From the NCBI GenBank assembly GCA_965601785.1, contig OZ271838.1, positions 3,698,916 through 3,762,915 of the forward strand: DNA of 64,000 nt, read 5' to 3'. Shown one piece after another: positions 1-64,000 of this stretch (within the stretch, counting starts at the first letter, position 1; each line of letters begins with the position of its first letter). A program made the position numbers and the translations under genes. This stretch comes from Woeseiaceae bacterium. Lineage in GTDB: Bacteria > Pseudomonadota > Gammaproteobacteria > Steroidobacterales > Woeseiaceae. Under the pieces are notes generated by a model. That model worked only from the letters and a program-made list of their open reading frames with translations. It was not told the origin of the DNA and did not search any database.

Positions 1-33
1 CTGCTGCGCGTTCGACCGAACTAGCCGGAGCCT

Positions 34-1410
34 CTAACCGAGGCTCGTGGCGAGCACCGCGAAGATCGCAAGGGGTGCAACGATCCGCAGGAGCCAACGC
101 CAGGTCCTTGCGAGTGCCGCGCTGCCGAACGACAGCTGCTCGTTGATGATCTCAGGCTTGACGCGCCAGCCGACGAATACAGCGATCAGCATGCCGCCAA
201 TCGGCATCATCAGGTTGGCCGTAAAGTAGTCGATCAGGTCGAACACGGTTTTGCCTTCGAACACGGCAAAGGCGGACAGCGGCGCAACGTCGCTCCATAG
301 ATTGAACGACAGGACCGTGCCGAGACCGATGAACCAGGCGAGGAAGCCGAAGACAACGCAGCCCGTGCGGCGCGACATCCCCCAGCGGTCCTCGGCAAAG
401 GCGATGGTTGGTTCGATCAGCGCAATGATCGACGTGATCGCCGCAAACGCGAGCAGCAGGAAGAACAGCGCACCGAAGATCGAGCCGCCGGGCATCGACG
501 CAAACGCCGTCGGCAGCGTACGGAAGATCAGCCCGGGACCGTCGGCCGGATCGAGGCCGTTGGAGAACACCAGCGGGAAGATCATGAGACCCGCAAGAAT
601 CGCGACCAGCGTGTCGGCCAGGGCAATGATCGTGGCGGAGCGGGTCAGCGATATTGATTCGGGCACATAGGCGCCGTAGACCAGCATCAGGCCCATCGCA
701 ACGCCAATCGAGAAGAAGGCCTGACCTATCGCAACCAGCACGGTAGTCGCATCGATCTTGCTGAAATCGGTGCTGAAGAGGAAGCTCAAGCCCGCGCCGA
801 AATCACCGGCGACGGCCGCATAGCCAATCATGACCAGCAGCATGACGAACAGCGCTGGCATCAGGACCGACACCGTTCGCTCGATGCCATCGTTGAGGCC
901 GCGGGCGAGAATCAGCATCGCCACACCAATGAAGATCGAATGGTAGACCGTCATTGTCACGGGGTCTTCACGCAGCAGGTCGAACTGCTGGGCAACTTCG
1001 CTCGGCGCTACATCGCCGAAGCCGCCCAGCGCCTTGCCAATGTACGCGAGCGTCCAGCCGGCAATGACGCTGTAATAGGTGGCAATCATGAAGCCGGCAA
1101 TGAGGCCCATCCAGCCGATGATCGACCAGTTTTTCGAGCGGCCCGAGTCCTCGGCGACGGAACGCGCCGCGACGGGCGGACTGTGATGGCCAATCCGACC
1201 GATCAGGAGTTCGCCGATCAGGATCGGGATCGCAATGACGAAGACGGCGACCAGGTAGACGAGAACGAAGGCACCACCGCCGCTGACGCCGACGATATAG
1301 GGAAACTTCCAGATATTGCCGAGACCAACGGCGGCGCCGATGGCGGCGAGAATAAAGGTCCAGCCCGAGGACCAGGTCTGCCCTGACCCGCCCGAGGAAG
1401 AAAGCGCCAT
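34..1410 (-). CDS. Sodium-dependent transporter, neurotransmitter:sodium symporter (NSS/SNF) family
   Basis: 458-aa polytopic ORF. N-terminal GLGNIWKFPY motif is typical of NSS transporters. ATG is preceded by a GAGGA SD. Confidence 0.85.
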   Translation of the reverse strand: MALSSSGGSGQTWSSGWTFILAAIGAAVGLGNIWKFPYIVGVSGGGAFVLVYLVAVFVIAIPILIGELLIGRIGHHSPPVAARSVAEDSGRSKNWSIIGWMGLIAGFMIATYYSVIAGWTLAYIGKALGGFGDVAPSEVAQQFDLLREDPVTMTVYHSIFIGVAMLILARGLNDGIERTVSVLMPALFVMLLVMIGYAAVAGDFGAGLSFLFSTDFSKIDATTVLVAIGQAFFSIGVAMGLMLVYGAYVPESISLTRSATIIALADTLVAILAGLMIFPLVFSNGLDPADGPGLIFRTLPTAFASMPGGSIFGALFFLLLAFAAITSIIALIEPTIAFAEDRWGMSRRTGCVVFGFLAWFIGLGTVLSFNLWSDVAPLSAFAVFEGKTVFDLIDYFTANLMMPIGGMLIAVFVGWRVKPEIINEQLSFGSAALARTWRWLLRIVAPLAIFAVLATSLG

Positions 1411-1498
1411 TCCTCTGACTCCTTGCGTGTTACCGGATCCGGCCCCCCGTTGGCCCGGAAAGCGAGGCAGTCTACACGAATTGAGCCCAAGGCCCCGG

Positions 1499-1526
1499 TT
1501 GACAACATATATTAGTAATTTATAAT
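1499..1526 (+). promoter_or_regulatory. Consensus sigma70 promoter (TTGACA-N16-TATAAT) upstream of the MBL/TauE/DUF442 operon
   Basis: TTGACA at 1499-1504, 16-nt spacer, TATAAT at 1521-1526, about 33 nt upstream of the ATG at 1559. It lies in an AT-rich island within a GC-rich genome. Confidence 0.55.
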
Positions 1527-1528
1527 AT
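1509..1528. promoter_or_regulatory. Imperfect 20-bp palindrome (ATATTA-N8-TAATAT) overlapping the spacer and -10 box; candidate repressor operator
   Basis: ATATTAGTAATTTATAATAT matches its own reverse complement at 16 of 20 positions, with perfect 6-bp outer arms. Confidence 0.3.
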
Positions 1529-1558
1529 TCAAATAGACCAGTTTACAGGCAGGCATCC

Positions 1559-2422
1559 ATGCAGCCAGCAGACATCAAGGCGTTTTTCGACGAAGCGACC
1601 TACACCGTAACCTACGTCGTCCGCGATCCGGGTTCGAAGGCCGCAGCGATCATCGACCCGGTACTCGACTACGACCCGGCATCAGGGCGCACGTCGACCA
1701 ACTCGGCTGATGCCGTGATCGACCATGTGACATCGAATGACCTCGAGGTCGACTGGATACTCGAGACCCATGTGCACGCGGATCACCTGTCGAGCGCTGC
1801 CTATCTTCGCGAGCGACTCGGCGGCCGTATCGGTATTGGCAGCAACGTCGGCACGATCCAGGCGACGTTCGGCAATATCTTCAACATGGACGGCCTGGCG
1901 ACGGACGGCTCGCAGTTCGATCACCTGTTTGCCGACGACGAGACCTTCACGGTGGGCACGCTCAGCGCTCGCGTCATGCACACGCCTGGCCATACACCTG
2001 CCTGCGTCACGTACGTTATCGGCGACGCCGCTTTCGTCGGCGATACGCTGTTCATGCCTGACTTCGGCACGGCGCGCACCGACTTCCCGGGCGGCGACGC
2101 GGCGATGCTGTACCGGTCGATTCACCGAATCTTCGACCTGCCGGACTCGACGAGGCTCTTCATGTGCCATGACTACAAGGCGCCTGGCCGCGATGACTAC
2201 GCGTGGGAAACAACGGTCGCTAAGCAGAAGGCCGGCAACGTGCATGTCAACGAATCGGTCGACGAGGAGGATTTTGTCGAGTTCCGCGAGGGCCGCGATG
2301 CGAGCCTCGGCATGCCGGCGCTGATACTGCCGTCGCTGCAGGCCAATATTCGCGCCGGCGAGCTGCCCGAGCCCGAGGCGAACGGCGTGCGCTACTTCAA
2401 GATTCCGATCGACGCGCTATAA
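1559..2422 (+). CDS. Metallo-beta-lactamase-fold hydrolase, persulfide dioxygenase (ETHE1/Blh)-like
   Basis: 287 aa with an HxHxDH motif (THVHADH) and PGHTP. Size and the TauE/DUF442 neighbours fit the sulfur-dioxygenase type. The enzymatic assignment is by resemblance only. Confidence 0.7.
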   Translation: MQPADIKAFFDEATYTVTYVVRDPGSKAAAIIDPVLDYDPASGRTSTNSADAVIDHVTSNDLEVDWILETHVHADHLSSAAYLRERLGGRIGIGSNVGTIQATFGNIFNMDGLATDGSQFDHLFADDETFTVGTLSARVMHTPGHTPACVTYVIGDAAFVGDTLFMPDFGTARTDFPGGDAAMLYRSIHRIFDLPDSTRLFMCHDYKAPGRDDYAWETTVAKQKAGNVHVNESVDEEDFVEFREGRDASLGMPALILPSLQANIRAGELPEPEANGVRYFKIPIDAL

Positions 2423-2440
2423 CCCACAGGAAACGAACGC

Positions 2441-3199
2441 ATGGCTGCCTTACTCGCCTGGCCGGGCGCGCTTGTCATCGGCATCAGTCTCGGGCTGTTC
2501 GGCTCCGGTGGCTCGGTGCTGACGGTCCCGGTCCTCGTCTACCTCCTTGGCCAGGACGAAAAGACCGCAATCGCGGGCTCCCTGTTCATCGTGGGGACTA
2601 TTGCCCTGGCCGGCTCGCTGAACTACCTGCGTTCCGGGCTGATTCAGTGGCGCAGCGTACTAACCTTCGGCGTGCCCGGGATGATCGGCACGTGGACCGG
2701 CGCGGAACTCTCGGTGTTCCTGAGCGGAACCGTCCAGCTGGCGCTGTTTGCGGTCGTCATGCTCCTCGCCGCGGCGCTGATCCTGAGGCCGGTACGTCTC
2801 GATACGAGCGCGCGGGAAGAACGCGCGCTGTGGAAGATCGGCATCGACGGACTCGTCGTTGGCATCGTCACGGGCCTCGTCGGCGTCGGCGGCGGCTTCC
2901 TGATCGTACCTGCGCTCGTCCTGCTTGGCGGCCTGTCCATGCACCAGGCCATTGCCACGAGCCTGGTCATCATTGCGCTCAAGTCCTATGCCGGCTTCAT
3001 CAAGTATCTCGACGTGCTCGACGCGGAAGGCCTTGTGCTCGACTGGCGGGCGCTGACCATCGTCACGGCGCTAGGCATTGCCGGCACGGTGCTTGGCGGC
3101 TTCGCGGCAACCCGCCTGCCGCAGCAGCAGCTGCGAAAGGGCTTCGGGGTATTCCTCGTCGCCATGGCCGGCTATATCCTCTTTCGCTCACTCGTGTGA
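2441..3199 (+). CDS. TauE/SafE family sulfite/organosulfonate exporter-like membrane protein
   Basis: 252 aa, about 8 hydrophobic helices, with a duplicated G-rich motif ([10 protein letters not shown] and [10 protein letters not shown]) typical of TauE/SafE. Confidence 0.8.
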
Positions 3200-3227
3200 G
3201 TCCATTCCACACCACGGGATCATCACT

Positions 3228-3563
3228 ATGAACATTCGCGAAATCGACCAGCACTTCTCGATCGCCGAGCAGGTCTACCTGGCGGACCTCGGGACGCTCG
3301 CGGAGCTCGGCTACACTGATGTCGTCTGCAATCGACCGGATGGCGAGGACCCTGGCCAGCCCAGCTTCGCCGAGCTGGAAATGGAGGCGGCCTCGCACGG
3401 CCTTAAACTGCACTTCCTCGCCATCGACGGGCCGAACATCGACCCCGGTCATATCCACGGCCTGCGCCAGGTGCTGGACGAGGCCAGCGGCAAGACCGTC
3501 GGCTTTTGCCGGACCGGCAATCGCTCCCTGCTGCTCTACTCGCGAGTAGACGCCAATGCGTAG
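3228..3563 (+). CDS. DUF442/TIGR01244-type PTP-fold protein (Blh N-terminal domain-like, putative sulfurtransferase)
   Basis: Internal ATG at 3228 of track ORF 3078..3563. 111 aa with a CX5R P-loop (FCRTGNRS). It sits in the operon with the MBL and TauE genes. Confidence 0.7.
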   Translation: MNIREIDQHFSIAEQVYLADLGTLAELGYTDVVCNRPDGEDPGQPSFAELEMEAASHGLKLHFLAIDGPNIDPGHIHGLRQVLDEASGKTVGFCRTGNRSLLLYSRVDANA

Positions 3564-4101
3564 AGTGACGCTGGCGACGGCATTCACCTGCCTCGCCCTG
3601 GCGGCCATTGCGGCCGAGCCGGGTATTCCGCCGGAGCAAAGCTACGCAGAACGCGGCGCCGAGATCCTCAAGCCCTTCAAGATGGCCATGAAGAAAGCAC
3701 TTGTCGAAGGCCTGTCGAGCGGCCCGGCCGAGGCCATCGATGCCTGTCGCGTCGAAGCACCCGCGCTAGCCGCGCAGTTTTCGACCAACGATGTGGTTGT
3801 CGGTCGTAGCAGTCACCGACTGCGCAACCCGGCCAACCACGGCCCCGCGTGGATCGAGGACACACTGGCCTATTACGTGGACAACCCCGGCGAGCGGACG
3901 CCCGTCGTCGTGACCCTGGACGAGGGCCGTGCTGGCTACATCGAGCCCATCGACACGGCGCCCCTGTGCCTCGCCTGCCACGGCAAGGTTCTGGAACCCT
4001 CGGTCCGGGAAACGATCGAGACGCTGTATCCCGATGACGAGGCGACGGGCTTCGACGCGGGTGACCTCAGGGGTGTTTTCTGGGTAGAGTTCCCGCGCTG
4101 A
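3556..4101 (+). CDS. Secreted DUF3365-like c-type heme protein
   Basis: 181 aa with an N-terminal signal peptide and a single CxxCH motif (CLACH). Its start overlaps the preceding stop by 8 nt. Confidence 0.6.
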   Translation: MRRVTLATAFTCLALAAIAAEPGIPPEQSYAERGAEILKPFKMAMKKALVEGLSSGPAEAIDACRVEAPALAAQFSTNDVVVGRSSHRLRNPANHGPAWIEDTLAYYVDNPGERTPVVVTLDEGRAGYIEPIDTAPLCLACHGKVLEPSVRETIETLYPDDEATGFDAGDLRGVFWVEFPR

Positions 4102-4123
4102 ACTAACCCCCGGGGAAAACCCC

Positions 4124-4726
4124 ATGCACTGGCAGGAAATTGCCTCAGCGTCCGTCACGCTGTTTCTCGTCCTGGATCCGCTCGGTAACGTGCCGATCTT
4201 TAACTCGGTGCTGGCGCGCTGTGAACCGACGCGGCGCGCGCGCATCATTCTGCGCGAGGTGATACTGGCGCTCATCATCCTGATGGGCTTCCTCGTCGCG
4301 GGCAACAAGATCCTGGGCTTCCTCGGCCTCAGCCAGTCATCGCTCAGCATAGCGGGCGGCGTGCTCCTGTTCATCATTTCGATGCGCATGATTTTTCCTC
4401 CGGGACGTGGCGGCGCCATCGAGGCGGACGGTGACGAGGAACCGTTTCTCGTACCGCTTGCGATCCCGCTGATCGCCGGTCCGTCGACCATTGCCATGCT
4501 GTTGCTGCTGTCGTCGAGTGCCCCGGACCGGCTCGGCGAATGGGCGTTTGCGCTGTTCATCGCCTGGGCAGCGACGGCTATCCTGCTGGTGCTGTCGCCG
4601 TGGCTCCTCAAGCATCTTGGCGACCGCGGTTCGCGCGCGCTCGAGCGGCTCATGGGCATGATCCTCGTCATCGTGGCAGTGCAGATGTTCCTGAACGGCA
4701 TCCGCGATTTCGTGACGAGCCTGTAG
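4124..4726 (+). CDS. MarC family (UPF0056) integral membrane protein
   Basis: 200 aa, 6 hydrophobic segments, with an N-terminal LDPLGNVPIF motif typical of the MarC family. Confidence 0.75.
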   Translation: MHWQEIASASVTLFLVLDPLGNVPIFNSVLARCEPTRRARIILREVILALIILMGFLVAGNKILGFLGLSQSSLSIAGGVLLFIISMRMIFPPGRGGAIEADGDEEPFLVPLAIPLIAGPSTIAMLLLLSSSAPDRLGEWAFALFIAWAATAILLVLSPWLLKHLGDRGSRALERLMGMILVIVAVQMFLNGIRDFVTSL

Positions 4727-4749
4727 GGACCTCGGTCGGCCCCAAGGGC

Positions 4750-6333
4750 CTAACCCGGCGTGTAGTAGGTCGGTGACGACGGTCCTACCGGGAAGCCGAA
4801 CAGGAACGTCCAGACGAAGAAGAACGTCGACCAGAGCACGATGAACGCAACTGAGTACGGCAGCATCATCGCGATCAGCGTGCCGACGCCGGCCTTGGGC
4901 TGGTAACGCGCAACGAAGGCCATGATGAGCCCGAAGTAGCTCATCATTGGCGTAATGATGTTGGTGCTCGAATCACCGATCCGGTACGCCGCCTGGATAA
5001 CCTCGGGCGCGTAGCCGAGCAGCATCAGCATGGGCACGAAGATCGGCGCCGTGACGGCCCACTGCGCGGAGGCCGAGCCGAGCATGAGGTTGATGAACGC
5101 GCAGACGAGGATAAAGAGGAAGAAGACCAGCGGGCCGGTCAGGCCGATGCCCTGAAGGAAATTGGCGCCGGCCACGGCTGTGATCGACCCGAGGTTCGTC
5201 CAGCCGAAGAACTTTACGAACTGCGCCGCGAAGAAGACGAGCGCAATATAAAGCCCCAGCGTACTCATGGCGTGCGCCATTGCGTTGATGACATCGCGGT
5301 CGCTCTTGATTGTGCCGATCGTTCGACCGTAGACCACGCCGACCATCAGGAAGTAGACGAAGATAATGGCGACGATGCCCTTGAGGAACGGCGACCCGGC
5401 AACCGCGCCCGTTTCCTGGTTGCGGAGGATCCCGTCGTCGGGATACACCAGCATCAGCAGCACGCCGGTGAAGATCAGCGTCGCCCACAGCGTATTCCTC
5501 AAACCCTTCTTCTCGATGGCCGTCAGCGGGTCCATACGCTCGGACTCTTCATCGTCATCGAGACCTTCGGGCGTACCCTCGTAGGTACCCAGCGACGGCT
5601 CGACGACCTTGAGGCTGACGAGGCTGCCAATGGTAGTGATCAGGAAGGTGCTCGCCACCATGAAATACCAGTTGGCGCTGACGTCGACCGTGTACTCGGG
5701 ATCGATGAGCCGGGCGGCCTCTGTCGTAATACCGGACAGGAGCGGATCGACCGTACCGATCAGGAGGTTTGCGCTATAGCCGCCGGACACGCCGGCAAAG
5801 GCCGCGGCGAGGCCCGCGAGCGGGTGTCTCCCCAGCGAGTGAAAAACGACAGCGGCGAGGGGCACGAGAACCACGTAGCCCATCTCCGAGGCCGTGTTCG
5901 ACAACACGCCCGAGAACACGACGATAACCGTGACGAGGCTCGGCGGTGCGTTGAGCACCATGCCGCGGATCAGCGCGGTGAGCCAGCCCGAGCGCTCGGC
6001 AACGCCAACGCCAAGCAGCGCGACCAGTACGGTACCGAGCGGCGCGAACTCCACGAAGTTCCTGACGAGGTTCAGGACGATCATGCGCAGGCCTTCGGCG
6101 TTGAGCAGGCTCACGACTTCGATCATGCCGTTGTCGGCGCGGCCCTTGGCACCTGCGGGACGCGGATCCACGACGGCGACGTCGAAGTAACCCAGGATCC
6201 CCGACAGGACGACAACGCCGGCCGCGAACAGCGCGAACAACGTCACCGGGTGCGGCAACGCATTGCCAAGCCACTCGACGACGTGGAGGAAACGCGTAAT
6301 CCGGGATTCGCGCGCGGCGGTCGAGTCAGTCAT
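4750..6333 (-). CDS. AbgT family transporter (p-aminobenzoyl-glutamate transporter-like)
   Basis: About 527-aa polytopic protein resembling the AbgT family. The track start at 6345 is GTG; the first ATG is at 6333. Confidence 0.75.
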   Translation of the reverse strand: MTDSTAARESRITRFLHVVEWLGNALPHPVTLFALFAAGVVVLSGILGYFDVAVVDPRPAGAKGRADNGMIEVVSLLNAEGLRMIVLNLVRNFVEFAPLGTVLVALLGVGVAERSGWLTALIRGMVLNAPPSLVTVIVVFSGVLSNTASEMGYVVLVPLAAVVFHSLGRHPLAGLAAAFAGVSGGYSANLLIGTVDPLLSGITTEAARLIDPEYTVDVSANWYFMVASTFLITTIGSLVSLKVVEPSLGTYEGTPEGLDDDEESERMDPLTAIEKKGLRNTLWATLIFTGVLLMLVYPDDGILRNQETGAVAGSPFLKGIVAIIFVYFLMVGVVYGRTIGTIKSDRDVINAMAHAMSTLGLYIALVFFAAQFVKFFGWTNLGSITAVAGANFLQGIGLTGPLVFFLFILVCAFINLMLGSASAQWAVTAPIFVPMLMLLGYAPEVIQAAYRIGDSSTNIITPMMSYFGLIMAFVARYQPKAGVGTLIAMMLPYSVAFIVLWSTFFFVWTFLFGFPVGPSSPTYYTPG

Positions 6334-6401
6334 GGCGGGGGGCACAGTTAAGATCGAGGCGCCCTAGCTAACGGCAAAGCCTGACGTCCGTCAAATCTCC
6401 C

Positions 6402-7121
6402 TTATTCCGTCGGCTTCACGAACACCATGTAGTGTTGCTGAGGCAGGAAGTCTTCGGTCCGCTCCCATTCGAGGCCGATTGCGCTCATCTCACGCCGCGA
6501 CTGCGCCTCGGTCATCTTGTGCAGGCGCTTGATCCGGAGCTCGCGATCTTCGCCACGGTACTCGATCAGTACCAGGCGCCCACCCGGCTTCAGCGCCTCG
6601 GCTATGGCAAGACCCATTTCGCGAGGAAAGGAAAACTCGTGGTAGGCATCGACGAGCAGAACGAGATCCACACCGGCGGACGGCAGGCGAGGGTTCTGCT
6701 CGGTGCCGAGCACGGTCTCGACGTTCAGAGGCGCGCCGTCCGCCTTGCGGGCCTCGATGATGTCGAGCATTTCCTGCTGGATGTCGACGGCGATGACCCG
6801 GCCCTCGGGCACACGCTCGGCCATCGGGAAGCTGAAGTAACCCGTCCCGGCACCAATGTCGGCCACCACGTGGTCGGGCTCGAGCGGCAGATTGTCAATC
6901 AGCCGGTCGGTGCGTTCTTCGCGCTCGCGACCCGGCCGCTCGAGCCAGCCGGCGCCGAGGTGGCCCATGACGTGAGAAATCTCGCGGCCCATATAGACCT
7001 TGCCGATGCCATCGCGGCTCGGTGAGCGCTGTGTGTACACTTGCTCTTCGGCAAGTGTCGGAAGCGCAGCCACAAAGAGGGCGAGGAATGCGGGAAACAG
7101 TGCGGAAGGTCGGCGCAGCAT
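6402..7121 (-). CDS. Class I SAM-dependent methyltransferase with N-terminal hydrophobic leader
   Basis: 239 aa with SAM motif I (VADIGAGTGYF). The N-terminus (LFPAFLALFVAALPTLAEE) looks like a signal peptide or membrane anchor. Confidence 0.7.
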   Translation of the reverse strand: MLRRPSALFPAFLALFVAALPTLAEEQVYTQRSPSRDGIGKVYMGREISHVMGHLGAGWLERPGREREERTDRLIDNLPLEPDHVVADIGAGTGYFSFPMAERVPEGRVIAVDIQQEMLDIIEARKADGAPLNVETVLGTEQNPRLPSAGVDLVLLVDAYHEFSFPREMGLAIAEALKPGGRLVLIEYRGEDRELRIKRLHKMTEAQSRREMSAIGLEWERTEDFLPQQHYMVFVKPTE

Positions 7122-7232
7122 GGACGTCCTCGACGGGGAATGGAGCGGTAGTGGACCGTTTGCCGGGCGAATAGTGCCATGGCGCTACGCCAGGACAACG
7201 GCAGACACCTACAGTCAAGCGGAGACAGCATC

Positions 7233-7664
7233 ATGCGGACGCGATCGCTATTGACCCTGCTCACAGCGCTTGCCGCGACGCCCGCGAACGCGGGTGAGCT
7301 CGACTGGCTGGCCGGCTGCTGGCAGTCGTCCGACGGGTCGAGTCGCGAGGTGTGGGTTGTCGACAACGACGATCTACTCGTTGGCTTCAGCGCCACGGCC
7401 AGTGACGGCGCTATCGGCTTCCATGAAGTTCTGACGCTGCGCCGGACGCAGACAGGCGAGTGGCGGTACACTGCGCACCCGTCCGGGCAGGCCGTTACCA
7501 CGTTTACGGCACCCCGGGTCGACGACAACGCTATCGTGTTCGTCAATGCCGGACACGACTACCCGCAGCGAATCAGCTACCGGCGAGCCGGCAATACGCT
7601 CATCGCTACGATCTCACTGGCCGACGGGGAGCGCCCCGTACACTTCGAGAAGGACCGCTGCTGA
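7233..7664 (+). CDS. Hypothetical secreted protein (possibly DUF6265-like)
   Basis: Internal ATG at 7233 with a GGAGA SD. Signal peptide MRTRSLLTLLTALAATPANA followed by LDWLAGCW. No catalytic motif recognised. Confidence 0.5.
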   Translation: MRTRSLLTLLTALAATPANAGELDWLAGCWQSSDGSSREVWVVDNDDLLVGFSATASDGAIGFHEVLTLRRTQTGEWRYTAHPSGQAVTTFTAPRVDDNAIVFVNAGHDYPQRISYRRAGNTLIATISLADGERPVHFEKDRC

Positions 7665-7736
7665 ACGAAGGCCGCAGCCAGGATCTACGACACCTGGATC
7701 GACGCTCGCCGCCACACCGTGCGTGAGGTTCCCGGC

Positions 7737-9977
7737 ATGTACCGATTGACCAGCACAGGACTCACCCTGTTAACCCTTGCCCTTGTGGCGTGTAGCCCTG
7801 ATAACGGCGCAGATACCGAAGGAGACCCTGCAGTGCCCGACTCCACCTCCAGCGCTTTCCCTGTCGCTGCCCTCGACGCACCGGTCGCGGAGAAGCGACC
7901 CACCGAGATCGAACAGCATGGCGTCAATCGCGTTGATGACTATGCCTGGATGCGCGACGAGGGGTGGCAGGACGTGCTGCGCGATCCGGCGAAGCTCGAC
8001 GACGATATCCGCGAGCACCTCGACGCCGAAAATCGCTTCTACGACGACAGCACCCGGGATCTCGAGTCCTTGCGCGAGTCGCTGTTTGCCGAAATGCGTG
8101 GACGCATCAAGGAAGACGATGCCTCGGTGCCAAGCCCCGATGGCAGGTTCGCCTACTCGGTGCGCTACCGCGAGGGCGGCGAGTACCCGGTGTTCGTACG
8201 TACGCCGCGCGCCGGCGGCGAGGAGACAGTGTTGTTTGACGGCGACCTCGAGGGCAACGGCAAGGACTTCTTTCGCATTCGCTCGGTCGAACACAGCCCG
8301 GACCACACACTGATCGCCTACGGCGTCGATCGCCTTGGCTCCGAGTACTACGACATCCGGATTCGCACGATCGACTCGGGCGAGGAATTCGCCGAGACGC
8401 TGGAATCGACTGACGGCGAAGCGGTGTGGGCCGCGGACTCGAAATCGTTCTACTACGTCGAGCGTGACGATAATCAGCGCCCCAAGCGGGTTCGCCATCA
8501 CAGTCTCGGCACACCGCAATCCGAGGACACACTGGTCTACGAAGAACCCGACGACAGCTTCTTCCTGGGCGTAGGGAAATCGCAAAGCGGCGACTACATC
8601 TTTATCGGCGTCGGCAAAGGCACCTCGAGTGAAGTCCGCTTTCTGCCCGCGGACGCCGCACCGGGCACCGAGCCAACCCTCGTCGCACCGCGCCGTGACA
8701 ATGAGCTCTATTTCGTCGATCACGCCGGCGATTACTTCTATATCCGCACGAACACCGACGACGCCGTCGATTTCAAGATCATCCGCACGCCTGTCGCAAC
8801 CCCGGGGCGTGAGCACTGGGAAGACTGGTTGCCGCACGAAGCGGGCACCTACGTCAACGGTACCGTCCTGTTCGAGGATCGCCTGGTCCGACTCGAGCGC
8901 AGGAACGCGCTGCCGCGCATTGTCGTATCCGATTACGCGCAGGACGAAGTCTTCGACATCGAGTTCGACGAAGCCGCCTATGCGCTCGACCTGCGTGCGG
9001 GCTACGAATTCGCGACGGACACCCTGCGCTTTATCTACGAATCACCGTCGACGCCAGACCAGACCTTCGACTTCGACATGACGAGCCGCGAGCGCACCCT
9101 TAGGAAGACCCTCGAGGTCCCGAGCGGGCACGACCCGTCGCGCTACACGGTCGAGCGACTGTTTGTCGAGGCCGACGACGGCGCGGAGATACCCGTGACC
9201 GTGCTGCGCCTCGCCTCGACGCCTGTCGACGCCACGGCTGCGCTGCTCCTGTACGGCTACGGCAGCTACGGCGCGACGATGGACGCCTCGTTCAACACGA
9301 ATATCCTGTCGCTCGTCGATCGCGGCGTTATCTACGCCGTGGCGCACATTCGCGGCGGTTCGGCCAAGGGCCGCCAGTGGTACCTCGACGGCAAGCTCGA
9401 CAAGAAGAAGAACTCGTTCTCGGACTTCGCTAACGCGGCCGAGACGCTGCAGGAGCGGGGCTACGGCCGTAAGGGCGAGACCGTCATCTACGGCGGCTCG
9501 GCCGGCGGCCTGCTCGTCGGCGCCACGCTGAACCTCAGACCGGATCTGTTTGGCGGCGCCATTGCGGCCGTCCCCTTCGTTGACGTGCTCAACACGATAT
9601 CCGATGCCGAATTGCCGCTGACGCCGCCGGAATGGGTGGAATGGGGCGACCCGATCAACGATCCAGACGCCTATGCGACGATTGCCGCGTACTCGCCGTA
9701 CGACAATATTCGCACTGACATCGACTACCCACCGCTACTTGCCACGGGCGGGCTCACCGACTATCGCGTGACCTACTGGGAGCCGGCGAAGTGGGTTGCG
9801 CGAATGCGTGATGAGGCGTCCGGCGGCCCGTTCTTCCTGAAGATGAACATGGACGCAGGCCACGCCGGCTCGGCAGCGCGCTTCGAACGCCTGAAAGAAC
9901 GCGCGCATGACTACGCGTTCGCGCTCAAGCTCTTCGGTCTCAGCGAGGCGCAACCCATTAGCCACGACGCCTCATAA
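7737..9977 (+). CDS. ptrB: S9 family serine peptidase, oligopeptidase B-like, with lipoprotein-type signal
   Basis: GGSAGG nucleophile motif and a prolyl-oligopeptidase-like C-terminal domain. ATG at 7737 with a GAGG SD gives MYRLTSTGLTLLTLALVAC (lipobox-like). The track start at 7719 is GTG. Confidence 0.8.
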   Translation: MYRLTSTGLTLLTLALVACSPDNGADTEGDPAVPDSTSSAFPVAALDAPVAEKRPTEIEQHGVNRVDDYAWMRDEGWQDVLRDPAKLDDDIREHLDAENRFYDDSTRDLESLRESLFAEMRGRIKEDDASVPSPDGRFAYSVRYREGGEYPVFVRTPRAGGEETVLFDGDLEGNGKDFFRIRSVEHSPDHTLIAYGVDRLGSEYYDIRIRTIDSGEEFAETLESTDGEAVWAADSKSFYYVERDDNQRPKRVRHHSLGTPQSEDTLVYEEPDDSFFLGVGKSQSGDYIFIGVGKGTSSEVRFLPADAAPGTEPTLVAPRRDNELYFVDHAGDYFYIRTNTDDAVDFKIIRTPVATPGREHWEDWLPHEAGTYVNGTVLFEDRLVRLERRNALPRIVVSDYAQDEVFDIEFDEAAYALDLRAGYEFATDTLRFIYESPSTPDQTFDFDMTSRERTLRKTLEVPSGHDPSRYTVERLFVEADDGAEIPVTVLRLASTPVDATAALLLYGYGSYGATMDASFNTNILSLVDRGVIYAVAHIRGGSAKGRQWYLDGKLDKKKNSFSDFANAAETLQERGYGRKGETVIYGGSAGGLLVGATLNLRPDLFGGAIAAVPFVDVLNTISDAELPLTPPEWVEWGDPINDPDAYATIAAYSPYDNIRTDIDYPPLLATGGLTDYRVTYWEPAKWVARMRDEASGGPFFLKMNMDAGHAGSAARFERLKERAHDYAFALKLFGLSEAQPISHDAS

Positions 9978-10040
9978 AGAAGGCGTGAAGGCGGGGCGCC
10001 TACGTGGCTGAAGAAGCCGCGCCCGAAGGGCGCACTGAGG

Positions 10041-10958
10041 CTACGGCACCTCGCGCCCGTTTCGGGCCTCGAACAGCCGGTACCAGTCTTCGCGTGAATA
10101 CTCGATGTCGAAGGCACGCACCGCGGTTGCTATGCGCGCCGGTGTCGTCGAGCCGATGATCGGCGCGATACCGGACGGATGCCGCAGTAGCCAGGCAAGC
10201 GGGACGAGCCAGCGCTCGACACCGTACGCCGCCGCCTGCCGGTCCAGCTCGCGGTCAATGCGCGCGCGATCATCGGCAGTGAACGTGTTGCCCCAGGCCT
10301 CGGTAATACTGCCGGCCAGTGGCGACCATGCCTGCGGCGTCATGCCGCGACGCCGGCAGCTCGACAGCGTACCGTCCGTCAACGCTGCGACGCGATGCAG
10401 GTTGATCTCTACCTGGTTGGCGACGAGCGTAACCTGCGCCGCGAGCAGATCGATGTCAGCCGGCGAGAAATTGCTCACGCCGAAGTAGCGGACCTTGCCA
10501 GCAGCCGCCAGCGCATCGAAAGCCGCTGCCACTTCGTCAGCATCCATCAGGTAGTCCGGCCGGTGCAGCAACAGCAGATCAAGCCGATCGGTCCCCAGCC
10601 GTCGCAGCGAACCTTCGACGCTCGCGACGATGTGGCGCTCTGACAGGTCGTAGCGCTTGGGGCTCCGGGACGCCGGGTCACCACTGAAGCGGACGCCGCA
10701 TTTGCCAACGAGAAACAGCTCGTCACGAAGTCGGGGCGCACCCGCCAGGACCTCGCCGAACAGGCGCTCGCACGCACCGCCTGCGTAGATATCGGCATGG
10801 TCGAACGCCGTGTAGCCGGCGTCGAGCGCCGTGCTGATCGCCGCCTTGCCGCGCGCCCTGCCCTCGGCCGACCCGTCACCGATCAGGCGCATGCAGCCGT
10901 AGATCAGCCGCGAGTGCGTGGCGCCATCGCTGCCCACCCTGACGGTCTGCATGCTCAT
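10041..10958 (-). CDS. Aldo/keto reductase
   Basis: AKR-like sequence (FDHADIYAGG..CE..FG). First ATG at 10958; the track start at 10988 is GTG. Confidence 0.8.
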   Translation of the reverse strand: MSMQTVRVGSDGATHSRLIYGCMRLIGDGSAEGRARGKAAISTALDAGYTAFDHADIYAGGACERLFGEVLAGAPRLRDELFLVGKCGVRFSGDPASRSPKRYDLSERHIVASVEGSLRRLGTDRLDLLLLHRPDYLMDADEVAAAFDALAAAGKVRYFGVSNFSPADIDLLAAQVTLVANQVEINLHRVAALTDGTLSSCRRRGMTPQAWSPLAGSITEAWGNTFTADDRARIDRELDRQAAAYGVERWLVPLAWLLRHPSGIAPIIGSTTPARIATAVRAFDIEYSREDWYRLFEARNGREVP

Positions 10959-10987
10959 AGCCGGTTTGCGCGTAGTGCTGACAGGCA

Positions 10988-12466
10988 CTAGTCCTCGATG
11001 CCGCCCATGAGCAGGTACTTGATCTCGAGGTAGTCATCGAGGCCGTACTTCGAGCCCTCGCGACCCTGGCCCGACTCCTTGATGCCGCCGAAGGGTGCCA
11101 TCTCGTTCGATACGACGCCTTCGTTGATGCCAACCATGCCGTACTCGAGCGCCTCGGCAACACGCCAGATGCGACCGATGTCCCGCGCATAGAAGTACGC
11201 GGCCAGGCCAACGTTGGTGTCATTGGCCTGTCGAACGACCTCCTCCTCGGTAGCGAAACGCATGACCGGCGCAACCGGGCCGAAAATCTCTTCGCGGAAT
11301 ACGCGCATGCCGGCATCCACGTCGACGAGCAGCGTCGGCTCAATGTAATTGGCACCGTTGGCAGCGCGCGCACCGCCTGCGACCACCGTTGCGCCCCTCG
11401 CCGTCGCATCCTCGACGAGCTCGAGCACATCGTTCGCCGCAGACTCGCTAATCAGGGGGCCAAGGTCGACCGCATCGTCGCTGCCTTTACCAAGCCTGAG
11501 CCCGGCAATGCCCGCGTTGAACTTCTCGACGAAGGCATCGTAGATGCCGTCCTGGACGAAAATACGGTTAGCGCAGACGCAGGTTTGCCCGGCGTTCCTG
11601 AACTTCGCCAGCAGCGCTCCCGCGACCGCCTTGTCGAGATCGGCGTCGTCGAAAACAATGAACGGCGCGTTGCCCCCAAGCTCCATCGAGGTCCGCTTGA
11701 CGGTACCGGCGCACTGGGCCATGAGCAGCTTGCCGACCTCGGTCGAACCCGTGAAGGTCAGCTTGCGCACGACAGGATTCGACGTCAGCTCGGCGCCGAT
11801 CGCCGCGGTGTGTCCACCGACAATGTTGATGACACCGGGCGGTATACCGACGCGCTGCGCAAGCTCCGCAAGGGCCAGTGCCGACAGCGGCGTCTCGTTA
11901 GCCGGCTTGCAGACCACCGTGCAGCCGGCTGCGAGCGCGGGCGCGATCTTGCGGGCCAGCATGGCGTTCGGAAAATTCCATGGCGTGATGCACGCGACGA
12001 CGCCGACGGGCTCCCGGGTAATGACGATGCGCTTATCGCCGGCAGGTGCCGGTATCGTGTCGCCATAGACGCGCTTCGCCTCCTCGGCAAACCACTCGAT
12101 GTAGCTGGCACCGTAGGCCACCTCGGCGCGCGCCTCGGCAAGCGGCTTGCCCATCTCTGCCGTGACGATCCGAGCGAGGTCCTCATGGTTCAGGCGACAG
12201 AGCTCGTACCAGCGGCGTAATAACGCGGCCCGCTCTTTCGCAGGCACGCGTCGCCATTGCTCGAGCGCGGTCTCGGCCGCCGCAATGGCACGTGCCGTTT
12301 CATCCCGGCCGCAACAGGCTACGCTCGCGAGTGTTGTGCCCGTGGCGGGATCGTCGACATCGAAGGTCGTTTTGTCGTCGGCGTCGACCCACTCCCCGCC
12401 AATCAGCGCCTGACTGCGGACAAGGCTCGGATCCTCGAGGGCAACGCCGTCGATGCCGGCGGCCAC
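10988..12466 (-). CDS. gabD: NAD(P)-dependent succinate-semialdehyde dehydrogenase
   Basis: Aldehyde dehydrogenase motifs ELGGNAP and [13 protein letters not shown] start at 12466 is chosen because the upstream gene stops at 12471; the longer track ORF would overlap it. Confidence 0.75.
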
Positions 12467-12470
12467 GCGG

Positions 12471-12950
12471 CTAGCGGGGTACACGAACGGCCGAGGCGAC
12501 GAAGGTGAACTGCGGGCCGCTAGCCAGTCCCGTCGCCTCGCCGACATCGGCATCGTAGTGTTCAGCGTCTTCCTCGCTGACGGCGACGCGCTCGAGGACA
12601 CCCTCGAACGTGACCTCTTTGCCGCCCGAATCGGTCGGGATGAAGAAACTGTAGTCCCGGAAGCTGACCCGAACCACGCTGCCCGCGTCTTTCGCAATGA
12701 AGAAACAGCCCTTCTTCTGGCATACCTGGCTCACCCTGGCGGTGACGAGAACCGGACTGTCGACGTATCGATCAGCGTCAGCGAGCACCTCGGAAAGTGC
12801 CAGCGTCGGCGTCCCGGCGGTCAGGGGCGCGCCGAAGGTCTCGGACTCGGCATCGCTCGCCACGGGCTCGGAGAGGCGTACAACGCCGCCATCGGCAGCA
12901 GCCTGAGTGACAAGGAGAACGGTGAGCAGGGCCAGGCTGTGAAATCGCAT
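12471..12950 (-). CDS. Secreted hypothetical protein (DUF4920-like)
   Basis: ATG at 12950 with a GAGAGGA SD, a signal peptide, and a CQKKGCFF motif reminiscent of DUF4920. Confidence 0.5.
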
Positions 12951-13045
12951 GGTCGGGTCCTCTCGGGGCAAATCCGGATTCTACCGCGCAGGGCCTGCCC
13001 GTGCCGGGTGCTAATCGGGTTACGGATTCGGCTACACTTCCGGCC

Positions 13046-14107
13046 ATGGCTCATCCCCGCGTCCTGATCGATGTTGAACGTATCCGCCAGCCCAACTCCG
13101 GGCTCGGCCAGGTCGCGCTACATCTGGTCGGCGAATACCTCAAGAACCCGCCGGATGATTTCGAACCGGTGTTCCTCATGCCTGAAGACAGGCTGGGTCA
13201 TTTCGACGCGACCTTCGACTACGAAGTGCCCACCTGGAAGCGACGCTACGCGCGCGCTCTGGCGCCCGAATACGACCTGTGGCACATGCTGCATCAGGAC
13301 GCGAGCTACCTGCCGGGGCCGAAGACGCCCTACATCCTGACGATCAACGACCTCAACTTCCTGTTCGAGAAAAGCGAAGGCAAGGCACAGAAGCGGCTCA
13401 GGAAGGTACAGCGGCTCGTCGATGGCGCCGTGGCGCTGACCGTCATCTCCGAGTTCACGGGCAGCGTCGTCCGCGAACACCTGGACGTTGGCGACAAGCC
13501 ACTGTCCGTTGTGTACATCGGGCTTGGCAACGACCCGTCCGAGCCGGGCACCCGGCCTGACTTTGCGCCCGATGAGCCGTTCCTGTTTAACGTAGGCGTC
13601 GTCCGCCGCAAGAAGAACCAGCATGTACTGGTGGACTTTCTCGCCCGCATCGACGACCTGAAGCTCGTGATTGCAGGCAACATCAAGGACGACTACGCCG
13701 ACGAGATCCAGGACCGCGCCCGCACGCTGGGCATTGCCGATCGACTCATCATGCCCGGTGAAATCGAGGAGGCGCACAAGTCCTGGCTGTTCCGCAACTC
13801 GGAAGCTTTTGTCTTCCCGTCGCTCTACGAGGGCTTCGGGCTACCCGTGGCTGAAGCAATGAGCCACGGCAAGCCGACCTTCACCTCGACCCGCAGCAGC
13901 CTCCCGGAAGTGGGCGGTGAGGATGTCTTCTACTGGGATGACTTCGACCCGGACGCCATGGCCAGCGTGTTTACCGACGGCATGCGGGCATTTCATGACG
14001 ATCCAGGGCGCAGCGAACGCCTGCAAAAGCGCGCCGCGAGCTTCTCCTGGGCGAACTGCGTCAGCCAGTACGCAAAGCTATATCGGCAGTACTGGCGGTC
14101 CCGCTAG
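13046..14107 (+). CDS. Glycosyltransferase family 4 (GT-B fold)
   Basis: C-terminal FPSLYEGFGLPVAEAM (E-x7-E) motif. Internal ATG at 13046. Confidence 0.75.
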   Translation: MAHPRVLIDVERIRQPNSGLGQVALHLVGEYLKNPPDDFEPVFLMPEDRLGHFDATFDYEVPTWKRRYARALAPEYDLWHMLHQDASYLPGPKTPYILTINDLNFLFEKSEGKAQKRLRKVQRLVDGAVALTVISEFTGSVVREHLDVGDKPLSVVYIGLGNDPSEPGTRPDFAPDEPFLFNVGVVRRKKNQHVLVDFLARIDDLKLVIAGNIKDDYADEIQDRARTLGIADRLIMPGEIEEAHKSWLFRNSEAFVFPSLYEGFGLPVAEAMSHGKPTFTSTRSSLPEVGGEDVFYWDDFDPDAMASVFTDGMRAFHDDPGRSERLQKRAASFSWANCVSQYAKLYRQYWRSR

Positions 14108-14132
14108 GACGACTCTGCACGAGTCCCGGGCG

Positions 14133-14981
14133 CTACCAGCTCGCGTGGTCGATCGTGGCCGCCGCCTTCATCTTCGGCGCTTCTTCCCCGAGATATCGGT
14201 CGATCAGGTGGTGCGCCAGATAGATCAGCGGCGTCATGAGAATGGCGGCCAGGAACTTGTAGCTGTAGTTGAGCGAGCCCACCGCGAGGAAAAGGTCCGT
14301 GCCCCATTGCGCGGGCCCGATGACAAACGCGATATACAGCACCACGAAGCTGTCGACGAATTGCGAAACCAGCGTTGAACCGGTTGCCCTGAGCCAAATG
14401 TATCGTTCGCCGGTGATACGTCGCACGCGATGGTAAACCGCCACGTCGAGCAGCTGGCCAATCAGGAAGGCGATGAGAGAGCCGGCGATGACCCAGAGAC
14501 CCTGGCCGAATATGCCGGCAAACGCAGCCTGCATGTCAGGGATACCCTGGCCCTGATAAGAGCCGACCCACCAGTCTGCGGGTACCGCGCGAATGGCCGC
14601 GAAAGCGAAGATAAAGGCGTAGACGATGAACAGGACGGTGAGGTAAGAGATGAAGCGTACGCCGCGCCGACCGTAGTACTCGTTGATAACGTCCGTCATC
14701 ACAAAGACGAACGGCCAGAGCAACACGCCTGCCGTGAAGTTCAGCGACCCCGTCTGGCCGAACAGCTGCCAGTTGAGGGGCTCGAGGCCCAGCGTCGGCT
14801 CGAGTGCGAAGATCTTGATGCCGACAAACTCGGCAAGGATGGCGTTGGTCAGGAAGAAGCCCGCAAGTACGACGAACAGCTTGCCTGACTTGTCGGAATT
14901 GAGTTTCACGGCGCTGTTACCGGGTCCAAAGGTTTCGGCAGACTGCCAGCCGGCAGGCGGCAATGCCAGCGGCAGTGACAT
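14133..14981 (-). CDS. yhhQ: Queuosine-precursor transporter, YhhQ/VUT (DUF165) family
   Basis: Polytopic protein resembling YhhQ. The start is uncertain: ATG at 14981, GTG at 15011 in the track. It is head-to-head with asmA. Confidence 0.65.
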   Translation of the reverse strand: MSLPLALPPAGWQSAETFGPGNSAVKLNSDKSGKLFVVLAGFFLTNAILAEFVGIKIFALEPTLGLEPLNWQLFGQTGSLNFTAGVLLWPFVFVMTDVINEYYGRRGVRFISYLTVLFIVYAFIFAFAAIRAVPADWWVGSYQGQGIPDMQAAFAGIFGQGLWVIAGSLIAFLIGQLLDVAVYHRVRRITGERYIWLRATGSTLVSQFVDSFVVLYIAFVIGPAQWGTDLFLAVGSLNYSYKFLAAILMTPLIYLAHHLIDRYLGEEAPKMKAAATIDHASW

Positions 14982-15023
14982 TCCGATACGTCTGCTATGC
15001 TTTTCGCTCACTGAGGGGAAACA

Positions 15024-18000
15024 ATGCGCACGCGAAGCCTGCGATTCTGGGTACTGCTGGCTGCCATCGCGGCGCTCGTCCTCGGCTGGAGCTGGCTACT
15101 CGTCAGCGACTTCCGAATGGCGGGTCCGCATATCGAACGCTGGGTAACCAAGAAGACCGGGCGCGAATTAACGATTGGCGGCGGATTCTCGCTGGATCTC
15201 GGCAGCACGATAATCATCTCGGTGCGGGACGTTCGCTTTGCCAACGCTGCCTGGGCAGAGCGCGACGCACTCCTCGAACTCGGCCATGCCGAGATCCACC
15301 TGGCGCTCGGTTCCCTGCTCAACCCACCGATCATTATCGAACAGGCCTTCATCGACGACGTACGAATCAATCTCGAGGAGCGCGAAGACGGTACGACGAG
15401 CTGGGCACTCGAGGAGGATGCCGAGGAAAGCGCTGACGCCGACAACGACGCAGAAGATGCGCCGCTTCTGCTCCTCAACGGGTTGCTGCAGAATCTCGAG
15501 CTCGACTACCGGACGCCAACGCGTGCAAAGCCCGTCAGCCTGGTCGTTAGTTCGCTCCGGCAGTCGAAGGATGCCGAGGAGAACCTGACGCTGTCGGCGA
15601 ACGGCACACTTGGAGAGAGCAGCGTCTCGATTGAGGGCATGGTCGGCACCTGGAACGCCCTGCTCGCCGGCGAGGGCGTTGCCTACGATCTGAAGACCCG
15701 CATTGATGAGATCTCGATCGAAAGTGCAGGCACGATCGACAGCCTCACTGCGCCGAACAAGCCAGCGCTTAGCTTCAGCGCCAGCGGGCCGGATATCAAC
15801 ACCCTGCTCGAGGCACTGTCGCTCGAGGCCAGCGGCTCCGGCGACATTTCTCTCGAGGGTTCGCTGGCCGAGACGCCCGACGGCGATATGGGCCTCGACG
15901 TGGCTGGCAACGTCGGCCGCATGACCGTAGCGGCGACGGCGCGCTTCGCAAGCCTCGGTGACTTCAGTCACATCGACGCCGACCTCGAGGCGAGCGGTCC
16001 CGACCTGAAGCGCGTCCTTGCGATTGCCGGTATAGACTGGATTCAAAGTGCGCCGTTCGACATCGAGGCAGACCTTGTGCGCGACGGTCCACGACTCGAC
16101 ATCACAAACTCGACACTGCGCTACGCTGACACGACGCTGTCGCTTGCGGCTTCGTTGCCCGGATTTCCGGCTGTCGACAACGGCAGCATCGAGGTCGCGA
16201 TCGAAGGCCCGGACCTGGCACGGCTTCGCGACCTTGTCGGGCTCCCCGGCGTCGCGACGGGACCGTTTTCCGGCAACTTCACGCTTGCCGTCGACGCCGA
16301 GCAACGCGAGCGCTTTGAACTGGCTGTGGAAACCACACAGATAAAACTCGGCGGTTCCGGCGAGGTGCTGGGCGGTGATACGTTCGAGGGCACGACAGCC
16401 GAAGTCGAACTGGAGGTTAACGACCTGGCGGCGACCCTCGCCGCCTGGCATATCGACATTGGCAATCCGCCAGCCGCAGCGGCGCGCGCCGCCGGCACGA
16501 TCCGGTACACGGGCAGCGCTATCGAGCTACCCATACCGCTGGTCGTGCGCTACGCCGGGATCGAAGCGACCATGGATGGCACCGTGGAACTCGGCCGCGA
16601 GGGCATCGTGGGGAGCAAGCTCGGCTTCGACGTGGCAGGCGACAACCTGCGTCGCGTAACCGATGTATTCACGTCAACGGAATACGTGCCTGACCGGGCC
16701 TTCGCGCTCGCCGGCCGATTGGGCGTCGAAAGCGCTCACTTCGCACTGTCGAATCTCAGCGGCACCGTGGGTGACGCACACCTGGCCGGCAGCGCGCGTA
16801 TCGTCCCGAACGCCGGACTTGCCGGCAGTCGCATCGACTTCAGCGTTGAAGGCGACGACTTCACCGAACTCGTGTCGCACCTGTCTAATGTCGAGGTTGC
16901 TGCAGGACCTTACTCGGTGACGGGCGGGGTCGATTTTTCAGCCGAGACGCTCGGCCTCGATGCGGTCACGCTGACGCGACCCGGGGCACGGGTCGCCGCG
17001 ACCGTCGACATTGGCCTCACGGCAGAGCAACAGACCATTCGCTTCGACGTTGAAGGCAAGGGTGGTGACATTAACCGCCTGTTGCAGAACACCGGCGCCA
17101 TCGAACTGAGCCCTTTACCTTTCGAGCTCGACGCGAAAGGTCAGAGCACCAACCTCGCGTTCCAGTTCGACTCCCTGAGCGTCGTCGTCGGCGACGCACG
17201 ATTGAACGCAAGCGGCGGCGTGAATCTCGAGAAGGGCGCGCAACGGAGCGATCTCCGAGTCACCGTTGACGTACCCGACGTCAGCGCGCTGGGCGCAGTC
17301 GAAGGCCGTCGCCTCAAGGCGCAGCCCATGAACCTTTCCGCTTCGGTGCGAAGCGAAAACGGGAGTCTGGACATTGGTGACCTCACGGTTCAGACAGCGG
17401 AAAGTGACCTTGCCGGACGGGTCCTGTTTACCCCCGGTGACACCCCGCGGCTCGACGTAGACCTTCGCTCGAACACCATCCTGTTCGCACCCTTCCGTGA
17501 CCCGCCCGAAGTAAAGGACTATGACCCGGAGCCCGACTTCGAAGATGGACGCCTGATCCCGAAGGTGGAGCTGCCGCTCGATTTCATCCGCGGCCACGAG
17601 GGCAGCGTCTCGCTTGAAATCGGGCGCTTCATCTTCCGGGAGGCGACGCTGCGCGACGTGATGCTTCAGGGCGAGCTCGTTGATGGTCGGCTGTCGCTGG
17701 ACGAAATGGCGTTCCTGGCACCGTCCGGTGCGCTCAGGGCGACCGCGGCCCTGGATGCAAGCGCTGACGTCGGCCAGATAGAACTGGAGGCCGTTGCACG
17801 CAACCTTGCCTTCGGCCTGTCGCAAAGCAATCGCGACCTCGCGATGACCAACGATCTCGACGTCAATCTAGACGCCAGCGGGAACAGTCTGCGCGAGCTT
17901 GCCGCCACGTTGAACGGCATTCTCTACCTAAACGTAAGCGGTGGCCGAATTGCCAATTCGGGCTGGATCCGCGCGATCTACGGCAATCTCCTCGACGAGA

Positions 18001-18479
18001 TTCTGTCGACGATCAACCCTTTTGCCAAGACCGATCCCTTTACCGCGCTCGAGTGCGTCGTCGTGCCTGGCGAGTTCACGAACGGCAGGTTGACCGGGCA
18101 ACCGGGCTCTTTCGTACGCACAGACAAGGTCAACTTCTCACTCAAGTCCAATATCAACCTCGAGAACGAGCGCATTGATATCGGTATTCGCACAACCCCG
18201 CGGCGGATGCTGTCCATCAGTGCGGCCGAGCTCGTGAATCCCTACGTGAAAGTCGTCGGCAAATTGGCGGCACCGACTCTCGCCGTCGACGAAAAGGGCG
18301 TGCTAGTCACCGGCGGCGCCGCGGTGGCTACCGGCGGACTCTCGTTGCTCGCTAAAGCGGCCCTCGACCGCCTGTCGAAATCCGGCGACCCCTGCGCGAC
18401 TGCGCGCGAGAATGCCGTCAAGGCTCTCAGCGACCGCTTCCCCGATCTCGAGCTACCGGAGGCGGACCCCCTGCCGTAA
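15024..18479 (+). CDS. AsmA family outer-membrane biogenesis protein
   Basis: 1151 aa with an N-terminal TM anchor, then a long repetitive beta-rich region typical of AsmA/TamB-like proteins. GAGGGGA SD upstream. Confidence 0.7.
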   Translation: MRTRSLRFWVLLAAIAALVLGWSWLLVSDFRMAGPHIERWVTKKTGRELTIGGGFSLDLGSTIIISVRDVRFANAAWAERDALLELGHAEIHLALGSLLNPPIIIEQAFIDDVRINLEEREDGTTSWALEEDAEESADADNDAEDAPLLLLNGLLQNLELDYRTPTRAKPVSLVVSSLRQSKDAEENLTLSANGTLGESSVSIEGMVGTWNALLAGEGVAYDLKTRIDEISIESAGTIDSLTAPNKPALSFSASGPDINTLLEALSLEASGSGDISLEGSLAETPDGDMGLDVAGNVGRMTVAATARFASLGDFSHIDADLEASGPDLKRVLAIAGIDWIQSAPFDIEADLVRDGPRLDITNSTLRYADTTLSLAASLPGFPAVDNGSIEVAIEGPDLARLRDLVGLPGVATGPFSGNFTLAVDAEQRERFELAVETTQIKLGGSGEVLGGDTFEGTTAEVELEVNDLAATLAAWHIDIGNPPAAAARAAGTIRYTGSAIELPIPLVVRYAGIEATMDGTVELGREGIVGSKLGFDVAGDNLRRVTDVFTSTEYVPDRAFALAGRLGVESAHFALSNLSGTVGDAHLAGSARIVPNAGLAGSRIDFSVEGDDFTELVSHLSNVEVAAGPYSVTGGVDFSAETLGLDAVTLTRPGARVAATVDIGLTAEQQTIRFDVEGKGGDINRLLQNTGAIELSPLPFELDAKGQSTNLAFQFDSLSVVVGDARLNASGGVNLEKGAQRSDLRVTVDVPDVSALGAVEGRRLKAQPMNLSASVRSENGSLDIGDLTVQTAESDLAGRVLFTPGDTPRLDVDLRSNTILFAPFRDPPEVKDYDPEPDFEDGRLIPKVELPLDFIRGHEGSVSLEIGRFIFREATLRDVMLQGELVDGRLSLDEMAFLAPSGALRATAALDASADVGQIELEAVARNLAFGLSQSNRDLAMTNDLDVNLDASGNSLRELAATLNGILYLNVSGGRIANSGWIRAIYGNLLDEILSTINPFAKTDPFTALECVVVPGEFTNGRLTGQPGSFVRTDKVNFSLKSNINLENERIDIGIRTTPRRMLSISAAELVNPYVKVVGKLAAPTLAVDEKGVLVTGGAAVATGGLSLLAKAALDRLSKSGDPCATARENAVKALSDRFPDLELPEADPLP

Positions 18480-18482
18480 GCC

Positions 18483-20111
18483 TCAGGCGTCGCGCAGCTC
18501 GCGGCGCAGAATCTTGCCGACGGTCGACTTTGGCAGTGCCTCGATGAAATCGACCTGCTTCGGCACCTTGTAGGCGGTGAGCTTGTCCTTGCAGTAGTCC
18601 TTGATGGCATCGTCGGTGAGTGCTTCATCGGTTCGCACGACGAACAGCTTGACCGCCTCGCCCGACTTGTCGTCCGGCACGCCAATACAGGCGCACTCGA
18701 GCACGCCGTCCATGCCGGCCACGACAGCCTCGATCTCGTTCGGGAAGACGTTGAAGCCCGACACGAGAATCATGTCTTTCTTGCGATCGACAATGCGGAA
18801 GAAACCGTCAGGCTCCATGACGGCGACGTCGCCGGTTCGGAAGTAGCCGTCGTCGGTCATGACTTCCGCCGTCGCGTCCTCGCGGCGCCAGTAGCCCTTC
18901 ATGACCTGCGGCCCCTTGGCACACAGCTCACCCTCTTCGCCCAGCGGCACCTCGTTGCCGGCATCGTCCCTGAGCGAGATGTCCGTGGACGGCCACGGGA
19001 TACCGATGCTGCTCAGGAAATCCTGCATGCCGAAGGGATTCATGGTCAGGACCGGCGACGTCTCCGACAGGCCGTAGCCTTCCTTGATGTGCTTGCCGGT
19101 AATGGCCTTCCACTTGTCGGAAACGGCTTTCTGCACGGGTGCGCCGCCACCGACGGACAGCCTTAGCGTCGAGAAATCGATCTCGTCGAAGCCGGGCGTA
19201 TGCAGAAGCCCGTTGTACAGCGTGTTGACGCCCGTGAAGACCGTAACCGGCCAGCGCTTCCACTCGGCAACGAACGCAGGCATGTCCGTAGGGTTGGTTA
19301 TCAACACGGCCGTACCACCGAAGAAGTAGTAGGTAAGCGTGTTCACCATCAACGCGAAGATGTGGTACATCGGGATTGCCGTAATCACGACCTCGTCACC
19401 GCGATGAATCCGGTCGCCGGCAAACGCCGCGTACTGCAGGATGTTGGCGACAAGGTTGTCGTGCGTCAGCATTGCGCCTTTGGACAGACCCGTCGTTCCG
19501 CCCGTGTACTGAAGAAACAACAAGTCGTCGCCGTTGATCTCGGGCGCCGTGAAATCGAGAGCCTCGCCTTCGGCGACGGCATCGGTAAACCGCAGGATAT
19601 CGCCAAGTCCCTCGGCTACTGGTGCCTCTGGAATCCCGTTACCGACGAAGTCATCCAGCTGTGCCACGATGACGTTCTTGACCGGTGTGTCAGCGATGAT
19701 CTGCGCGAGGGTTGGCGTGGATCCCGCGAAGACCACGATCGTGTCGGTATCCGCGTCGTTGAGCTGGTGCTCGAGCTCGCGCGGTGTATACATCGGGTTG
19801 ATGCTGACCTGCACGGCGCCGCAGCGCATGATCGCCTGCAGCGAGATCGGAAACGCCATCATGTTCGGCAGCATGACCGCAACGCGGTCGCCCTTTTTGA
19901 TACCGAGCGATGATTGCAGGTACGCGGCAAACGCCCCGGCACGCGCCCAGCATTCGGTAAAGCTCATCGTGCCGCCGAAGCTTGCGTAGGCAGCCCGGTC
20001 ACCAAACTGTTCGCTGGCCTCGGCCAGCATGTCGACCACGGTCGCGTATCCGCTCGTATCAACGGTTTCCGGAATCGAATCGCCGTAGTGCTGAAGCCAG
20101 GGTTTGCTCAT
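18483..20111 (-). CDS. fadD: Long-chain fatty acid-CoA ligase
   Basis: AMP-binding motif LQYTGGTTGLSKGA. True start MSKPWLQHY at ATG 20111. The 112-aa N-terminal extension in the track is Pro/Ser/Arg-rich noise. Confidence 0.85.
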   Translation of the reverse strand: MSKPWLQHYGDSIPETVDTSGYATVVDMLAEASEQFGDRAAYASFGGTMSFTECWARAGAFAAYLQSSLGIKKGDRVAVMLPNMMAFPISLQAIMRCGAVQVSINPMYTPRELEHQLNDADTDTIVVFAGSTPTLAQIIADTPVKNVIVAQLDDFVGNGIPEAPVAEGLGDILRFTDAVAEGEALDFTAPEINGDDLLFLQYTGGTTGLSKGAMLTHDNLVANILQYAAFAGDRIHRGDEVVITAIPMYHIFALMVNTLTYYFFGGTAVLITNPTDMPAFVAEWKRWPVTVFTGVNTLYNGLLHTPGFDEIDFSTLRLSVGGGAPVQKAVSDKWKAITGKHIKEGYGLSETSPVLTMNPFGMQDFLSSIGIPWPSTDISLRDDAGNEVPLGEEGELCAKGPQVMKGYWRREDATAEVMTDDGYFRTGDVAVMEPDGFFRIVDRKKDMILVSGFNVFPNEIEAVVAGMDGVLECACIGVPDDKSGEAVKLFVVRTDEALTDDAIKDYCKDKLTAYKVPKQVDFIEALPKSTVGKILRRELRDA

Positions 20112-20193
20112 GGTTTTCTCCTTGCCGTTTTGCGTCGCCGGGGCTCGGCTTGCTTGGTATTCTTGTGGGCACCGGGTCCCGGGAGTGTAGTCG

Positions 20194-21354
20194 ATGCCTG
20201 TACCAGAGCCCAAGCGCAATGGGGTAACGCTATTGCTGCTCTCCGCGCTACTCGCGGCCTGCGTCGCGAAAGAGAATGCCGAGAGCGGGCAGCGCGCCAT
20301 GCTCGGAGGTGATATCGGCAACGCCGCTATTAGCGGGCTGGATGGCCTGCCCGGCGCGATCACCCTCAGCAACGGTAGCTGGGAGGGTCGGCCGTACGTC
20401 GCGGGCGGTAACGCGCGTCCTCGCGCTTCGCTGCTCCCGGAATTCACGGCGCGGGGTGACCTCGACGGTGACGGAACAGACGACAGCGTTGGCGTGCTCG
20501 TCGTCGAACTGGGCGGCTCGGGCAGCTTTGTCTACCTTGTCACCGCGCCCGGCGGGAGTGAAGCGGCAAGTCCGGCCCTGCTTCTGGGTGACCGCGTGCG
20601 TGTGCGCTCCCTGACCATCGTCGGCACAACGATCGAGCTCGACACCCAGCGCTTCGCCGACGACGACCCGATGTGCTGCCCGTCGCTGGACGCCCGCCAG
20701 GTGCTCGTGCTCGAAGACGGCGAACTCCTGGGCGTCGAGACAGAGATCAGCGAGTCGGACGTTCGTCGCCAGTTCGGATTCGTCGTCTGGGGCCACGAAG
20801 CGCGGAGCTTCACCCCATGCGGCGCGAGCGAAGCGGCCTGGCTCGTCGATCGCACCACGGACGCTGTCATTGCAGCTCGCTATACCGATTTTGCGGTCGA
20901 ACCCTATGAAACCGTGTTCATGGATCTCGTTGGCCGCGACGCGCCGGCGCCCGCCGAGGGCTTTGGCAGCGACTATGCCAGCGCCTTCGAGGCAACGTCG
21001 GTCCTGCGCGTGGAACGCGAAGGCTGGGGCTGCGGCCTCGATATCGAGGGCCTGGTCTACCGCGCATCGGGCAACGAGCCCGGCTGGCTGCTCGAGATCC
21101 GGCCGGGCGGCGGCACGCTGACGCGCCAGGGCAGCGGCGCGCCCGTCGAGCTCACGCTGGTCGCCTACGTCGCTGGCGGTTCGTTCACGTTCTCGAGCGC
21201 CGAAGGCGATCTCGAGGCACAGATCGAGCGCCGCGACTGTCGCGATTCGATGTCTGGTGCCTTTGCCTCGCACTCGATCGGTTTCACGTTCGGCGATGCG
21301 CGCTACCGCGGCTGCGCCGTGCCGGGCAGTGTCGCCGAACTCTCGGCCGACTAG
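20194..21354 (+). CDS. Hypothetical lipoprotein
   Basis: 386 aa with a lipobox LLAAC near the N-terminus. No catalytic motif recognised. Confidence 0.5.
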   Translation: MPVPEPKRNGVTLLLLSALLAACVAKENAESGQRAMLGGDIGNAAISGLDGLPGAITLSNGSWEGRPYVAGGNARPRASLLPEFTARGDLDGDGTDDSVGVLVVELGGSGSFVYLVTAPGGSEAASPALLLGDRVRVRSLTIVGTTIELDTQRFADDDPMCCPSLDARQVLVLEDGELLGVETEISESDVRRQFGFVVWGHEARSFTPCGASEAAWLVDRTTDAVIAARYTDFAVEPYETVFMDLVGRDAPAPAEGFGSDYASAFEATSVLRVEREGWGCGLDIEGLVYRASGNEPGWLLEIRPGGGTLTRQGSGAPVELTLVAYVAGGSFTFSSAEGDLEAQIERRDCRDSMSGAFASHSIGFTFGDARYRGCAVPGSVAELSAD

Positions 21355-21357
21355 TCG

Positions 21358-22098
21358 TCAGGTCTTCCGGAATTCGCGAATGCGAAGCTTGGTTTCGTGG
21401 CCGGCGAACACCTGGCCGGCGTTGTCTTCACCTTTCATGTAGCTTCGCTGCCAGCCTTCCTTCGACGCGTCGGATCCCGACTCCTTCAGGGCATCATTGA
21501 AGCGAATACGCTCCTCTCGCCACTCGACGTACTGCTGGTAGAGCTTGGCGTTCGTGTTGAGGTTGGTCTGCTTCGCGTCGAACTTGCCGAGGTAGTGGCG
21601 TGGGTACGGCATGATCATTGCGATCGGCTCGCCGGCCTCGAAGCGCACCTTATGGCGCTTGCGCGTGAACTGCCAGTTCATCGTGAAGGTAAAGGGCGCC
21701 CAGTCCGTCTCGATGATGCCCTCGAGCGGCGCGATGCCGTCCTTCGGTCGATTGGCGGGACCCTTCACCCATAGGTTGTGTGCCTTGGTCGTGCGGAACA
21801 GGTAGCCCGGAGAGAATGTAAGGACGCCGTGACCGAAGTGCGACCCGACAAGGTCGGAGGGCTCATCGTCAAAGCGTATGCGGATGGCATCCAGCCCGTC
21901 CTTGCCATTCCAGCGCGCCGTGAAGCCAACGGGATTCCGGAGCTCCCATCCCGCCTGGTTGGCGATCGTCAGCGGCAGGCAGCGATAGCCGAAGCGCTCC
22001 GGCAGGGCCTCGATCCAGTCACGGCGACGCTCGCCGACGTCGAGTTGCATCGGCGCCTCGACAACTTCGTAGGCAGTGATTTCGAGCTTGTCCTTCAT
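21358..22098 (-). CDS. Hypothetical protein (DUF6065-like)
   Basis: 246-aa ORF with a good ATG and normal coding composition. The family assignment is from memory of similar sequences. Confidence 0.45.
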   Translation of the reverse strand: MKDKLEITAYEVVEAPMQLDVGERRRDWIEALPERFGYRCLPLTIANQAGWELRNPVGFTARWNGKDGLDAIRIRFDDEPSDLVGSHFGHGVLTFSPGYLFRTTKAHNLWVKGPANRPKDGIAPLEGIIETDWAPFTFTMNWQFTRKRHKVRFEAGEPIAMIMPYPRHYLGKFDAKQTNLNTNAKLYQQYVEWREERIRFNDALKESGSDASKEGWQRSYMKGEDNAGQVFAGHETKLRIREFRKT

Positions 22099-22116
22099 CG
22101 AGGCCCCCTGGTGTTG

Positions 22117-22596
22117 CTACAGCGGCAGCGCGGTCGAGTATTTGTGTTGCCGCAGGGCGATCTGCGACGACGCCTGCGCCACCGAATCGTCGGCAAGTAT
22201 GGTTTCCATGAGGATGCGCTCGAACTCGCCAACGCTGTGCGTCCGGATGATCAGAGTGTAGTCGTGCGTACCCGTGACCGAGAAGCACTCGAGCACTTCC
22301 GGTGTCTTCAGTACCAGCGACTCGAATTGCCGGCGAGTCTCGCTCGCATGGTTGACGAGATTGACCGCAACGAACACGCAAACCGGGAAGCCCACCTTGT
22401 CAGGATCAAGCAGCGCTACGCGACGCGTAATGGCGCCGACGTCCTCGAGCTCGGCCAGTCGACGCGATACGGTCGACGGCGACATGGACAGGCGATCGGC
22501 CAGCTCCCGTACGGTGGCACGGGCGTCGTCCTGCACCGCCCGCAGCACGGCCACATCACTGTCGCTGAGACGCAAGGAATGATCAATTTGTGTCAT
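22117..22596 (-). CDS. Lrp/AsnC family transcriptional regulator
   Basis: 159 aa with an N-terminal HTH (ELADRLSMSPSTVSRRL) and a C-terminal RAM domain. Divergent from phhA. Confidence 0.85.
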   Translation of the reverse strand: MTQIDHSLRLSDSDVAVLRAVQDDARATVRELADRLSMSPSTVSRRLAELEDVGAITRRVALLDPDKVGFPVCVFVAVNLVNHASETRRQFESLVLKTPEVLECFSVTGTHDYTLIIRTHSVGEFERILMETILADDSVAQASSQIALRQHKYSTALPL

Positions 22597-22709
22597 TTTC
22601 TTATCATTTCTACATTTTCTGTCCCAATCATAGCCACTATAGCGGTTATCTTGAAGCCCTTTTTCCGCGAAACCGGGTATTATTCGTACGTATAGTTTCG
22701 GAGCCCCTC

Positions 22710-23597
22710 ATGACCGCCATGCCCGTCGTTTCCCTATCGAGCAAGAATCGCTATGCCGATGCGCCGCGCAACGCCGATTACACGATCGACCAGCGCTGGG
22801 ATTCCTATACGGCGGACGAGCATGACCGCTGGGACCGGCTGTTCCGAAACCAGGTAAGGATCCTGCCGGGACGTGCCTGCGAGCAGTTCATGCGGGCCGT
22901 TGACCAGCTGGAACTGTCGCGCTCGGGTATTCCGAATATGGAGGAGCTCTCGGATCGGCTGGAACCGCTGACGGGTTGGCGCGTGGTGCCGGTAACGGAT
23001 CTCGTCCCGGACGACATCTTTTTCGATCACCTCGCCAATCGCCGCTTTCCGGCCGGTGCATTCATCCGGCCCGAGGAAGAGTTCGACTACCTTGAGGAAC
23101 CGGATGTCTTCCACGACATCTTCGGTCACGTGCCGCTGCTCGCGAATCCTGTATTCGCGGACTTCATGGAGGCCTATGGCAAGGGCGGCAATCGCGCACT
23201 CGAACTCGGCCAGCTCAAGAATCTCGCACGGCTTTACTGGTACACGGTCGAGTTCGGCCTGATCAGGACAAACGACGGCTTGCGCATCTATGGCGCCGGC
23301 ATCCTGTCGTCACCGCAGGAAAGCGTCTTCTCGCTCGAAGACGCGTCGCCAAATCGCGTCGGCTTCGATCTTGCGCGGCTGATGCGGACGAAGCACATCA
23401 TCGATGACTTCCAGCAGACCTACTTCGTCATCGACAGCTTTGAACAGCTCCTTGAAACCTGTTATCAAGACTTTGGCGACATCTACGCGACCGTCAGGGA
23501 CCAGCCGGACTACGAGGCGCATGAACTTGTCGACGGCGACACGGTCCTTACTCGCGGCAGCCGCGAGTATTTCCTCGCCAAGCGCCGCATCGCCTGA
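22710..23597 (+). CDS. phhA: Phenylalanine 4-monooxygenase
   Basis: Aromatic amino-acid hydroxylase iron-ligand region PDVFHDIFGHVPLL. Internal ATG at 22710. Confidence 0.9.
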   Translation: MTAMPVVSLSSKNRYADAPRNADYTIDQRWDSYTADEHDRWDRLFRNQVRILPGRACEQFMRAVDQLELSRSGIPNMEELSDRLEPLTGWRVVPVTDLVPDDIFFDHLANRRFPAGAFIRPEEEFDYLEEPDVFHDIFGHVPLLANPVFADFMEAYGKGGNRALELGQLKNLARLYWYTVEFGLIRTNDGLRIYGAGILSSPQESVFSLEDASPNRVGFDLARLMRTKHIIDDFQQTYFVIDSFEQLLETCYQDFGDIYATVRDQPDYEAHELVDGDTVLTRGSREYFLAKRRIA

Positions 23598-23631
23598 ACG
23601 CCACCCAAGGCAAACAACAAACGGAGTTCCC

Positions 23632-23940
23632 ATGCCGGATACCCTCTCTGGCGCCGAGCGCGAGCGCCTCGTCGCTACGTCCCCGGGCTGGACGCTCGGC
23701 GCGGACGACAAATCGGTGTCGACCACGATCGAGTTCGCCAACTTTGCCGACGCCTGGGGCTTCATGAGTGAGATCGCCATCGAAGCGGACAAGCTCGACC
23801 ACCATCCCGAATGGAGCAATGTCTACAACCGCGTCGCCATTACGCTGACGACGCATGACGCGGACGGGCTCACGACCCGCGACCAGGCGCTCGCCGACAA
23901 GATCGCGGCCGCCCTGGGACGTCGCGGCCAGTCTGCCTGA
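23632..23940 (+). CDS. phhB: 4a-hydroxytetrahydrobiopterin dehydratase
   Basis: 102 aa with the DHHPEW motif. Internal ATG at 23632 of track ORF 23404..23940. Confidence 0.9.
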   Translation: MPDTLSGAERERLVATSPGWTLGADDKSVSTTIEFANFADAWGFMSEIAIEADKLDHHPEWSNVYNRVAITLTTHDADGLTTRDQALADKIAAALGRRGQSA

Positions 23941-23941
23941 C

Positions 23942-24610
23942 ATGCACGTCGTCGTTACCGGCGCCGCGGGCGCGCTCGGCCGCGAAGTCGTGTCGACTCT
24001 GGCTGCCCGCAATCACACCGTCACGGGTCTCGATATCGTTACGTCACTCGACGGCATCGACGGTCTCACGAACGGGATTGGCGATATCGATCTCGGTGAC
24101 CCCGAGCGGGTGAGCGATGCGATGCATCGCGCTGCGGACGCCTCGGGTCCGATCGACGGCCTCGTCAATATTGCGGGTGGCTTTACCTGGGAGACGATTG
24201 CTGACGGCAGCCCGGATACCTGGGACCGGATGTACGGCATGAACGTACGTTCCGCCCTCAATGCCTGCCGCGCAGCATTGCAGCATCTCGCAACGCCCGC
24301 GTCGATCGTCAACGTCGGCGCCGGTGCAGCGACGAAGGCTGGTCTCGGCATGGGTGCCTACGCCGCATCCAAAGCCGGCGTACACCGCCTCACCGAGGCG
24401 CTTGCCGAGGAACTCAAGGGCAAGGGCGTGCGTGTCAACGCGGTACTGCCGTCGATCATCGATACGCCCGCGAATCGCAAAGACATGCCGGACGCCGACT
24501 TCGCGAGCTGGGTCACGGGCGCCGAACTCGCTCATGTCATCGCCTTCCTGCTGTCGGACAACGCCAGCGGTGTCACCGGGGCGCTACTGCCCGTTTCCGG
24601 GCGCGTCTGA
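23942..24610 (+). CDS. Short-chain dehydrogenase/reductase (candidate dihydropteridine reductase by context)
   Basis: VVVTGAAGALG Rossmann motif and YAASK catalytic YxxxK. The ATG lies 2 nt after the phhB stop. Confidence 0.75.
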   Translation: MHVVVTGAAGALGREVVSTLAARNHTVTGLDIVTSLDGIDGLTNGIGDIDLGDPERVSDAMHRAADASGPIDGLVNIAGGFTWETIADGSPDTWDRMYGMNVRSALNACRAALQHLATPASIVNVGAGAATKAGLGMGAYAASKAGVHRLTEALAEELKGKGVRVNAVLPSIIDTPANRKDMPDADFASWVTGAELAHVIAFLLSDNASGVTGALLPVSGRV

Positions 24611-24612
24611 AC

Positions 24613-25257
24613 TCAGATAAGGGTCAGCTCGATCGCCTTGAGCACGGCGCGGGTCCGATCGCGAACACCCAGTTTCGCGAGAATATTCGACACGTGATTC
24701 TTGATCGTGCCCTCGGACTTGTTGAGCGCCGCCGAGATTTCCTTGTTGCTGTAACCGCCCGCCATCAGGCGAATCACCTCGGTCTCGCGCGGCGTCAGCG
24801 GCTCGGGCATATCACTGGCCTCGAAGTCCTGCGCCGTTCCTGACAGGCCCTTGAGCAGCGCCTCGGTAATTGCCGGCTGGATCATCGTCTCGCCCGCCGC
24901 GACTGACTCGATTGCGCGGATCAGGTTTTCGAGCGACACATCCTTGAGCAGGTAGCCCTTTGCGCCGGCGCGAATGCCGTCGAGTACCTGCTCATGGTCG
25001 TCGAAGGTCGTCAGGATAATGACCGGCGTCGACTGGCCGGCGGCCTGCATGGCCAGAATCGCATCAGCCCCGTTCATGCGCGGCATGCGCATGTCCATGA
25101 GTACGACGTCAGGCGAGTGCGCCGCGACCAGCTCAACCGCCTCGTCACCGTCGCTCGCCTCGGCAACCACCTCGACCTTGCCGGACAGTTCCAGGAGACC
25201 ACGCACGCCCTGCCGCACGAGCGTCTGGTCGTCGATGATCGCGACGCGAACAGCCAT
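24613..25257 (-). CDS. NarL/FixJ (LuxR-type) response regulator
   Basis: Receiver domain (DVVLMDMRMP) plus a LuxR HTH (LTPRETEVIRLMAGGYSNKEIS). Confidence 0.9.
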   Translation of the reverse strand: MAVRVAIIDDQTLVRQGVRGLLELSGKVEVVAEASDGDEAVELVAAHSPDVVLMDMRMPRMNGADAILAMQAAGQSTPVIILTTFDDHEQVLDGIRAGAKGYLLKDVSLENLIRAIESVAAGETMIQPAITEALLKGLSGTAQDFEASDMPEPLTPRETEVIRLMAGGYSNKEISAALNKSEGTIKNHVSNILAKLGVRDRTRAVLKAIELTLI

Positions 25258-25260
25258 CTG

Positions 25261-26397
25261 TCAGGCAGTAGCCGGAATCGTCACGTGCAGCCGCATCGCA
25301 CCGTCAGGCGCCGAAAGTTCGAGTGTGCCGCGCAGCCGCTCGAGGCGTTCGCGCATCCCGGTAATCCCGTTCCCTTCGACAAACGAGCCCTGCTGCTCGC
25401 CGTTATCCCTGATGTCGAGGTGCAAAGCGCCGTCCTCCTGCCACACCCGGATGCGGCTCTGGCTTGCGCCCGAGTGCCGAAGCGTATTCGTCAACGCTTC
25501 CTGGATGCAGCGCAGCAGGGATTCGGCAACTTCGAAGTCGGTAATCGACAGCCCCTCCTCGATGTCGAGCTCGATATCGAGATGCGGCACCTTGTCGACG
25601 AGCAGGCGCACGGCGCTTGCGAAGTCGACGTCGGCCTCTTCACGCAGGGTGCTGACCGCCTCGCGGACGTCGGACAGGAGGAGCCTCGCCAGTGCTCGCG
25701 ACTCGGCGATCTTCTCCCTCGCCTCACCATCGGCGATACGCTCGGCGATCTGCAGGTTGATCGACAGCGCGGTCAGGTGGTGACCGACGAGATCATGCAG
25801 GTCGCGAGCAATTCGCGTCCTCTCGCTGTGCCGTGAGGCCTCCGACAGGAGGTGCTGCGTCGAGATCAACTCGCGGTTGAGGAACTCCGCACGATCACGG
25901 GCCGCTTCGGCCGCTGCCGTTGCACGTGACATCAGCAGCGCGAAGAAATGGAAAGTGCCGTACAAGAGCACCGTGATGAATGCCTGTTCCTCACCCCAGC
26001 CGACGCGCATGACGGCGTACCACGCGGCAAGGACGAGGGCGAGCAGCCACCACAGTACCCGCTCCGGGTAGAGACGCCCCGCTATGGCAATCCAGATGAT
26101 CGTATAGATCGGGACGAAGCTGACAGGCAATGCCAACCCGAGCACCAGCGCACTCCCCGCCTGAATGCCGTGAGCGATGCGCCGATGGGTCAGCGAAAGC
26201 ACAGGGCTGGCACTGAAGACCGCCAGCATGCACGCGAGATTGGTCAGCGCCATGGCGACTGCCAGCGCGCCGTTGGCCTCCAGGCGGTCACCACTTGCGT
26301 ACAGGATGTAAAGGGCAAGACCGGTAACGGCCGCCCAGGTCAGAATGCCCGCGAAATGCTGCATCGACTTGCGTTGTTGGCGCTCGTCCATGGCCAT
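25261..26397 (-). CDS. Membrane sensor histidine kinase (HisKA_3 type)
   Basis: TM segments, then RIARDLHDLVGHHL (H-box) and a GNGITGMRERL ATPase motif. ATG at 26397 or 26391 is chosen to avoid overlap with the upstream gene. Confidence 0.8.
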   Translation of the reverse strand: MAMDERQQRKSMQHFAGILTWAAVTGLALYILYASGDRLEANGALAVAMALTNLACMLAVFSASPVLSLTHRRIAHGIQAGSALVLGLALPVSFVPIYTIIWIAIAGRLYPERVLWWLLALVLAAWYAVMRVGWGEEQAFITVLLYGTFHFFALLMSRATAAAEAARDRAEFLNRELISTQHLLSEASRHSERTRIARDLHDLVGHHLTALSINLQIAERIADGEAREKIAESRALARLLLSDVREAVSTLREEADVDFASAVRLLVDKVPHLDIELDIEEGLSITDFEVAESLLRCIQEALTNTLRHSGASQSRIRVWQEDGALHLDIRDNGEQQGSFVEGNGITGMRERLERLRGTLELSAPDGAMRLHVTIPATA

Positions 26398-26482
26398 ATT
26401 CTGGCGCGCACGCGCGAGCGGCGCTATAGGCCGAAAGTCATGCCCTGGGGTCGAGTTTGCGCACGCCGGCGTCCGCCAGCGC

Positions 26483-28876
26483 TTACTCGACCGGCCCCAG
26501 GTAGCGATCCAGCCAGGCCAGCACCTCGCGCACTGTCGCGTTCCAGTCCGTTGGCGCATGCCCCCCTTCAAACACGTACATCTTCTTGTCTTCGGCGGGC
26601 GTGCCGAGCAGTTCGAGTATGGGCCGCTGGTAGGTTTCGACGGGTGCCTGCGGGTCGTTCCGGCCTGCAATCATGAGCGTAGGGACACTGACCTGCGGCG
26701 CAAAGTTGGCCGGCCGGTGCTCGTCGGGTAGTCGATAGGTCGTTCCTCCGGATATGAGTACGCTGGCACTAAATCGCTCTTCGAGCGCCGTGAATATCGG
26801 CGCATAGGTTCCACCAAGGCTGAAGCCGTAGTAAGCCAGTCGGCTCACATCGATATCCTCGCGTGTCTCGAGATAGTCGATGGCGCGCATCAGGTCCTGT
26901 GCCCAGTGGATGACAAGCTGCACCTTGGCGCGTGACTGGTGATCCGGGTACGGCCGGTCACGGTCGAACATTCGACCGTACATGCCGGAATAGGTCGGCA
27001 CGACCAGGGCCCGGCCGCTCAGCGGCAGGAAGTATAACCAGCTACTCTCGCCCGAGCTTCCGACAGTCGGCTTCAGCCGTGCGCCGGAGTGCGGAAAGAA
27101 AACGACGGTCTGGTACGGTGGCTTGCTGTTGTTCGGCAGGAACACGTGCACATCCATCCGTTCTCCGTACGCCGTGTCGATGGTCACAACTTCTACGCGC
27201 CAGTCGGCGTTACCCTGGGGCTCGCCCTTTGGCACCGGATTGAGCGGTAATGCGTCGTACTCGTACTGCCGACGCAGCACCTCATAAACCCCGGATTCCA
27301 CCGGCGCCAAATCTTCACGTCCGATCGGGCGCTCTATGTCGATCCGGGCCTGAAGCCGAGCGAGGTTCCCGTCTTCGTCGGTACGCATACAGCGAGCACC
27401 CGCAAGCATTGAACGTACGAGCGGATCGGCCTGGTCACCGACAGCCGTAAAAAGGTACTCAGGGCCTGCATACGAAGCGCCAGACAGATACCTGAGGTCC
27501 CGATAGTCAACATTCCATGCCCATTCTGTGACGTTACCCATCAGGTCATAGGTACCGTAGGGACCGAGCGCCGTTGACATCGTTACCGGGTGCGGCCCGT
27601 CGAGACCGAAGTTGCTTGCGACCAGCTCGCCTGCAAATACACGCGTCGGCAGGGTTTCTTGCTCTCCGGCCTTCGCGTAGTGAAATACGGTTGGCAATAG
27701 CTTGTCGCGAAAGGCGCAATAGGCGGCGGCCTCTATCCAGCTGATTCCTCGAACCGGCTTCTCGTCGTCACCATCCGCAAACTTGCTCAAAGACCAGACG
27801 GCAGGCCCCGGCTGGCCGGTGGAATCGACAAGGGACGCACGCAGCTCCGCGGGCGATACCTCAAGTCCGAGTTCGTTGATTAGCGGTTTCCAGAGCGCAT
27901 CATCAGCGTAATCGGGCGACGCAAGAAAATCCCGGTAGTCGGCGTTAGTTATTTCGTACTGGTCGATCCAGAAATCGGCGATGTCGTGCTCGCGGCCCTG
28001 CGACAGCGATTCGTCGAACACGGTCGCAGCACCACCATCGACATACACCATCCCGGGCGGCTGGCCGGCTTCCCGGAATAGCGTAACGTTGACCTCCCGG
28101 CGGAACGGGTGACGGCCGACCTCGCGCGTTGCGTAGCCTTCTTTCTCAAAGCGCCAGCGCAGCTCGATGGCCGGGACACCCGCAAAGGGCGTCGTGCCTA
28201 CTTCAACCCAGTCGGCGTCCGGTGCATCGTAGGGCTTCACGTAGACCGAGGCGCCAAGGGGCTCACTCGTCACATTGACCGGCGAACTCGCTTCGGCAAA
28301 CAGGGTCTGGATATACGATTCGTTCGGCAATACGGCCAGTGCTTCGCGTGCCAGCTCAAAAGCCTCGACCAGCTGGTTTGCCGCCAGCAGACGCTCGATC
28401 TCGGGTGCAGCGACCTCGGTCGCCCACTGCACCTGCGTCATCGCGGTGGGTGGCTCCGGCAATGCAGCTTCCCGCTTTGCGCCAACGCGCGGCACGAGGA
28501 ACGCCGTGACGCTGACGATCGCCAGCACTGCCGAAGCGATGAACACGATCCCGGTCCGACTGTCCGGACGGGCACGACGCACCCCGCCCGAACCGATGTC
28601 GAACAGCCACGCGAGCCACACGACGGCCGGGAAACCCAGTACGAACAGGATAACGACTGCGTCGCGCGTCCACTCAGGCCAGCCGAAAGTTGCCGAGACG
28701 GTCGTGAAGATCTCGGTGAAGCCCCAGGCCAGTGCAACGTAGATCGCCAGTGCCTGGTACACGCGACGACGGGCCAGTTCGCCGAGCCAGTTTGTCGAAC
28801 CGTCTGCGTCGGGCTCGTCGTTGTTATTGATGCCGGGCTCGTCGTTGGACACTGCCAACCCCTGCTGTTGCTCCAC
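26483..28876 (-). CDS. Membrane-anchored fusion: FGE/SUMF1-fold domain plus alpha/beta-hydrolase (S9/DLH-like) domain
   Basis: 797 aa with two N-terminal TM segments. FGE-sulfatase-fold signatures: DQYEITNADYRDFL, GISWIEAAAYCAF, GNVTEWAW. C-terminal GFSLGG nucleophile elbow with later Asp and His. GTG start. Confidence 0.6.
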   Translation of the reverse strand: MEQQQGLAVSNDEPGINNNDEPDADGSTNWLGELARRRVYQALAIYVALAWGFTEIFTTVSATFGWPEWTRDAVVILFVLGFPAVVWLAWLFDIGSGGVRRARPDSRTGIVFIASAVLAIVSVTAFLVPRVGAKREAALPEPPTAMTQVQWATEVAAPEIERLLAANQLVEAFELAREALAVLPNESYIQTLFAEASSPVNVTSEPLGASVYVKPYDAPDADWVEVGTTPFAGVPAIELRWRFEKEGYATREVGRHPFRREVNVTLFREAGQPPGMVYVDGGAATVFDESLSQGREHDIADFWIDQYEITNADYRDFLASPDYADDALWKPLINELGLEVSPAELRASLVDSTGQPGPAVWSLSKFADGDDEKPVRGISWIEAAAYCAFRDKLLPTVFHYAKAGEQETLPTRVFAGELVASNFGLDGPHPVTMSTALGPYGTYDLMGNVTEWAWNVDYRDLRYLSGASYAGPEYLFTAVGDQADPLVRSMLAGARCMRTDEDGNLARLQARIDIERPIGREDLAPVESGVYEVLRRQYEYDALPLNPVPKGEPQGNADWRVEVVTIDTAYGERMDVHVFLPNNSKPPYQTVVFFPHSGARLKPTVGSSGESSWLYFLPLSGRALVVPTYSGMYGRMFDRDRPYPDHQSRAKVQLVIHWAQDLMRAIDYLETREDIDVSRLAYYGFSLGGTYAPIFTALEERFSASVLISGGTTYRLPDEHRPANFAPQVSVPTLMIAGRNDPQAPVETYQRPILELLGTPAEDKKMYVFEGGHAPTDWNATVREVLAWLDRYLGPVE

Positions 28877-28921
28877 TGCGTCTCAATGGTACCAACGCGG
28901 CGGCATTCCTGACGATAGCCG

Positions 28922-29824
28922 CTACCAACCGAATCGGAGCTCGCGCTTCGGCCCACGCCGCGGCGCCTCGATGCGTGCCGCAAACAGCAGTCGCACCACC
29001 TGGAAGGCGTGGTGTTCGAACGGCTTGAGCAGCTCCAGCATGCGTTCGTCGCTGCCGCGGGCCTCGCCGGCCAGCGCCCAACAGACCGTGTGCGGCAGAT
29101 GCAGGTCACCCATGACGACCGCGTCCGGTCGGCCGAGCCGGAGACCCAGCAGCATGCCGGCCGTCCACGGCCCGACACCACGCACCGCGGTCAGGAGCCC
29201 AAAAGCATCAGCCGTCGGCAGCTCGGCGGCCCGCTCGAGCCGTGACGCCACGAAGGCCACCTCGTGGATTGTTCGTGCTCGCTGGCGACTCATGCCAAGC
29301 GCCATCAGGCCGCCTATACCGACATCACGCAGCCGCTCCGGTGTCGGCGCAAGCCTGAGACCGAAGGGTCCGGGCGCAACCTCGCCATGGTCTTCGACCA
29401 GCCGGCGCCAGCCGAAGGCAGCCTCCTCCCACGTGACCTGCTGCTGCAGGATGATGGGCAGCAGGCCTTCGAAGACATCGCCCGTATCGACAAGGCGCAG
29501 GCCACGGTGGCGGCGGGCCAGCGCATCGATCGCCTGGTGCCGGGGCAATTCCCACGGCGGCTCGAGGAAACCGAGCCTACGCGGCAGCTCTGCAAGCGCT
29601 TCGTCACTACCCGGTCCCCAGGCACGGGCGTCAATGCCGCCTGCGTCATCTGCCGCAAGTTGTACTGTGGCAGGCCCGCCCGGATACCGGCCCGCCCGCC
29701 GAAAGCCGTCAGCATCTCGCCGGAAGGTAGGGTCAGCGCCACCCGTCCGCAGCAAGCGCGCCGTTTCGGCGAGATCGTACGGGTGATCCGGCGCGGGCCA
29801 GCGTTGCTGTGCGTCAGGTGTCAT
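28922..29824 (-). CDS. HhH-GPD DNA glycosylase (AlkA / 3-methyladenine glycosylase II-like)
   Basis: GVGPWTAGMLL helix-hairpin-helix followed by a catalytic Asp (VVMGDLHL). ATG at 29824; the track extension to 30169 overlaps the next gene's antisense. Confidence 0.7.
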   Translation of the reverse strand: MTPDAQQRWPAPDHPYDLAETARLLRTGGADPTFRRDADGFRRAGRYPGGPATVQLAADDAGGIDARAWGPGSDEALAELPRRLGFLEPPWELPRHQAIDALARRHRGLRLVDTGDVFEGLLPIILQQQVTWEEAAFGWRRLVEDHGEVAPGPFGLRLAPTPERLRDVGIGGLMALGMSRQRARTIHEVAFVASRLERAAELPTADAFGLLTAVRGVGPWTAGMLLGLRLGRPDAVVMGDLHLPHTVCWALAGEARGSDERMLELLKPFEHHAFQVVRLLFAARIEAPRRGPKRELRFGW

Positions 29825-29993
29825 GAACAGGCGATATCCGGGTGAGCCTGGCCGCGAGGCTCGTTGATTTCGAAGGTTGTTGCGGCGTTCTGGGACAGTG
29901 TGCCTGACCGGCCATGACTTTTGGCACATCCGCCGCGGAGTGCGCGCGTATAGCATTGCCTCAGTCCTGACTGGATAGCAACGGAGACTACTC

Positions 29994-30422
29994 ATGTTCA
30001 GAAGCATCCTGGTCACACTCGTCGGGTTCGGTGCTTTCGCTTCATTGCATGCAGAGCCGTCTACATCGCTGACGGTCGCCGTCACGGCCATCGAGGAAGT
30101 AAAGGGCGCCATTATGCTCGCCATGTTCGACACCGAAGACGCGTACGACGGCGGCGGCCCACCGGTCAAGGCCGTGAAGATCGAGGTTACCGGTGAACAA
30201 GTATCGGTGTCCTTCGATGACCTGCCCGCCGGGCGTTACGCCATCAAGCTGTATCACGACGCCAACGGCAACGGAGAACTGGACAGTAATGCTTTCGGAC
30301 TACCGACCGAGGGCTACGGCTTCAGCGGCAAGGGTGGGCGCTTTGGTCCGCCCCCGTTCGACAAGGCTGCGTTCGACGTCGCCGAAGGCGAGGACAACAG
30401 CGTTTCGATACAACTGCGCTAG
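29994..30422 (+). CDS. Secreted DUF2141 domain protein
   Basis: Signal peptide and the motif YAIKLYHDANGNGELDSNAFGLPTEGYGFS, characteristic of DUF2141. Confidence 0.65.
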   Translation: MFRSILVTLVGFGAFASLHAEPSTSLTVAVTAIEEVKGAIMLAMFDTEDAYDGGGPPVKAVKIEVTGEQVSVSFDDLPAGRYAIKLYHDANGNGELDSNAFGLPTEGYGFSGKGGRFGPPPFDKAAFDVAEGEDNSVSIQLR

Positions 30423-30449
30423 CGGATTACCCGAGGCAAAGGATTCATC

Positions 30450-31922
30450 ATGGACCGCCGACAGTTTCTTAGGGCAAGTCTTGCTACCGCGGCCGGTCAC
30501 TGGCTGGCCGCAAGCGTTGGCCATGCCGCGGCCGCCGACTGGACGCTCGGCTGGCGCGGCACAACCGTGGACCGCTTCGAGCCTCTCGACATGCGCGTGG
30601 AAGGCGCGATCCCGGCCGCGGTTCGGGGCAGCTTGTATCGCAATGGACCGGCCCGTATGGAGCGCAACGGCGTTCGCTACCGGCACTGGTTCGACGGCGA
30701 CGGCATGATCCAGCATTTCCGGCTCGGCGCAACGCGCGCGTCACACGAGGCGCGCTTCGTCGAAACCGGGAAATACGTCGAAGAGCAGACGGCGGGGCGC
30801 TTTCTCTACGGCGGCGCCGGCACCATGCTCGCCGATGAGAAGCCCTCGCGGAACAACGATACGGGAAACGTCGCGAACACGGCGCTCCTGCCCTGGGGCG
30901 ATGAGCTCCTCGCGCTATGGGAAGGCGGCTCGGCCTACCGGCTGGATCGGACGAGCCTCGAGACGATCGGTCGCAAGGACTGGCGGGACGATCTCCTGCA
31001 CATGCCGTTCTCGGCGCATCCGCTGCTGGATGCGGACGGCACGCTGTGGAACTTCGGATCAGCGCCCTACGCCGGCAAGAACGGTGTGCTGGCGCTGTAC
31101 CGCATTGCGCCGCACGGCGGCGTCGACGATGTGGGCTTCGTCGAACTGCCGTTTGCAAGCTACATGCACAGCTTCGCCATCACCGAGCGCTACCTGGTCT
31201 TCTACCTGTCATCGCACCGTTTCCGGCGAGGCGCCGAGACGTTCGTCGACAGCTTCGAGTGGTCGCCGCAATTCGGCGGGCGGGTGCTCCTGGTCGACAA
31301 GAACGACCTTGATACTCAGCGCTGGTTCGAGGCACCTGCCGGTTTTGTCTTTCACTTCGCGCACGCCTTCGAGCGCAAAGGCGAGGTCGTTGCGAGACTG
31401 GCGCTCTACGCGAATGCCGACATCATGTCCCACGGCATGATAGAACTGATGCGTGCCGATGGTGGTGATGCGTACCCTTCCTATTCGCGGGCATCGCTGG
31501 CCTCGCTCCGCCTTGACCTTGCGACGGGACAAGCGCGTTTCGAGGATACGGAGACGCTGATCGAATTCCCGGGCGTAGACGCCCGTCACGCGGCCGGTCC
31601 GACGACGGTGTTTGGCGTGGGCCATGCCGATGACGCGAACGCCGCCTGGTCGAACTCGGTCGTCCGCGTTGACGCCGACAGCGGTCGCGTCGATCGCTAT
31701 GCCTTCCCGGACGCGCACATCGTCGAGGAGCCGCTGTTCGTCGCCGAACCCGGAACAAACACGTCAGGCTGGCTCGTCGGCACCTTCCTCGACTTCGGCA
31801 CCGAGCGATCAGGGGTCTATGTGTTCGATGCCAGTGACCTTGCCGCCGGTCCGGTGGCGCTGGCGACCATGGAAAGGCACCTGCCGCTGGGATTCCACGG
31901 CTGCTTCGTGGCAAACGGCTAG
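30450..31922 (+). CDS. Carotenoid/stilbene cleavage oxygenase family protein with Tat signal
   Basis: MDRRQFLRASLATAAG twin-arginine leader. RPE65/CCO-type motifs HWFDGDG, SAHP, FHFAHAFE, GFHG. Confidence 0.8.
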   Translation: MDRRQFLRASLATAAGHWLAASVGHAAAADWTLGWRGTTVDRFEPLDMRVEGAIPAAVRGSLYRNGPARMERNGVRYRHWFDGDGMIQHFRLGATRASHEARFVETGKYVEEQTAGRFLYGGAGTMLADEKPSRNNDTGNVANTALLPWGDELLALWEGGSAYRLDRTSLETIGRKDWRDDLLHMPFSAHPLLDADGTLWNFGSAPYAGKNGVLALYRIAPHGGVDDVGFVELPFASYMHSFAITERYLVFYLSSHRFRRGAETFVDSFEWSPQFGGRVLLVDKNDLDTQRWFEAPAGFVFHFAHAFERKGEVVARLALYANADIMSHGMIELMRADGGDAYPSYSRASLASLRLDLATGQARFEDTETLIEFPGVDARHAAGPTTVFGVGHADDANAAWSNSVVRVDADSGRVDRYAFPDAHIVEEPLFVAEPGTNTSGWLVGTFLDFGTERSGVYVFDASDLAAGPVALATMERHLPLGFHGCFVANG

Positions 31923-31967
31923 TGCTAGGCCCGGCCCCCGGCAACAGGCGGGCGTTGCGCGGCCCAT

Positions 31968-32375
31968 CTAGGGCTTTGCGTCGGTGCAGGCGCCGAAGAC
32001 CGAGACAGAGAAACCGTCCGCCGCAATAGCCGCCGACATGTGACCGGTCGCCTCATTGATTACGAAGCTGAACGCGCGACCTGAATCGATACCCTGAAGG
32101 TGGATCGCACCGTTACTGCGATCCGTTTTCGAAAACTCGGTCTCGCGGTTGAGGCCGCTGGCCGCTGTCGTCGAGATAACGCCCTTCTTCGTGTCGATCA
32201 GCACGAAGTCCGGGATCTCGAGCTCCCACGGAGTCACCGCGTAACATTCGCCGTTCTCGAAGCAGATCTGTGCCCGCGCCGTGGAGCAGAGGATCCGGTT
32301 GGCGCCCGTGACGTCTTCCGCTCCCGCGAGGCCGGACAGAACCAGTAGTGCTAGTGCGCTAAGCGTCTTCTTCAT
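31968..32375 (-). CDS. Hypothetical secreted Cys-containing protein
   Basis: ATG at 32375 with a GGGGGAG SD, signal peptide MKKTLSALALLVLSGLAGA, and four Cys. Confidence 0.45.
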   Translation of the reverse strand: MKKTLSALALLVLSGLAGAEDVTGANRILCSTARAQICFENGECYAVTPWELEIPDFVLIDTKKGVISTTAASGLNRETEFSKTDRSNGAIHLQGIDSGRAFSFVINEATGHMSAAIAADGFSVSVFGACTDAKP

Positions 32376-32392
32376 CGTTGGCTCCCCCGGAC

Positions 32393-32941
32393 TCAATACT
32401 TGACCATATAGTCTTTTGCTTCGAGGCAGACCGAGAAGGCTTTCTTGAAGTTCGAAAGCTCCTCTGCCGTCACCTGCTTTTGCTGCTCGGCCGCAGCGGC
32501 CGCCTGCTCCTGCGCCTGCCGATTTGCCTCACGCCCCATACGCCTGCCGCGAATCGCCCCTGCCGCCGCGCCCCACGCAGCACCTTCGCTCGCGTCGTCG
32601 TTGGCGATCTCGCCAATGAGCGCGCCTGCCGCTGCGCCGCGCACGGCACCGCGGGCACCGGCACCACGGCCGACGTTTTCCGCCGCTTCCTGGTTGGCCG
32701 CAGCCTGCTGCTGGTCAGCCTCCTTCTGTTCTGCAAGATCGAAAGGATCGACGCCCGCGTTGGCGACCGCCCACTCGTAGCACTCTGCCTCGTCCTTTGA
32801 CTGCTGCGTGGACTCCTGTCCTTCGGTTGGGAAGACGTAGATATCCATGGTTGAGGCCAGCGACTTCTGCTGGGCGGCGACTGGCATCGCGGAAGCGGCC
32901 AGCAACACGAGGCCGGCAATGACGAAAAAAGCGGTCTTCAT
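32393..32941 (-). CDS. Secreted glycine-zipper protein
   Basis: Signal peptide, a Gly/Ala zipper (GAGARGAVRGAAAGALIG ... GAAAGAIRG), an AAGGAG SD, and a Gln/Ala-rich coiled segment. Confidence 0.5.
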   Translation of the reverse strand: MKTAFFVIAGLVLLAASAMPVAAQQKSLASTMDIYVFPTEGQESTQQSKDEAECYEWAVANAGVDPFDLAEQKEADQQQAAANQEAAENVGRGAGARGAVRGAAAGALIGEIANDDASEGAAWGAAAGAIRGRRMGREANRQAQEQAAAAAEQQKQVTAEELSNFKKAFSVCLEAKDYMVKY

Positions 32942-33107
32942 ACGGTGAACTCCTTGGCAGGGGCGTGCATCTCCGTCGGTGCCCCGTTGCGGCGGTCACG
33001 TTAGTGGAGAACGCGGTCGATCGTACCTGAGGGAGTATAGGAGACGGGGACCCCCGATGCCGAGCGATGATCAGGGCGACGTCGAGGCATTGTCCGCGCC
33101 AGCAGGC

Positions 33108-33563
33108 TTAGCCGGTCGGCTTACCCAGCATCAACGCACTGCGCTCGGCAACGACCACGGTCTCTCCCCGCTGGTTCGTGGCCGTGTGTTCGAACGTCAC
33201 GATCCCCTGCCCGGGTCGTGACTTCGACGGCCGCAAGGCCCTGACCTCGGTTTGCGCGGCCAGGGTATCGCCGATGAACACGGGCCTGGGAAAGGTCACG
33301 GCGCCGAAACCAAGGTTGGCCACGGTCGTACCGAGCGTCGTGTCGTTGACCGAAATGCCGACGACCAGCGACAAGGTGAACAGGCTGTTGACGAGGATCT
33401 GGCCGAACTCGGTGTCTTTGCAGTACTCGGCGTCGAGATGCAGCGCGGCCGGGTTGTGCGTCATCGTCGTGAACAGGAGATTGTCGGTCTCGGTAACGGT
33501 GCGGCGAATGCCGTGCTCGATGACCTGGCCGACCGTGAATTCCTCGAAGTACAGACCCGGCAT
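33108..33563 (-). CDS. MaoC-like (R-specific enoyl-CoA) hydratase/dehydratase
   Basis: Hotdog-fold MaoC resemblance. ATG at 33563 with a GGAGG SD; the track start at 33572 is TTG. Confidence 0.75.
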
Positions 33564-33602
33564 GTGCGGCAACCTCCCCTTTGGCTGGCGGCCAGTATAC
33601 GT

Positions 33603-34757
33603 TCAGACCGTCGCGCTGTTCTCGAACAACTCGCGGCCGATCAGCATGCGGCGGATCTCGCTCGTGCCGGCGCCGATCTCGTATAGCTTGGCGTCGCGAA
33701 GCAATCGGCCCGTCGGGTACTCGTTGATATAGCCGTTACCGCCAAGGAGCTGGATCGCATCGAGTGCTACCTGCGTGGCCTTCTCGGCCGCGTACAGGAT
33801 GCAGGCCGCCGCGTCCTGACGCGTCGTCTCGCCGCGATCGCAGGCACCCGCTACGGCGTAGACGTAGGCCTTGCAGGCGTTCATCGTGGAATACATGTCG
33901 GCGATCTTGCCCTGCACGAGCTGGAAGGTGCCGATCGGCTTGCCGAACTGCTTGCGGTCGTGCACGTAGGGGATCACCTCGTCGAGGCAGGCCTCCATGA
34001 TGCCGAGCGGCCCCGCGGCGAGCACGGCACGCTCGTAGTCGAGGCCGCTCATGAGGATGCGCACGCCATCGCCTTCGCCGCCCATCAGGTTGGCCGCCGG
34101 CACGTGGCAGTTATCGAAAACGAGCTCGCAGGTATCCGAGCCGCGCATACCGAGCTTGTCGAGTTTCTGCGCCGTCGAGAATCCCTCGAAATCCTTCTCG
34201 ATCAGGAAGGCCGAGATGCCGCGAGAACCGGCGTCCGGGTCGGTCTTGGCGTAGACGACGAGTACGTCGGCCGTCGGCCCGTTGGTGATCCACATCTTAT
34301 TGCCGTTGAGCACATAGTCGTCGCCGTCGCGGCGGGCTGCGAGTGACATCGATACGACGTCCGAGCCCGAGCCTGGCTCGGACATGGCGAGCGCGCCGAG
34401 AAATTCGCCCGAACAGAGCTTCGGCAGAAACCTCGCCCTCTGTTCTTCCGAACCGTTGAGCTGGATCTGGTTGACGCAGAGATTCGAGTGCGCGGCATAC
34501 GACAGCCCGACCGACGCCGAGCCGCGGGAAATCTCCTCGGTTGCGACCGCATGTGCGAGATAGCCCATGCCGCTGCCGCCATACTCCTCGGCGGCCGTGA
34601 TCCCCAGCAAACCGAGCTCGCCGAGCTCTGGCCACAGATCCCGCGGGAATTCGTTATTCGCATCGATGGCGGCGGCACGCGGCTCCAGGCGGTCGGCCAC
34701 CCAGCGCGCTACGACGTCGCGCATTTCCTCGATCTCCTCGGGGAGGCCAAAGTTCAT
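33603..34757 (-). CDS. ivd: Isovaleryl-CoA dehydrogenase (acyl-CoA dehydrogenase family)
   Basis: ACAD family sequence throughout. Divergent from the methylcrotonyl-CoA carboxylase genes. ATG at 34757 gives about 384 aa. Confidence 0.8.
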
Positions 34758-34852
34758 CGTCAATCCGGGTGCTGTACGGCGCATGGGACTCCTGTCGTCG
34801 TTGCCTCGAGGGACTCGATTGCCAGTCGACGATGTCACAAGGCTGGCCAGCT

Positions 34853-34864
34853 GTGCATATGCAC
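34853..34864. promoter_or_regulatory. Perfect 12-bp palindrome GTGCATATGCAC in the divergent ivd / mccB intergenic region
   Basis: Read directly from the sequence. It lies centrally in the 173-nt divergent promoter region. Confidence 0.3.
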
Positions 34865-34930
34865 CTTATGGTATGTACCCGTTGTGGCCGCTTTTCTACG
34901 ATGCGGACACGTTCAGCACAAGAGTCGCTC

Positions 34931-36553
34931 ATGCCCGCCAAGCGCCCGCCCGGCATCGCTTCATCGATCGACCCGACCTCCGCTGCTTTCGCGAAGAACC
35001 GCGATGCAATGCAGTCGCTTGTCGATGAGCTCAACAGAAGAGCTGGCATCGTTCGACAGCACGGCGGCGAACGCTATACGACCCGGCACAAGGCACGCGG
35101 CAAGCTGTTGGCCCGCGAGCGCGTCGAGCGCTTGCTCGACCCGGGTTCGCCGTTTCTCGAGATTGGTCAGCTAGCCGCCTGGGAGATGTACTCGGGCGAC
35201 CTGAGTGCGGCCGGCGTCGTCGCCGGCATCGGCCGCATCGAAGGCACGGAATGCGTGATCGTCGCCAATGACGCGACGGTCAAGGGCGGCACCTACCACC
35301 CTATTACGGTCAAGAAGCACCTGCGCGCGCAGACGATTGCGCTCGAGAATCGCCTGCCCTGCGTCTACCTTGTCGAATCGGGCGGCGCCTTCCTGCCCAT
35401 GCAGGATGAGATTTTTCCGGACGAGCAGCACTTCGGCCGCATTTTCTATAACCAGGCGCGGCTGTCGGCGGCGGGTATCCCGCAGATTGCCGTCGTACAC
35501 GGCTCTTGCACGGCCGGCGGCGCCTATGTCCCTGCCATGTCGGACGAAACGGTCATCGTCAGGAACCAGGGCACCATATTCCTTGCGGGCCCGCCGCTCG
35601 TCAAAGCCGCTACCGGCGAAGTCGTTGACGCAGAGGATCTTGGCGGCGGCGATCTTCACGCCCGCAAGTCCGGCGTCGCGGATTACCTCGCTGACGATGA
35701 CGACCATGCGCTCGGCATTGCCCGACGCATCGTCGCCAACCTGAATTGGCACAAAGAGGGACGCATAACCCGGCAGGAGCCGGTGGCCCCGGCCTTCGAT
35801 CCGAAAGAGATCTACGGCATTGTCGAGTCAGACATTCGCAAGCCTTACGACGTACGCGAAATCATCGCCCGCATCGTCGATGCCTCGGTGTTCGACGAGT
35901 TCAAGCCGCTGTACGGCTCGACGCTCGTCACGGGCTTCGCCCACATCCACGGCTACCCCGTCGCCATCCTCGCCAACAACGGCATCCTGTTTTCCGAGAG
36001 TTCCAAGAAGGGTGCGCACTTCATTGAGCTCGCCTGCCAGCGCAAGATCCCGCTGGTCTTCCTGCAGAACATCACGGGCTTCATGGTGGGCCAAGCGGCC
36101 GAAGCCGGCGGCATCGCCAAGGATGGCGCCAAGCTCGTGACGGCGGTTGCGACGGCCGGCGTGCCGAAGTTCACGGTCATCATTGGCGGCTCCTACGGCG
36201 CCGGCAACTACGGCATGTGCGGCCGCGCCTACGGCCCTCGCTTCCTGTTCTCCTGGCCGAACTCGCGCATCTCGGTCATGGGCGGCGAGCAGGCCGCGAA
36301 TGTACTGGCGACCGTGCGCCGCGACGCCACCGAGGCGAAGGGCGGCAGCTGGAGCGAGGAGGAGGAAGAGGCCTTCAAGGCAGAGACGCGCGACACCTAC
36401 GAGGCGCAGGGCAATCCCTACTACGCCACGGCCCGGCTCTGGGACGACGGCATCATCGACCCGGCCGAGACTCGCAACGTGCTCGGGCTTAGCCTTTCCG
36501 CCAGCCTCAACGCACCGGTCGAGGCAACCCGCTTCGGCCTGTTCCGGATGTGA
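34931..36553 (+). CDS. mccB: Methylcrotonoyl-CoA carboxylase beta (carboxyltransferase) subunit
   Basis: Acyl-CoA carboxylase carboxyltransferase family. ATG at 34931 gives 540 aa. It directly abuts the biotin carboxylase subunit. Confidence 0.85.
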
Positions 36554-36555
36554 GC

Positions 36556-38561
<2,006 letters not shown>

Positions 38562-38565
<4 letters not shown>

Positions 38566-39653
38566 CGCGCGACTGCCGGCAGGACGTAGCGCGTCATGAT
38601 GTCGTCGACCTGCCGGTGCATGTAGCTCTGTCCGTAGGCACTTGCCGTCACAACAACGACGAGGTCACGATCGTCGAACACGAAGATCTTGTTGCCACCG
38701 TTGCCGCTGCAATAGGTAACCGGCCAATCGACACCGTTCACCGGGTAGGTTTTGTGCCACCAGAGATAGCCGTAGGTATCGTCGGCCACGGTCGTTAGCA
38801 CTCTGGGCTTCAGCATCTCGTCGACCCAGGCCTCGGGCACCACCTGCTTGCCGTCCCATACGCCGCGCGCCTTGTGAAGCTGCCCATAGCGCGCGAACCC
38901 TAGTGGCGTCAGCTGGATGCCGCCCGCCGTGTTGGCGACGCCCTGTGGCGTGTGCTGCCAGCGGTAGTTCGAGATGCCGAGGGGCCTGAAGAGCTTCTCG
39001 TCGGCGTAGGCCTCGAGCCCGCCGGGAACGGCGTTGTGCAGGATGTCACCGAGGATTACAGCACCCGCCGTAAAGTACCGCCACGCGTCGCCCGGCTCGC
39101 GGTTTGCCGCCATCGGCAGGTTCAGCGCCCAGCGCACCCAGTCATCCTGCGGATACATGTTCTCTTCATTGCCGATCGAATCCCGCTCGAAGTCGAAGCC
39201 CTCGAAGCCCGAGGTCATCGTCAGGAGCTGCTCCAGCGTCACTGCTGCCTTCTTCTCCGAGTAGTTGTCGTAGTCCTCAAGATCGTAGAAATCGCTGAGC
39301 GGCTGGTGCACGCCGTCGATATAGCCTTCGTCGATCGCAATACCGAGCACGGTCGCCGCGAACGTCTTGCCGACCGAGCGTGGATTGTGACGCTGGTCTC
39401 TCGAGGCGCCGTTGTAGTAGCGCTCCACCAGCAGCTCACCGTCACTGAGGACGATGATGCTGTTGATGTCGCGGAAGCTACCGTCTCGGATGGCGCGGTC
39501 CAGCGCATCGATCCGCGCTTCAGGCGATAACGCGTCGGTGCCCTCAAGCGTCTCTGCCTGTGCAGTCGCATGCGGGAGGACACACACCAGCAGGGCCAGG
39601 GCCGAGGACAGCGTGCGAAGAGACCCTCGAAACCGTACGCGAAAGAACGGCAT
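38562..39653 (-). CDS. Secreted serine hydrolase, beta-lactamase/PBP (class C-like) family
   Basis: SxxK motif (SVGKTF). Signal peptide from the ATG at 39653, which lies 1 nt after the upstream stop. Confidence 0.75.
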
Positions 39654-39654
39654 G

Positions 39655-41382
39655 CTAACCGTCAAAGGTCTGCTCACCGTTCATCCACGTCTCACTGACG
39701 CCAATATCCGAAATTGCGGTCGGCTCGACCTTGCGTGGATCGTCTTCGAGGATGACGAGGTCGGCAAGTTTGCCGGCCTCGAGGCTGCCGATCTCCTGCT
39801 CTGAATGGCAGGCCGCCGCCGCGTTACGAGTGACCGAACGAATCGCGGCCTCTACGCTTACGCGCTCATCGGGTGCGAGAATCGTATCGGGCTCCTTCCA
39901 CAGATCCCTGGCCACGGCGACGCGAATCTTGTGCAGCGATCCCAGGGGCGATACCGGCGCGTCGGTATGACTGACCCAGTCGAGTCCCGCATTTTCCACT
40001 GCCGCGCAGCGATCGAGCAGCTGGACCTTGTCAGGACCGAAGACCTGGTCGCGCATCACGTGCCCCCAGTAGTGGACGTGGTTGATCAGGAAGCTCGGCA
40101 CCATGTTCAGCGCACCCATGCGTTCAATCTGCTCGTCATGCAGGATCGAGCAGTGCTCGATGCGGCAGCGCAGCGCGTTGACGTCGATCCCCTCGTCGCG
40201 GGCCGCTTCGACGGCATCGAGAATGCTGTCGATGGCCGCGTCACCGTTACCGTGCATCGACAGCGGCCAGCCACGCCGTGCCCGGTCAATGACCATCGCG
40301 CGCAGGTCCTCGGGCTCGACATAGTAGAGGCCAACCGTGTCGCGCGTGTAGTAGCGTTCGCGCTGCCGTCCCGTAAAGCCCTGGTTGGAACCATCGGTGA
40401 CGATCTTCCAGCCGGCCACCCGCATCAGCGCATCGCCCTGACCGGCCTCGACGCCCGCCTCGTCCCAGCCCGGTTGCTCGCTATAGGCGTAGGCACGGAT
40501 GCGCGCTTTCATGGCACCACCGTCGTACATGGCACGATAGCCGTCGAGCTCGGCCGGTCCGGCAAGACCTCCGGTAGCCTGGTCGCAAAGCGTCGTGATG
40601 CCGAGCGCCGCCGCGTCGGCGCCAACCCCTCGACCCGCCTCGACAAAGCCGTTCTGCATGCGGTCCAGCGTGTTCCGGTCGAGGAATAATATGTTGCCGA
40701 ACGCCGCCTGTCCGTACAGCACACCGTTCGGCGTGCCGTCTTCGTAGCGGCCATAGTCGCCGCCCGCCGGAACCTCGGAATCGCGGGTGATGCCTGCCAA
40801 CTCCAGCGTCTTGCTGTTGACATAGGCAATGTGGCCGGACGCATTGAGAACGAACACCGGCTGATCCGGCACGACGCCATCAAGGTCGCGCCGCGTCAGA
40901 TCGCGCGGCGGATCCAGCAGGATCGGGTCGAACTGGCGGCCCATGACCCAGTCGTCAGGCCCGGCCGCTGCTGCGGCTTTTGTCAGCGCAGCGAGCGCGC
41001 TTTCAAACGTCGGGTACTCGAAGGGACCGATATCGGGCAGGTGACCGAGGCCTGCCATGAGCGCAAAGTGCATATGCGGCTCGATGAAGCCGGGCAGCAC
41101 GACGCGACCGTCGAGATCGACGCTGGATGCGCCCCGGCCCGCCAGCGCCAGCACGTCGTCATCGCTGCCAACGGCAAGAATCCTGCCGTCACGGATAGCC
41201 AGGGCAGTGTACTCGGAAAAGGCCGCGTCCACTGGCAGCACCGTGCCATTGCGAAAGACGATCGTTGTGTTGTCGACCACAGCCCCTCGCCCCGCGTCGG
41301 TGCCCCGCCCACAACTTGCGAACGCCAGACCCAGTACTGCTCCCGAACCTGCCTGCACGAACCTGCGCCGGGTATACCGCAT
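39655..41382 (-). CDS. Tat-exported amidohydrolase (Amidohydro_3 / YtcJ-like)
   Basis: MRYTRRRFVQAG twin-arginine leader and an EPHMHF metal-binding HxH. AGGAGA SD before the ATG at 41382. Confidence 0.8.
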   Translation of the reverse strand: MRYTRRRFVQAGSGAVLGLAFASCGRGTDAGRGAVVDNTTIVFRNGTVLPVDAAFSEYTALAIRDGRILAVGSDDDVLALAGRGASSVDLDGRVVLPGFIEPHMHFALMAGLGHLPDIGPFEYPTFESALAALTKAAAAAGPDDWVMGRQFDPILLDPPRDLTRRDLDGVVPDQPVFVLNASGHIAYVNSKTLELAGITRDSEVPAGGDYGRYEDGTPNGVLYGQAAFGNILFLDRNTLDRMQNGFVEAGRGVGADAAALGITTLCDQATGGLAGPAELDGYRAMYDGGAMKARIRAYAYSEQPGWDEAGVEAGQGDALMRVAGWKIVTDGSNQGFTGRQRERYYTRDTVGLYYVEPEDLRAMVIDRARRGWPLSMHGNGDAAIDSILDAVEAARDEGIDVNALRCRIEHCSILHDEQIERMGALNMVPSFLINHVHYWGHVMRDQVFGPDKVQLLDRCAAVENAGLDWVSHTDAPVSPLGSLHKIRVAVARDLWKEPDTILAPDERVSVEAAIRSVTRNAAAACHSEQEIGSLEAGKLADLVILEDDPRKVEPTAISDIGVSETWMNGEQTFDG

Positions 41383-41558
41383 CACCATTTCTCCTGATGG
41401 CCAAGAACCTGGGCACGCTGCGCGACGGCGACGAGCCGCTTGCCAATGTGCCCGCGACACGCCGACACCGCAACCCGGGTCACTGCGATGAGTGCCGGGC
41501 TTGTAGATCTTCCGTAGCACCGCGTACCCTGTTGGTCGGGGTCGCACGGGGGGACCGG

Positions 41559-42545
41559 GTGCTGGTATCGATCATCGGGCTGTTGGCAGGCATCGCGCTG
41601 CTGATCACGGGCGGCACGCTACTCGTTCGCGGCGCCTCCGAAGTCGCAACCGCGCTCGGCGTATCGCCGATTATCGTTGGCCTGACCATCGTAGGCTTCG
41701 GTACCAGTTCGCCGGAACTCGTCGTTAATATTTTCGGTTCCCTGCGAGGCGTTACCGAACTCGCCTTCGGCAACGTCGTCGGCTCGAACATCTCCAACAT
41801 CGGCCTCGTGCTCGGCACCGCGGCGCTGTTCATGCCCATTACGCTGCAAAGCCAGCTCATCCGCCGCGAGGTGCCGCTGCTCATCCTCGTGACGACGATC
41901 ATGACGGTCATGGCACTCGATGGTCTCTTGAGCGGCGAGGCCCGGTTCATATCGCGCAGCGAAGGCGTCGTCCTGATGCTGCTGTTCTGCATCTTTTTCT
42001 ACGTCAACCTGATGGACATGCTGAGGGTCGACAAGGAAGACCCGATCTCGGCCGAGATCGTCGACAACCCACTCATCGATACCGATGTGTCGCCGTATCG
42101 CTGGATCATGGTCATCGCGGGCTTCGCCATGCTCGTCGGCGGCGGCGAACTCACGATCCGTTCCGGCACGTTGCTCGCCACCGCACTCGGCATCTCGGCA
42201 ACGCTGGTCGGCCTGTTCGTCGTCGCCATCGGCACGAGCATGCCGGAACTGGTCACCTCGATCATTGCCGCGCTGCGCGGGGAATCGGACCTTGCGCTCG
42301 GCAATGTCATCGGCTCGAACATCTTCAACAGCCTGATCGTGCTGCCGACCAGCGCCGTCATTGCCGAAGTGCCCGTGCCGAAAGGCGGCGTTTTCGACCT
42401 GCTCGTCTCCTGGGGATTCGTGGTGCTGCTCGTGCCGTTCTTCTTCTTTGGCAGGGCACGGCTGTCGCGAGGCACGGGCGTATTCCTGCTCGCCTGCTAC
42501 GTGGCCTACCTGGTCAGCCGCGTAGGCTTCGAGACCGGTGCATAG
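41559..42545 (+). CDS. Ca2+/Na+ antiporter (CaCA family, YrbG-like)
   Basis: Two alpha-repeat motifs (GTSSPELVV and GTSMPELVT). A GTG start at 41559 is proposed because the upstream part of the track ORF is non-membrane, Arg/Pro-rich sequence. Confidence 0.7.
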   Translation: MLVSIIGLLAGIALLITGGTLLVRGASEVATALGVSPIIVGLTIVGFGTSSPELVVNIFGSLRGVTELAFGNVVGSNISNIGLVLGTAALFMPITLQSQLIRREVPLLILVTTIMTVMALDGLLSGEARFISRSEGVVLMLLFCIFFYVNLMDMLRVDKEDPISAEIVDNPLIDTDVSPYRWIMVIAGFAMLVGGGELTIRSGTLLATALGISATLVGLFVVAIGTSMPELVTSIIAALRGESDLALGNVIGSNIFNSLIVLPTSAVIAEVPVPKGGVFDLLVSWGFVVLLVPFFFFGRARLSRGTGVFLLACYVAYLVSRVGFETGA

Positions 42546-42577
42546 CCGACCGGGCGCACGAGCTCTTTCTCATACTG

Positions 42578-43048
42578 ATGTCAGGACTGGAGAGTCACAG
42601 CGATATGGAACTATCGAAGATGACAGGCCTCGAGACCCTCGAGGCAATCCGTGACGGCGTAATTGAGCACCCCTCCATGGCGCACACGCTCGGCTTCAGG
42701 CTCACCGAGGTCGACGAGGGACGCGCCGTCATCAGCGGCCATACCAGCGCCGACTACTGCAATCCCGATGGCGGCATCCACGGCGCCTGGCCAGCGGCGC
42801 TGCTCGACTCCTGCATGGGCTCGTCGGTGCACTCGCTGCTGCCGGCAGGCACGGGATTCACCGTCGTGGAATTCAAGATCGACTTCATCCGCCCGATCGC
42901 CGCCGACACGGGCGCGGTTCGTGCGGAAGGCAAGGCGCTCAGGGTCGGCCGCAAGCTCGGCACGGCCGAGGGCTATCTCTATGACGATCGCGGCAGGCTG
43001 CTCGCGAAGGGCTCGACGACCTGCCTCGTGTTCAGCCCGGGTGCTTAA
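42578..43048 (+). CDS. PaaI-family hotdog thioesterase
   Basis: 156 aa with a GGIHGAWPAALLDSCMG motif typical of the PaaI/YdiI type. Confidence 0.7.
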   Translation: MSGLESHSDMELSKMTGLETLEAIRDGVIEHPSMAHTLGFRLTEVDEGRAVISGHTSADYCNPDGGIHGAWPAALLDSCMGSSVHSLLPAGTGFTVVEFKIDFIRPIAADTGAVRAEGKALRVGRKLGTAEGYLYDDRGRLLAKGSTTCLVFSPGA

Positions 43049-43052
43049 TCGT

Positions 43053-43082
43053 ACGCCGGCGGGCGAGGGAGCCCGCCGGCGT
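43053..43082. terminator. GC-rich hairpin between convergent genes (candidate bidirectional terminator)
   Basis: ACGCCGGCGGGC-GAGGGA-GCCCGCCGGCGT, a 12-bp perfect stem. It lies between the stops at 43048 (+) and 43094 (-). No clear U-tract. Confidence 0.45.
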
Positions 43083-43093
43083 TAGTCACGCGT

Positions 43094-44542
43094 CTAGAAG
43101 CGGAACGAGACCTCGAACTCAAACTGGCTCATCGTGAGATCGATCGTCTGGGTGGGATCGAAGAAGCTCGGTCCCGAGACCGTGTTCTCCGGTGCGTACA
43201 TGAACGAGAAGTTCCACGCGCCGCCGTTCTCACGCATGCGCGTGTAGCCGAACGTAATGTGCTGCTCGATGACACCGGGTGCCAGGATATTGAACAGCAC
43301 GTCGGCGGCCTGGATCGGCTGCTCGCCGTAGCTGTAGCCGAAGCGGAATATGTTGTCCTGGCTCTGCATCCACTCGAAGCCGAGCTTGTAGGTCGTCATG
43401 TCTTCCCAGCCGAAGCCGGCACCGTTGTTGCCGCCAAGGCAGCTTTCGAGGTCTGTCCCGCCGAACGGCAGCCCCGGGCAACCCTGCATGTTGACCATCG
43501 GGTTGGCGATCGCCTTGATGTCGCTGTAGGTGGTGTGCTCGATATCGAAGTTGATGCGCAGCGCTTCGGTTGCGATGACCGACAGCCCTGCCTTGATGCT
43601 GGAGGGTATGTTGAACCCACCCGCTTCGGCAAAGAGATCCGAGTACTTGCTGAACTCCTCCATCTCCATCTCGGTCTGGTAAGCGAGGCCGAGACTGACA
43701 CGGTCGGTGATACCCCACCAAAGACCCAGCGCGAGGCCATAGCCAAAGGACGTATCGTCGCCGTTGTTGCTCAGCGACGTAGGATTCGCACCGCACTGCT
43801 GCGTCGCCGGATCGAATCCGTCCACGCAGGTTTTCGTAATAGGAATAAACGTCGGCGATGTACCCTTGGCTTCAAACATCTGGAATGCGAGGACCGGGCC
43901 GATGCCGAAGGCAAAATTTTCGCCGACTTTCGCCGAGTAGTTGATCGCAAGAAATGCCTGGGACAGGTTGACGCCTGTGACGCCGGCGCAATACGGGCCC
44001 TGCCCCGTTGCCGGTGGCTCGCCCGCAAAGGGGTTTCCACCACAGAGATAGGAAGTTGCTGTCGAGTTGACGTCATCCCAATCCGTGTTCATACCGCCGC
44101 GGCCGTAGAAGGCAGCCGTGATGTTGCCATCGTTGGCGAGACTCCAGTTCTTGGCCACGTAAGGGATCGGGAAGAACTCGCTGCTGCTGTCGATCTTGCC
44201 TGGCGTGATCGTGTGTGACGGCAGACAGAGGTCTGGACTGGTCGGGCTGCAGCCGCCAAGATCGATCACACCGCCGTTTAACTGGCTCTGGCCGGCCGTG
44301 AAACTCCGACGCGGACTGAAGATCGACAGGCCGATCTCCCACTTGTCGCTAACGAACGCGCCGAGCGCCGGGTTGGTCGCCGACATGATGGCGCCCATAT
44401 CGGCATTCGAGCCAACGCCCGTACCTGCCATACCTTTTGACTGTGTACCGACGCCGTGTGTGAAATAGCCGTTGGTTGCGAATGCCGGCGTAGCGACGGC
44501 CAGTGCAACGGCGACCGCCGAGGCCTGAAGTCCTCTCTTCAT
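43094..44542 (-). CDS. FadL/OmpP1 family outer-membrane transport channel
   Basis: Signal peptide MKRGLQASAVAVALAVATPAFA, beta-barrel-like composition, and a C-terminal ...VSFRF. ATG at 44542. Confidence 0.7.
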   Translation of the reverse strand: MKRGLQASAVAVALAVATPAFATNGYFTHGVGTQSKGMAGTGVGSNADMGAIMSATNPALGAFVSDKWEIGLSIFSPRRSFTAGQSQLNGGVIDLGGCSPTSPDLCLPSHTITPGKIDSSSEFFPIPYVAKNWSLANDGNITAAFYGRGGMNTDWDDVNSTATSYLCGGNPFAGEPPATGQGPYCAGVTGVNLSQAFLAINYSAKVGENFAFGIGPVLAFQMFEAKGTSPTFIPITKTCVDGFDPATQQCGANPTSLSNNGDDTSFGYGLALGLWWGITDRVSLGLAYQTEMEMEEFSKYSDLFAEAGGFNIPSSIKAGLSVIATEALRINFDIEHTTYSDIKAIANPMVNMQGCPGLPFGGTDLESCLGGNNGAGFGWEDMTTYKLGFEWMQSQDNIFRFGYSYGEQPIQAADVLFNILAPGVIEQHITFGYTRMRENGGAWNFSFMYAPENTVSGPSFFDPTQTIDLTMSQFEFEVSFRF

Positions 44543-44626
44543 TACGTTTCCCCCAGTGGCGGCACCTGTCGGCACCGCGTGTCAGTGGCAGCGCGGTCTC
44601 CCCACCGTGCTACCTGTTCCTAAAAC

Positions 44627-44977
44627 TCAGTCTTCCTGCTCCGCCCTGCCGCAATAAAGATCGTGCAGGGTTTGCATAACGGCAGTCGCTTCGTCCCCGG
44701 AGAGCGAGTAACTCACCGACTGCGCGTGCTTGCGTGACTTGACGATCTTCTCGCGACGCAGCACAGCGAGATGCTGCGACAGCGCAGACTGGCTCAGGCC
44801 GAGAATCGCCTGCAGTTCGCTGACGGTCTTCTCGCCTTCCGAGAGCTGGCAGAGAATCATCAACCGCCACTCGTTCGCCATGGCCTTGAGCAGGTCGCAG
44901 GCATGCGCCGCCATGTCGTGCAGCTCGGTGAGCTTGCGAAAATCCGTCGATCTTGCTGTGTCGTCCGGCTTTGCCAT
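44627..44977 (-). CDS. ArsR/SmtB family transcriptional regulator (sHdrR-like by context)
   Basis: 116 aa with a winged HTH (ELQAILGLSQSALSQHLAVLRREKIV). Cys residues in AHACD, ILCQL and DLYCG. Starts 40 nt downstream of lbpA on the same strand. Confidence 0.8.
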   Translation of the reverse strand: MAKPDDTARSTDFRKLTELHDMAAHACDLLKAMANEWRLMILCQLSEGEKTVSELQAILGLSQSALSQHLAVLRREKIVKSRKHAQSVSYSLSGDEATAVMQTLHDLYCGRAEQED

Positions 44978-45017
44978 TACAGGTCCCTTGCGTGGTTGTC
45001 CGACGCTGCGGCGAGCC

Positions 45018-45458
45018 TTACGCGCAGCCTGCAAACCCTTCCGAGTCCATCTTCGCCTCGTAGGGCGACGTTACGTCGGCGCCGATCACCAGCGAACCTT
45101 TCACTGAATCCCAGTCCTCCGGTTTCAGTATGACGAGCCATCCGGCATCGTACGGGTCGTCGTTGGCGATTGCCGGATTGGCAACGAGATCGTCGTTGAC
45201 AGCCACGACTTCCCCGCCGGCCAGCGATTTCGCAGGACCGACCCACTTGCCAGACTCGAGCGTGCCGCAGGACTTGCCGGCGCGGACCGATCTCCCTACA
45301 CGCTTTGGCGTATAGGCAACGAGCTTGCCGGCCATGGCCGTTGCGACGGCGGTCATGCCGAGTTTGACCGTGCCGTCGCCCTGTTCCTGGAACCAGATGT
45401 GATTGTCGACGTCGTAGAGCAGTTCGTCGGGCAGATTGCAGCCGCGTACAGATGGCAT
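45018..45458 (-). CDS. lbpA: Lipoate-binding protein LbpA (GcvH-fold)
   Basis: 146 aa from the ATG at 45458, with a GcvH-like fold and the lipoyl-lysine context GTLESGKWVGP. No gcvT or gcvP nearby; it is embedded in the hdr-like cluster. Confidence 0.85.
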   Translation of the reverse strand: MPSVRGCNLPDELLYDVDNHIWFQEQGDGTVKLGMTAVATAMAGKLVAYTPKRVGRSVRAGKSCGTLESGKWVGPAKSLAGGEVVAVNDDLVANPAIANDDPYDAGWLVILKPEDWDSVKGSLVIGADVTSPYEAKMDSEGFAGCA

Positions 45459-45460
45459 GG

Positions 45461-45907
45461 TCAGGACTCCTTTCTTGTCGAGGGGTCGGCATCGGCCCCG
45501 AGCCGGACCGGCTTCGAGGAGCAACAGAACTCGCCGAGTCCAGCCACTTCCAGCTTGCCGGATATGAATAAAAACAGATGGTTGCACACCACTCGCATCA
45601 TCTCGGCACGATGCGCGGTATCCGCATGCCCGGGCTCGAGCGTGATCAGATTGTAGTGGTAGGCGATCTCGCGGCAGGTCTCGCGGCAAGCGTTGAAGCT
45701 CGGCTCACCTTTCGCCCCCTGCCGATGCAGTGCGAGCAGGCGAAAGCCTTCGCGCGTGTCGCGCGTCGGTTCCTCGCCGCGCGTCTCGATAATCCAGTGT
45801 TCGAGCACCGTCTCCGACAGCGCCAGCAACGCGTCGGCCGCAGCCCCGGGATCCACCGTAGTGTCCACGGCCTCGATCGCGGCGCCGAGTTCCGAAAGCG
45901 ATTTCAT
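45461..45907 (-). CDS. Hypothetical Cys-rich protein, translationally coupled between shdrB2 and lbpA
   Basis: 148 aa. ATGA overlap with the shdrB2 stop, and its own stop is 2 nt before the lbpA ATG. Five Cys, including CRETC (CX3C) and a C-terminal FCC. Confidence 0.6.
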   Translation of the reverse strand: MKSLSELGAAIEAVDTTVDPGAAADALLALSETVLEHWIIETRGEEPTRDTREGFRLLALHRQGAKGEPSFNACRETCREIAYHYNLITLEPGHADTAHRAEMMRVVCNHLFLFISGKLEVAGLGEFCCSSKPVRLGADADPSTRKES

Positions 45908-46851
45908 GCGATGCCCTTCTCGCGCAGGAGCGGCTTCGAGTCAGACAGGTTCTCGTGCAGGCCGACCTTCCGCGACGACAGTCCCAGCGCCATGCCGATA
46001 AGCTGCGTGAAGTAGACAATCTTGACGTCGACCTTCTCGCCGAGGACCTTCTCGGCACGTATCTGGTGCATCTCGAGCCCGGAATGGCAGGTGGGGCATT
46101 CGGTAGCAATCACCTCGGCGCCCGAGAGCTTCGCGGCCTTGAGAATGTTGAGCACGAGCTTCGTCGACGTGTCGCTGTCGGACAGCGTATGCGCGCCGCC
46201 GCAGCAGGCTGTCTTCAGCGGGAACTCGACGTTCTCCGCGCCGGCGGCCGCGAGCAGGTCGTCCATGAAGTGGGGCTTGGCGGTCGACTCGCTGCCGGGT
46301 CCCTGGTCCTTCTCGGGGAAGATGTGCCGGGGCCGCGTGTACATACAGCCATAGTAGTTGGCGACCTTCAGACCCTTGAGCGAGTTCTTCACGCGCTCCT
46401 TGAGCCCGTCTTCGCCTATCGTGTCCTTGATCCAGTCGAGCGCATGGATCGTTTCGACCTGTCCGGACTCGTAGGCCTTGTGGCCGGCCTTCTTCGAGAG
46501 CTTGTCGACCGTCTCGACCGAGGCAGCATCGTTCTCGAGGTCGTACTCCGCCTTCTTGAGGTTGTGGTAGCAGCCGTTGCACGGCGCCATCACGACGTCC
46601 ATGTCCATCTCGTTGGCGGCTACCGACATGACCCTCGATGACAGGTAGGTCTGCAGCTTGGGGTCGATGTTCTTGACCTCCATGGCGCCGCAGCAATTCC
46701 AGTTCTTGACCTCGACGAGGTCGAGCCCGAGCGCCTTGCCCACAGCCTTGGTCGAGCGGTTGTAGGCGTGTCCCGTACCCTCGAGCGCGCAGCCGGGGTA
46801 GTAGGCAACGCGCTGGTACTTGTCCTTCTTGTCCTTGACGGGTGTGTCCAT
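45904..46851 (-). CDS. shdrB2: sHdrB2, heterodisulfide reductase subunit B-like (two CCG domains)
   Basis: 315 aa from the ATG at 46851. YYPGCALEG ... NCCGA and YYGCMY ... ACCGG cysteine-rich CCG motifs. Confidence 0.85.
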   Translation of the reverse strand: MDTPVKDKKDKYQRVAYYPGCALEGTGHAYNRSTKAVGKALGLDLVEVKNWNCCGAMEVKNIDPKLQTYLSSRVMSVAANEMDMDVVMAPCNGCYHNLKKAEYDLENDAASVETVDKLSKKAGHKAYESGQVETIHALDWIKDTIGEDGLKERVKNSLKGLKVANYYGCMYTRPRHIFPEKDQGPGSESTAKPHFMDDLLAAAGAENVEFPLKTACCGGAHTLSDSDTSTKLVLNILKAAKLSGAEVIATECPTCHSGLEMHQIRAEKVLGEKVDVKIVYFTQLIGMALGLSSRKVGLHENLSDSKPLLREKGIA

Positions 46852-46852
46852 G

Positions 46853-47617
46853 TCAGGCCACCTCCTTTTCCGGGCGCTTGGCGAGAGCCGCAAGATTGAG
46901 GGCCTCGGTATGGTGTTCGCGCTGCTCGTCGATGTACTCCTGCATTGCGTCCCTCGCTTTCGACCAGTTGCTGGTCCGCGGCGCAACGAACGACGCCAGC
47001 CCCATGCGAATCAACAGACCCGTGGGCAAGCCGCGCAGCATCTTTTTGACCATCTCGATCATCCAGTCCTGGAACAGGCTCTGGCCGGTCCTCGAAAAGA
47101 ACCGACGAATCGTGCGGCTCTCCTCGATCTTGCCGGTGGCGAGGATCTGCTCCGTGAAGACCTCGTCGAAGTGCATCGACGGCGACTTCGGCGTGTGCCC
47201 GCGGAGCTCGAGCCAGTGCGACGTTGCCTTCATGACGCCCTCGGGGAAGACGTCGCGCGGGCAGGCATAGGTGCACTTGTTGCAGGATACGCACTGCCAG
47301 ATGATGTCCTTGTCGCGCAGGAGCTCGGACTCCATGCCCATGCGGATCAGGTAGATCCAGTAGCGCGGATTGAAGTCCGGGTTGATGGCGTTGACCGTGC
47401 ACGAGTTCGTGCAGGAACCGCACTGCCAGCAGCGATGGATATTCTCGCCGCCCGGCAGCGACGCGATTTCGTCTTCCAGCGCCTCGTTGTAGTCGCTTAC
47501 AACACGCGACTCGATGAACGTACTCCAGTGCCCCGAGACGTCGACTCCGTCGATCACGAGTTCATCGTGAGTCTTGAGGTTTTCCGGGCGGATCAGCGAT
47601 TTTTCATGGATCGGCAT
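46853..47617 (-). CDS. shdrC2: sHdrC2, heterodisulfide reductase subunit C-like ferredoxin
   Basis: Two [4Fe-4S] motifs: CWQCGSCTNSC and CVSCNKCTYACP. Confidence 0.85.
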   Translation of the reverse strand: MPIHEKSLIRPENLKTHDELVIDGVDVSGHWSTFIESRVVSDYNEALEDEIASLPGGENIHRCWQCGSCTNSCTVNAINPDFNPRYWIYLIRMGMESELLRDKDIIWQCVSCNKCTYACPRDVFPEGVMKATSHWLELRGHTPKSPSMHFDEVFTEQILATGKIEESRTIRRFFSRTGQSLFQDWMIEMVKKMLRGLPTGLLIRMGLASFVAPRTSNWSKARDAMQEYIDEQREHHTEALNLAALAKRPEKEVA

Positions 47618-48474
47618 TAGTCGGCTTTCTCGCTCAGTAGTGGCGCATCGTCGATGACGAAGGCCTCGCCATCGATGGATTTCAGGCGCGTCTTGCCGCT
47701 GCCCGGCTGGACGCCGTCCAGTCCGAGAAGTCGGCGCGTGTGTTGCATCGGGTCTTCGGGTGCCGAGAAGTCGGCACGGAGGTAGCTACCGCCCTGCTCG
47801 CAAATGTAGTTCGCATAGACCTGGGCGCAGAGCATGTCGGCGTACTGCAGGATGTCGCGGAAGAACCCGTTGTCACTCAGGAACTGGCTCAGCTCCTCGC
47901 GCAGCATCAGGAAGGTCCCGTAGCCGTCGCCAACGGGAATCGTCAGCGCATCGATATCGCCGTCGGTGTGCCAGATCTCGCGCAGCACGCCCGTATTCGC
48001 ACGCGCGTCCCACACCCAGCGGTTCATGATCGGGTAGCGCTCGGGCTCGACGTTGTGCAGGAGCTCGGTGGCAAGGTCGCGCACCCAGCGATGCTTCTTG
48101 TCACGCGGGAAACGCTCGACGAAGACCGTGACGCGCTGGTCGACGGGTTCGACATCGTCGAAGAGGGCCGGCATCGCATCGGCGATACGGTAGAAAGAGG
48201 CCTCATCGAGCCAGGGCGCTACGCGGCGGCGCACGGTCGCCATGAAGGTACAGAGCCCTTTGAAGGACTCGATGCCGACGCGCTCGGGACCGTCTTTGAA
48301 GGCTTCCTGGAACATGGCGCTCTTGAGCTTGATCGCGTCTGCGTAGCGTTCGACGCCGCCATGCTCCTCGGCGCCCTGCACCATTTGCTCCAGCGCGGCG
48401 CGGAGCGCCTGCCCGTCGAGGTCGAGTACCGGGCGCTCGATGTCCTTGGGTTTGACGGCGAACAGGGAAGCCAT
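47617..48474 (-). CDS. shdrH: sHdrH-position conserved hypothetical protein
   Basis: 285 aa from the ATG at 48474, 4 nt after the shdrA stop. TAATG overlap with shdrC2. Its position matches the hyp gene of shdrC1B1A-hyp-C2B2 clusters. No cofactor motif seen. Confidence 0.6.
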   Translation of the reverse strand: MASLFAVKPKDIERPVLDLDGQALRAALEQMVQGAEEHGGVERYADAIKLKSAMFQEAFKDGPERVGIESFKGLCTFMATVRRRVAPWLDEASFYRIADAMPALFDDVEPVDQRVTVFVERFPRDKKHRWVRDLATELLHNVEPERYPIMNRWVWDARANTGVLREIWHTDGDIDALTIPVGDGYGTFLMLREELSQFLSDNGFFRDILQYADMLCAQVYANYICEQGGSYLRADFSAPEDPMQHTRRLLGLDGVQPGSGKTRLKSIDGEAFVIDDAPLLSEKAD

Positions 48475-48478
48475 GGCC

Positions 48479-49537
48479 TCAGGCAGACTCGGCGATAGCG
48501 CTCTCAGCCTCACGGCTGGCAGAAAGCACCGCCATGGCGGCCGCGTGACCCTGCGCGATCGAATCGTCGATCGTCTCGGGACCCGTAGCGGAACCCGCCA
48601 CGTAGACGCCCGGGCGCGAGGTCTCACCCATGGCGCCGTAGCGATTCGCGGCGTCGATGTAGCCGTGCTGTTCGAGATCGATACCAAAGGTGCCGGCGAT
48701 GTCCCGGTTGTCGACATTCGGGTCCATGCCAATCGCGTGCACGACCATGTCGAACGGAATCGTGATCGGTCGCTTCACGAGTGTATCTTCGCCCTTGACG
48801 ATGAGCTTCTCGCCGTCGGACGTGACTTCCGCGATGCGCGCCTTGATGTACTTGACCTTGAACTCTTCCTGGCTGCGCCAGTAGTACTTGGTCTCGTATA
48901 GCCCGAAGGTACGGATGTCCATGTAGTAGATATAGACATGGCAGTCCGGCAGCTCCTCGCGAATCTCCATGGCCATGTTCGCAGACACGGTGCAGCAGAT
49001 CTTCGAGCACCACTCCCGGCCGATCTGCCGGTCGCGCGAACCGACGCAGAGCAGGATCGCGACACGCTCGGGCTTGCGGCCGTCAGAGGGACAGCGCACG
49101 CCCTGTCCCGAGGAGATCATCTGTTCGACCTGGGTCGTCGTAACGACGTCAGGGAAGGTGCCGAAGCCCCACTCCGGCTTGTTGACCGAGTCGAAGTGTG
49201 TGAAACCGCTGCAGAGTATCGCCGCTTCCGCCTCGAGGCTCTCACCGTTGGACAGCTTTGCCTCGAAGTCGCCCGGTGAGCCGTCGAACTGCGTGACCGT
49301 GGCGCCGGTGACAACCTTGACGTGGGGATTTCCTTCGACGCGGTCCACCATGCCGCCAATGGCATCCTTCGCCCATTCGCCCGAGGGTACGAGCTTGGCG
49401 TAGCCCGACAGGATCGGCGCGCCGCCGAGGCGGTCTTCCTTCTCGACGATGACGCAGTCCTTGCCGACAGTGGCGAGGCTGTGTGCGGCGGCGAGTCCGG
49501 CGGGTCCGCCACCGAGGATCAGTACCGGCTTGCTCAT
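48479..49537 (-). CDS. shdrA: sHdrA, short HdrA-like FAD/[4Fe-4S] flavoprotein
   Basis: 352 aa with ILGGGPAGLAAA dinucleotide-binding motif and Cys cluster CVGSRD...CSKICC. ATGA overlap with shdrB1. Confidence 0.85.
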   Translation of the reverse strand: MSKPVLILGGGPAGLAAAHSLATVGKDCVIVEKEDRLGGAPILSGYAKLVPSGEWAKDAIGGMVDRVEGNPHVKVVTGATVTQFDGSPGDFEAKLSNGESLEAEAAILCSGFTHFDSVNKPEWGFGTFPDVVTTTQVEQMISSGQGVRCPSDGRKPERVAILLCVGSRDRQIGREWCSKICCTVSANMAMEIREELPDCHVYIYYMDIRTFGLYETKYYWRSQEEFKVKYIKARIAEVTSDGEKLIVKGEDTLVKRPITIPFDMVVHAIGMDPNVDNRDIAGTFGIDLEQHGYIDAANRYGAMGETSRPGVYVAGSATGPETIDDSIAQGHAAAMAVLSASREAESAIAESA

Positions 49538-50892
49538 TTCGGGCCCTCCACGGCACGGAAGCCCGGACCGGAGGTAATCATCTTGCGCGGATCGTAGAGC
49601 GTCTCGCCCCGGCCGGCCTCGACTTCCTTGAGATAGTCTTCGAACTCCGCCTTCTTCGCCTGCCAGTCGATACCGAGTTTCTCCATTAGCGACTCGGTCG
49701 ACGAGGCGTGCCAGTGTGACTGCACGATCTTATAGGGATGCGCGCCGCACACGAGCGCTGCGAACTGGACGTCGGCGAGCACGGGCAGGTCGACCGGCTT
49801 GCCGGCCGCGGCGCCGATCCACTGGTTCTTGTCGAGCGTCGTGATGCAGCCCGTGTCGTGGCCAACCATCATGTCGGCACGCGCCTCTTCCTGGGCGACG
49901 CGAATCTTGCGATCGATCGCGAAAGACCGCGTGAATTCGCGCTCGGAGATGATGTGCCGGAACCCGAAGCCGCAGCAGTCGTACCAGGTCGAGTAGTCGA
50001 TCACCTGGGTACCCAGCGCCTCCATCAAGCCGGTCGTCACCGCGACGCGGTTGCCCTCGAGGATGTCGTCGTCGTAAATCGCATCCTCGGGCACCATCTT
50101 GTAGACATGGCAGGCCGGGTGCACGGTCGCACGAATGTGGCTGCAGTCGATGACCTGGCGCTTCTTGATCTCGTGGCGCATGACGTGCAGCCACTCGGAG
50201 TAGTGCACGACCTCCTCGGGAATGAGCAGCTTGCCGTCGACGAGCCGGCCGAGCTTGCCGAGGATGGTCTTCATACGCTCGCGCAGCTTGGCGGACTGGA
50301 TCAGGTAGCCGCGCACTTCCTTGTAATTGCCGAAGGAGGTACCGCAGTGCACAAGCGGGTAGTAATACGATTCCGGCAGACCCTGCGCCTTGGCGGCGAC
50401 GTAGGCCTGGTGGAAGTTACGCAGGAACACGGCCGCGAGGCTCTCGATGTTGCCGATACCCGAGCCGTGGTAGTTCCAGGCCGTGCAGGAGGTCTGGTCG
50501 GTCTCGTCGAGGTACTCGATGCCCATCTCGTTCATGAGCCAGAGTAGGGACGCCGGGTAGCCCGGGATGTTGCCGCACTGTCCGCAGGACTTGTGATGCC
50601 AGAGGCGCGTGGTCGGGATCTTCTTGTCCCAGCCGTACAGCGTCTTGACCATGACGGGTTCGTGCTCGTCGCTGACGCGATGCACGACGATCTCGCCGTC
50701 CTTCTCCAGCTCCCACATGGCATCGCGAACATCTTCGACGCGATCCTTGTTAGTCAGCATGGACCGCTTGTTGATGATCTGGTCGACCCAGACCGTCGCG
50801 ACGTGGGCATCTTCCTTGCTGAGGTTAGCGTCCTGCCATTCGGCGCCATGGCCGGTAAAGCGCTCGCCGTCGTTGCCGTTACCGTGGTTCAT
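49534..50892 (-). CDS. shdrB1: sHdrB1, heterodisulfide reductase subunit B-like
   Basis: 452 aa with Cys motifs HKSCGQCGN and YDCCGFGFRH (CCG domain). Confidence 0.85.
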   Translation of the reverse strand: MNHGNGNDGERFTGHGAEWQDANLSKEDAHVATVWVDQIINKRSMLTNKDRVEDVRDAMWELEKDGEIVVHRVSDEHEPVMVKTLYGWDKKIPTTRLWHHKSCGQCGNIPGYPASLLWLMNEMGIEYLDETDQTSCTAWNYHGSGIGNIESLAAVFLRNFHQAYVAAKAQGLPESYYYPLVHCGTSFGNYKEVRGYLIQSAKLRERMKTILGKLGRLVDGKLLIPEEVVHYSEWLHVMRHEIKKRQVIDCSHIRATVHPACHVYKMVPEDAIYDDDILEGNRVAVTTGLMEALGTQVIDYSTWYDCCGFGFRHIISEREFTRSFAIDRKIRVAQEEARADMMVGHDTGCITTLDKNQWIGAAAGKPVDLPVLADVQFAALVCGAHPYKIVQSHWHASSTESLMEKLGIDWQAKKAEFEDYLKEVEAGRGETLYDPRKMITSGPGFRAVEGPK

Positions 50893-50948
50893 CGTTGTAC
50901 TCCTGGTGTCACCGGGCAGGCGCGCCGAGACGCCACCTGCGCAAGTTC

Positions 50949-51692
50949 TCAGTCGTCCTGCTCGTCGAGGAAGTCCTCATAGTCGTCGCGCTTCTCGTCC
51001 ATGATGTCGCTGATGACGTCGAACAGGTTTTCGTCAATGGTCTCAAGGCTGTCGAGCACACCGGTCTCTTCCCAGATCGTGTAGAGCTCGACGGATGTCT
51101 TGAGGTTGACCTCCCACGCCGTCTTGGTCGTGTGCAGCGTGGGCATCGGGATAGCCTTGCGCAGCGTCGTAAGCGGCGCATCGACTTTCGAGATATTCGG
51201 CCCCCAGTCCGCGAAACCCTCGGGGTTAATCATGTCGGGCGACAGCTGGTTGCCCGTGGAAATCAGCTTGAGCATGACGCGGCTGAAGGGCCTCAGCACG
51301 CTTTTCGCGGATTCCATGCCGTGCTTGATCGCGGTCTCGCGCATAAGCATGACGAGCCCGCCCGGCGAGTTGCCGAAGGGACAGCGCGCAGCGCAGGTGT
51401 AGCACTGCGCACAGGACCAGATCTTCTCCTGCATCGCATCGTGGATGCCTTCGAGGTTCTCGGTCCACAGCAGCTGCACGATCTCGCGCGGGCTGAAGTC
51501 GTAGTAATGCGCCGCGGGGCAGGTTGCCGTACAGATACCGCAGTTCAGGCAGCCGTTGAGTTCGTGGTCAAAACGCAGGTCGGCCTGGATGTCCTGGAAG
51601 ATCTCTTCGAGTTGTTCACGATCGACCGGCGGCGAATCCGACACCGGATCGCCCATAACGTGTTGAACTCGGCTGGTGGCGGAATGCGACAT
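50949..51692 (-). CDS. shdrC1: sHdrC1, heterodisulfide reductase subunit C-like ferredoxin
   Basis: Two [4Fe-4S] motifs: CLNCGICTATCP and CAQCYTCAARCP. Confidence 0.85.
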   Translation of the reverse strand: MSHSATSRVQHVMGDPVSDSPPVDREQLEEIFQDIQADLRFDHELNGCLNCGICTATCPAAHYYDFSPREIVQLLWTENLEGIHDAMQEKIWSCAQCYTCAARCPFGNSPGGLVMLMRETAIKHGMESAKSVLRPFSRVMLKLISTGNQLSPDMINPEGFADWGPNISKVDAPLTTLRKAIPMPTLHTTKTAWEVNLKTSVELYTIWEETGVLDSLETIDENLFDVISDIMDEKRDDYEDFLDEQDD

Positions 51693-51714
51693 GGTCTTGG
51701 TCCTCTCTGTGCGC

Positions 51715-52092
51715 CTAGTAGGACAGGACCCTGCAGTCGCCTTCCATGACCTCTTCGATCAGGTGGGCGCCACCGACTATGCCTTCGCATTCGGGGATCA
51801 GGTCGTCCTTGGTCATATCGAACAGGTCGAGGTTCGGCGAGCAGCAGAAGAACTTGACGCCGGCCTCGTGGGCATCCTGGATGAAGCTGTAGACGCTCTT
51901 CGGCGACCCTTCCTTGACGAACAGGGTCTCGGCGACGCCTTTCTTCATCAGGCGGCCGGACGTTGCGGTGCAGATGACGTCGACGTCGTAGTCCATGGCG
52001 GCGGCAACCGTCGCCTGGAAAATCGGCGCTCCGAGCTCCTCGCCGTTACGCGGGTCGGTATTCGCCATGACGATAATGAGTTTCTCAGCCAT
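51715..52092 (-). CDS. dsrE3: DsrE3-family sulfurtransferase (DsrE/DsrF fold)
   Basis: 125 aa with a DsrE-like fold and conserved Cys in FFCCSPN. GGAGAGAGGG SD. First gene of the shdr transcription unit. Confidence 0.75.
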   Translation of the reverse strand: MAEKLIIVMANTDPRNGEELGAPIFQATVAAAMDYDVDVICTATSGRLMKKGVAETLFVKEGSPKSVYSFIQDAHEAGVKFFCCSPNLDLFDMTKDDLIPECEGIVGGAHLIEEVMEGDCRVLSY

Positions 52093-52112
52093 CCCTCTCT
52101 CCCCCTGGCTGG

Positions 52113-52134
52113 TGAACGGCGGACAAGCCGTTCA
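52113..52134. promoter_or_regulatory. Inverted repeat TGAACGGC-N6-GCCGTTCA between the GATase1-like gene and dsrE3 (operator, or weak terminator/attenuator)
   Basis: 8-bp perfect arms read directly from the sequence, flanked by the AT-rich tract TTAATTAGCATATACTAAATTA (52139-52160). Confidence 0.3.
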
Positions 52135-52161
52135 ACAGTTAATTAGCATATACTAAATTAC

Positions 52162-52893
52162 TCAAGTATCCAAACCGCCGACACCCGCATCGAGCGCCTT
52201 CGGCGTTGACATAAGCGCCGTGCGCTGCACGAGCCCGGTCATGATCGGCACCAGCTCATCCTCGAGCCGGGGCTGCAAACCGCGGAGTACCTCGAGCTTC
52301 GCCGGCGCATCGTCGGGCACCTCTTCGAACTCCATGACGAGGTCCTCGATCATCCCCAGTTTGATACCGGGATTGCCGGCGAATCCATACGCATTTTCGC
52401 CAACTTGAAAGACTGCGGGCTCCCCGGCCGCGTCGACCGCCAGCACAGTCGCGTCGGAGGGCGGCACCGCTCGATCGCGCATGTAGGTCACCTGGCAGAA
52501 GGTCTCGGGCAGGAAACCGTTGAGCGCGTCGTCCCGCGTGCGCGTCGCCTCGCCAATATCGAACGCGAGCGGCGTCGGCGCAGAGCCGCCACCGGCTGCT
52601 ATCGCAAGTATCTGGGCGCCGAGGCCGAAGCCGACGACGGGGGTCCCTTCCTCGAGCCGCTGCCGGGTAAGCTCGACCTCGCGATCGAGCGTCGGCAGGT
52701 CGCGACCGCCCGCCGAGCCCCATGGACCGCCTCCAAGCAGGAACAGCGCGTCGGCTGGCAGCTCCGCCTCCGGCAGGCTGCCGGCCGCGAACGGCCGGAA
52801 ATACTGGAATCGAATCCGGCGACCCTCGAGATGATCTTCCATTAGCCCCAGGTACTCGCCGGACGTATGCTGGATTACCGCCACGACGTTCAT
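52162..52893 (-). CDS. Class-I glutamine-amidotransferase-fold protein lacking the Cys-His-Glu triad
   Basis: 243 aa from the ATG at 52893. GATase1-like layout, but the nucleophile elbow reads GFGLGAQ (canonical G-x-C-x-G-H-Q) and the HPE position reads GNPG. Confidence 0.6.
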   Translation of the reverse strand: MNVVAVIQHTSGEYLGLMEDHLEGRRIRFQYFRPFAAGSLPEAELPADALFLLGGGPWGSAGGRDLPTLDREVELTRQRLEEGTPVVGFGLGAQILAIAAGGGSAPTPLAFDIGEATRTRDDALNGFLPETFCQVTYMRDRAVPPSDATVLAVDAAGEPAVFQVGENAYGFAGNPGIKLGMIEDLVMEFEEVPDDAPAKLEVLRGLQPRLEDELVPIMTGLVQRTALMSTPKALDAGVGGLDT

Positions 52894-52945
52894 TGCGGCG
52901 CCCTCGCGACGGGCGAGCTTGAACGCGTCGTCGGCCTTGCTGCAC

Positions 52946-54022
52946 TCAGCCACGACGGTCAGCAGCCAGCGCGCTGTCGATCGCGGCAATGAAGTCGGAC
53001 GGCAGTACGCTCAGGGTATCGGTCGGGTGCGCATCGAAGAACGCCTCAATGGCGGCGGCGTATTCGTCGAGTCCGGCGCCGGCGAGATGCGCCTCGAGAT
53101 CGAGCACGAAGCGCGGTGGCGTTACGAAGAAGTCGCCGGTAAACAGCACGCGCTGCAGCAGCCTGCGCGGCGGGCTCTCGAGTTTCAGGTAAGCATCGAT
53201 CGTGCCGCCGGCACTCGTATGGCTACCGGCGAGGAAGCCGCTGTCATCCCTGACGTTATCGATCTCGAACAGGAACTCGTCCTTGCCGATCTCCTCGTCG
53301 AAGCAGTGGCTCGCGAGGCCTTCTTCCTGCTCAGTGATCTCGCCCGGACTCGCCTCGATGCCGAGCCTCTCGGTCAGGCCCTTAACGACCGCCGCCTTGA
53401 CCGCGTCGAGATCCGGCATATCGTCGCCCAGGAGGTCGCGGAGACTCACGACACGATCCGCCGCCGAACCGAGCTCGCGCTTCGCGAGCTTGCTGTCGGG
53501 TACGCGCAGGGCTTTGACCATCCGGTCGGCGTCGAAATCGACGAGCACCGTGCCCTGGTAGATCAGCACGTCGCCGTCGTAGAAGCCGCCCGTGCCGCTG
53601 ATCTTGCGGCCGTCCACCTCGATGTCGTTGCGCGGTCGAAAGCGGGCGTCGATACCCAGCGTGGACAGCCCGGCGGCGACCGCGTTACAGATCTCTCTTG
53701 CCACGTCGGGCAGCTTGGCGACCCCCAGCGCGGAGCGGTGGAAAACGAGTTCCCAGCCGAGCTGGCTCTCGTCGAGATAAATCGCGCCGCCGCCCGTGAT
53801 GCGGCGGACGAGACCAATGCCATTCGCCTCGCAGTACAGCCTGTTGACCTCGAGGCTCAGGTCCTGGTGGCGACCCACGAGGACCGTCGGCGGAAAGCGC
53901 AGGAAGCGAATCGTGTCGGGCACGAGGTTCTGCTGGCGCGCCTCGATCAGCGCGGCATCGAACGCGATATTCGCGCGGCCCTCGCGGACGCCGGTATCGA
54001 TGATCCGGAACGGGTCACCCAT
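52946..54022 (-). CDS. slpl(AB): Lipoate-protein ligase, sLpl(AB) type
   Basis: 358 aa with LplA motifs RRITGGGAIYLD and VDGRKISGTG. A C-terminal accessory domain is fused. It lies in the cluster with lbpA. Confidence 0.85.
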   Translation of the reverse strand: MGDPFRIIDTGVREGRANIAFDAALIEARQQNLVPDTIRFLRFPPTVLVGRHQDLSLEVNRLYCEANGIGLVRRITGGGAIYLDESQLGWELVFHRSALGVAKLPDVAREICNAVAAGLSTLGIDARFRPRNDIEVDGRKISGTGGFYDGDVLIYQGTVLVDFDADRMVKALRVPDSKLAKRELGSAADRVVSLRDLLGDDMPDLDAVKAAVVKGLTERLGIEASPGEITEQEEGLASHCFDEEIGKDEFLFEIDNVRDDSGFLAGSHTSAGGTIDAYLKLESPPRRLLQRVLFTGDFFVTPPRFVLDLEAHLAGAGLDEYAAAIEAFFDAHPTDTLSVLPSDFIAAIDSALAADRRG

Positions 54023-54034
54023 CAGCTGGCTGCC

Positions 54035-55285
54035 CTATTCGACGGTAACCGGGATGTCGAGCTGCCGGCGAATCTTCTTCAGGTCCTTCTTGCCCGGCTG
54101 GAATGGATAGCTCGCGATATCGCTTGGCGGTGAGTCGCCGTAGGGGCGATCACAGGCCGAGATGTCCTCCCGGACCTTGCCGGGGCAGCCTGACGTGCGG
54201 AACGCCACGCCCTCGGCGATGACGGCATCGAGTTCCGCCGCCGGTATGCCGAAGTCGGTCACCCTGCCCTGTTCATCGAAGCGCATATGGTCGACGCGCA
54301 CGTCGCGGTAATCGATGAGGTAGCGGGCGAGCTGCACGCGCCGCCACTGGTCGCGCGGCGTCGCAGGCAGATGGTCCATCAGGGAACCGTCTTCAGGGAA
54401 GAAACAGAACATATGGCTGTGGCCGCCAAGGTCGACGAGGCGCTGTACGAGCGTCAGCACTTCGTGTTCGGTTTCGCCCATGCCGACGATGATGTGGGCG
54501 CCAAACTTCTCGGGCCCGAAAATATCCGCTGCATCCTCGAGGATTTCCCAGTACTTCGACCACTTGTGTGGCGACTGCACACCCTTGCCGCGCGTGCGGT
54601 CGAATACCTCAGGAGTCGCGGCATCGAGGGCAACCGTGAAGATATCGGCACCGAGATCACGCGTCTTCTGGACGTCCTCGCGAGTCATCGTCGTCGGATT
54701 GGAGAGGATCGATACCGGTATCTCGTGCGGTTCGATGCGATCGGTCCACTGCTTGAGCACCGTGAAGGTGTCGTCTTCCGATCGCGGGTGCGTGATCATC
54801 GAGATGCACATGCGATGGAAAGGACTCGACGCCGGATCCTTTGCCACGATGTCGATGATCTGGGACATCGGCACGGCGGGCCAGTCGACGCGAATAAAGT
54901 TCCGGTCCGCGTAATCGCGATCCGCCTCGCGGTGGCGGGCGAGGCCACAGTAGGCGCAGTTGGCGCGACAGCCCTCAGGATAGGTCAGGAGCAGATTCAG
55001 GCAACGCGTGCACTCGCAGCCGTACATCTTGCCGCCCATGATGCCGAGCGTAATCGCGGCGGCCGTCGACAGCTGTACGTACTCGGGCGACTTCATGTGC
55101 GGCGCCAGTATGTTGTTGTTGGGCAGGTAGACACCTTCGGGCGGAATGTCGTTTGCCTTGACGTGCTTGCCGTTCCGGCGCTCGGCGGGTGTACGCTCGG
55201 GGCTTCGCGGCTGCATGGCGCCGAACGCATTGAAATCGACGCTGCTCTCTTCGGCGGGGCTCTTTTTCTGCTCGATACAACTCAT
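54035..55285 (-). CDS. Radical SAM protein, LipS1/LipS2-type lipoyl synthase component
   Basis: 416 aa with a CX3CX2C motif (CRANCAYC) preceded by an extra CECTRC Cys cluster. I cannot assign it to S1 or S2 by eye. Confidence 0.7.
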   Translation of the reverse strand: MSCIEQKKSPAEESSVDFNAFGAMQPRSPERTPAERRNGKHVKANDIPPEGVYLPNNNILAPHMKSPEYVQLSTAAAITLGIMGGKMYGCECTRCLNLLLTYPEGCRANCAYCGLARHREADRDYADRNFIRVDWPAVPMSQIIDIVAKDPASSPFHRMCISMITHPRSEDDTFTVLKQWTDRIEPHEIPVSILSNPTTMTREDVQKTRDLGADIFTVALDAATPEVFDRTRGKGVQSPHKWSKYWEILEDAADIFGPEKFGAHIIVGMGETEHEVLTLVQRLVDLGGHSHMFCFFPEDGSLMDHLPATPRDQWRRVQLARYLIDYRDVRVDHMRFDEQGRVTDFGIPAAELDAVIAEGVAFRTSGCPGKVREDISACDRPYGDSPPSDIASYPFQPGKKDLKKIRRQLDIPVTVE

Positions 55286-55302
55286 GATCGATTACTCACA
55301 GG

Positions 55303-56340
55303 TCAGGCCGCGCAGGAACGCGCGATCGTTGGAGAGGCGTCGCTGCCCAGCTTGATCGAGCAGCAGGAGTGGGCCTGTACGAAAGGCCGGCCGATTTCGT
55401 GTGCGACCGAGACAGCGCCATCGGCCGGGAACGCGATACCGTCGAGCCCGGCCATAATCGCGTAGGCATCGGTCACGCGCTTGTGCATACCCGGCGGCCT
55501 GGCGCAGCCGAGCAGTACCTGCTTGTCGGCAAGCCGCTGCCGCGCCTCGCCGAAGATACGGCCCACATCGCCCGTCGACGGCGTAACGAAGGTGCCGGGC
55601 TTCGCGTAGAACGGCATGATGACGACGAGCACCAGCGCGGTCACCGGGTAGCGGCTGACGATATCGAGTGCGCGGGACTCGCCGAGGATGCGCCCGTAGT
55701 GCAGGCCGACGACGATGTGCGGCGTCACTTCCATGCCCGTGCTGCACAGTGCCGCGAGCGTCGACTCGAAGTCTTCTACCGGCCGATCGAGCTTGTAGAC
55801 CTCGCGGATCGTGTCGTCGTGACCGATCACATCCATCATGACCGTATCGACGCCTGCCGACTCCATGGCCTTCGCGCGTTGCTCGTCAAGGAGTGCACTG
55901 TGGATGGCGACGCTGAGATCCGGAAAATCCCGCTTCAGACCCTCGACGACCGGCAGGAAACGACCGTAGTTGATCTCGTTCTTGCGATTCGAGCCGCCGG
56001 ACAGGAGGAAGCCCTTTAGGCCGTCGCTCTCGATCAGCGCCCGGACCTTTGCATCAAGCATCTCCGGGTTTGTCGCCGGGATCATTGGCTCGAGGATCTT
56101 CTTCTGGCAATGATCGCAGTTGAGTCCGCACTCGCCCGCCGTAATCGAGAACGCGGGAAAGCTGTTCTTGCCGCAACCCTTGAGTTCACTCGAGGCGTAC
56201 TCCTTGAAGGTTGGGGTAGAGAAACGGACAGGGCGTTCGCGGACCCGATCGGCGCGCGACTCGAACTCGGCCACGAGGCCCTCGTCGAACTCCGCATCCT
56301 CGAGATCCTCGATATGTTTAAGCGCGTCAAGCCAGGTCAT
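55303..56340 (-). CDS. Radical SAM protein, LipS1/LipS2-type lipoyl synthase component
   Basis: 345 aa with a CX3CX2C motif (CGLNCDHC) and C-terminal Cys (HSCCS). 17 nt from the next radical SAM gene. Confidence 0.7.
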   Translation of the reverse strand: MTWLDALKHIEDLEDAEFDEGLVAEFESRADRVRERPVRFSTPTFKEYASSELKGCGKNSFPAFSITAGECGLNCDHCQKKILEPMIPATNPEMLDAKVRALIESDGLKGFLLSGGSNRKNEINYGRFLPVVEGLKRDFPDLSVAIHSALLDEQRAKAMESAGVDTVMMDVIGHDDTIREVYKLDRPVEDFESTLAALCSTGMEVTPHIVVGLHYGRILGESRALDIVSRYPVTALVLVVIMPFYAKPGTFVTPSTGDVGRIFGEARQRLADKQVLLGCARPPGMHKRVTDAYAIMAGLDGIAFPADGAVSVAHEIGRPFVQAHSCCSIKLGSDASPTIARSCAA

Positions 56341-56375
56341 TGTGTGACTCCCCCCGAGTCGTCCGGCGAATCGGC

Positions 56376-57548
56376 CTACGGCCGGTTCGAATCAACCAGT
56401 GTTTGTATCGTGTCCCTGACGGGTCCTGTATACGGTGTATCCGCAATGCGCCTGAGCCACGCCGGATCGCGCTCGTCTTCGTCGACGAGTTCGCAGTCCA
56501 TCGCGGCGAGGATTTCCACAGCATCGGCCGGCAGCGAATCGGGAATGGGACAATGCGCAAGCAACGCCCAGAGACCGGCCCAGTATCGCGTCAGCGTCCA
56601 CGGGTTATAGCCGCCGCCGCCGAGCACGACCGTCGGCAGGCCAAGATTTACCAGTCGGTCGACCGTTGACCATAGCGCGACGTTCGTGAGCTGCATCGCC
56701 GACAAGGGATCGCCGGCCAGGCAGTCGGCCCCACAGCAGATCACGAGCGCATCGGCGTGACGCTGGTCGATGACCGGCATCACGACCCTGTCGATGAGGA
56801 AATGCAGCTCGCTGTCGATCAGGCCGCGCGGCACGGGCAGGTTGTATACCCCGCGACCAGGGTCGGACGCGGTGCCTGTATGCGGCCAGCGGTCTGCCTC
56901 GTGAATCGAGATCGTGGTCACGGCATCGTCATCGACAAAGGCCGCCTCGACGCCGTCCCCGTGGTGCGCGTCGAGATCGACGTAGGCCACGCGCCGCGCA
57001 CCGTCGTCGGCCAGCGTACGAATCGCGAACACCGGGTCGTTGAAATAACAGAAGCCACAGGCACGATCCGGCCGGCCATGGTGGGTACCGCCCGACGGAT
57101 GGAATGCCACGCCGCCATCAAGCGCAAGGCGCGCCGCTTCTATGGAGCCTTGCACCGTCGCAGCGGCCCGCGCGAATACGCCTGGAAACAGTGGATTCTC
57201 CAGGGTTCCGAAGTGGTAGCGCTCGCGCTCGGCCCGCGCGACCGACCCTACGGTGTCTGCGTATTGCAGCGCCTCGATGTAGTCAAGATCATGAAACCGG
57301 GAAAGCGTCTCGCTCGGGGCGGGGCCGACCGCGCATGTGTCTGCATCACCGAGCCAGCCCATGGCCCGGGCGAGGTCGCGGACGGCGCTGTGCCGGATGA
57401 TCGCAAGCGGGTGGTTTCCCGGGAAAGCGGGTTTGCCGAACAGCTCGCTCGTAATGAAAGCGGCGTGTCGCGCCTGGGCAGCGACAAGTCCGTGGTCACG
57501 GGCGTGCTGCTGGTTTTCGAGGGGCCGCTGCATCGGGACCGGGAACAC
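56376..57548 (-). CDS. Histone-deacetylase/AcuC-fold Zn-dependent deacylase
   Basis: HDAC signatures are intact: SGGTHHG (His-His), GFCYFND, DLDAHHGDG (metal ligands), GGGGYN (catalytic Tyr). Start uncertain: GTG at 57548 or ATG at 57533. Confidence 0.8.
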   Translation of the reverse strand: MFPVPMQRPLENQQHARDHGLVAAQARHAAFITSELFGKPAFPGNHPLAIIRHSAVRDLARAMGWLGDADTCAVGPAPSETLSRFHDLDYIEALQYADTVGSVARAERERYHFGTLENPLFPGVFARAAATVQGSIEAARLALDGGVAFHPSGGTHHGRPDRACGFCYFNDPVFAIRTLADDGARRVAYVDLDAHHGDGVEAAFVDDDAVTTISIHEADRWPHTGTASDPGRGVYNLPVPRGLIDSELHFLIDRVVMPVIDQRHADALVICCGADCLAGDPLSAMQLTNVALWSTVDRLVNLGLPTVVLGGGGYNPWTLTRYWAGLWALLAHCPIPDSLPADAVEILAAMDCELVDEDERDPAWLRRIADTPYTGPVRDTIQTLVDSNRP

Positions 57549-57630
57549 CCTGGACTGGTTGAAATGCCGTAGTCAGAGTATTCCATACCGCTAATAAAGA
57601 CAATTATGATATTCTAATATTCAGAGAGAT

Positions 57631-57645
57631 CGTTCATTCTGAACG
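57631..57645. promoter_or_regulatory. Inverted repeat CGTTCA-TTC-TGAACG immediately upstream of the dsrE2-like RBS
   Basis: Perfect 6-bp arms, 15 nt before the ATG at 57660. It shares the GTTCA/TGAAC half-site with the repeat at 52113-52134. Confidence 0.3.
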
Positions 57646-57659
57646 GGAGGGGAACCACA

Positions 57660-58211
57660 ATGGCCAGTGAAGCATCGGCCGTGACGTCCGACATGCAGAC
57701 GTCCGCGGACCAGGCGCCCGTAGCGGCGCCCGAAACCAAGAGCATGTCCATCATTGTTACCAAAGGCTCGCTCGACTGGGCGTATCCGCCGTTTATTCTT
57801 GGCACCACTGCCGCAGCAATGGGCTTGCCGGTGACAATGTTCTTCACCTTTTACGGGCTGCCGCTGCTCCTGAAAAAGCTCGACCTTAAGCTTACGGCTG
57901 CCGGCAACCCCGCAATGAAGATGCCTATGATGGGCGCGCACGTCGGCCTGCCGAATCTCCTGACGGCGGTCCCGGGCGTCGACGCCGCCTGCTCGACGAT
58001 GATGAAGAACCTCATGAACAAGAAAGGCGTTGCCTCGATCGAGGACCTCAGGGAACTCGCCGTGGACGCAGAAGTTCGCATGATCGCGTGCCAGATGACG
58101 ATGGACCTCTTCGAGTACTCCCTCGACGACATGATCGAGGGAATCGAACTCGGCGGAGCGGCCACCTACATCGAGTGCGCCACGCAAGCCGATATCAACC
58201 TGTTCATCTAG
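57660..58211 (+). CDS. DsrE2/COG2210-like DsrE-fold sulfur-relay protein
   Basis: 183 aa with a GGGAGGGG SD, a hydrophobic segment (PPFILGTTAAAMGLPVTMFFTFYGL) and conserved Cys in IACQMTMDLF. Adjacent to tusA. Confidence 0.65.
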   Translation: MASEASAVTSDMQTSADQAPVAAPETKSMSIIVTKGSLDWAYPPFILGTTAAAMGLPVTMFFTFYGLPLLLKKLDLKLTAAGNPAMKMPMMGAHVGLPNLLTAVPGVDAACSTMMKNLMNKKGVASIEDLRELAVDAEVRMIACQMTMDLFEYSLDDMIEGIELGGAATYIECATQADINLFI

Positions 58212-58228
58212 CCGGGGGAGGCAAGACC

Positions 58229-58459
58229 ATGGCAGACCATACTCTCGACGCGAAAGGGCTCAATTGCCCGCTACCGATCCTCAAGGCCCGCAAGGCGCTC
58301 AAGGAGGTGCCCGCCGGCGGTACGCTGGAAATCCTCGCGACCGACCCGGGCGCGGTAGCCGACTTCGAGGCGTTTTGCCGGCAGACGGGCAACGAACTCG
58401 TCGAGCATTCGGAGGACGACTCGGTGTACCGCTTCCTGATCAAGCACACGGCAGCATAG
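58229..58459 (+). CDS. tusA: TusA-family sulfur carrier protein
   Basis: 76 aa with the DAKGLNCPLPILK (CPxP) active-site motif. Internal ATG of track ORF 58088..58459. Confidence 0.9.
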   Translation: MADHTLDAKGLNCPLPILKARKALKEVPAGGTLEILATDPGAVADFEAFCRQTGNELVEHSEDDSVYRFLIKHTAA

Positions 58460-58474
58460 TCGCTGCGCGAACGA

Positions 58475-58501
58475 GGGCGTCGCTGAAGTCGGCGCCCTTT
58501 T
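58475..58501 (+). terminator. Rho-independent terminator candidate after tusA
   Basis: GGGCGTCG-CTGAAGT-CGGCGCCC (8-bp stem with one G-U pair) followed by TTTT, 16 nt after the stop codon. Confidence 0.55.
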
Positions 58502-58544
58502 CGTATGCGCGGCGCGCATCGATCGCATAGACCAGGAGACCCTA

Positions 58545-59600
58545 ATGAACGTCTTACCCGGGTTGCTGCTGGCGCTGGTGATAGCGCTTGCCGGCCAGTT
58601 CCTGTCCGATTTCATCGGCATTACGCTGATGGGCCTGCCGAAGAGCCCAATTAGCGCCATCATGATGGCGATCCTGCTGGGCATCGTCGTCAACAACGTG
58701 ATCCGGCTGCCGGAATCGTTCAAGCCCGGGATTCGTTTCGGGCTGGTGCGGGTACTGCGGCTCGGCATCGTGCTGCTGGGTATTCGCCTGTCGATTTTCC
58801 AGGCCGGCGAGATCGGCCTGAAGGCGTTGCCTGTGATCATCGGCGCCGTCACCGCGGCACTCGTTATCGTGAGCTTCCTGAGCCGCAAGCTGGGCTTGAG
58901 CCGCAAGCTCGGCACCCTGCTCGCGGTGGGCACGAGCATTTGCGGGGCAACGGCAATCGTCGCCACGGCGCCGACGATTGGCGCCAAGGACGACGAGGTC
59001 AGCTACGCCGTAGCCTGCGTCACGCTGTTCGGCATTCTCGCCATGCTGATCTACCCGTTCGCCGCACACGCGATCTTCGCGGGCGACGCATTCCCTGCAG
59101 GGCTCTTCCTCGGCACCTCGGTGCACGAGACGGCGCAGGTCGCGGGTGCCGGACTCGTTTACCAGCAGTACTACGGCGACGCACTCGCCCTGGATGCAGC
59201 AACTGTCACGAAACTGGTACGCAACCTCGGCATGCTCGCCATTATCCCGCTAATGGCAATCCTGTATCACCGTAACTCCGATGACGGTGAGCAGGCACCC
59301 GCCTGGTACAAGATGATCCCGCTGTTCGTCGTAGGTTTTGCGGTGATGAGCATACTGCGTACCGTAGGCGATGCGGGTGACCCGGCTTTCGGCATAATCC
59401 CGGTCGAACGCTGGAACTGGCTCGTTGCCCACACCAAGGAACTGGCCGAGCTGCTGCTTGCGATTGCCATGGCCGCGGTCGGTCTCGGCACGAGCGTCAA
59501 GGGCCTGATCTCGATCGGCTACAAGCCGCTGGCCATGGGCCTCGTCGCCGCGCTGCTCGTCGGCGGCGTTAGCCTGGTCCTGATCAGCGCACTCTATTAG
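58545..59600 (+). CDS. yeiH: YeiH/UPF0324 family membrane protein (putative anion exporter)
   Basis: 351 aa, about 10 hydrophobic helices, resembling the YeiH family. AGGAGA SD. Confidence 0.75.
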   Translation: MNVLPGLLLALVIALAGQFLSDFIGITLMGLPKSPISAIMMAILLGIVVNNVIRLPESFKPGIRFGLVRVLRLGIVLLGIRLSIFQAGEIGLKALPVIIGAVTAALVIVSFLSRKLGLSRKLGTLLAVGTSICGATAIVATAPTIGAKDDEVSYAVACVTLFGILAMLIYPFAAHAIFAGDAFPAGLFLGTSVHETAQVAGAGLVYQQYYGDALALDAATVTKLVRNLGMLAIIPLMAILYHRNSDDGEQAPAWYKMIPLFVVGFAVMSILRTVGDAGDPAFGIIPVERWNWLVAHTKELAELLLAIAMAAVGLGTSVKGLISIGYKPLAMGLVAALLVGGVSLVLISALY

Positions 59601-59609
59601 GAGCACACG

Positions 59610-60923
59610 ATGGCGAAGAAGTCCCGCGGTCTGCACGAGCTCTATTCGAACGGCGCTGACGCCGACGGGACGCTCTGGGGTCGCCAGGTCGACCCGCTGA
59701 CGCGACGCGGTTTCCTGAAGGGCAGTGGACTCGCCGCCATGTCGGCTGCGCTCGGCGCCAGTATTCCCTTCGCAGAGTACATGCCAGGCGGCCTGATTCC
59801 TGCCGCTTTGGCACAGAGCGACGCGGCCTTCGAGATCCCGGGCAAGGACGGCCTGGTTGTCCTTAATGACCGGCCGATCAACGCCGAGACCCCGGCACAC
59901 CTCCTCGACGATCGCGTGACGCCGGCATCGCGCCTGTTTGTCCGCAACAACGGCATTCCGCCCACAGCGGAGGCCATCGATCCCGATAGCTGGACGCTGG
60001 AGATCGGCGGGGAATCGGCGACAGAGACGGTGAGCCTGACGCTCCCCGAGCTCAAGGCGAAGTTCAAACACTACACCTACCAGCTGTTGATCGAGTGCGG
60101 CGGCAACGGCCGCAGCGAATTCGTGCCGTCGGCGTCGGGCAACCAGTGGACGACCGGCGCGGTTGGCTGCCCGGAGTGGACCGGCGTCCGCCTGGCCGAC
60201 GTGCTCGACTACGTCGGCGTGCGCGACGATGCCGTATATGTCGCGTACTACGGCGCGGACCGGCATGCGAGCGGAGATTCGCGCAAGGCATCGATCTCTC
60301 GCGGCGTGCCGATCGCGAAAGCGCGCGAAGACGAGTCGCTGATCGCGTGGGCGCTCAACGGCGAAGACATGCCACTACAGAACGGCCACCCGTTGCGACT
60401 CGTGCTGAGCGGCTGGCCCGCCTCGGTGTCGGGCAAGTGGCTCAATCGACTCCTGATTCGCGATCGCGTGCACGACGGCGCGAAAATGACAGGCTCGTCG
60501 TACCGCGTGCCCTGCAGCCCGGTCGCGCCGGGCACGACGGTGCCCGACGAAGACATGTGCATCATCGAGGCGATGCCCGTGAAATCACTCGTGACCTTCC
60601 CGAAGTCGGGTATCGAGCACTCGATCGACAAGCCGCTTGCGGTACGGGGGCACGCCTGGGTGGGCGACGACCGCGTCCGCCGTGTCGACGTCTCGATCGA
60701 CTTCGGTGCGAGCTGGCAAAAGGCAAGGCTCGAGAGGCCGGCGAACCGCCTTGCCTGGCAGCACTGGCAGACAGCTATCGAGTTCCCCGGCAAGGGCTAT
60801 TACGAAGTCTGGGCGCGTGCCACGGACAAGAGCGGTCGCTCGCAGCCCATGGTGTTACCGGGCTGGAATCCCAAGGGTTACCTGAACAACGCCTGCCATC
60901 GCATCGCCGTCCAGGTCGTCTGA
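59610..60923 (+). CDS. sorA: Periplasmic sulfite dehydrogenase, molybdopterin subunit (SorA / sulfite-oxidase family)
   Basis: Tat leader LTRRGFLKGSGLAAMSAALG, a Mo-ligand Cys region LIECGGNGRSEF, and a C-terminal dimerisation-domain-like region. Confidence 0.8.
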   Translation: MAKKSRGLHELYSNGADADGTLWGRQVDPLTRRGFLKGSGLAAMSAALGASIPFAEYMPGGLIPAALAQSDAAFEIPGKDGLVVLNDRPINAETPAHLLDDRVTPASRLFVRNNGIPPTAEAIDPDSWTLEIGGESATETVSLTLPELKAKFKHYTYQLLIECGGNGRSEFVPSASGNQWTTGAVGCPEWTGVRLADVLDYVGVRDDAVYVAYYGADRHASGDSRKASISRGVPIAKAREDESLIAWALNGEDMPLQNGHPLRLVLSGWPASVSGKWLNRLLIRDRVHDGAKMTGSSYRVPCSPVAPGTTVPDEDMCIIEAMPVKSLVTFPKSGIEHSIDKPLAVRGHAWVGDDRVRRVDVSIDFGASWQKARLERPANRLAWQHWQTAIEFPGKGYYEVWARATDKSGRSQPMVLPGWNPKGYLNNACHRIAVQVV

Positions 60924-61300
60924 TGCGAAGGATCGTAGCTGTCGTCGCGACCGCCCTGCTCGCCTGCGGCGTCGCACCCTTTGCGGCGGCCGAATCCGAA
61001 GTCGACGCCTACTCCGGGCTCATCAAAGAGGGCGACTGGGAGCTCGTGCGCAACAACTGCATTGCCTGCCACTCGGGCAAGCTGATCACCCAGCAGCGCG
61101 GCTCCCGGGAGCAATGGCTGAAGATGATCCGCTGGATGCAGGCGACGCAAAACCTCTGGGCGTTCGAGCCGGCGGTCGAGGCGAAGATTCTCGATTACCT
61201 CGCCGCGACGTATCCCTCGGCCGAAGACCGTCGTCGGGCGCCGATCCCCAGGGCATTGATGCCGCCGAACCCCTACAAGGCAACATCAACCGAGCCCTGA
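60923..61300 (+). CDS. sorB: Monoheme cytochrome c, SorB-like partner of SorA
   Basis: 125 aa with a signal peptide and a single CIACH motif. TGATG overlap with the sorA stop. It is the in-frame internal start of track ORF 60095..61300. Confidence 0.7.
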   Translation: MRRIVAVVATALLACGVAPFAAAESEVDAYSGLIKEGDWELVRNNCIACHSGKLITQQRGSREQWLKMIRWMQATQNLWAFEPAVEAKILDYLAATYPSAEDRRRAPIPRALMPPNPYKATSTEP

Positions 61301-61390
61301 GCGCCCCGCGTTGGTAGAAACCGCTATAGCGGCCGACCGCCCCTTCCATTAGATTTTTCTAATAAGAAGAACGCCTTTGGAGGGGGGCGA

Positions 61391-61879
61391 ATGGCCGCTT
61401 TTGCTGTGCTCGGCGTCGGCAACAACCTGCTGACCGATGACGGCGTCGGGATTCACGTCCTTAATGCCGTCGGCCGTACCTCCCGGTATCCGGATACCGC
61501 GCTGATCGACGCCGGCACGGTCGGTCTTGCGCTGGCCAGCCACCTCGCAGATCTCGATGGTCTCGTTGCCGTCGACGCCATGCGCCTCGGCAAGGAGCCG
61601 GGCTGCGTATCGGTGTTCGAGGGTACCGACATGGACGCACAGCTTCGCCGGCATCACGGCAGCGTACACGAGCTCGGTCTTTCCGATCTCGTCGACGCGT
61701 TAAGGCTCTCGGATGCCCTGCCCGACCGCCGCGCTATCGTGGGGATCGAGCCGGCAAGCCTCGACTGGGGCACTGAACCCACCGAGGCCGTCGCGAGGGC
61801 GATCCCGAAAGCCGTCGACTCGATCGAGCGCCTGTTGAACGCCTGGCGTTCCACACAGCAGGCCGAGGACGCGGCCTAG
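61391..61879 (+). CDS. [NiFe] hydrogenase maturation endopeptidase (HyaD/HoxM family)
   Basis: 162 aa with N-terminal VLGVGNNLLTDDGVGIHV, typical of hydrogenase maturation proteases. Confidence 0.8.
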   Translation: MAAFAVLGVGNNLLTDDGVGIHVLNAVGRTSRYPDTALIDAGTVGLALASHLADLDGLVAVDAMRLGKEPGCVSVFEGTDMDAQLRRHHGSVHELGLSDLVDALRLSDALPDRRAIVGIEPASLDWGTEPTEAVARAIPKAVDSIERLLNAWRSTQQAEDAA

Positions 61880-61881
61880 CA

Positions 61882-62316
61882 ATGGGCAGCCCGCTCGCCG
61901 CCGCTTCCGCTGTCCCCCGGGGCAACATCGTCCCGATCCTCAATGAGATCGCGCACGCACTTGATCGCCTGATCAGTGACGGTGAGAGCACGGTCATCGA
62001 CCTTGCTCGACTGCCGTTCTCACCCGGCGAACTCGAATCGCTCGAGACCACGCTTGGCGAAGGCGAACTCGTCGCGAAACTTGATGCGCTCGGCGAGAGC
62101 AGGATTAGGGAGACCGTCTTTCCCGGCGTCTGGTGGATCGAGCATCGCAACGCCGGCGACGACGTCGTTGGTCGATACATCGAAATCACGCGGTCTCCCG
62201 ACATCCTCCGGTCGCAGACGCCGGACATCGAGGCCGGTCAGAGGGTGCTGGCCGAACGGCTCACGACCATGCAGGCCGCGGACGACAACGTGACAGCCGA
62301 AGAGGAGCGCGAATGA
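61882..62316 (+). CDS. Hydrogenase expression/formation accessory protein (HupH C-terminal-domain-like)
   Basis: 144 aa between the protease and the small subunit. The resemblance to HupH-type proteins is from memory only. Confidence 0.45.
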   Translation: MGSPLAAASAVPRGNIVPILNEIAHALDRLISDGESTVIDLARLPFSPGELESLETTLGEGELVAKLDALGESRIRETVFPGVWWIEHRNAGDDVVGRYIEITRSPDILRSQTPDIEAGQRVLAERLTTMQAADDNVTAEEERE

Positions 62317-63368
62317 ACGAACGAGCAACGCTCGGCGATATGCTGCAGCAACGCGGCGTTTCCCGCCGCGGCTTCATGAAGTACTGCGCGGCCACGGCGT
62401 CTCTGCTTGCGCTGCCACCATCAATGATCCCTCGCATTGCCGCAGCGCTGGAAACCGCTCGGCGCCCGTCGGTCATCTGGCTGTCCTTCCAGGAATGCAC
62501 GGGCTGCACAGAGTCGCTGACGCGCTCGTCGTCGCCTACCGTCGAGAGCCTGATCTTCGACAGCATCTCGCTCGACTATCACCATACGCTGCAGGCGGCA
62601 TCCGGCGACGCCGCGGAGGCGGCGCGACATGCAGCGATGAAGGAGAACGAGGGCCAATACCTCGTCCTCGTCGACGGCTCGATACCGCTTGGTAACCCTG
62701 GCTACTCGACGATTGCCGGCATCAGCAACGTCGACATGCTGCACGAGACAATCGAAGGCGCCGCCGCCGTCGTCGCAATCGGCAGCTGCGCCGCCTTCGG
62801 CGGCATCCCGGGTGCAAACCCGAACCCGACCGGCGCCGTCTCGGTACAGGACATCGTCAAGGACAAGCCTATCGTCAATGTCCCGGGCTGTCCGCCGATC
62901 CCGATGGTCATTACCGCCGTGCTCGCGCAGTTCCTGACCTTTGGCCAGCTGCCCGAACTCGACATCTACGGCCGCCCGGTTGCGTTCTTCGGACAGACGA
63001 TCCACGACCGCTGCTACCGCAGGCCGTTCTACGAGCAGGGTCGTTTCGCCGAGAGTTTCGACGACGAGGGTGCGCGCAAGGGCTGGTGCCTCTTCAAGCT
63101 CGGCTGCAAGGGCCCGATCGCCTACAACGCCTGCGCGACGCTGAAGTGGAACTCGGGCACCAGCTTCCCGATCGAGGCGGGTCATCCGTGCCTCGGCTGC
63201 TCCGAACCCAACTTCTGGGACAAAGGCGGCTTCTACCGGCCGGTCTCCGCCGGCGAGATCGGCAACGGCACAGCGTTAGGCGGCGCGGCCGTGGCCGGCG
63301 TAGCACTCGGCGCTGCCGCTGCCGCCATGGCGCGGAATCGCCAGAAGAAAATCGCGAAGGAGGGTTAA
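62313..63368 (+). CDS. hynS: [NiFe] hydrogenase small subunit with Tat signal and C-terminal anchor
   Basis: SRRGFMKYC twin-arginine motif, FQECTGCTESL proximal-cluster motif, a later PCLGCSEP, and a C-terminal hydrophobic tail. ATG at 62313. Confidence 0.9.
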   Translation: MNERATLGDMLQQRGVSRRGFMKYCAATASLLALPPSMIPRIAAALETARRPSVIWLSFQECTGCTESLTRSSSPTVESLIFDSISLDYHHTLQAASGDAAEAARHAAMKENEGQYLVLVDGSIPLGNPGYSTIAGISNVDMLHETIEGAAAVVAIGSCAAFGGIPGANPNPTGAVSVQDIVKDKPIVNVPGCPPIPMVITAVLAQFLTFGQLPELDIYGRPVAFFGQTIHDRCYRRPFYEQGRFAESFDDEGARKGWCLFKLGCKGPIAYNACATLKWNSGTSFPIEAGHPCLGCSEPNFWDKGGFYRPVSAGEIGNGTALGGAAVAGVALGAAAAAMARNRQKKIAKEG

Positions 63369-63369
63369 C

Positions 63370-64000
63370 ATGGACCTGCTCGACCTGGCCCGAGGGCCGA
63401 TCTTCCAGGCAGCGATCTACGTATTCGTGATCGGCATATTCTGGCGCCTGTTCGGCATCTTCTTCCTGCAGAAGAAGCCCGACCATTCAACGCCGCGGCA
63501 ATCCGCGGGTCTTGGCGCCGCGCTGCGGACAATCGTGTCGCGGACCGTGGGACCGACGGGCTTCAGCGATACGCCGAAGATGCCCCGAGCCCTCAGCACC
63601 GGACTGCACCTCGGGCTGTTTGTCGTCGTCTTCCTGTTCGTGCCGCACATCGTGTTCTTCGAGGACATCTTCGGCATCGACTGGCCGGGACTGCCCAACA
63701 ACGTCATCTATTTTGTCGGCGTGATCACGGTTGGCATCGGCATGTACCTGCTGGTCCGGCGGCGTACGCACCCGGTGCTCAGGCTCATCTCGAACTTCGA
63801 TGACTATTTCAGCTGGTTCGTGACGATGCTGCCGCTGCTGACGGGCCTCGCGATGCCGATTCGCTTCGGCGTGCGCTACGAAACGCTACTGGCAGTGCAC
63901 ATCCTGTCGGTGGCACTGCTGCTCGTCTGGCTGCCCTTCGGCAAACTGGCTCACGCCTTCCTCGTCTTTTACTCACGCGGCGCGACCGGCATGGTCTTCG
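63370..64000 (+). CDS. isp1: Isp1-like NarI/DsrM-type membrane b-cytochrome (partial, runs off the window)
   Basis: Not in the ORF track because there is no stop in the window. My translation from the ATG at 63370 is open to 64000. It shows 5 hydrophobic helices with conserved His (VPHIVFF, AVHILS) and a PFGKLAH motif typical of the NarI/DsrM family. Confidence 0.65.
   Translation, partial: MDLLDLARGPIFQAAIYVFVIGIFWRLFGIFFLQKKPDHSTPRQSAGLGAALRTIVSRTVGPTGFSDTPKMPRALSTGLHLGLFVVVFLFVPHIVFFEDIFGIDWPGLPNNVIYFVGVITVGIGMYLLVRRRTHPVLRLISNFDDYFSWFVTMLPLLTGLAMPIRFGVRYETLLAVHILSVALLLVWLPFGKLAHAFLVFYSRGATGMVF

Follow-up and report, generated by a model that had tools for sequence, protein, structure and literature searches.

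A 64-kb stretch of DNA (the window) from a Woeseiaceae-like gammaproteobacterium of marine-sediment type very probably carries a functional type I sHdr-LbpA module which, judging by its sequence, would oxidize protein-bound sulfane sulfur to sulfite in the cytoplasm. The module lies in an ~18-kb sulfur island (43.1–61.3 kb) and centers on ten co-directional minus-strand genes (44627–52092) in the order dsrE3C-shdrC1-B1-A-H-C2-B2-shdrI(orf148)-lbpA-shdrR (Table 1). Gene content, order, motifs, sHdrA orthology, the conserved lysine and cysteines, synteny and dyad conservation are established directly for this locus. In agreement with the original prediction, shdrC1B1AHC2B2 is the order that defines type I sHdr in the literature (PMC11094781, PMC11582611), and the sequence-level checks named with that prediction all favored sHdr.

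Gene Organization

All ten open reading frames were found where they had been placed by the original prediction; every one is intact and similar in length to its homologs. The tight packing it described was read directly from the sequence. B1/A and B2/orf148 share ATGA overlaps and H/C2 a TAATG overlap, and no gap exceeds 56 nt (dsrE3–C1, 22 nt; C1–B1, 56 nt; A–H, 4 nt; C2–B2, 1 nt; orf148–lbpA, 2 nt; lbpA–arsR, 40 nt). The last of these was measured to the ATG at 44977, which is most likely the start of the regulator (116 aa); a start at TTG 45034 would overlap lbpA. The starts of shdrH and shdrB2 were set at 48474 and 46851, downstream of the TTGs that open the longest ORFs. Pfam and NCBIfam searches returned the expected domain content. 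As predicted, none of the ten proteins showed a signal peptide; the maximum Kyte-Doolittle 12-mer was 1.7 (a Rossmann strand of sHdrA), compared with 2.8 in the exported SorB control.

The locus had been called complete. The core genes are indeed intact, but the functional unit exceeds 44627–52092, as the dedicated lipoate-assembly genes, together with tusA and dsrE2, sit immediately beyond it (52162–58459). The same strand carries, upstream of the core, lipX, slpl(AB), lipS2, lipS1 and a gene for an HDAC-type deacylase; dsrE2-tusA-yeiH-sorAB is divergent, and a FadL-type porin gene lies downstream.

Table 1. Features of the sulfur island, numbered from the first nucleotide of the window
Feature	Coordinates	Strand	Evidence
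FadL/TodX-family outer-membrane channel, lipY candidate	43094..44575	-	Pfam Toluene_X E=1.7e-11
shdrR-type ArsR/BigR-family persulfide-sensing repressor (predicted)	44627..44977	-	116 aa; HTH_5 1.7e-15
lbpA, GcvH-like lipoate-binding protein, lipoyl-Lys71	45018..45458	-	146 aa; GCV_H 4e-31
orf148, probably shdrI, soluble five-helix protein	45461..45907	-	position only
shdrB2, two complete CCG motifs	45904..46851	-	315 aa; CCG 4.9e-23, two stretches
shdrC2, ferredoxin	46853..47617	-	254 aa; Fer4 dicluster families
shdrH, conserved protein of unknown function	47617..48474	-	285 aa; position and synteny
shdrA, flavoprotein, FAD and one [4Fe-4S]	48479..49537	-	352 aa; E=1e-182 to 6TJR, 76.7% identity
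shdrB1, proposed catalytic subunit, degenerate CCG motifs	49534..50892	-	452 aa; CCG 2.7e-9; HdrB model 101 bits
shdrC1, ferredoxin	50949..51692	-	247 aa; HdrC models 84-88 bits
dsrE3C-type sulfurtransferase, Cys83-Cys84	51715..52092	-	125 aa; DrsE_2 1.9e-11
Operator-like dyad ATTAG-N6-CTAAT overlapping putative -10, dsrE3C-shdr promoter	52142..52157	.	dyad scan
lipX, class-I glutamine-amidotransferase-like	52162..52893	-	NCBIfam glutamine amidotransferase, 61 bits
slpl(AB), lipoate:protein ligase, fused LplB domain	52946..54022	-	LplA-B_cat 3.5e-46; LplB model residues 287-352
lipS2, radical-SAM lipoyl synthase	54035..55285	-	NF053743 LipS2 191 bits (cutoff 270); Radical_SAM
lipS1, radical-SAM lipoyl synthase	55303..56340	-	NF053742 LipS1 193 bits (cutoff 230)
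HDAC/HDLP-family Zn-dependent deacylase, first lip-operon gene	56376..57533	-	Hist_deacetyl 3.8e-61
Two degenerate dyads, divergent HDAC/dsrE2 promoter region	57580..57618	.	dyad scan
dsrE2, sulfur carrier	57660..58211	+	NF047629 DsrE2 218 bits, above cutoff 210
tusA, Cys13 in CPLP motif	58229..58459	+	76 aa; Pfam TusA 9e-25; motif scan
YeiH-family transporter, candidate sulfite/sulfate exporter	58545..59600	+	Cons_hypoth698 3e-68, TIGR00698; start codon inferred
sorA-type periplasmic molybdenum sulfite dehydrogenase, TAT signal	59601..60923	+	Oxidored_molyb, Mo-co_dimer, TAT_signal
sorB-like monohaem cytochrome c, signal peptide, CIACH	60923..61300	+	sequence; SorB model 29.8 bits, under cutoff

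Core Subunits

sHdrA matches the crystal structure solved for the Hyphomicrobium denitrificans protein (6TJR) over its full length (610 bits). The protein carries the GGGPAG and CVGSRD...CSKICC motifs, and Cys164, Cys177, Cys181 and Cys182 are conserved. By contrast, methanogen HdrA scored ~190 bits in a partial alignment confined to the thioredoxin-reductase-like core, which supports sHdr over methanogen Hdr. All ten cysteines of sHdrB2 align with methanogen HdrB positions, whereas in sHdrB1 two are replaced in the N-terminal motif and one in the C-terminal motif. Each ferredoxin has a pair of CxxCxxCxxxC motifs, which lie at residues 48 and 94 in sHdrC1 and at 63 and 109 in sHdrC2. For B1, B2, C1, C2 and H, the assignments draw on domains, motifs, position and synteny rather than on an sHdr-specific profile or reference tree.

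Two genes described as hypothetical had no match in Pfam, NCBIfam or PDB, but one is the previously described sHdrH and the other, judged by its position, sHdrI. sHdrH has 3552 homologs, none with a name, and its gene lies between shdrA and shdrC2 in 76 of 80 related loci. Orf148 is probably sHdrI, a name given by position only, after PMC11582611; its 6285 homologs are likewise unnamed. Its AF2 model (pLDDT 83; the Cys-Cys tail is disordered) gave no match in a fold search. Two invariant cysteine pairs, NAC74RETC78 and FC128C129SSKP, are kept across alpha-, beta- and gammaproteobacterial loci.

Lipoate Assembly, Sulfur Carriers and Sulfite Disposal

LbpA scores under both NCBIfam GcvH equivalog cutoffs. 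Its ESGK71W motif lines up with the ESVK of GcvH from E. coli, so that a modifiable lysine is in register with the lipoyl-lysine. LipX, named after PMC10332631, is encoded in 68 of 80 related loci. The deacylase matches Aquifex HDLP (1C3R) over its full length with catalytic motifs intact, and its gene adjoins lipS1 in 48 of 58 loci. No description of its role in the lip operon was found in the literature searched, and its linkage to lipS1 in place of lipT is an undescribed, modest extra. The lipT product is thought to supply electrons to LipS1/S2; the gene was not found within the 64-kb window. In 44 of 80 related loci the FadL-type porin gene comes next after shdrR; it is a candidate lipY, described as a putative fatty-acid transporter (PMC10332631).

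DsrE3C matches the DsrE3A structure 3MC3, and its cysteine pair occupies the same positions as in HdDsrE3C, where Cys84 binds sulfur (PMC11094781). The tusA gene was found in 57 related loci. In H. denitrificans, sulfite export has been proposed as the role of YeiH (PMC11582611). The SorA model score was 241 bits, under the cutoff of 600. The 64-kb window holds no sox, sqr or sulfur-import genes, and the source of sulfane sulfur is thus not visible there.

Regulator and Operator-like Dyad

The regulator scored 80.7 bits against the BigR model, under the cutoff of 155. It can be aligned over its whole length with HlyU and SqrR of the BigR/SqrR/HlyU/SoxR family, and Cys43 and Cys109 coincide with their sensing cysteines; the two-cysteine criterion is that of PMC12423496. 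The core TTAGN6CTAA occurs twice in the window, against 0.06 expected. A dyad precedes dsrE3 in 58 of 71 loci, and the HDAC/dsrE2 intergenic region has one with at most one mismatch in 29 of 42. Across 1.4 Mb of locus DNA, dyads are enriched at these two locus promoters (87 of 103). The window has further copies upstream of a Blh-type persulfide dioxygenase and TauE pair, between perfect -35 and -10 elements, and, as a perfect copy, at a [NiFe] uptake-hydrogenase operon adjoining the island. Conservation of this operator-like sequence at four promoters is a modest extra. From the literature and, at the locus, only from proximity, we infer that sHdrR may pair with the dyad. The likeness to the BigR-blh operon extends to the dyad-bearing persulfide dioxygenase and TauE pair in the window; here, however, the regulator gene belongs to the shdr-lbpA operon, and the putative regulon would take in shdr, dsrE2-tusA-sorAB, the genes for lipoate assembly and perhaps the hydrogenase.

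Comparison with Known Systems

The closest system is lip-shdr-lbpA of H. denitrificans (Hden_0682-0696). It has the same core order (dsrE3C-shdrC1B1AH-C2B2-(shdrI)-lbpA), a single LbpA with a lipoyl-lysine, the DsrE3C cysteine pair, adjacent slpl(AB), lipS1, lipS2 and lipX, an ArsR-type two-cysteine repressor, and YeiH and TauE as candidates for sulfite export. The Woeseiaceae locus differs in heading its lip operon with the deacylase gene and lacking lipT (lipS1-lipS2-slpl(AB)-lipX rather than lipS1-lipT-lipS2-slpl(AB)-lipX). In addition, shdrR is at the 3' end behind lbpA and is followed by the porin gene, dsrE2-tusA-yeiH-sorAB is directly attached and divergent, and sox, soxT transporters and rhd442 are absent from the neighborhood. 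The lithoautotrophs Thioalkalivibrio sp. K90mix, Acidithiobacillus and Aquifex aeolicus share the type I core, LbpA, the tusA and dsrE2 linkage and the sLpl(AB)-LipS1/S2 maturation genes (PMC11094781, PMC10332631). According to the literature they have two LbpA paralogs with DsrE3A/DsrE3B, whereas here there is one LbpA with a DsrE3C-type transferase, a combination reported for many type I Pseudomonadota. Methanogen HdrABC (e.g., 5ODC) is more distant. sHdrB2 retains both non-cubane-cluster CCG motifs (117 bits over the full length), sHdrC1 and sHdrC2 resemble HdrC, and the core of sHdrA can be aligned with HdrA's thioredoxin-reductase-like domain. However, sHdrA is shorter (352 residues rather than ~650), the N-terminal and ferredoxin domains being absent; B and C each occur in two copies, the cluster ligands of sHdrB1 are altered, no Mvh or Fdh partner accompanies the cluster, and the setting is one of sulfur oxidation with a lipoate carrier instead of CoM-S-S-CoB reduction.

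Alternative Explanations

It is highly improbable that the Hdr-like proteins form another CCG/ferredoxin oxidoreductase, whether LutABC, GlcF/GlpC, the Flx-Hdr NADH:DsrC enzyme or methanogen heterodisulfide reductase. CCG and Fer4 domains are common to all of these, and the top NCBIfam model for sHdrB2 was SdhE (methylmenaquinol:fumarate reductase; 161 bits, against 148 for HdrB, all below cutoff). Against this, GlcF, GlpC and LutB models reached just 16–31 bits, with HdrB and HdrC models the best for the B and C proteins; sHdrA is orthologous to the crystallized sHdrA; no LUD/DUF162 (LutC), flxABCD, mvh or fdh genes were found in the window; and the flanks encode sulfurtransferases, LbpA, lipoate assembly, a persulfide sensor and sulfite dehydrogenase. 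It is also very unlikely that the cluster arrived by horizontal transfer and is now decaying or silent in this genome. Very similar layouts across alpha-, beta- and gammaproteobacteria are consistent with lateral spread, and sHdrA is only ~90% identical to that of the nearest GTDB representative, but there are no frameshifts or truncations, start/stop overlaps are kept, GC (0.61–0.65) and GC3 resemble those of the remaining window, the island is bordered by neither mobile-element genes nor tRNA, and promoter and operator-like sequences are conserved.

A weightier possibility, which we hold tentatively, is a true sHdr that serves mainly sulfide/persulfide detoxification or degradation of organosulfur compounds (DMS, methanethiol via thiosulfate) in a chemoorganoheterotroph, yielding supplementary electrons only and no lithotrophic growth. 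H. denitrificans employs sHdr in exactly this way (PMC6067878, PMC12423496), a Bohai Sea survey places sHdr-bearing Woeseiales among heterotrophic or mixotrophic sulfur oxidizers (PMC12345210), the dyad-bearing dioxygenase and TauE pair is a detoxification module of BigR-operon type, and the remaining window encodes ordinary heterotrophic metabolism. However, the dyad at the adjoining hydrogenase operon suggests a co-regulated lithotrophy island, and carbon-fixation genes elsewhere in the genome would lie beyond this 64-kb view.

Proposed Sulfur Flow and Distribution

By analogy with H. denitrificans, Thioalkalivibrio and Aquifex, from which sulfur flow and subunit roles are drawn, cytoplasmic sulfane sulfur would travel as cysteine persulfide via DsrE2, DsrE3C (Cys84) and TusA, to be handed to lipoylated LbpA and/or straight to the sHdr complex, whose stoichiometry is predicted in the literature as sHdrAA'B1B2C1C2. 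The variant CCG sites of sHdrB1 are the proposed oxidizing site, and sHdrB2, whose two non-cubane [4Fe-4S] sites are canonical, is proposed to serve as a disulfide reductase for the LbpA dithiolane; sHdrC1 and sHdrC2 would wire electrons to the FAD/[4Fe-4S] protein sHdrA. Sulfite may leave through the adjacent YeiH-type transporter and be oxidized by periplasmic SorAB. LbpA would be matured by the upstream operon, sLpl(AB) ligating octanoate or lipoate and LipS1/LipS2 inserting sulfur, with LipX and the FadL-type porin as putative accessories. sHdrR may repress by binding the dyads over promoters and be released once sulfane sulfur bridges its two cysteines.

The gene order is the same in nearly all of the 80 related loci, which span many lineages of gamma-, beta- and alphaproteobacteria, far above chance, and the arrangement recurs in ~60 Woeseiaceae and other proteobacterial genomes. 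The original prediction of the most valuable object in the window was overstated, because the system is widespread (397 GTDB genomes, PMC11094781; >544 matching stretches in a sequence search) and sHdr is already published for Woeseiales MAGs (PMC12345210). The locus is an intact copy of an already known cluster, a good example rather than a discovery.

Gene Content of the shdr Locus

The window contains the ten minus-strand genes that the original prediction had placed between 44627 and 52092 (dsrE3C-shdrC1-B1-A-H-C2-B2-orf148-lbpA and a regulator gene). The gene overlaps described there, ATGA at shdrB1/shdrA, TAATG at shdrH/shdrC2 and ATGA at shdrB2/orf148, agree with our reading of the junctions. 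The remaining junctions are 22 nt (dsrE3C to shdrC1), 56 nt (shdrC1 to shdrB1), 4 nt (shdrA to shdrH), 1 nt (shdrC2 to shdrB2), 2 nt (orf148 to lbpA) and 40 nt (lbpA to the regulator gene). The likeliest start codons of shdrH (48474), shdrB2 (46851), lbpA (45458) and the regulator gene (ATG at 44977) lie slightly off those of the longest open reading frames.

Searches of Pfam and NCBIfam bore out the proposed domain content: a DsrE-family protein, two dicluster ferredoxins, two CCG proteins, a pyridine-nucleotide-disulfide-oxidoreductase-type flavoprotein, a GCV_H protein and an ArsR/HTH_5 regulator. Neither collection gave a family match for sHdrH or the orf148 product. In the translations, sHdrC1 and sHdrC2 each contain two CxxCxxCxxxC motifs, and sHdrA contains GGGPAG together with Cys164/177/181/182. 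As had been claimed, nothing resembling a signal peptide was seen at the N termini of the core proteins, whereas the SorB-like protein encoded in the same window, used as a control, has one. The locus had also been called complete; this holds for the core gene set, but the unit itself is larger than the proposed interval, with lip and carrier genes lying outside it.

Elsewhere the window carries housekeeping and catabolic genes that have no relation to the island; the exceptions are a Blh-type dioxygenase/TauE pair (1.5-3.2 kb) and a hydrogenase operon (from 61.4 kb). No Rfam families or tRNAs were found in the window. Strong matches to DUF6065 (310 bits) and DUF6265 fall among the ordinary catabolic genes and have no connection with the sHdr locus.

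Positions of features in and around the sulfur island, numbered within the window
Feature	Position	Strand	Remark
Dyad	1511-1526		Between perfect TTGACA and TATAAT, upstream of Blh-type dioxygenase/TauE
Blh-type persulfide dioxygenase, then TauE/SafE sulfite exporter	1560-3199	+	
DUF6265 gene	7152-7664	+	
DUF6065 gene	21358-22116	-	
4HBT thioesterase gene	42578-43048		
Regulator gene	44627-44977	-	
orf148 (probable shdrI)	45461-45907	-	
Dyad	52142-52157		Upstream of dsrE3C-shdr
lipX, slpl(AB), lipS2, lipS1	52162-56340	-	
HDAC/HDLP-family Zn deacylase gene	56376-57533	-	35 nt upstream of lipS1
Dyad and weaker second copy	57580-57618		Divergent HDAC-lip/dsrE2-tusA region
tusA (76 aa)	58229-58459	+	Outside the originally predicted region
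SorB-like exported CxxCH protein gene	60923-61300	+	Weak SorB model match, 29.8 bits
Perfect dyad	61348-61363		30 nt before start of hydrogenase maturation protease gene, [NiFe] hydrogenase operon
[NiFe] uptake-hydrogenase operon	61392-63999	+	Window ends within the gene after the small subunit

Assignment to Type I sHdr

Type I systems are defined operationally by the gene order shdrC1B1AHC2B2 (PMC11094781, PMC11582611). Open reading frames, junctions and domain content were compared with this HMSS2/Dahl-lab definition, and the genes were found in exactly that order in one syntenic cluster. The 352-residue sHdrA is of the short kind, with FAD and a single [4Fe-4S] cluster whose four cysteines are kept. 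It is an ortholog of H. denitrificans sHdrA and aligns with the crystal structure of that protein (6TJR) over residues 3-345 (E=1e-182, 610 bits, 263/343 identities, 76.7%); no other sHdr subunit is present in the PDB copy searched. sHdrC2 and sHdrB2 are encoded by separate genes, unlike the fused sHdrB3 of type II systems, which occurs with etfAB-emo, and domain scans detected neither Etf nor EMO domains in the locus. sHdrB2 has ten cysteines in two complete, canonical CCG motifs (Cys21, 53/54, 91/94, 169, 216/217, 252/255) and aligns end to end with methanogen HdrB with all cluster cysteines conserved. The match of sHdrB1 to HdrB is weak (37 bits), and ligands are replaced in both motifs, two in the N-terminal and one in the C-terminal; these replacements fit the literature view of sHdrB1 as the divergent, proposed catalytic subunit (PMC11094781).

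The same proteins could in principle belong to a methanogen-type HdrABC or to the LutABC/GlcF/GlpC group. Methanogen HdrA chains do align with sHdrA at about 180-190 bits, but only through the thioredoxin-reductase-like core, residues 101-337 of sHdrA pairing with residues 316-558 of HdrA. Methanogen HdrA is a protein of about 650 residues with N-terminal, inserted and C-terminal ferredoxin domains, and it works with one HdrB, one HdrC and a partner of the Mvh or Fdh kind. Here, B and C are duplicated and genes for an Mvh or Fdh partner are absent, and we rejected a methanogen-type identity on these grounds. On the B and C proteins the HdrB and HdrC models score well above those for GlcF (18-31 bits), GlpC (18-31 bits) and LutB (16 bits), a placement by contrast of NCBIfam scores. 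A LutABC, GlcF or GlpC identity was rejected accordingly, and a search for LUD, Flx, Mvh, Etf and EMO genes found none. The locus as originally described is confirmed, and its interpretation as a type I sHdr system is supported.

Related Loci

Scanning one genome per GTDB species with sHdrA retrieved over 544 related stretches. Most of the 80 best come from Woeseiaceae and unclassified gammaproteobacterial MAGs (85-90% identity), followed by 'Lysobacterales', Burkholderiales, Rhodospirillales, Hyphomicrobiales and Sphingomonadales. When 19 proteins of the window were compared with these 80 loci by tblastn, the modal order was yeiH/dsrE2 followed by HDAC-lipS1-lipS2-slpl(AB)-lipX-dsrE3C-shdrC1B1AHC2B2-orf148-lbpA-arsR-porin, and the core was collinear in essentially all loci long enough to show it. 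sHdr is known from Woeseiales MAGs of Bohai Sea sediments, with sulfide induction at the community level (PMC12345210). The locus adds to a known system in a lineage where sHdr had already been noted, and would not surprise a specialist.

A search for an annotated full sHdr cluster among plasmids found none. The sole matches were on a 47-kb A. ferrooxidans plasmid that has no other shdr genes (NZ_CP082239.1, 6644-10347), where a lone sHdrB1-like gene, 69% identical to sHdrB1 of the window, has as its neighbors a GcvH-like gene, hemerythrin and globin genes, hcp and NnrS. The sHdrB1/LbpA-like pair of this plasmid sits in a nitrosative-stress context.

LbpA and Lipoate Assembly

LbpA, encoded with the shdr genes, has the GcvH fold (GCV_H, 4e-31). 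Alignment settled whether it has a modifiable lysine, the lack of which would have counted against the original prediction: Lys71 in ESGK71W lines up with the E. coli GcvH lipoyl-lysine. The protein falls under the GcvH equivalog cutoffs (TIGR00527, 73 bits against a cutoff of 116), as expected for an LbpA and not for a housekeeping GcvH. Directly upstream of the core, on the same strand, lie lipX (GATase-like), slpl(AB), lipS2 and lipS1. The sLpl(AB) ligase combines LplA-B_cat with a fused LplB domain (residues 287-352). The two radical-SAM lipoyl synthases score below their equivalog cutoffs (LipS1, 193 bits, cutoff 230; LipS2, 191 bits, cutoff 270), and in each case the model is the sole strong match. 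This clustered set has been described as a dedicated LbpA maturation pathway (PMC10332631), and modification of LbpA by the adjacent sLpl(AB)/LipS1/S2 machinery is, by analogy, the best-supported reading.

The FAD oxidoreductase LipT of this pathway is absent: tblastn with lipT sequences from related loci gave no match in the 64-kb window. LipT is no universal feature, occurring in about 53% of LipS1/S2 bacteria (PMC10332631). Downstream of the regulator gene is a gene for a FadL/TodX porin, a plausible equivalent of the putative fatty-acid transporter 'lipY' (PMC10332631). The 4HBT thioesterase was considered as a supplier of free octanoate and dropped because it is conserved in just 1/80 loci.

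A Deacylase Linked to lipS1

The deacylase encoded next to lipS1 can be aligned from end to end with HDLP of Aquifex aeolicus (1C3R, E=5e-62) and retains the catalytic and zinc motifs HH, DxH, D and GGGGY. Its gene adjoins lipS1 in 48 of the 58 loci that have both lipS1 and lipS2. Among these 48, the ~1.1-kb lipT insert between lipS1 and lipS2 is missing from 42, and six have both; the insert is present in all informative loci without an adjacent deacylase (9/9). These counts are phylogenetically non-independent, and the Fisher p of 6e-7 ignores phylogeny. Strict mutual exclusion of deacylase and lipT was rejected, since the six loci carrying both make it a strong tendency and no rule. A deacetylase is unmentioned in the sHdr and lipoate-assembly literature searched, where a query for LipS1 and deacetylase gave nothing relevant.

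The enzyme could be an acyl-lysine amidohydrolase that clears stray acylation from the LbpA acceptor lysine, that strips damaged or over-sulfurated lipoyl groups as a delipoylase, or that releases octanoate or lipoate from housekeeping lipoyl proteins for sLpl(AB), a ligase that depends on the free acid. That it acts in editing acyl-lysines on LbpA, in delipoylation or in octanoate/lipoate salvage is an attractive hypothesis.

sHdrH and sHdrI

Among 3552 homologs of sHdrH and 6285 of the orf148 product none is named, and sequence searches of the PDB with either protein gave no match. The AlphaFold model of sHdrH, built from a 30-sequence alignment, was too poor for use (pLDDT 52). For orf148, the model is a confident five-helix bundle with a disordered C-terminal tail (pLDDT 83); Foldseek found nothing significant in the PDB (best E=0.32), the matches being generic or HEPN-like helical bundles. 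By position orf148 is probably shdrI, whose product is a soluble, cytoplasmic protein according to the literature (PMC11582611). Across alpha-, beta- and gammaproteobacteria two motifs stay invariant: helix 4 has NAC-RET-C and the tail has FCC(S/A)S(K/R)P (NACRETC and FCCSSKP in the window). One may speculate that the four conserved cysteines form a metal or FeS site or have a redox- or sulfur-carrying function. sHdrI, with its invariant CxxxC and an equally invariant vicinal Cys-Cys in the flexible tail, may act as a partner of the complex in redox or sulfur chemistry. We regard it as unlikely on present evidence that the deacylase is a hitherto undescribed part of the cofactor system of LbpA and that sHdrI, in the same vein, is such a partner.

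Sulfur Carriers and Sulfite Handling

The DsrE3 protein, encoded next to shdrC1, matches DrsE_2 and has Cys83-Cys84 at the positions of HdDsrE3C, in which Cys84 is the proven sulfur-binding residue (PMC11094781); its subgroup was assigned from cysteine positions and location. Divergent from the deacylase gene run dsrE2, tusA and genes for a YeiH-family transporter, a SorA-type sulfite dehydrogenase exported by TAT and a small SorB-like cytochrome c. The dsrE2 product scores above the DsrE2 equivalog cutoff. The sorB-like reading frame overlaps the sorA stop codon (TGATG) and was missed by a crude gene caller. For H. denitrificans, YeiH and TauE have been put forward as sulfite exporters (PMC11582611). 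In the window yeiH forms a physical part of the sulfur island, and by analogy its product is a candidate sulfite export transporter.

The Regulator and a Conserved Dyad

Alignment of the regulator with HlyU and SqrR places Cys43 and Cys109 at their sensing cysteines. Two cysteines define such persulfide-sensing ArsR repressors, the residues in HdsHdrR being Cys50 and Cys116 (PMC12423496). The protein does not reach the BigR equivalog cutoff (80.7 bits against 155), and its cysteine pair and place in the shdr cluster are those of the sHdrR/SoxR/SqrR/BigR group.

In a genome of 63% GC, the 69-nt spacer ahead of dsrE3C stands out as AT-rich, and it contains the near-palindrome TTAGCATATACTAA (+ strand). 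In related loci the half-sites ATTAG/CTAAT are conserved and the 6-nt spacer between them differs from lineage to lineage, which is the behavior of a protein-binding dyad. The window has two copies of TTAGN6CTAA, where 0.06 would be expected, and four of ATTAG-N6-CTAAT with one mismatch allowed, each of these four at a promoter. In 1.4 Mb of related loci we counted 103 such dyads; 58 of them precede dsrE3 and another 29 lie between the HDAC gene and dsrE2. The dsrE3C promoter was assigned from a conserved TTGGAT-17-TATGCT in aligned intergenic regions; a generic sigma-70 scan did not flag the promoters of the locus. We infer the pairing of dyad and protein, the locus-encoded two-cysteine ArsR repressor being the obvious candidate binder. 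No published SoxR, sHdrR or BigR operator motif for comparison was found in the literature searched. The recurrence of the dyad at four promoters suggests one persulfide-responsive regulon joining sulfur and hydrogen oxidation.

Against the dioxygenase portion of NF040641, the Blh-type dioxygenase scores 412 bits. Its gene and that of TauE follow a perfect TTGACA-17-TATAAT enclosing the dyad, a classic BigR-operon layout 42 kb from the regulator gene. The hydrogenase operon, which adjoins the sulfur island, begins with a HyaD/HybD-type maturation protease gene followed by the small-subunit gene (TIGR00391, 431 bits).

Implications

Two main routes lead from sulfane sulfur to sulfite in the cytoplasm, and the sHdr-LbpA system is one of them; bacteria of the Woeseiaceae type abound in marine sediments. 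The best-supported reading of the function of the locus, carried over from the literature model, is that it oxidizes sulfane sulfur or thiosulfate to sulfite. Applying to the island the steps worked out in H. denitrificans, Thioalkalivibrio and Aquifex, persulfide sulfur would be passed via DsrE2, DsrE3C and TusA to lipoylated LbpA, matured by sLpl(AB) and LipS1/S2, and to the sHdr complex. Oxidation to sulfite would take place at the non-cubane clusters of sHdrB1/B2, with electrons moving via sHdrC1 and sHdrC2 to sHdrA. Sulfite would be exported, with YeiH as the candidate, and then oxidized by SorAB. Repression of the whole set would be lifted once the cysteine pair of the repressor is bridged by sulfane sulfur.

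The locus leaves the picture of sHdr-LbpA chemistry unchanged and makes the mechanistic questions no more testable than the existing genetic model does. What it offers is a tidy, fully linked version, with carriers, enzyme, cofactor assembly, sensor, exporter and sulfite dehydrogenase within about 18 kb, a candidate 'minimal island' for heterologous expression. The deacylase and sHdrI genes are conserved and unexplained, unaddressed or left 'unknown' in work on model organisms. Together with the conserved operator, which makes regulon prediction possible, the lipS1-linked deacylase and the invariant sHdrI cysteines are small, concrete leads.

Follow-up and report, generated by a model that had tools for sequence, protein, structure and literature searches.

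An HDLP/AcuC-type deacylase gene at the head of an sLpl(AB)/LipS1/LipS2 lipoate-assembly operon in a Woeseiaceae bacterium

The lip clusters closest to the locus analyzed here are those of Hyphomicrobium denitrificans and Thioalkalivibrio sp. K90mix. In the former, lipS1-lipT-lipS2-slpl(AB)-lipX lie beside dsrE3C-shdr-lbpA2 (Cao 2018; Tanabe 2023), and the start of lipX overlaps the stop of slpl(AB) (PMC10332631). In H. denitrificans, lipS1 and shdr are under the control of the ArsR-type repressor sHdrR, which represses lipS1 and shdrA (PMC12423496). The Thioalkalivibrio genes, ordered lipS1-slpl(AB)-lipT-lipS2-lipY, lipoylate LbpA in E. coli (Tanabe 2023, PMC10332631). According to published studies of homologues, sLpl(AB) uses ATP to attach free octanoate or lipoate to a lysine of LbpA, and LipS1 and LipS2 together insert both sulfur atoms (PMC10332631, PMC6067878). 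LipT is present alongside LipS1/S2 in about 53% of bacteria, and absent in about 47% (Tanabe 2023, PMC10332631).

The Woeseiaceae operon spans positions 52162-57548 of the window, the 64-kb stretch of DNA analyzed. Five minus-strand ORFs occupy all of this interval, directly upstream of dsrE3-shdr-lbpA, in the order HDAC/HDLP-type zinc deacylase, lipS1, lipS2, slpl(AB), and the GATase1-fold gene lipX. Junctions read from the sequence measure 35 nt (HDAC to lipS1), 17 nt (lipS1 to lipS2), 12 nt (lipS2 to slpl(AB)), and 69 nt (lipX to dsrE3). The promoter-proximal HDAC gene (56376..57533) codes for a class-I-like zinc-dependent deacylase of the HDLP/AcuC type; its ORF (56376-57548) yields 390 aa when read from a GTG, and the database protein P0001, which begins at ATG 57533, has 385 aa. 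The radical SAM lipoyl synthase subunits are encoded by lipS1 (55303..56340, 345 aa, CGLNCDHC) and lipS2 (54035..55285, 416 aa, CRANCAYC and CECTRC). Best family matches are NCBIfam LipS1 (NF053742; 9e-57, 192.7 bits) and LipS2 (NF053743; 2.9e-56, 191.1 bits), both under the curated cut-offs of 230 and 270, respectively. Among 36 diverse LipS1 homologues C71, C75, C78, and C279 are invariant, C326/C327 nearly so; LipS2 shares 68-89% identity with its homologues in related loci. The slpl(AB) gene (52946..54022, 358 aa) codes for a lipoate/octanoate:protein ligase with a fused C-terminal LplB domain, matching Pfam LplA-B_cat (3.5e-46) and, at residues 287-352, NCBIfam LplB; the closest solved structure is Thermoplasma LplA (2ars, 2.3e-25).

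The five genes are real, and fall in the families given in the initial annotation, as indicated by ORFs, Pfam/NCBIfam matches and motifs; all quoted motifs, RRITGGGAIYLD and GRKISGTG included, were found in the translations, and an HMM search assigned the radical SAM proteins to LipS1 and LipS2. By its gene families and the dsrE3-shdr-lbpA genes downstream, the segment is, as had been proposed, a lipoate-assembly operon for the GcvH-like LbpA of sHdr sulfur oxidation, of the known sLpl(AB)/LipS1/LipS2 type. Families and order match those of H. denitrificans, down to the overlap of lipX and slpl(AB), but lipT is missing from the window, and the HDAC-fold gene ahead of lipS1 is unlisted for H. 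denitrificans. The nearest Hyphomicrobiaceae locus surveyed, in Filomicrobium, is also without HDAC. Core enzymes and target protein family are as in Thioalkalivibrio sp. K90mix, whereas gene order differs; the latter carries lipT and lipY, a putative fatty-acid transporter gene, no HDAC gene is described there, and the cloned set is without lipX (PMC10332631).

The HDAC protein matches PF00850 (Hist_deacetyl) at 3.5e-61, and its closest solved relative is Aquifex HDLP (1c3r, 4.8e-62, full-length). An AF2 model (pLDDT 90.6) superposes on 1c3r with TM values of 0.89/0.92 and rmsd of 2.2. The fold is common to HDLP of Aquifex aeolicus (1c3p/1c3r) and bacterial AcuC (32-33% identity over the full length), homologues carry the database name AcuC, and zinc ligands, tandem His pair and catalytic Tyr are identical to those of HDLP. 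In a set of 71 HDAC sequences, 69 of them encoded immediately ahead of lipS1, 70-71 members retain the HH pair, D-x-D-x-H, GAD, and GGGGY, at an overall identity of just 44-64%. Sequence and model predict an intact, apparently active zinc amidohydrolase of the HDLP/AcuC type whose active site is complete. Compared with Aquificae HDLP, the lip-linked clade has Thr for Met before the His pair (GG-T-HH versus GG-M-HH) and a short E-x-x-R-W-P loop, three residues shorter, where HDLP features QSPEYAFPF. We take both positions, from HDLP and HDAC8 structures, to line the active site, and their change hints at a different acyl specificity.

The lipX gene (ORF 52162-52989) likely starts at GTG 52953 (52162..52953), a choice supported by the conserved N-terminus in relatives. 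With this start it overlaps slpl(AB) by 8 nt; the ATG at 52896 would leave 49 nt between them. The overlap suggests that lipX is translationally coupled to slpl(AB). Family matches are weak (PF00117 0.007, under its cut-off; NCBIfam PRK07053 9e-17). The best solved relatives are TM1158-type stand-alone class I GATases (1o1y, 3m3p, 9xfs), matched by the LipX profile at about 1e-9, and the Rossmann-like core and nucleophile elbow align. These enzymes feature G-I-C-L-G-x-Q with the catalytic Cys, and H-P-E; LipX has G-I-G-L-G-A-Q and H/N-P-G, Gly replacing the nucleophile and the catalytic Glu being gone in 58/58 sequences. Devoid of both glutaminase residues, LipX cannot act as a glutamine amidotransferase. 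It is a pseudo-amidotransferase, and probably serves as a non-catalytic partner. The gene had been viewed as an addition to the described pathway; it is drawn already, as GATase1, in Fig. 2 of Cao 2018 (PMC6067878), and named lipX in Tanabe 2023 (PMC10332631).

Genes downstream of lipX lie on the minus strand (44627..52092) in the order dsrE3, shdrC1B1A(H)C2B2, lbpA, and an ArsR-type regulator gene, a kind of regulator found also in H. denitrificans. They are dsrE3 (51715-52092, Pfam DrsE_2), the HdrC-like shdrC1 (50949-51692), the HdrB-like shdrB1 (49534-50892), the HdrA-like shdrA (48479-49537), a shdrH-like ORF, the HdrC-like shdrC2 (46853-47617), the HdrB-like shdrB2 (ending at 45904), a 148-aa ORF, lbpA (45018-45458, GCV_H 1.3e-30), and the regulator gene (44627-44977, HTH_5 2.4e-15).

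Operator-like palindromes of the ATTAG-N6-CTAAT type mark two regions. Two copies (57580-57595 and 57603-57618) lie upstream of the HDAC gene, in the divergent AT-rich intergenic region (57534..57659) separating it from dsrE2-like/tusA on the plus strand. A third (TTTAGTATATGCTAAT on the minus strand) occupies 52142-52157 in the lipX-dsrE3 spacer (52093..52161, minus strand). The spacer also contains a hairpin (52113-52134), which is retained in 15 relatives and to which compensatory changes at 3 pairs lend weak support. With up to 2 mismatches allowed, the motif occurs no more than 300 nt ahead of the HDAC gene in 47/58 related loci, against a background of 79/1560 random 260-nt windows. It also lies within 200 nt upstream of dsrE3 in 48/52 loci. 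The palindrome common to the two upstream regions points to one shared regulon, and would fit control by an sHdrR-like repressor of the ArsR type, whose gene lies at the cluster end. About 14 alphaproteobacterial loci feature an additional operator-like site between HDAC gene and lipS1, so that HDAC may be a separate transcription unit there.

The survey covered 80 loci anchored on LipS1 in alpha-, beta- and gammaproteobacteria, 74 of them evaluable for HDAC. In 65 of the 74, the gene immediately preceding lipS1 codes for a HDAC homologue; in 7 none was found within 10 kb, and HDAC is therefore accessory, not essential. Spacing has a median of 18 nt and is often 0-40 nt or overlapping; the two genes lie close together or overlap in about 45 loci, and overlap in 16 of the 69 loci with HDAC directly upstream, a number including four loci found via HDAC itself, in which synteny is identical. 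Loci with lipT have the exact H. denitrificans order, preceded by HDAC. The block HDAC-lipS1-lipT-lipS2-slpl(AB) is free-standing, without shdr, in three loci (L035, L058, L071); in three rearranged ones (L045, L052, L065) HDAC is kept with lip genes, and lipX with dsrE3-shdr. At least three kinds of rearrangement have left HDAC next to lip genes. Pairwise distances of HDAC correlate with those of LipS1 (Mantel r 0.74, 0/999 permutations) and sLpl(AB) (Spearman 0.65), and HDAC divergence tracks that of the lip genes. The link is confined to one clade; HDLP orthologues of Aquificae show no linkage to lip or shdr genes, and have housekeeping genes as neighbours. All surveyed loci fall in one LipS1 clade (69-81% identity), which crosses class boundaries and may have spread as a unit, so that the 65 loci do not count as separate, independent events. 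No paper tying a HDAC-type enzyme to this lipoate pathway was found; deacetylase, AcuC or HDAC are not mentioned in Cao 2018, Tanabe 2023, Tanabe 2024, and the SoxT and sHdrR papers. The HDAC-fold gene is indeed outside the described pathway.

The initial annotation regarded LipT as a usual companion of these genes, and proposed that HDAC and GATase1-fold proteins replace it, as a different electron donor or stand-in maturation steps. The operon has no lipT, as noted there; tblastn with three LipT domains found no LipT-like gene in the whole 64-kb window, and no lipT was found in the cluster in 22 Woeseiaceae-type loci. Since just about half of the bacteria with LipS1/S2 have LipT (PMC10332631), its absence here is ordinary. 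Loci with HDAC are somewhat more often without lipT (36 without, 21 with) than loci without HDAC (2 and 6), but the 21 having both, with lipT between lipS1 and lipS2, indicate that HDAC is not a LipT substitute. The survey upheld the co-occurrence of HDAC and lip genes, but not the predicted anti-correlation with lipT as a sign of replacement. Similarly, lipX and lipT coexist in many surveyed loci and in H. denitrificans (PMC10332631), and neither HDAC, a zinc hydrolase, nor LipX, a GATase fold without catalytic triad, matches a redox or cofactor-binding family or resembles an electron donor. Replacement is largely refuted by the HDAC-lipT co-occurrence, and hardly credible; the radical SAM steps presumably draw their electrons from a general ferredoxin or flavodoxin system. 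Of three features called non-canonical, lipX and the missing lipT were known already, and HDAC is new. It is very unlikely that HDAC was captured beside lipS1 once, and spread horizontally with the cluster having no functional tie to lipoylation. In favour of this reading, a single LipS1 clade found across class boundaries fits spread as a unit, and seven loci either lost HDAC or never had it. Against it, catalytic residues have stayed intact despite extensive divergence, gaps to lipS1 are tight, HDAC follows the lip genes through rearrangements, and the gene is preceded by a copy of the shared operator motif of its own.

AcuC of B. subtilis acts on acetyl-CoA synthetase. By analogy, HDAC could be a protein lysine deacetylase reactivating an acetylated enzyme, such as the ligase, a sHdr subunit or an acyl-AMP-forming enzyme. 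Names of homologues, fold and catalytic residues of class-I-like deacetylases, and membership in a regulon turned on by sulfur compounds would agree with this role. It is nevertheless improbable, as the constant genomic partner is lipS1 rather than a candidate target, the presumed pocket departs from that of HDLP at two positions, and, in contrast to HDLP/AcuC systems, no acuA or acuB lies near the lip-linked HDAC, nor any acuA/acuB-type acetyltransferase or acetyl-CoA synthetase among annotated neighbours. HDAC might otherwise supply substrate, freeing octanoate or lipoate from N-octanoyl or N-lipoyl amides for sLpl(AB), which needs the free acid; the acyl groups could come from GcvH and E2 proteins octanoylated or lipoylated by LipB/LipA, or from lipoyl-lysine released in protein turnover. 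The pathway starts at free octanoic acid, for which the cited text of the Tanabe 2023 discussion names no source, some clusters have the putative transporter gene lipY instead (PMC10332631), HDAC remains with ligase and synthase genes where shdr is apart, and HDAC11 is able to remove C8 acyl and lipoyl groups from lysine (10.1101/212043). Against this, ATP would be wasted in re-ligating an acyl group previously attached, seven loci lack HDAC, and no HDAC is among the published lip genes of H. denitrificans and Thioalkalivibrio, the set of the latter working without it (PMC10332631). Substrate supply is unlikely.

Gene context and family chemistry suggest that HDAC most likely acts as an N-epsilon-acyl-lysine deacylase on the lipoyl-lysine arm of LbpA. 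Its task would be to strip acyl groups, such as acetyl, that are blocking or aberrant, or alternatively to take off wrong or damaged octanoyl and lipoyl groups. Such a reaction is plausible, because zinc-dependent HDAC11 frees lysine of C8-C18 acyl groups as well as N-linked lipoate (10.1101/212043). The sirtuins CobB and SIRT4 also hydrolyze N-epsilon-lipoyl or medium-chain acyl-lysine, but are NAD-dependent and of unrelated fold, and HDAC11 is a eukaryotic, class IV enzyme; none of the three is described, in the literature found, as encoded in a lipoate-assembly operon. That an operon of known lipoate type, with HDAC as a deacylase serving LbpA lipoylation, is the whole explanation seems to us evenly poised between right and wrong. 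HDAC is a new element, whose position is conserved across a large group of lip-shdr clusters in proteobacteria, with or without lipT, and which may act there as eraser or proofreader to sLpl(AB), the writer.

Five consecutive ORFs occupy the minus strand of the window from 52162 to 57548. The first (56376–57548) encodes an HDAC-fold protein (Pfam Hist_deacetyl, 3.5e-61), and is followed on the same strand by lipS1 (55303–56340; NCBIfam LipS1 NF053742, 9e-57), lipS2 (54035–55285; NCBIfam LipS2 NF053743, 2.9e-56), slpl(AB) (52946–54022; LplA-B_cat, 3.5e-46, with a C-terminal LplB) and a GATase1-fold ORF, lipX (52162–52989, or 52162–52953 from a GTG; PRK07053, 9e-17). ORFs and Pfam/NCBIfam searches agree with the gene set and the families assigned in the initial annotation. 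NF053742 is the top family of LipS1 (192.7 bits, under the curated cut-off of 230), NF053743 that of LipS2 (191.1 bits, under the curated cut-off of 270). The motif CGLNCDHC is present in LipS1, CRANCAYC and CECTRC in LipS2; among 36 LipS1 homologues cysteines C71, C75, C78 and C279 are invariant, C326 and C327 nearly so. In sLpl(AB), LplA-B_cat spans residues 16–216, and LplB (NF053749, 2.6e-08) residues 287–352. Its closest solved structure is Thermoplasma LplA; for both LipS1 and LipS2 a PDB sequence search returned no relative of known structure. Junctions read from the sequence measure 35 nt (HDAC/lipS1), 17 nt (lipS1/lipS2) and 12 nt (lipS2/slpl(AB)), and a 69 nt spacer separates lipX from dsrE3. 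Downstream, on the same strand, reside dsrE3, shdrC1B1A(H)C2B2, a GcvH-like lbpA (GCV_H, 1.3e-30) and an ArsR-type regulator (44627–44977). The locus is a lip-shdr-lbpA cluster of known type.

Natural fusions found among LipS1 homologues (LipT-LipS1, LipS1-LipT, LipS2-LipS1 and LplA-LipS1; database proteins P0295, P0312, P0253, P0249, P0352 and P0373) back the published pathway by Rosetta-stone logic, and with it the partnership of LipT with LipS1. No HDAC or LipX fusions were found among multi-domain LipS1 homologues. The upstream region is transcribed divergently: an operon at 57660–61300 encodes DsrE2-like and TusA proteins, a YeiH-family membrane protein, a SorA-like molybdoenzyme and a probable cytochrome c, and is followed by [NiFe]-hydrogenase genes. 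The YeiH family is a proposed sulfite exporter. This divergent neighbourhood is kept across Woeseiaceae-type loci.

The LipS1/S2 route to lipoate is a recent addition, dating from 2023. The order lipS1-lipT-lipS2-slpl(AB)-lipX has been described in Hyphomicrobium denitrificans (Tanabe 2023, PMC10332631), and published descriptions list lipS1, lipT, lipS2, slpl(AB), lipX and lipY. Thioalkalivibrio and Hyphomicrobium provide the only homologues for which LbpA has been demonstrated to be octanoylated and then to receive sulfur in two steps, and LipT occurs in only ~53% of LipS1/S2-containing bacteria (PMC10332631). In H. denitrificans lipX, labelled as a putative glutamine amidotransferase, has a start overlapping the slpl(AB) stop (PMC10332631), and a "GATase1" gene had already been drawn within hdr-lbpA clusters (Cao 2018, PMC6067878). 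Since the GATase1-fold gene and the missing lipT are both in the literature, two of the three features initially viewed as non-canonical had already been published. Of the two extra proteins placed outside the described pathway, the GATase1-fold protein corresponds to the published LipX; the HDAC is absent from the published descriptions of the pathway. Deacetylase, AcuC and HDAC are unmentioned in Cao 2018, Tanabe 2023, the 2024 sulfurtransferase paper and the 2024 SoxT paper; the supplements of Tanabe 2023 hold no entry for Woeseia, deacetylase or AcuC. A full-text search for an HDAC-lip link, covering open-access literature and bioRxiv, so that mention elsewhere is possible, returned nothing relevant. 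The novelty of this locus rests with the HDAC-fold gene, which is conserved, and with the degeneracy of LipX; the lack of lipT adds none.

Association of the HDAC gene with lip genes has been surveyed in related loci. Four homologues retrieved with the HDAC as anchor (61–65% identity, different assemblies) all reside in the arrangement HDAC-lipS1-lipS2-slpl(AB)-lipX-dsrE3-shdr, with dsrE2-like and tusA genes divergent. Anchoring on the HDAC was avoided in a second scan, based on a 10-sequence LipS1 alignment and one genome per GTDB species, which covers the closest 80 loci (69–81% LipS1 identity); the distant Thioalkalivibrio, Acidithiobacillus and archaeal LipS1 lineages lie outside this sample. 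Loci belong to gammaproteobacteria (Woeseiaceae, Lysobacterales), betaproteobacteria (Casimicrobiaceae, Usitatibacter, other Burkholderiales) and alphaproteobacteria (Hyphomicrobiales, Hyphomonas, Sphingomonadaceae, Parvularculaceae, Robiginitomaculum, Paracoccaceae and others). In the 74 evaluable loci, which have at least 1.3 kb upstream of lipS1 and were tallied by tblastn, an HDAC homologue lies directly 5' of lipS1, on the same strand, in 65, elsewhere in the locus in 2, and is absent in 7. Identity in the 65 loci is 45–63%, except for one degraded match (32%). Six of the seven HDAC-less loci are labelled alphaproteobacterial, and include that of Filomicrobium, the nearest one to the model organism, which may explain why the gene went unnoticed. 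The arrangement is common in nature (65 species among the closest 80 loci), and is found in the cultured isolates Hyphobacterium lacteum HN-65 (L051) and Ostreiculturibacter nitratireducens FR2A1 (L071). HDLP orthologues of Aquifex pyrophilus and Hydrogenobacter thermophilus, analyzed as negative control, are not linked to lip genes, and lie amid housekeeping genes.

The HDAC stop and the lipS1 start are separated by a median of 18 nt. Of the 69 directly-upstream loci, the four HDAC-anchored ones included, 16 show an overlap of the two genes (1, 4 or 14 nt). An HDAC-LipS1 fusion was considered in locus L048, and ruled out by an intervening TAA and a 72-nt spacer, which make HDAC and lipS1 separate genes. 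In three loci a gene with a ~350–390 aa product is inserted between the two (L056, 8925–9980; L081, 8907–9965; L046, 4042–5226, on the opposite strand). The inserted proteins of L056 and L081 carry the motif ERTNFCTMG, which we take to be that of YeeE/SoxT-type membrane proteins; such an insert would join a presumed sulfur importer to the HDAC-lip gene group. In L035, L058 and L071 the genes HDAC-lipS1-lipT-lipS2-slpl(AB) stand alone among unrelated genes, lipX, dsrE3 and shdr not being found within 7–10 kb; a second, distant LplA-like ligase gene is present at 64–1140 in L071. In the rearranged loci L045, L052 and L065 the HDAC remains with the lip genes, and lipX with dsrE3-shdr. The partner of the HDAC is the lip module, not sHdr.

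The HDAC protein matches PF00850 with 207.6 bits (cut-off 27.9), and no NCBIfam model matching it was found. Its top solved relative is the Aquifex aeolicus HDLP (1c3r; 4.8e-62, full-length alignment), followed by HDAC8, HDAC2 and Rpd3. The AlphaFold (AF2) model, built from 49 sequences (pLDDT 90.6, pTM 0.90), has TM scores of 0.89/0.92 to HDLP 1c3r, and the predicted structure is of the arginase-deacetylase fold. The motifs GGTHH, D-L-D-A-HH, G-A-D and GGGGY, which provide the tandem His, the Asp/His/Asp zinc ligands and the catalytic Tyr, are present in the window protein; the tandem His pair, D-x-D-x-H, G-A-D and the catalytic Tyr of GGGGY are retained in 70–71 of 71 related sequences from these loci. 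Lip-linked HDACs are marked by GG-T-HH and a short S-x-H-E-x-x-R-W-P loop (190/191 sequences), located at residue 155 and residues 217–225 of the 390-aa ORF, the loop reading E-x-x-R-W-P-[YFH]-[ST]-G; Aquificae HDLP-type proteins feature GG-M-HH and QSPEYAFPF (120/120 sequences). In structures of HDLP and HDAC8, these positions presumably form part of the wall of the internal cavity and of the substrate tunnel, which makes an altered acyl specificity of the lip-linked clade plausible.

A 16-bp palindrome, ATTAG-N6-CTAAT (up to 2 mismatches), was found within 200 nt 5' of dsrE3 in 48/52 loci, and within 300 nt 5' of the HDAC gene in 47/58; the background is 79/1560 random 260-nt windows. Copies reside at 52142, in the lipX-dsrE3 spacer, and at 57580 and 57603, 5' of the HDAC gene. 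About 14 alphaproteobacterial loci, whose spacers are longer, have an additional copy between HDAC and lipS1. The alternative spacing ATTAG-N7-YTAAT gave chance-level results, the conserved form being N6. sHdrR, a repressor of the ArsR type, acts on both lipS1 and shdrA in H. denitrificans (PMC12423496). This precedent and the shared palindrome place the HDAC gene in one regulon with these genes, presumably responsive to sulfane sulfur; within the lip operon of the window, it lies nearest the promoter. Scanning of 44–62 kb for sigma-70 promoters and intrinsic terminators gave counts close to shuffle means, and no usable signal.

Two more palindromes were noticed in the window, away from the lip and shdr genes. 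A perfect one (ATTAGATTTTTCTAAT, 61348–61363) lies 27 nt 5' of a HycI-type hydrogenase maturation protease gene (61391), which is followed by HupH and [NiFe]-hydrogenase small subunit genes. The other (ATTAGTAATTTATAAT, 1511–1526) lies 32 nt 5' of a metallo-beta-lactamase-fold gene (1559–2422), next to which is a TauE sulfite-exporter gene (2441–3199). By their position, the presumed sHdrR-type regulon may include the hydrogenase genes and a possible persulfide-dioxygenase/sulfite-export pair. A hairpin (TGAACGGC / GCCGTTCA, 52113–52134) separates the operator-like site from the ribosome-binding site of dsrE3. The stem varies in sequence, pairing is kept in 15 Woeseiaceae-type loci, with compensatory changes at 3 pairs, and no T-tract is found behind it.

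Starting from the GTG at 52953, lipX overlaps the end of slpl(AB), with its TGA, by 8 nt, a start backed by the conserved N-terminus of relatives. A GATase1-like gene holds the same position, directly 3' of slpl(AB) with an overlapping start and followed by dsrE3, in at least 50 loci; position and overlap agree with those published for H. denitrificans lipX, a likeness by description, not by sequence. The protein scores 16.5 bits against PF00117, under the cut-off of 22.8, and the LipX profile matches TM1158-type GATases at ~1e-9. The elbow G-x-G-L-G-A-Q aligns with G-I-C-L-G-x-Q of TM1158 (1o1y), 3m3p and 9xfs. In all 58 LipX sequences, from the window and related loci, the catalytic Cys is changed to Gly, and so is the triad Glu, H-P-E reading H/N-P-G; the triad His is changed to Asn in 18/58, the window protein included. 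Unlike class I glutamine amidotransferases, LipX has no Cys-His-Glu triad and, lacking catalytic Cys and Glu, cannot act as a conventional glutamine amidotransferase. The known accessory gene would encode a catalytically degenerate pseudo-GATase, for which a non-catalytic role seems the most economical reading; the loss of the triad corrects the working label "glutamine amidotransferase".

Three LipT domains from natural LipT-LipS1 fusion proteins were used as tblastn queries. No LipT-like gene was found in the 64-kb window, which confirms the gap noticed earlier at the locus, nor in 22 Woeseiaceae-type loci; in 27 other loci lipT lies between lipS1 and lipS2. Among loci scorable for both genes, HDAC-anchored loci left out, lipT is present in 21 and absent in 36 of those with HDAC, and present in 6 and absent in 2 of those without. 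Because it frequently resides alongside lipT, the HDAC cannot replace LipT, and the idea of a stand-in anti-correlated with lipT fails on the 21 loci holding both. Local absence of lipT is common, LipT being frequent but not defining for the pathway. From the initial annotation, the identity of the lip operon and the novelty of the HDAC are retained, the novelty of lipX and the replacement of LipT are not.

Enzymes of the HDAC fold hydrolyse N-epsilon-acyl-lysine amides, and the sole known acyl-lysine of the lip module is that on LbpA. HDAC11, which has this fold, strips C8–C18 acyl groups and lipoate (10.1101/212043). Taken together, fold chemistry, HDAC11 and the acyl-lysine of LbpA make deacylation of the LbpA lysine the most likely role of the HDAC. 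The enzyme would clear blocking acyl groups from apo-LbpA or, alternatively, take wrong or damaged octanoyl or lipoyl groups off LbpA. A more specific proposal, which we regard as tentative and rather doubtful as a whole, is that the HDAC may be a dedicated zinc-dependent N-epsilon-octanoyl/lipoyl-lysine amidohydrolase for LbpA, making lipoylation reversible or proofread, with the dead LipX partnering the ligase or sHdr non-enzymatically; the sulfur-oxidation carrier would in this way be rid of acyl groups that are damaged, mis-attached or blocking. To our knowledge, no lipoamidase or deacylase has yet been described as part of a cofactor-assembly operon.

Other roles are less likely than LbpA deacylation. 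The HDAC might supply the ligase with free octanoate or lipoate. It might carry out an AcuC-like regulatory deacetylation; against AcuC in the strict sense, neither AcuA-type GNAT nor CBS-domain AcuB nor acetyl-CoA synthetase (Acs) genes adjoin the HDAC in the window or in the related loci L001, L003, L005 and L007, and its constant neighbour is lipS1. It might also be a mere hitchhiker. Pairwise distances of HDAC correlate with those of LipS1 (Mantel r 0.74, 0/999 permutations) and sLpl(AB) (Spearman 0.65), a co-divergence equal in strength to the correlations among core genes themselves, and the HDAC evolves at about the rate of the ligase. The Thioalkalivibrio four-gene set functions in E. 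coli without HDAC (PMC10332631) and seven loci lack the gene, hence the HDAC is accessory rather than essential. In many proteobacterial species, an apparently active HDLP-type zinc amidohydrolase is a conserved part of the lip module, inherited and presumably regulated together with it.

An apparently active HDAC-type deacylase is a sixth gene of the set, and heads the operon in dozens of proteobacterial species from sea and soil, Woeseiaceae among them; for this family, protein searches gave hundreds of close metagenome homologues, and the best 120 matches to the HDAC and to LipS1 were close relatives throughout. Such recurrence points to an unrecognised step, in which acyl groups on the lipoyl-lysine are removed or edited. 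Should this be confirmed, the bacterial HDLP/AcuC family would gain a defined physiological substrate, a zinc-dependent lipoamidase/deacylase would join the sirtuin-type ones, and the finding would help explain how LbpA stays functional during sulfur oxidation.

Follow-up and report, generated by a model that had tools for sequence, protein, structure and literature searches.

Gene organization of the locus

The gene described here lies on the minus strand of the window, by which we mean the whole 64,000-nucleotide stretch of Woeseiaceae DNA that was analyzed, and encodes a Zn-dependent deacylase of the HDLP/AcuC type (Table 1). As the original prediction stated, it comes first in a lip-shdr string of genes with the same orientation, in the order deacylase, lipS1-lipS2-slpl(AB)-lipX-dsrE3-shdr-lbpA-shdrR. 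NCBIfam and Pfam matches supported the identities that had been proposed for its neighbors, namely LipS1, LipS2, sLpl(AB), LbpA, and an ArsR/BigR-type regulator. The position of the lipX-like gene equals that of lipX in the clusters of Tanabe 2023 (PMC10332631). The shdr block was syntenic with those of related loci and 70–95% identical to them, and the 148-aa ORF gave no match in Pfam or NCBIfam. LbpA was the sole lipoyl (N6-acyl-lysine) carrier protein encoded in the cluster, which is closed in the window by a FadL/TodX outer-membrane transporter, with a 4HBT thioesterase nearby. A scan of positions 44000–62000 against Rfam gave no match.

Table 1. Features of the deacylase locus, in window coordinates.
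Feature	Position	Strand	Evidence
shdrR-like ArsR/BigR-family regulator	44627..44977	-	Pfam HTH_5; NCBIfam BigR, E 9.6e-23, below cutoff
lbpA, GcvH-like lipoate-binding protein	45018..45458	-	Pfam GCV_H, E 1.3e-30
148-aa conserved ORF between shdrB2 and lbpA	45461..45907	-	same-place copies, 58-68% identical, in related loci
shdrC1-B1-A-hyp-C2-B2	45904..51692	-	ORF translations read by eye; synteny
HdrB2	45904-46851	-	ORF translation
HdrC2	46853-47617	-	ORF translation
Hyp	47617-48474	-	ORF translation
HdrA	48479-49537	-	ORF translation
HdrB1	49534-50892	-	ORF translation
HdrC1	50949-51692	-	ORF translation
DsrE-family sulfurtransferase (DsrE3-like)	51715..52092	-	Pfam DrsE_2/DsrE
lipX-like, class I glutamine amidotransferase-like	52162..52893	-	NCBIfam glutamine amidotransferase models, E 9e-17, below cutoff
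slpl(AB) lipoate:protein ligase	52946..54022	-	Pfam LplA-B_cat, E 3.5e-46; LplB part matched
lipS2, radical SAM lipoyl synthase component	54035..55285	-	NCBIfam NF053743, E 2.9e-56, 191.1 bits, below curated cutoff of 270
lipS1, radical SAM lipoyl synthase component	55303..56340	-	NCBIfam NF053742, E 9e-57, 192.7 bits, below curated cutoff of 230; Pfam Radical_SAM
35-nt spacer, deacylase stop/lipS1 start	56341..56375	-	sequence
HDLP/AcuC-type Zn-dependent deacylase, 385 aa	56376..57533	-	Pfam, PDB sequence match, AF2 model, Foldseek
conserved ~44-nt element, dsrE2/deacylase divergent intergenic region	57575..57618	.	53-locus alignment
divergent dsrE2	57660-58211	+	NCBIfam DsrE2, E 5.2e-65, above cutoff
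divergent tusA	58229-58459	+	translation and synteny

The open reading frame originally assigned to the deacylase, 56376..57548, exists on the minus strand and begins at a GTG at 57548, but its probable start is the ATG at 57533, which yields the protein of 385 aa and matches the public gene call P0001. Residues 1–20 were unconserved and poorly modeled. With the deacylase stop codon at 56376–56378 and the lipS1 ATG at 56338–56340, the predicted gap of 35 nt to the first radical SAM gene on the same strand was exact.

Catalytic residues and family placement of the deacylase

The translation contained the sequences SGGTHHG, GFCYFND, DLDAHHGDG, and GGGGYN, and residues 46–328 matched Pfam PF00850 over profile positions 1–296 of 298 (E 3.5e-61, 207.6 bits, cutoff 27.9). 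Mapping onto HDLP residues H131, H132, D166, D173, D168, H170, D258, and Y297, with HDAC8 also used, assigned the catalytic set as the dyad H151 and H152, D186 and D193, the Zn ligands D188, H190, and D270, and Y309; these residues were invariant in two alignments, of 46 and of 78 orthologues. Every catalytic residue was found, in agreement with the claim that the HDAC-fold enzyme is catalytically intact. The metal ligands had been placed in DLDAHHGDG, and this was correct for D188 and H190 but not for the third ligand, D270, which is present in CCGADCLAGD.

The tunnel was lined by G160, F161, W216, and L277, and the foot pocket by R47, T150, C162, and the glycines 305–308. The foot-pocket motifs SGGTHH, with Thr for the Leu of XGGLHH, and GGGGY were both invariant among the 78 orthologues. 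In the class I-like bacterial cluster 2, XGGLHH and (G/A)GGY replace RPPxHH and EGGY, and motifs of the SGGTHH/GGGGY type have been tied to an extended foot pocket that takes longer acyl chains (Graf et al. 2024, PMC11532494). The pocket of the window deacylase may thus have room for such chains. Residue E112 is the counterpart of HDAC8 D101, which functions in substrate-backbone binding; Glu occupied this position in 77 of the 78 lipS1-linked orthologues, and Gly in an alphaproteobacterial relative without linkage to lipS1 (L030). The Glu suggested that a peptide-bound lysine would be favored as the substrate. The pocket residues T150, G153, R154, R215, and W216 were common to the enzyme and L030, and all distinctive residues except E112 were also present in this unlinked relative, which argued against a clade-specific retooling of the active site.

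The AF2 model (pLDDT 88, pTM 0.89) had the arginase/deacetylase alpha/beta fold. Its top Foldseek matches were HDLP and HDAC8/2 with a probability of 1.00, and HDLP 1c3r was the best of these (TM 0.89/0.92, rmsd 2.1 Å). HDLP 1c3r was also the best PDB sequence match (E 4.6e-62), and the best 60 sequence matches comprised HDLP, HDAC8, HDAC2, HDAC1, and RPD3, plus HDAC6 in a few entries with comparable E values. By sequence, the deacylase is assigned to the HDLP/AcuC group, which is class I-like (cluster 2 of Graf et al. 2024), and not to the class II, class IV, or polyamine deacetylases. Other placements were considered and rejected. None of the best PDB matches listed, by sequence or by fold, was an acetylpolyamine amidohydrolase (APAH, Graf cluster 4). 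Identity to bacillus AcuC loci was only 31–35% with no NCBIfam family match, which did not make the gene an acuC orthologue, and its neighbors were dsrE2 and lipS1, not the acuA, acuB, or acsA expected of an acuABC member. PF00850 was the sole Pfam family matched, which set the protein apart from the known lipoamidases (amidase-signature Lpa and sirtuins).

Conservation of the deacylase-lipS1 pairing

In a set of genomes found via the deacylase itself, the gene was directly upstream of lipS1 in 32 of 32 gammaproteobacterial species, mostly Woeseiaceae, with 11–67 nt between the matches. In a scan anchored on LipS1 and confined to loci with LipS1 identity of at least 70%, the deacylase was present at 66 of the 69 assessable metagenome loci, at 64 of them within 118 nt; altogether it was retained in 98 of 101 assessable loci. 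Within the clade, both samples showed neighborhood linkage to the lipoate-assembly genes lipS1, lipS2, and slpl(AB). The adjacency was kept despite rearranged upstream genes (loci L110 and L111) and both with and without lipT. The deacylase was missing from three of the 69 LipS1-anchored loci within the clade, indicating that it is not core to the pathway.

Orthologues in acetoin or polyamine contexts were not seen; only distant relatives with 31–45% identity were located there. Six distant lipS1 lineages (39–51% LipS1 identity), examined individually and several of them on short contigs, showed no PF00850 member upstream of lipS1, where lbpA, lipS2, slpl, or an unknown gene was found. The nearest alphaproteobacterial relative had no link to lipS1. 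An extension of the link to the Aquificae, which own HDLP and use sHdr/LbpA, was rejected, since the HDLP orthologues examined (Aquifex pyrophilus and Hydrogenobacter thermophilus) lay among housekeeping genes and neither adjoined lip or shdr genes. Among long LipS1 representatives, no fusion of LipS1 to a deacylase was found, and the fusion partners were LipS2, LipT, and sLpl. These results indicated that the deacylase is a clade-restricted accessory of the lip-shdr cluster in Woeseiaceae and close relatives.

For close pairs, dN/dS was 0.09–0.14 for the deacylase and 0.05–0.08 for lipS1, and the deacylase is under purifying selection. It was less conserved than any other gene of the cluster, with 50–65% identity versus 70–95% for its neighbors. 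A foreign origin of the gene was rejected, as its base composition matched that of the neighboring genes.

Spacer, divergent region, and transcription

The spacer between the deacylase and lipS1 contained a Shine-Dalgarno-like run, GGGGGGAG, 7 nt ahead of the lipS1 ATG, and the terminator scan detected no terminator-like hairpin in it on the minus strand. Consensus scans for promoters and terminators gave nothing exceeding the shuffled expectation. In the divergent intergenic region, the element listed in Table 1 was more than 90% conserved at most positions across 53 loci, and its flanks were not. It is a candidate operator for the ArsR/BigR-type regulator, together with putative promoter elements.

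In the sequencing runs X1–X4 the window's own locus was present at flat depth on contigs of 60–320 kb, and these runs were therefore taken to be DNA. Contigs from the RNA-labeled runs X9–X12 spanned the deacylase/lipS1 junction of a related locus (L040). The same runs also held contigs of 52–122 kb with evenly covered intergenic DNA, which indicated that they probably contained DNA. The clearer metatranscriptomes X7 and X8 gave traces only. Co-transcription of the deacylase with lipS1 is likely from the operon anatomy, because the gap is 35 nt with a Shine-Dalgarno-like run, no terminator was detected, and the divergent region carries a conserved element.

Possible roles of the deacylase

The pairing of the deacylase with lipS1 points to an unrecognized editing or recycling step for LbpA. 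We tentatively propose, as a reading that is plausible though somewhat short of probable, that the protein acts on LbpA as an accessory deacylase of N6-acyl-lysine and thereby serves to edit, unblock, or recycle this carrier. The intact catalytic residues, the fold, the Glu at the HDAC8 D101 position, the foot-pocket motifs, the conserved adjacency to lipS1, the purifying selection, and the operon anatomy speak for it. LbpA would be an available substrate because it is the only lipoyl carrier protein that the cluster encodes. The deacylase, a predicted active, monomer-type HDLP/AcuC-like zinc amidohydrolase, would have been recruited to the sLpl(AB)/LipS1/LipS2 module in Woeseiaceae and close relatives. 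It would probably be transcribed first from the divergent dsrE2/deacylase region, along with lipS1 and the genes downstream, and be controlled by an sHdrR-type repressor. The enzyme may bind the exposed lysine hairpin of LbpA and hydrolyze an N6-acyl group that is misplaced or no longer useful. Candidate groups would be a non-enzymatic acetyl that blocks the target lysine, a chain of wrong length from the ligase, or an octanoyl or lipoyl group that is damaged or has stalled. Apo-LbpA would thereby be regenerated for a new round of octanoylation and sulfur insertion, a role that would be akin to that of editing thioesterases for PKS/NRPS carrier proteins. We infer acyl-LbpA as the substrate, the direction of the benefit, and the co-transcription. 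Against this reading, an amidase co-expressed with an opposing ligase would require specificity, the pocket residues are shared with the unlinked relative L030, the pathway operates elsewhere without such an enzyme, the gene is lacking in the six distant lipS1 lineages and in three loci of the clade, and no fusion of LipS1 to a deacylase was found. A narrower version appears doubtful, in which no HDAC-fold (zinc-dependent) lipoamidase or de-octanoylase would have preceded this one, and the protein would be dedicated to the proofreading or recycling of LbpA inside a lipoate-assembly operon.

The linkage data fit equally well with a salvage amidase that would release free octanoate or lipoate for sLpl(AB) from octanoyl- or lipoyl-lysine of other proteins (LipB-made octanoyl-GcvH or E2, or turnover peptides) or from a small N-acyl amide. 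The pathway begins from free octanoic acid (Tanabe 2023, PMC10332631), the same cluster in other lineages includes different hydrolases or transporters (GDSL acylhydrolase, L083; alpha/beta hydrolase, L100; MMPL transporter, L103), and enzymes of the AcuC class act on octanoyl-lysine in vitro (Graf et al. 2024, PMC11532494). However, the FadL/TodX transporter and the nearby 4HBT thioesterase would provide alternative routes to free fatty acid, and the stripping of essential lipoyl proteins would be costly; we consider salvage unlikely.

If the enzyme were instead an AcuC-like deacetylase that regulates proteins other than LbpA, such as sLpl(AB), LipS1/S2, sHdr subunits, or sulfur carriers, it would remove acetyl groups and so reactivate its targets upon induction of the sulfur-oxidation regulon. 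The nearest characterized relatives, B. subtilis AcuC and class I HDACs, deacetylate proteins and in this way activate enzymes, the gene lies behind a regulated divergent promoter region, and its active site was indistinguishable from that of the unlinked relative. Against these points, the cluster contained neither an acetyltransferase (AcuA/GNAT) nor AcuB, unlike the acuABC locus L034, the adjacency was specific to lipS1 though other neighbors varied, and sLpl(AB) is presumably not an ANL-family enzyme. A regulatory role of this kind therefore also seems improbable to us.

That the protein is a small-molecule amidohydrolase (e.g., for a metabolite that is an acetylated amine or thiol), or a passenger kept by synteny inertia and unrelated to lipoate assembly or sulfur oxidation, is in our view very unlikely: the HDAC fold does include polyamine and xenobiotic amidases (Graf 2024, PMC11532494), the association is limited to one clade, and the gene is the most divergent of the cluster, but the best matches were of the class I/HDLP type rather than polyamine deacetylases, Glu is kept at the peptide-backbone-binding position, and a dN/dS of about 0.1 with retention across lineages whose other neighbors were reshuffled argues against a passenger.

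If acyl-LbpA is the target, an editing or recycling step would join the recently described sLpl(AB)/LipS1/LipS2 pathway, lipoamidases would gain a new enzyme class, and the correctness and substrate supply of LbpA lipoylation would become testable with a few recombinant proteins. Should the HDAC-fold lipoamidase prove true, LbpA cofactor assembly in Woeseiaceae, which are abundant in sediments worldwide, would be reversible and edited, not one-way. Since the carriers are core members of marine sediment communities, such a step would be relevant to sulfur cycling in the environment. If the target is another one, the gene would still be a clear example of a deacylase that a single lineage has recruited into a sulfur-responsive regulon. 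Very few physiological substrates are known for bacterial class I-like deacylases (AcuC and HDLP), although HDLP provided the founding structure for the understanding of HDACs. The strict adjacency to sHdr/LbpA lipoyl-synthase genes at about 100 loci gives the deacylase of this clade an unusually specific genomic clue.

Comparison with known systems

The sLpl(AB)/LipS1/LipS2 pathway has been described in Cao 2018 (PMC6067878) and Tanabe 2023 (PMC10332631), neither of which refers to a deacetylase, to AcuC, or to a lipoamidase, in line with the earlier remark that no such component was known to its author from the described pathway. Our literature search found nothing combining LbpA or LipS with HDAC or AcuC, and no deacylase described for the pathway. 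The only accessories reported are lipT, lipX, and lipY, and Hyphomicrobium, Thioalkalivibrio, and other bacteria have a working pathway that lacks such a deacylase (Tanabe 2023, PMC10332631). The window likewise holds slpl(AB), lipS1, lipS2, lipX, lbpA, and shdr in one string, but its cluster lacks lipT and has the deacylase as its first gene, which is absent from the lip/shdr clusters of model organisms in the literature.

HDLP of Aquifex aeolicus (PDB 1C3P/1C3R/1C3S) gave a near full-length match including the C-terminal helices, with identical catalytic residues and, as in the window deacylase, Glu at the position of HDAC8 D101; it differed in its overall sequence (33% identity) and in the foot pocket, where M130 of HDLP corresponds to T150.

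AcuC of Bacillus subtilis (acuABC; cluster 2c of Graf et al. 2024) is also class I-like and has the foot-pocket motifs XGGxHH and GGGY. Its best substrate among the peptides tested in vitro was an octanoyl-lysine peptide, and it is promiscuous toward the acyl chain (Graf et al. 2024, PMC11532494). In the bacillus relative locus L034, genes for a GNAT (acuA) and a CBS/ACT protein (acuB) are followed by the deacetylase (acuC). The window deacylase was only 31–35% identical to AcuC and had neither acuA/acuB neighbors nor, in its cluster, a counterpart of the AcuC target AcsA.

HDAC8 and HDAC11 share the fold and mechanism, and HDAC8 matched with an E value of about 1e-41 and a TM of about 0.8. 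HDAC8 was about 29% identical and has W141 in place of T150, and both enzymes are eukaryotic with chromatin and cytosolic targets. HDAC8 and HDAC11 are zinc deacylases with activity on long-chain fatty-acyl-lysine, and the HDAC fold can remove C8–C14 acyl groups.

The known lipoamidases are Enterococcus faecalis Lpa, a Ser-Ser-Lys enzyme of the amidase-signature family, and the NAD-dependent sirtuins SIRT4 and CobB, and we know of none that is encoded within a lipoate-assembly operon. If the lipoamidase/de-octanoylase reading is right, the window deacylase would perform the same chemistry, the removal of lipoyl or octanoyl groups from lysine N6, with an unrelated fold and mechanism and no sequence relationship to these enzymes. 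Type II (editing) thioesterases are hydrolases of PKS/NRPS clusters that clear mis-acylated carriers; they act on thioesters rather than amides and have the alpha/beta-hydrolase fold, but by analogy the window deacylase, likewise a hydrolase encoded alongside the loading system of a carrier protein, may release carriers that were wrongly acylated.

Gene and genomic context

An ORF with HDAC hallmarks had been predicted 35 nt ahead of the first radical SAM gene on the same strand, and this was confirmed from the translation and the spacer sequence. The translated ORF contained the motifs SGGTHHG, GFCYFND, DLDAHHGDG, and GGGGYN. The public gene call (P0001, 385 aa) starts at the ATG at 57533, and residues 1 to approximately 20 were unconserved among orthologues, with a pLDDT below 50 in the AlphaFold2 model. 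The spacer between the deacylase stop and the ATG of lipS1, GCCGATTCGCCGGACGACTCGGGGGGAGTCACACA, carried a Shine-Dalgarno-like run preceding that ATG, and a search of these 35 nt for a terminator-like hairpin found none. The predicted neighbours were likewise right, as judged by family matches, translations, and synteny.

Features of the deacylase region, with their supporting matches
Feature	Position	Strand	Support or remark
4HBT (hotdog) thioesterase	42578-43048	plus	opposite to cluster
FadL/TodX-family outer-membrane transporter	43094-44575	minus	cluster tail, directly after regulator gene
ArsR/BigR-type regulator	44627-44977	minus	tail side of cluster
lbpA	behind deacylase	minus	GCV_H, E 1.3e-30
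148-aa ORF	45461-45907	minus	conserved; between shdrB2 and lbpA
shdrC1B1A-hyp-C2B2	behind deacylase	minus	translations and synteny
DsrE-family protein	behind deacylase	minus	
lipX (glutamine-amidotransferase-like)	behind deacylase	minus	
slpl(AB)	behind deacylase	minus	LplA-B_cat, E 3.5e-46
lipS2	behind deacylase	minus	NCBIfam LipS2, E 2.9e-56
lipS1	behind deacylase	minus	NCBIfam LipS1, E 9e-57
Deacylase	56376-57548	minus	PF00850 (histone deacetylase domain), E 3.5e-61, nearly entire model
Candidate operator	57575-57618		approximately 44-nt element
dsrE2	upstream of deacylase	divergent	NCBIfam, above cutoff
tusA	upstream of deacylase	divergent	
YeiH-family membrane protein	upstream of deacylase	divergent	
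Sulfite-oxidase-type molybdoenzyme	59610-60923	plus	divergent; followed by small ORF with CxxCH motif
Hydrogenase maturation protease, HupH, [NiFe] hydrogenase small subunit	up to 63368	plus	next after the small ORF

The 148-aa ORF matched no Pfam or NCBIfam family, and its copies (58–68% identical) occupied the same position in related loci. The FadL/TodX transporter and the thioesterase could be linked to the supply of free octanoate, possibly in a LipY-like role. Since the molybdoenzyme and hydrogenase genes (59610-63368) adjoin the sulfur genes, the region combines genes of sulfur and hydrogen oxidation.

The divergent intergenic region between dsrE2 and the deacylase gene was 112–127 nt long across loci and contained an element of approximately 44 nt (consensus CatATTAGAnTATCAgAATTGTCTTTATTAGtgnaATanAATATTcTc), most positions of which were more than 90% conserved when 53 related loci were compared, whereas its flanks varied. 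Two ATTA-N8-GAAT units, 23 nt apart, were found in the element and resemble ATTC-N8-GAAT, which we take to be the operator of SqrR/BigR-type repressors. In Hyphomicrobium, sHdrR is reported to bind between genes of the shdr region (PMC12423496). A consensus promoter scan was uninformative. Together with divergent promoters, the element is a candidate operator of the ArsR/BigR-type regulator, and we infer that an sHdrR-controlled transcript begins with the deacylase gene.

Structure and active site of the deacylase

The closest solved structure by sequence was Aquifex aeolicus HDLP (E = 4.6e-62, residues 31–378 of 385), followed among PDB matches by HDAC8, HDAC2, HDAC1, and RPD3 (about 1e-41). 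AlphaFold2, run with 46 orthologues, gave a model (pLDDT 88, pTM 0.89) that superposed best on HDLP (TM 0.89/0.92, rmsd 2.1 Å). Mapping on HDLP and HDAC8 assigned the histidine dyad (H151, H152), the charge-relay aspartates (D186, D193), the zinc ligands (D188, H190, D270), the catalytic tyrosine (Y309), the tunnel residues (G160, F161, W216, L277), and the foot-pocket residues (R47, T150, C162, and the GGGG run). The metal ligands had been ascribed to DLDAHHGDG, which does hold D188 and H190, but the third ligand, D270, sits in a GAD motif. All of the mapped catalytic, tunnel, and foot-pocket residues were invariant in 46 database orthologues and 78 locus-translated orthologues, in agreement with the original prediction of an intact enzyme. 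E112 aligned with D101 of HDAC8, a residue that binds the peptide backbone of the substrate; 77 of the 78 linked orthologues and HDLP had Glu at this position, whereas the nearest relative without the linkage had Gly.

Graf et al. 2024 (PMC11532494) assigned AcuC-type enzymes to their cluster 2, linked an extended foot pocket to the motifs XGGLHH and (G/A)GGY, and found that an octanoyl-lysine peptide was the best hydrolysed by B. subtilis AcuC among the peptides tested. Against these cluster 2 motifs, the window deacylase has SGGTHH and GGGGY. Because the residues are kept and these motifs can be set beside the AcuC data, the protein is predicted to be a catalytically intact, class I-like deacylase of the HDLP/AcuC type that could plausibly act on medium-chain acyl-lysine.

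Linkage to lipS1

Scanning one genome per species for the deacylase gave 35 loci. In all 32 loci from MAGs of Woeseiaceae or unclassified Gammaproteobacteria, whose deacylases were 54–63% identical, lipS1 lay directly downstream (11–67 nt between matches) and, where the contig was long enough, a lipS2-slpl(AB)-lipX-dsrE3-shdr string followed, with divergent dsrE2-tusA upstream. A second sample was anchored on LipS1, which avoids selection for the deacylase, and comprised 80 metagenome loci (LipS1 70–85% identical), of which 69 were assessable, with 400 nt or more of sequence ahead of lipS1; the deacylase stood upstream on the same strand in 66 of these, within 118 nt in 64. The two independent samples agreed that the linkage is real.

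The pairing was kept in 11 loci where an insert the size of lipT separated lipS1 from lipS2 (a LipT-like flavoprotein in L083, the sole one checked), in loci with a co-directional gene in front of the deacylase (dsrE2 in locus L110, tusA in L111), and where an MMPL transporter lay between deacylase and lipS1 (L103:7486-9954). Like this transporter, other lipid-related accessories occurred in sister clusters: a GDSL lipase/acylhydrolase after lipX (L083:15284-16291) and, on the opposite strand, an alpha/beta hydrolase and a MAPEG protein (L100:8357-9907). For close orthologue pairs, dN/dS was 0.09–0.14 for the deacylase and 0.05–0.08 for lipS1, and the GC and GC3 of the deacylase gene were like those of its neighbours. 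Across related loci, the deacylase was 50–65% identical, compared with 70–95% for its neighbours. The persistent pairing, low dN/dS, and matching GC and GC3 show that it is a long-standing, selected cluster member, evolving faster than its neighbours.

In L027, L031, L032, and L052, the deacylase match was broken across two or three frames. Three of these are long-read MAGs (MFD series), a kind with frameshifts in other genes (e.g., L009 and L024), and sequencing errors are a likelier explanation than pseudogenes. In L106 (7219-9957), an AurF-like di-iron oxygenase domain preceded the deacylase domain in the same reading frame, with no intervening stop, in a 912-aa ORF that itself followed a luciferase-like monooxygenase; this ORF reflects either a true fusion or an error of assembly.

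The closest relative outside the clade, in an alphaproteobacterial MAG (45% identical), was flanked by an ABC transporter, a DUF192 gene, and paa genes. Even in two Aquificaceae, which use sHdr/LbpA, the HDLP orthologues had housekeeping genes as neighbours. In six LipS1 lineages at 39–51% identity, the gene upstream of lipS1 was lbpA, lipS2, slpl, or an unknown gene, and the 21-kb context of one distant lineage (L124) contained no PF00850 gene. Inside the clade, the deacylase was absent from 3 of the 69 assessable loci (L072, L093, and L107). L072 (2874-8156) is a reduced cluster, with divergent dsrE2 and then lipS1-lipS2-slpl(AB)-dsrE3-lbpA-regulator, which lacks the deacylase, lipX, and all shdr genes. 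Because the linkage is missing in these distant lipS1 lineages and at the Aquificaceae HDLP loci, and the gene itself in three in-clade loci, the deacylase is a clade-restricted accessory and no core component of the pathway. The original interpretation is supported in part, as the enzyme is intact and its linkage to lipS1 conserved.

A deacylase was never found as partner in LipS1 fusion proteins, the partners being LipS2, LipT, and sLpl. These natural fusions (P0128, P0231, P0174, P0191, P0132, P0252, and P0139) carried a second, LipS2-like radical-SAM domain, a LipT-like flavoprotein in either order, or an LplA catalytic domain; one LipS1 in the same set bore a C-terminal antitoxin-like domain (Unstab_antitox).

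Possible function

By analogy with HDLP and HDAC8, amide hydrolysis as the predicted chemistry is not in doubt: a metal-activated water would attack the amide, with the histidine dyad and tyrosine acting as in those enzymes. The neighbouring genes make N6-acyl-lysine species on LbpA only. Because of this sole product, the adjacency to lipoyl-synthase genes, the peptide-binding Glu, and the acceptance of C8 by the AcuC class, we tentatively favour an acyl-LbpA deacylase, which may clear acetyl, wrong, or damaged acyl groups or recycle the carrier. A salvage amidase supplying free octanoate or lipoate to sLpl(AB) seems unlikely; it would fit the other hydrolases and transporters in sister clusters, but is weakened by the FadL-type transporter and 4HBT thioesterase where the cluster in the window ends. 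A regulatory deacetylase of the AcuC kind, acting on a target other than LbpA, seems improbable too: the active site could not be told apart from the one in the unlinked relative, but an acetyltransferase partner is absent. That the gene encodes a small-molecule amidase, or is a passenger, we consider very doubtful.

Comparison with known systems

The pathway-defining studies (Cao 2018, PMC6067878; Tanabe 2023, PMC10332631) list LipT, LipX, and LipY as the sole accessories and never mention a deacetylase, AcuC, or lipoamidase, and no paper in the searchable literature brought LbpA, sHdr, or LipS1/2 together with a deacetylase, HDAC, or AcuC. As originally supposed, the association of the deacylase with lipoate assembly is thus undescribed within that literature. 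Strict AcuC identity was rejected: the protein is 31–35% identical to bacillus AcuC, its NCBIfam family is unassigned, and the acuA and acuB partners, both present at the bacillus AcuC locus (L034), are absent here. The enzyme family is known; what is new is its tightly conserved and so far undescribed association with lipoate assembly.
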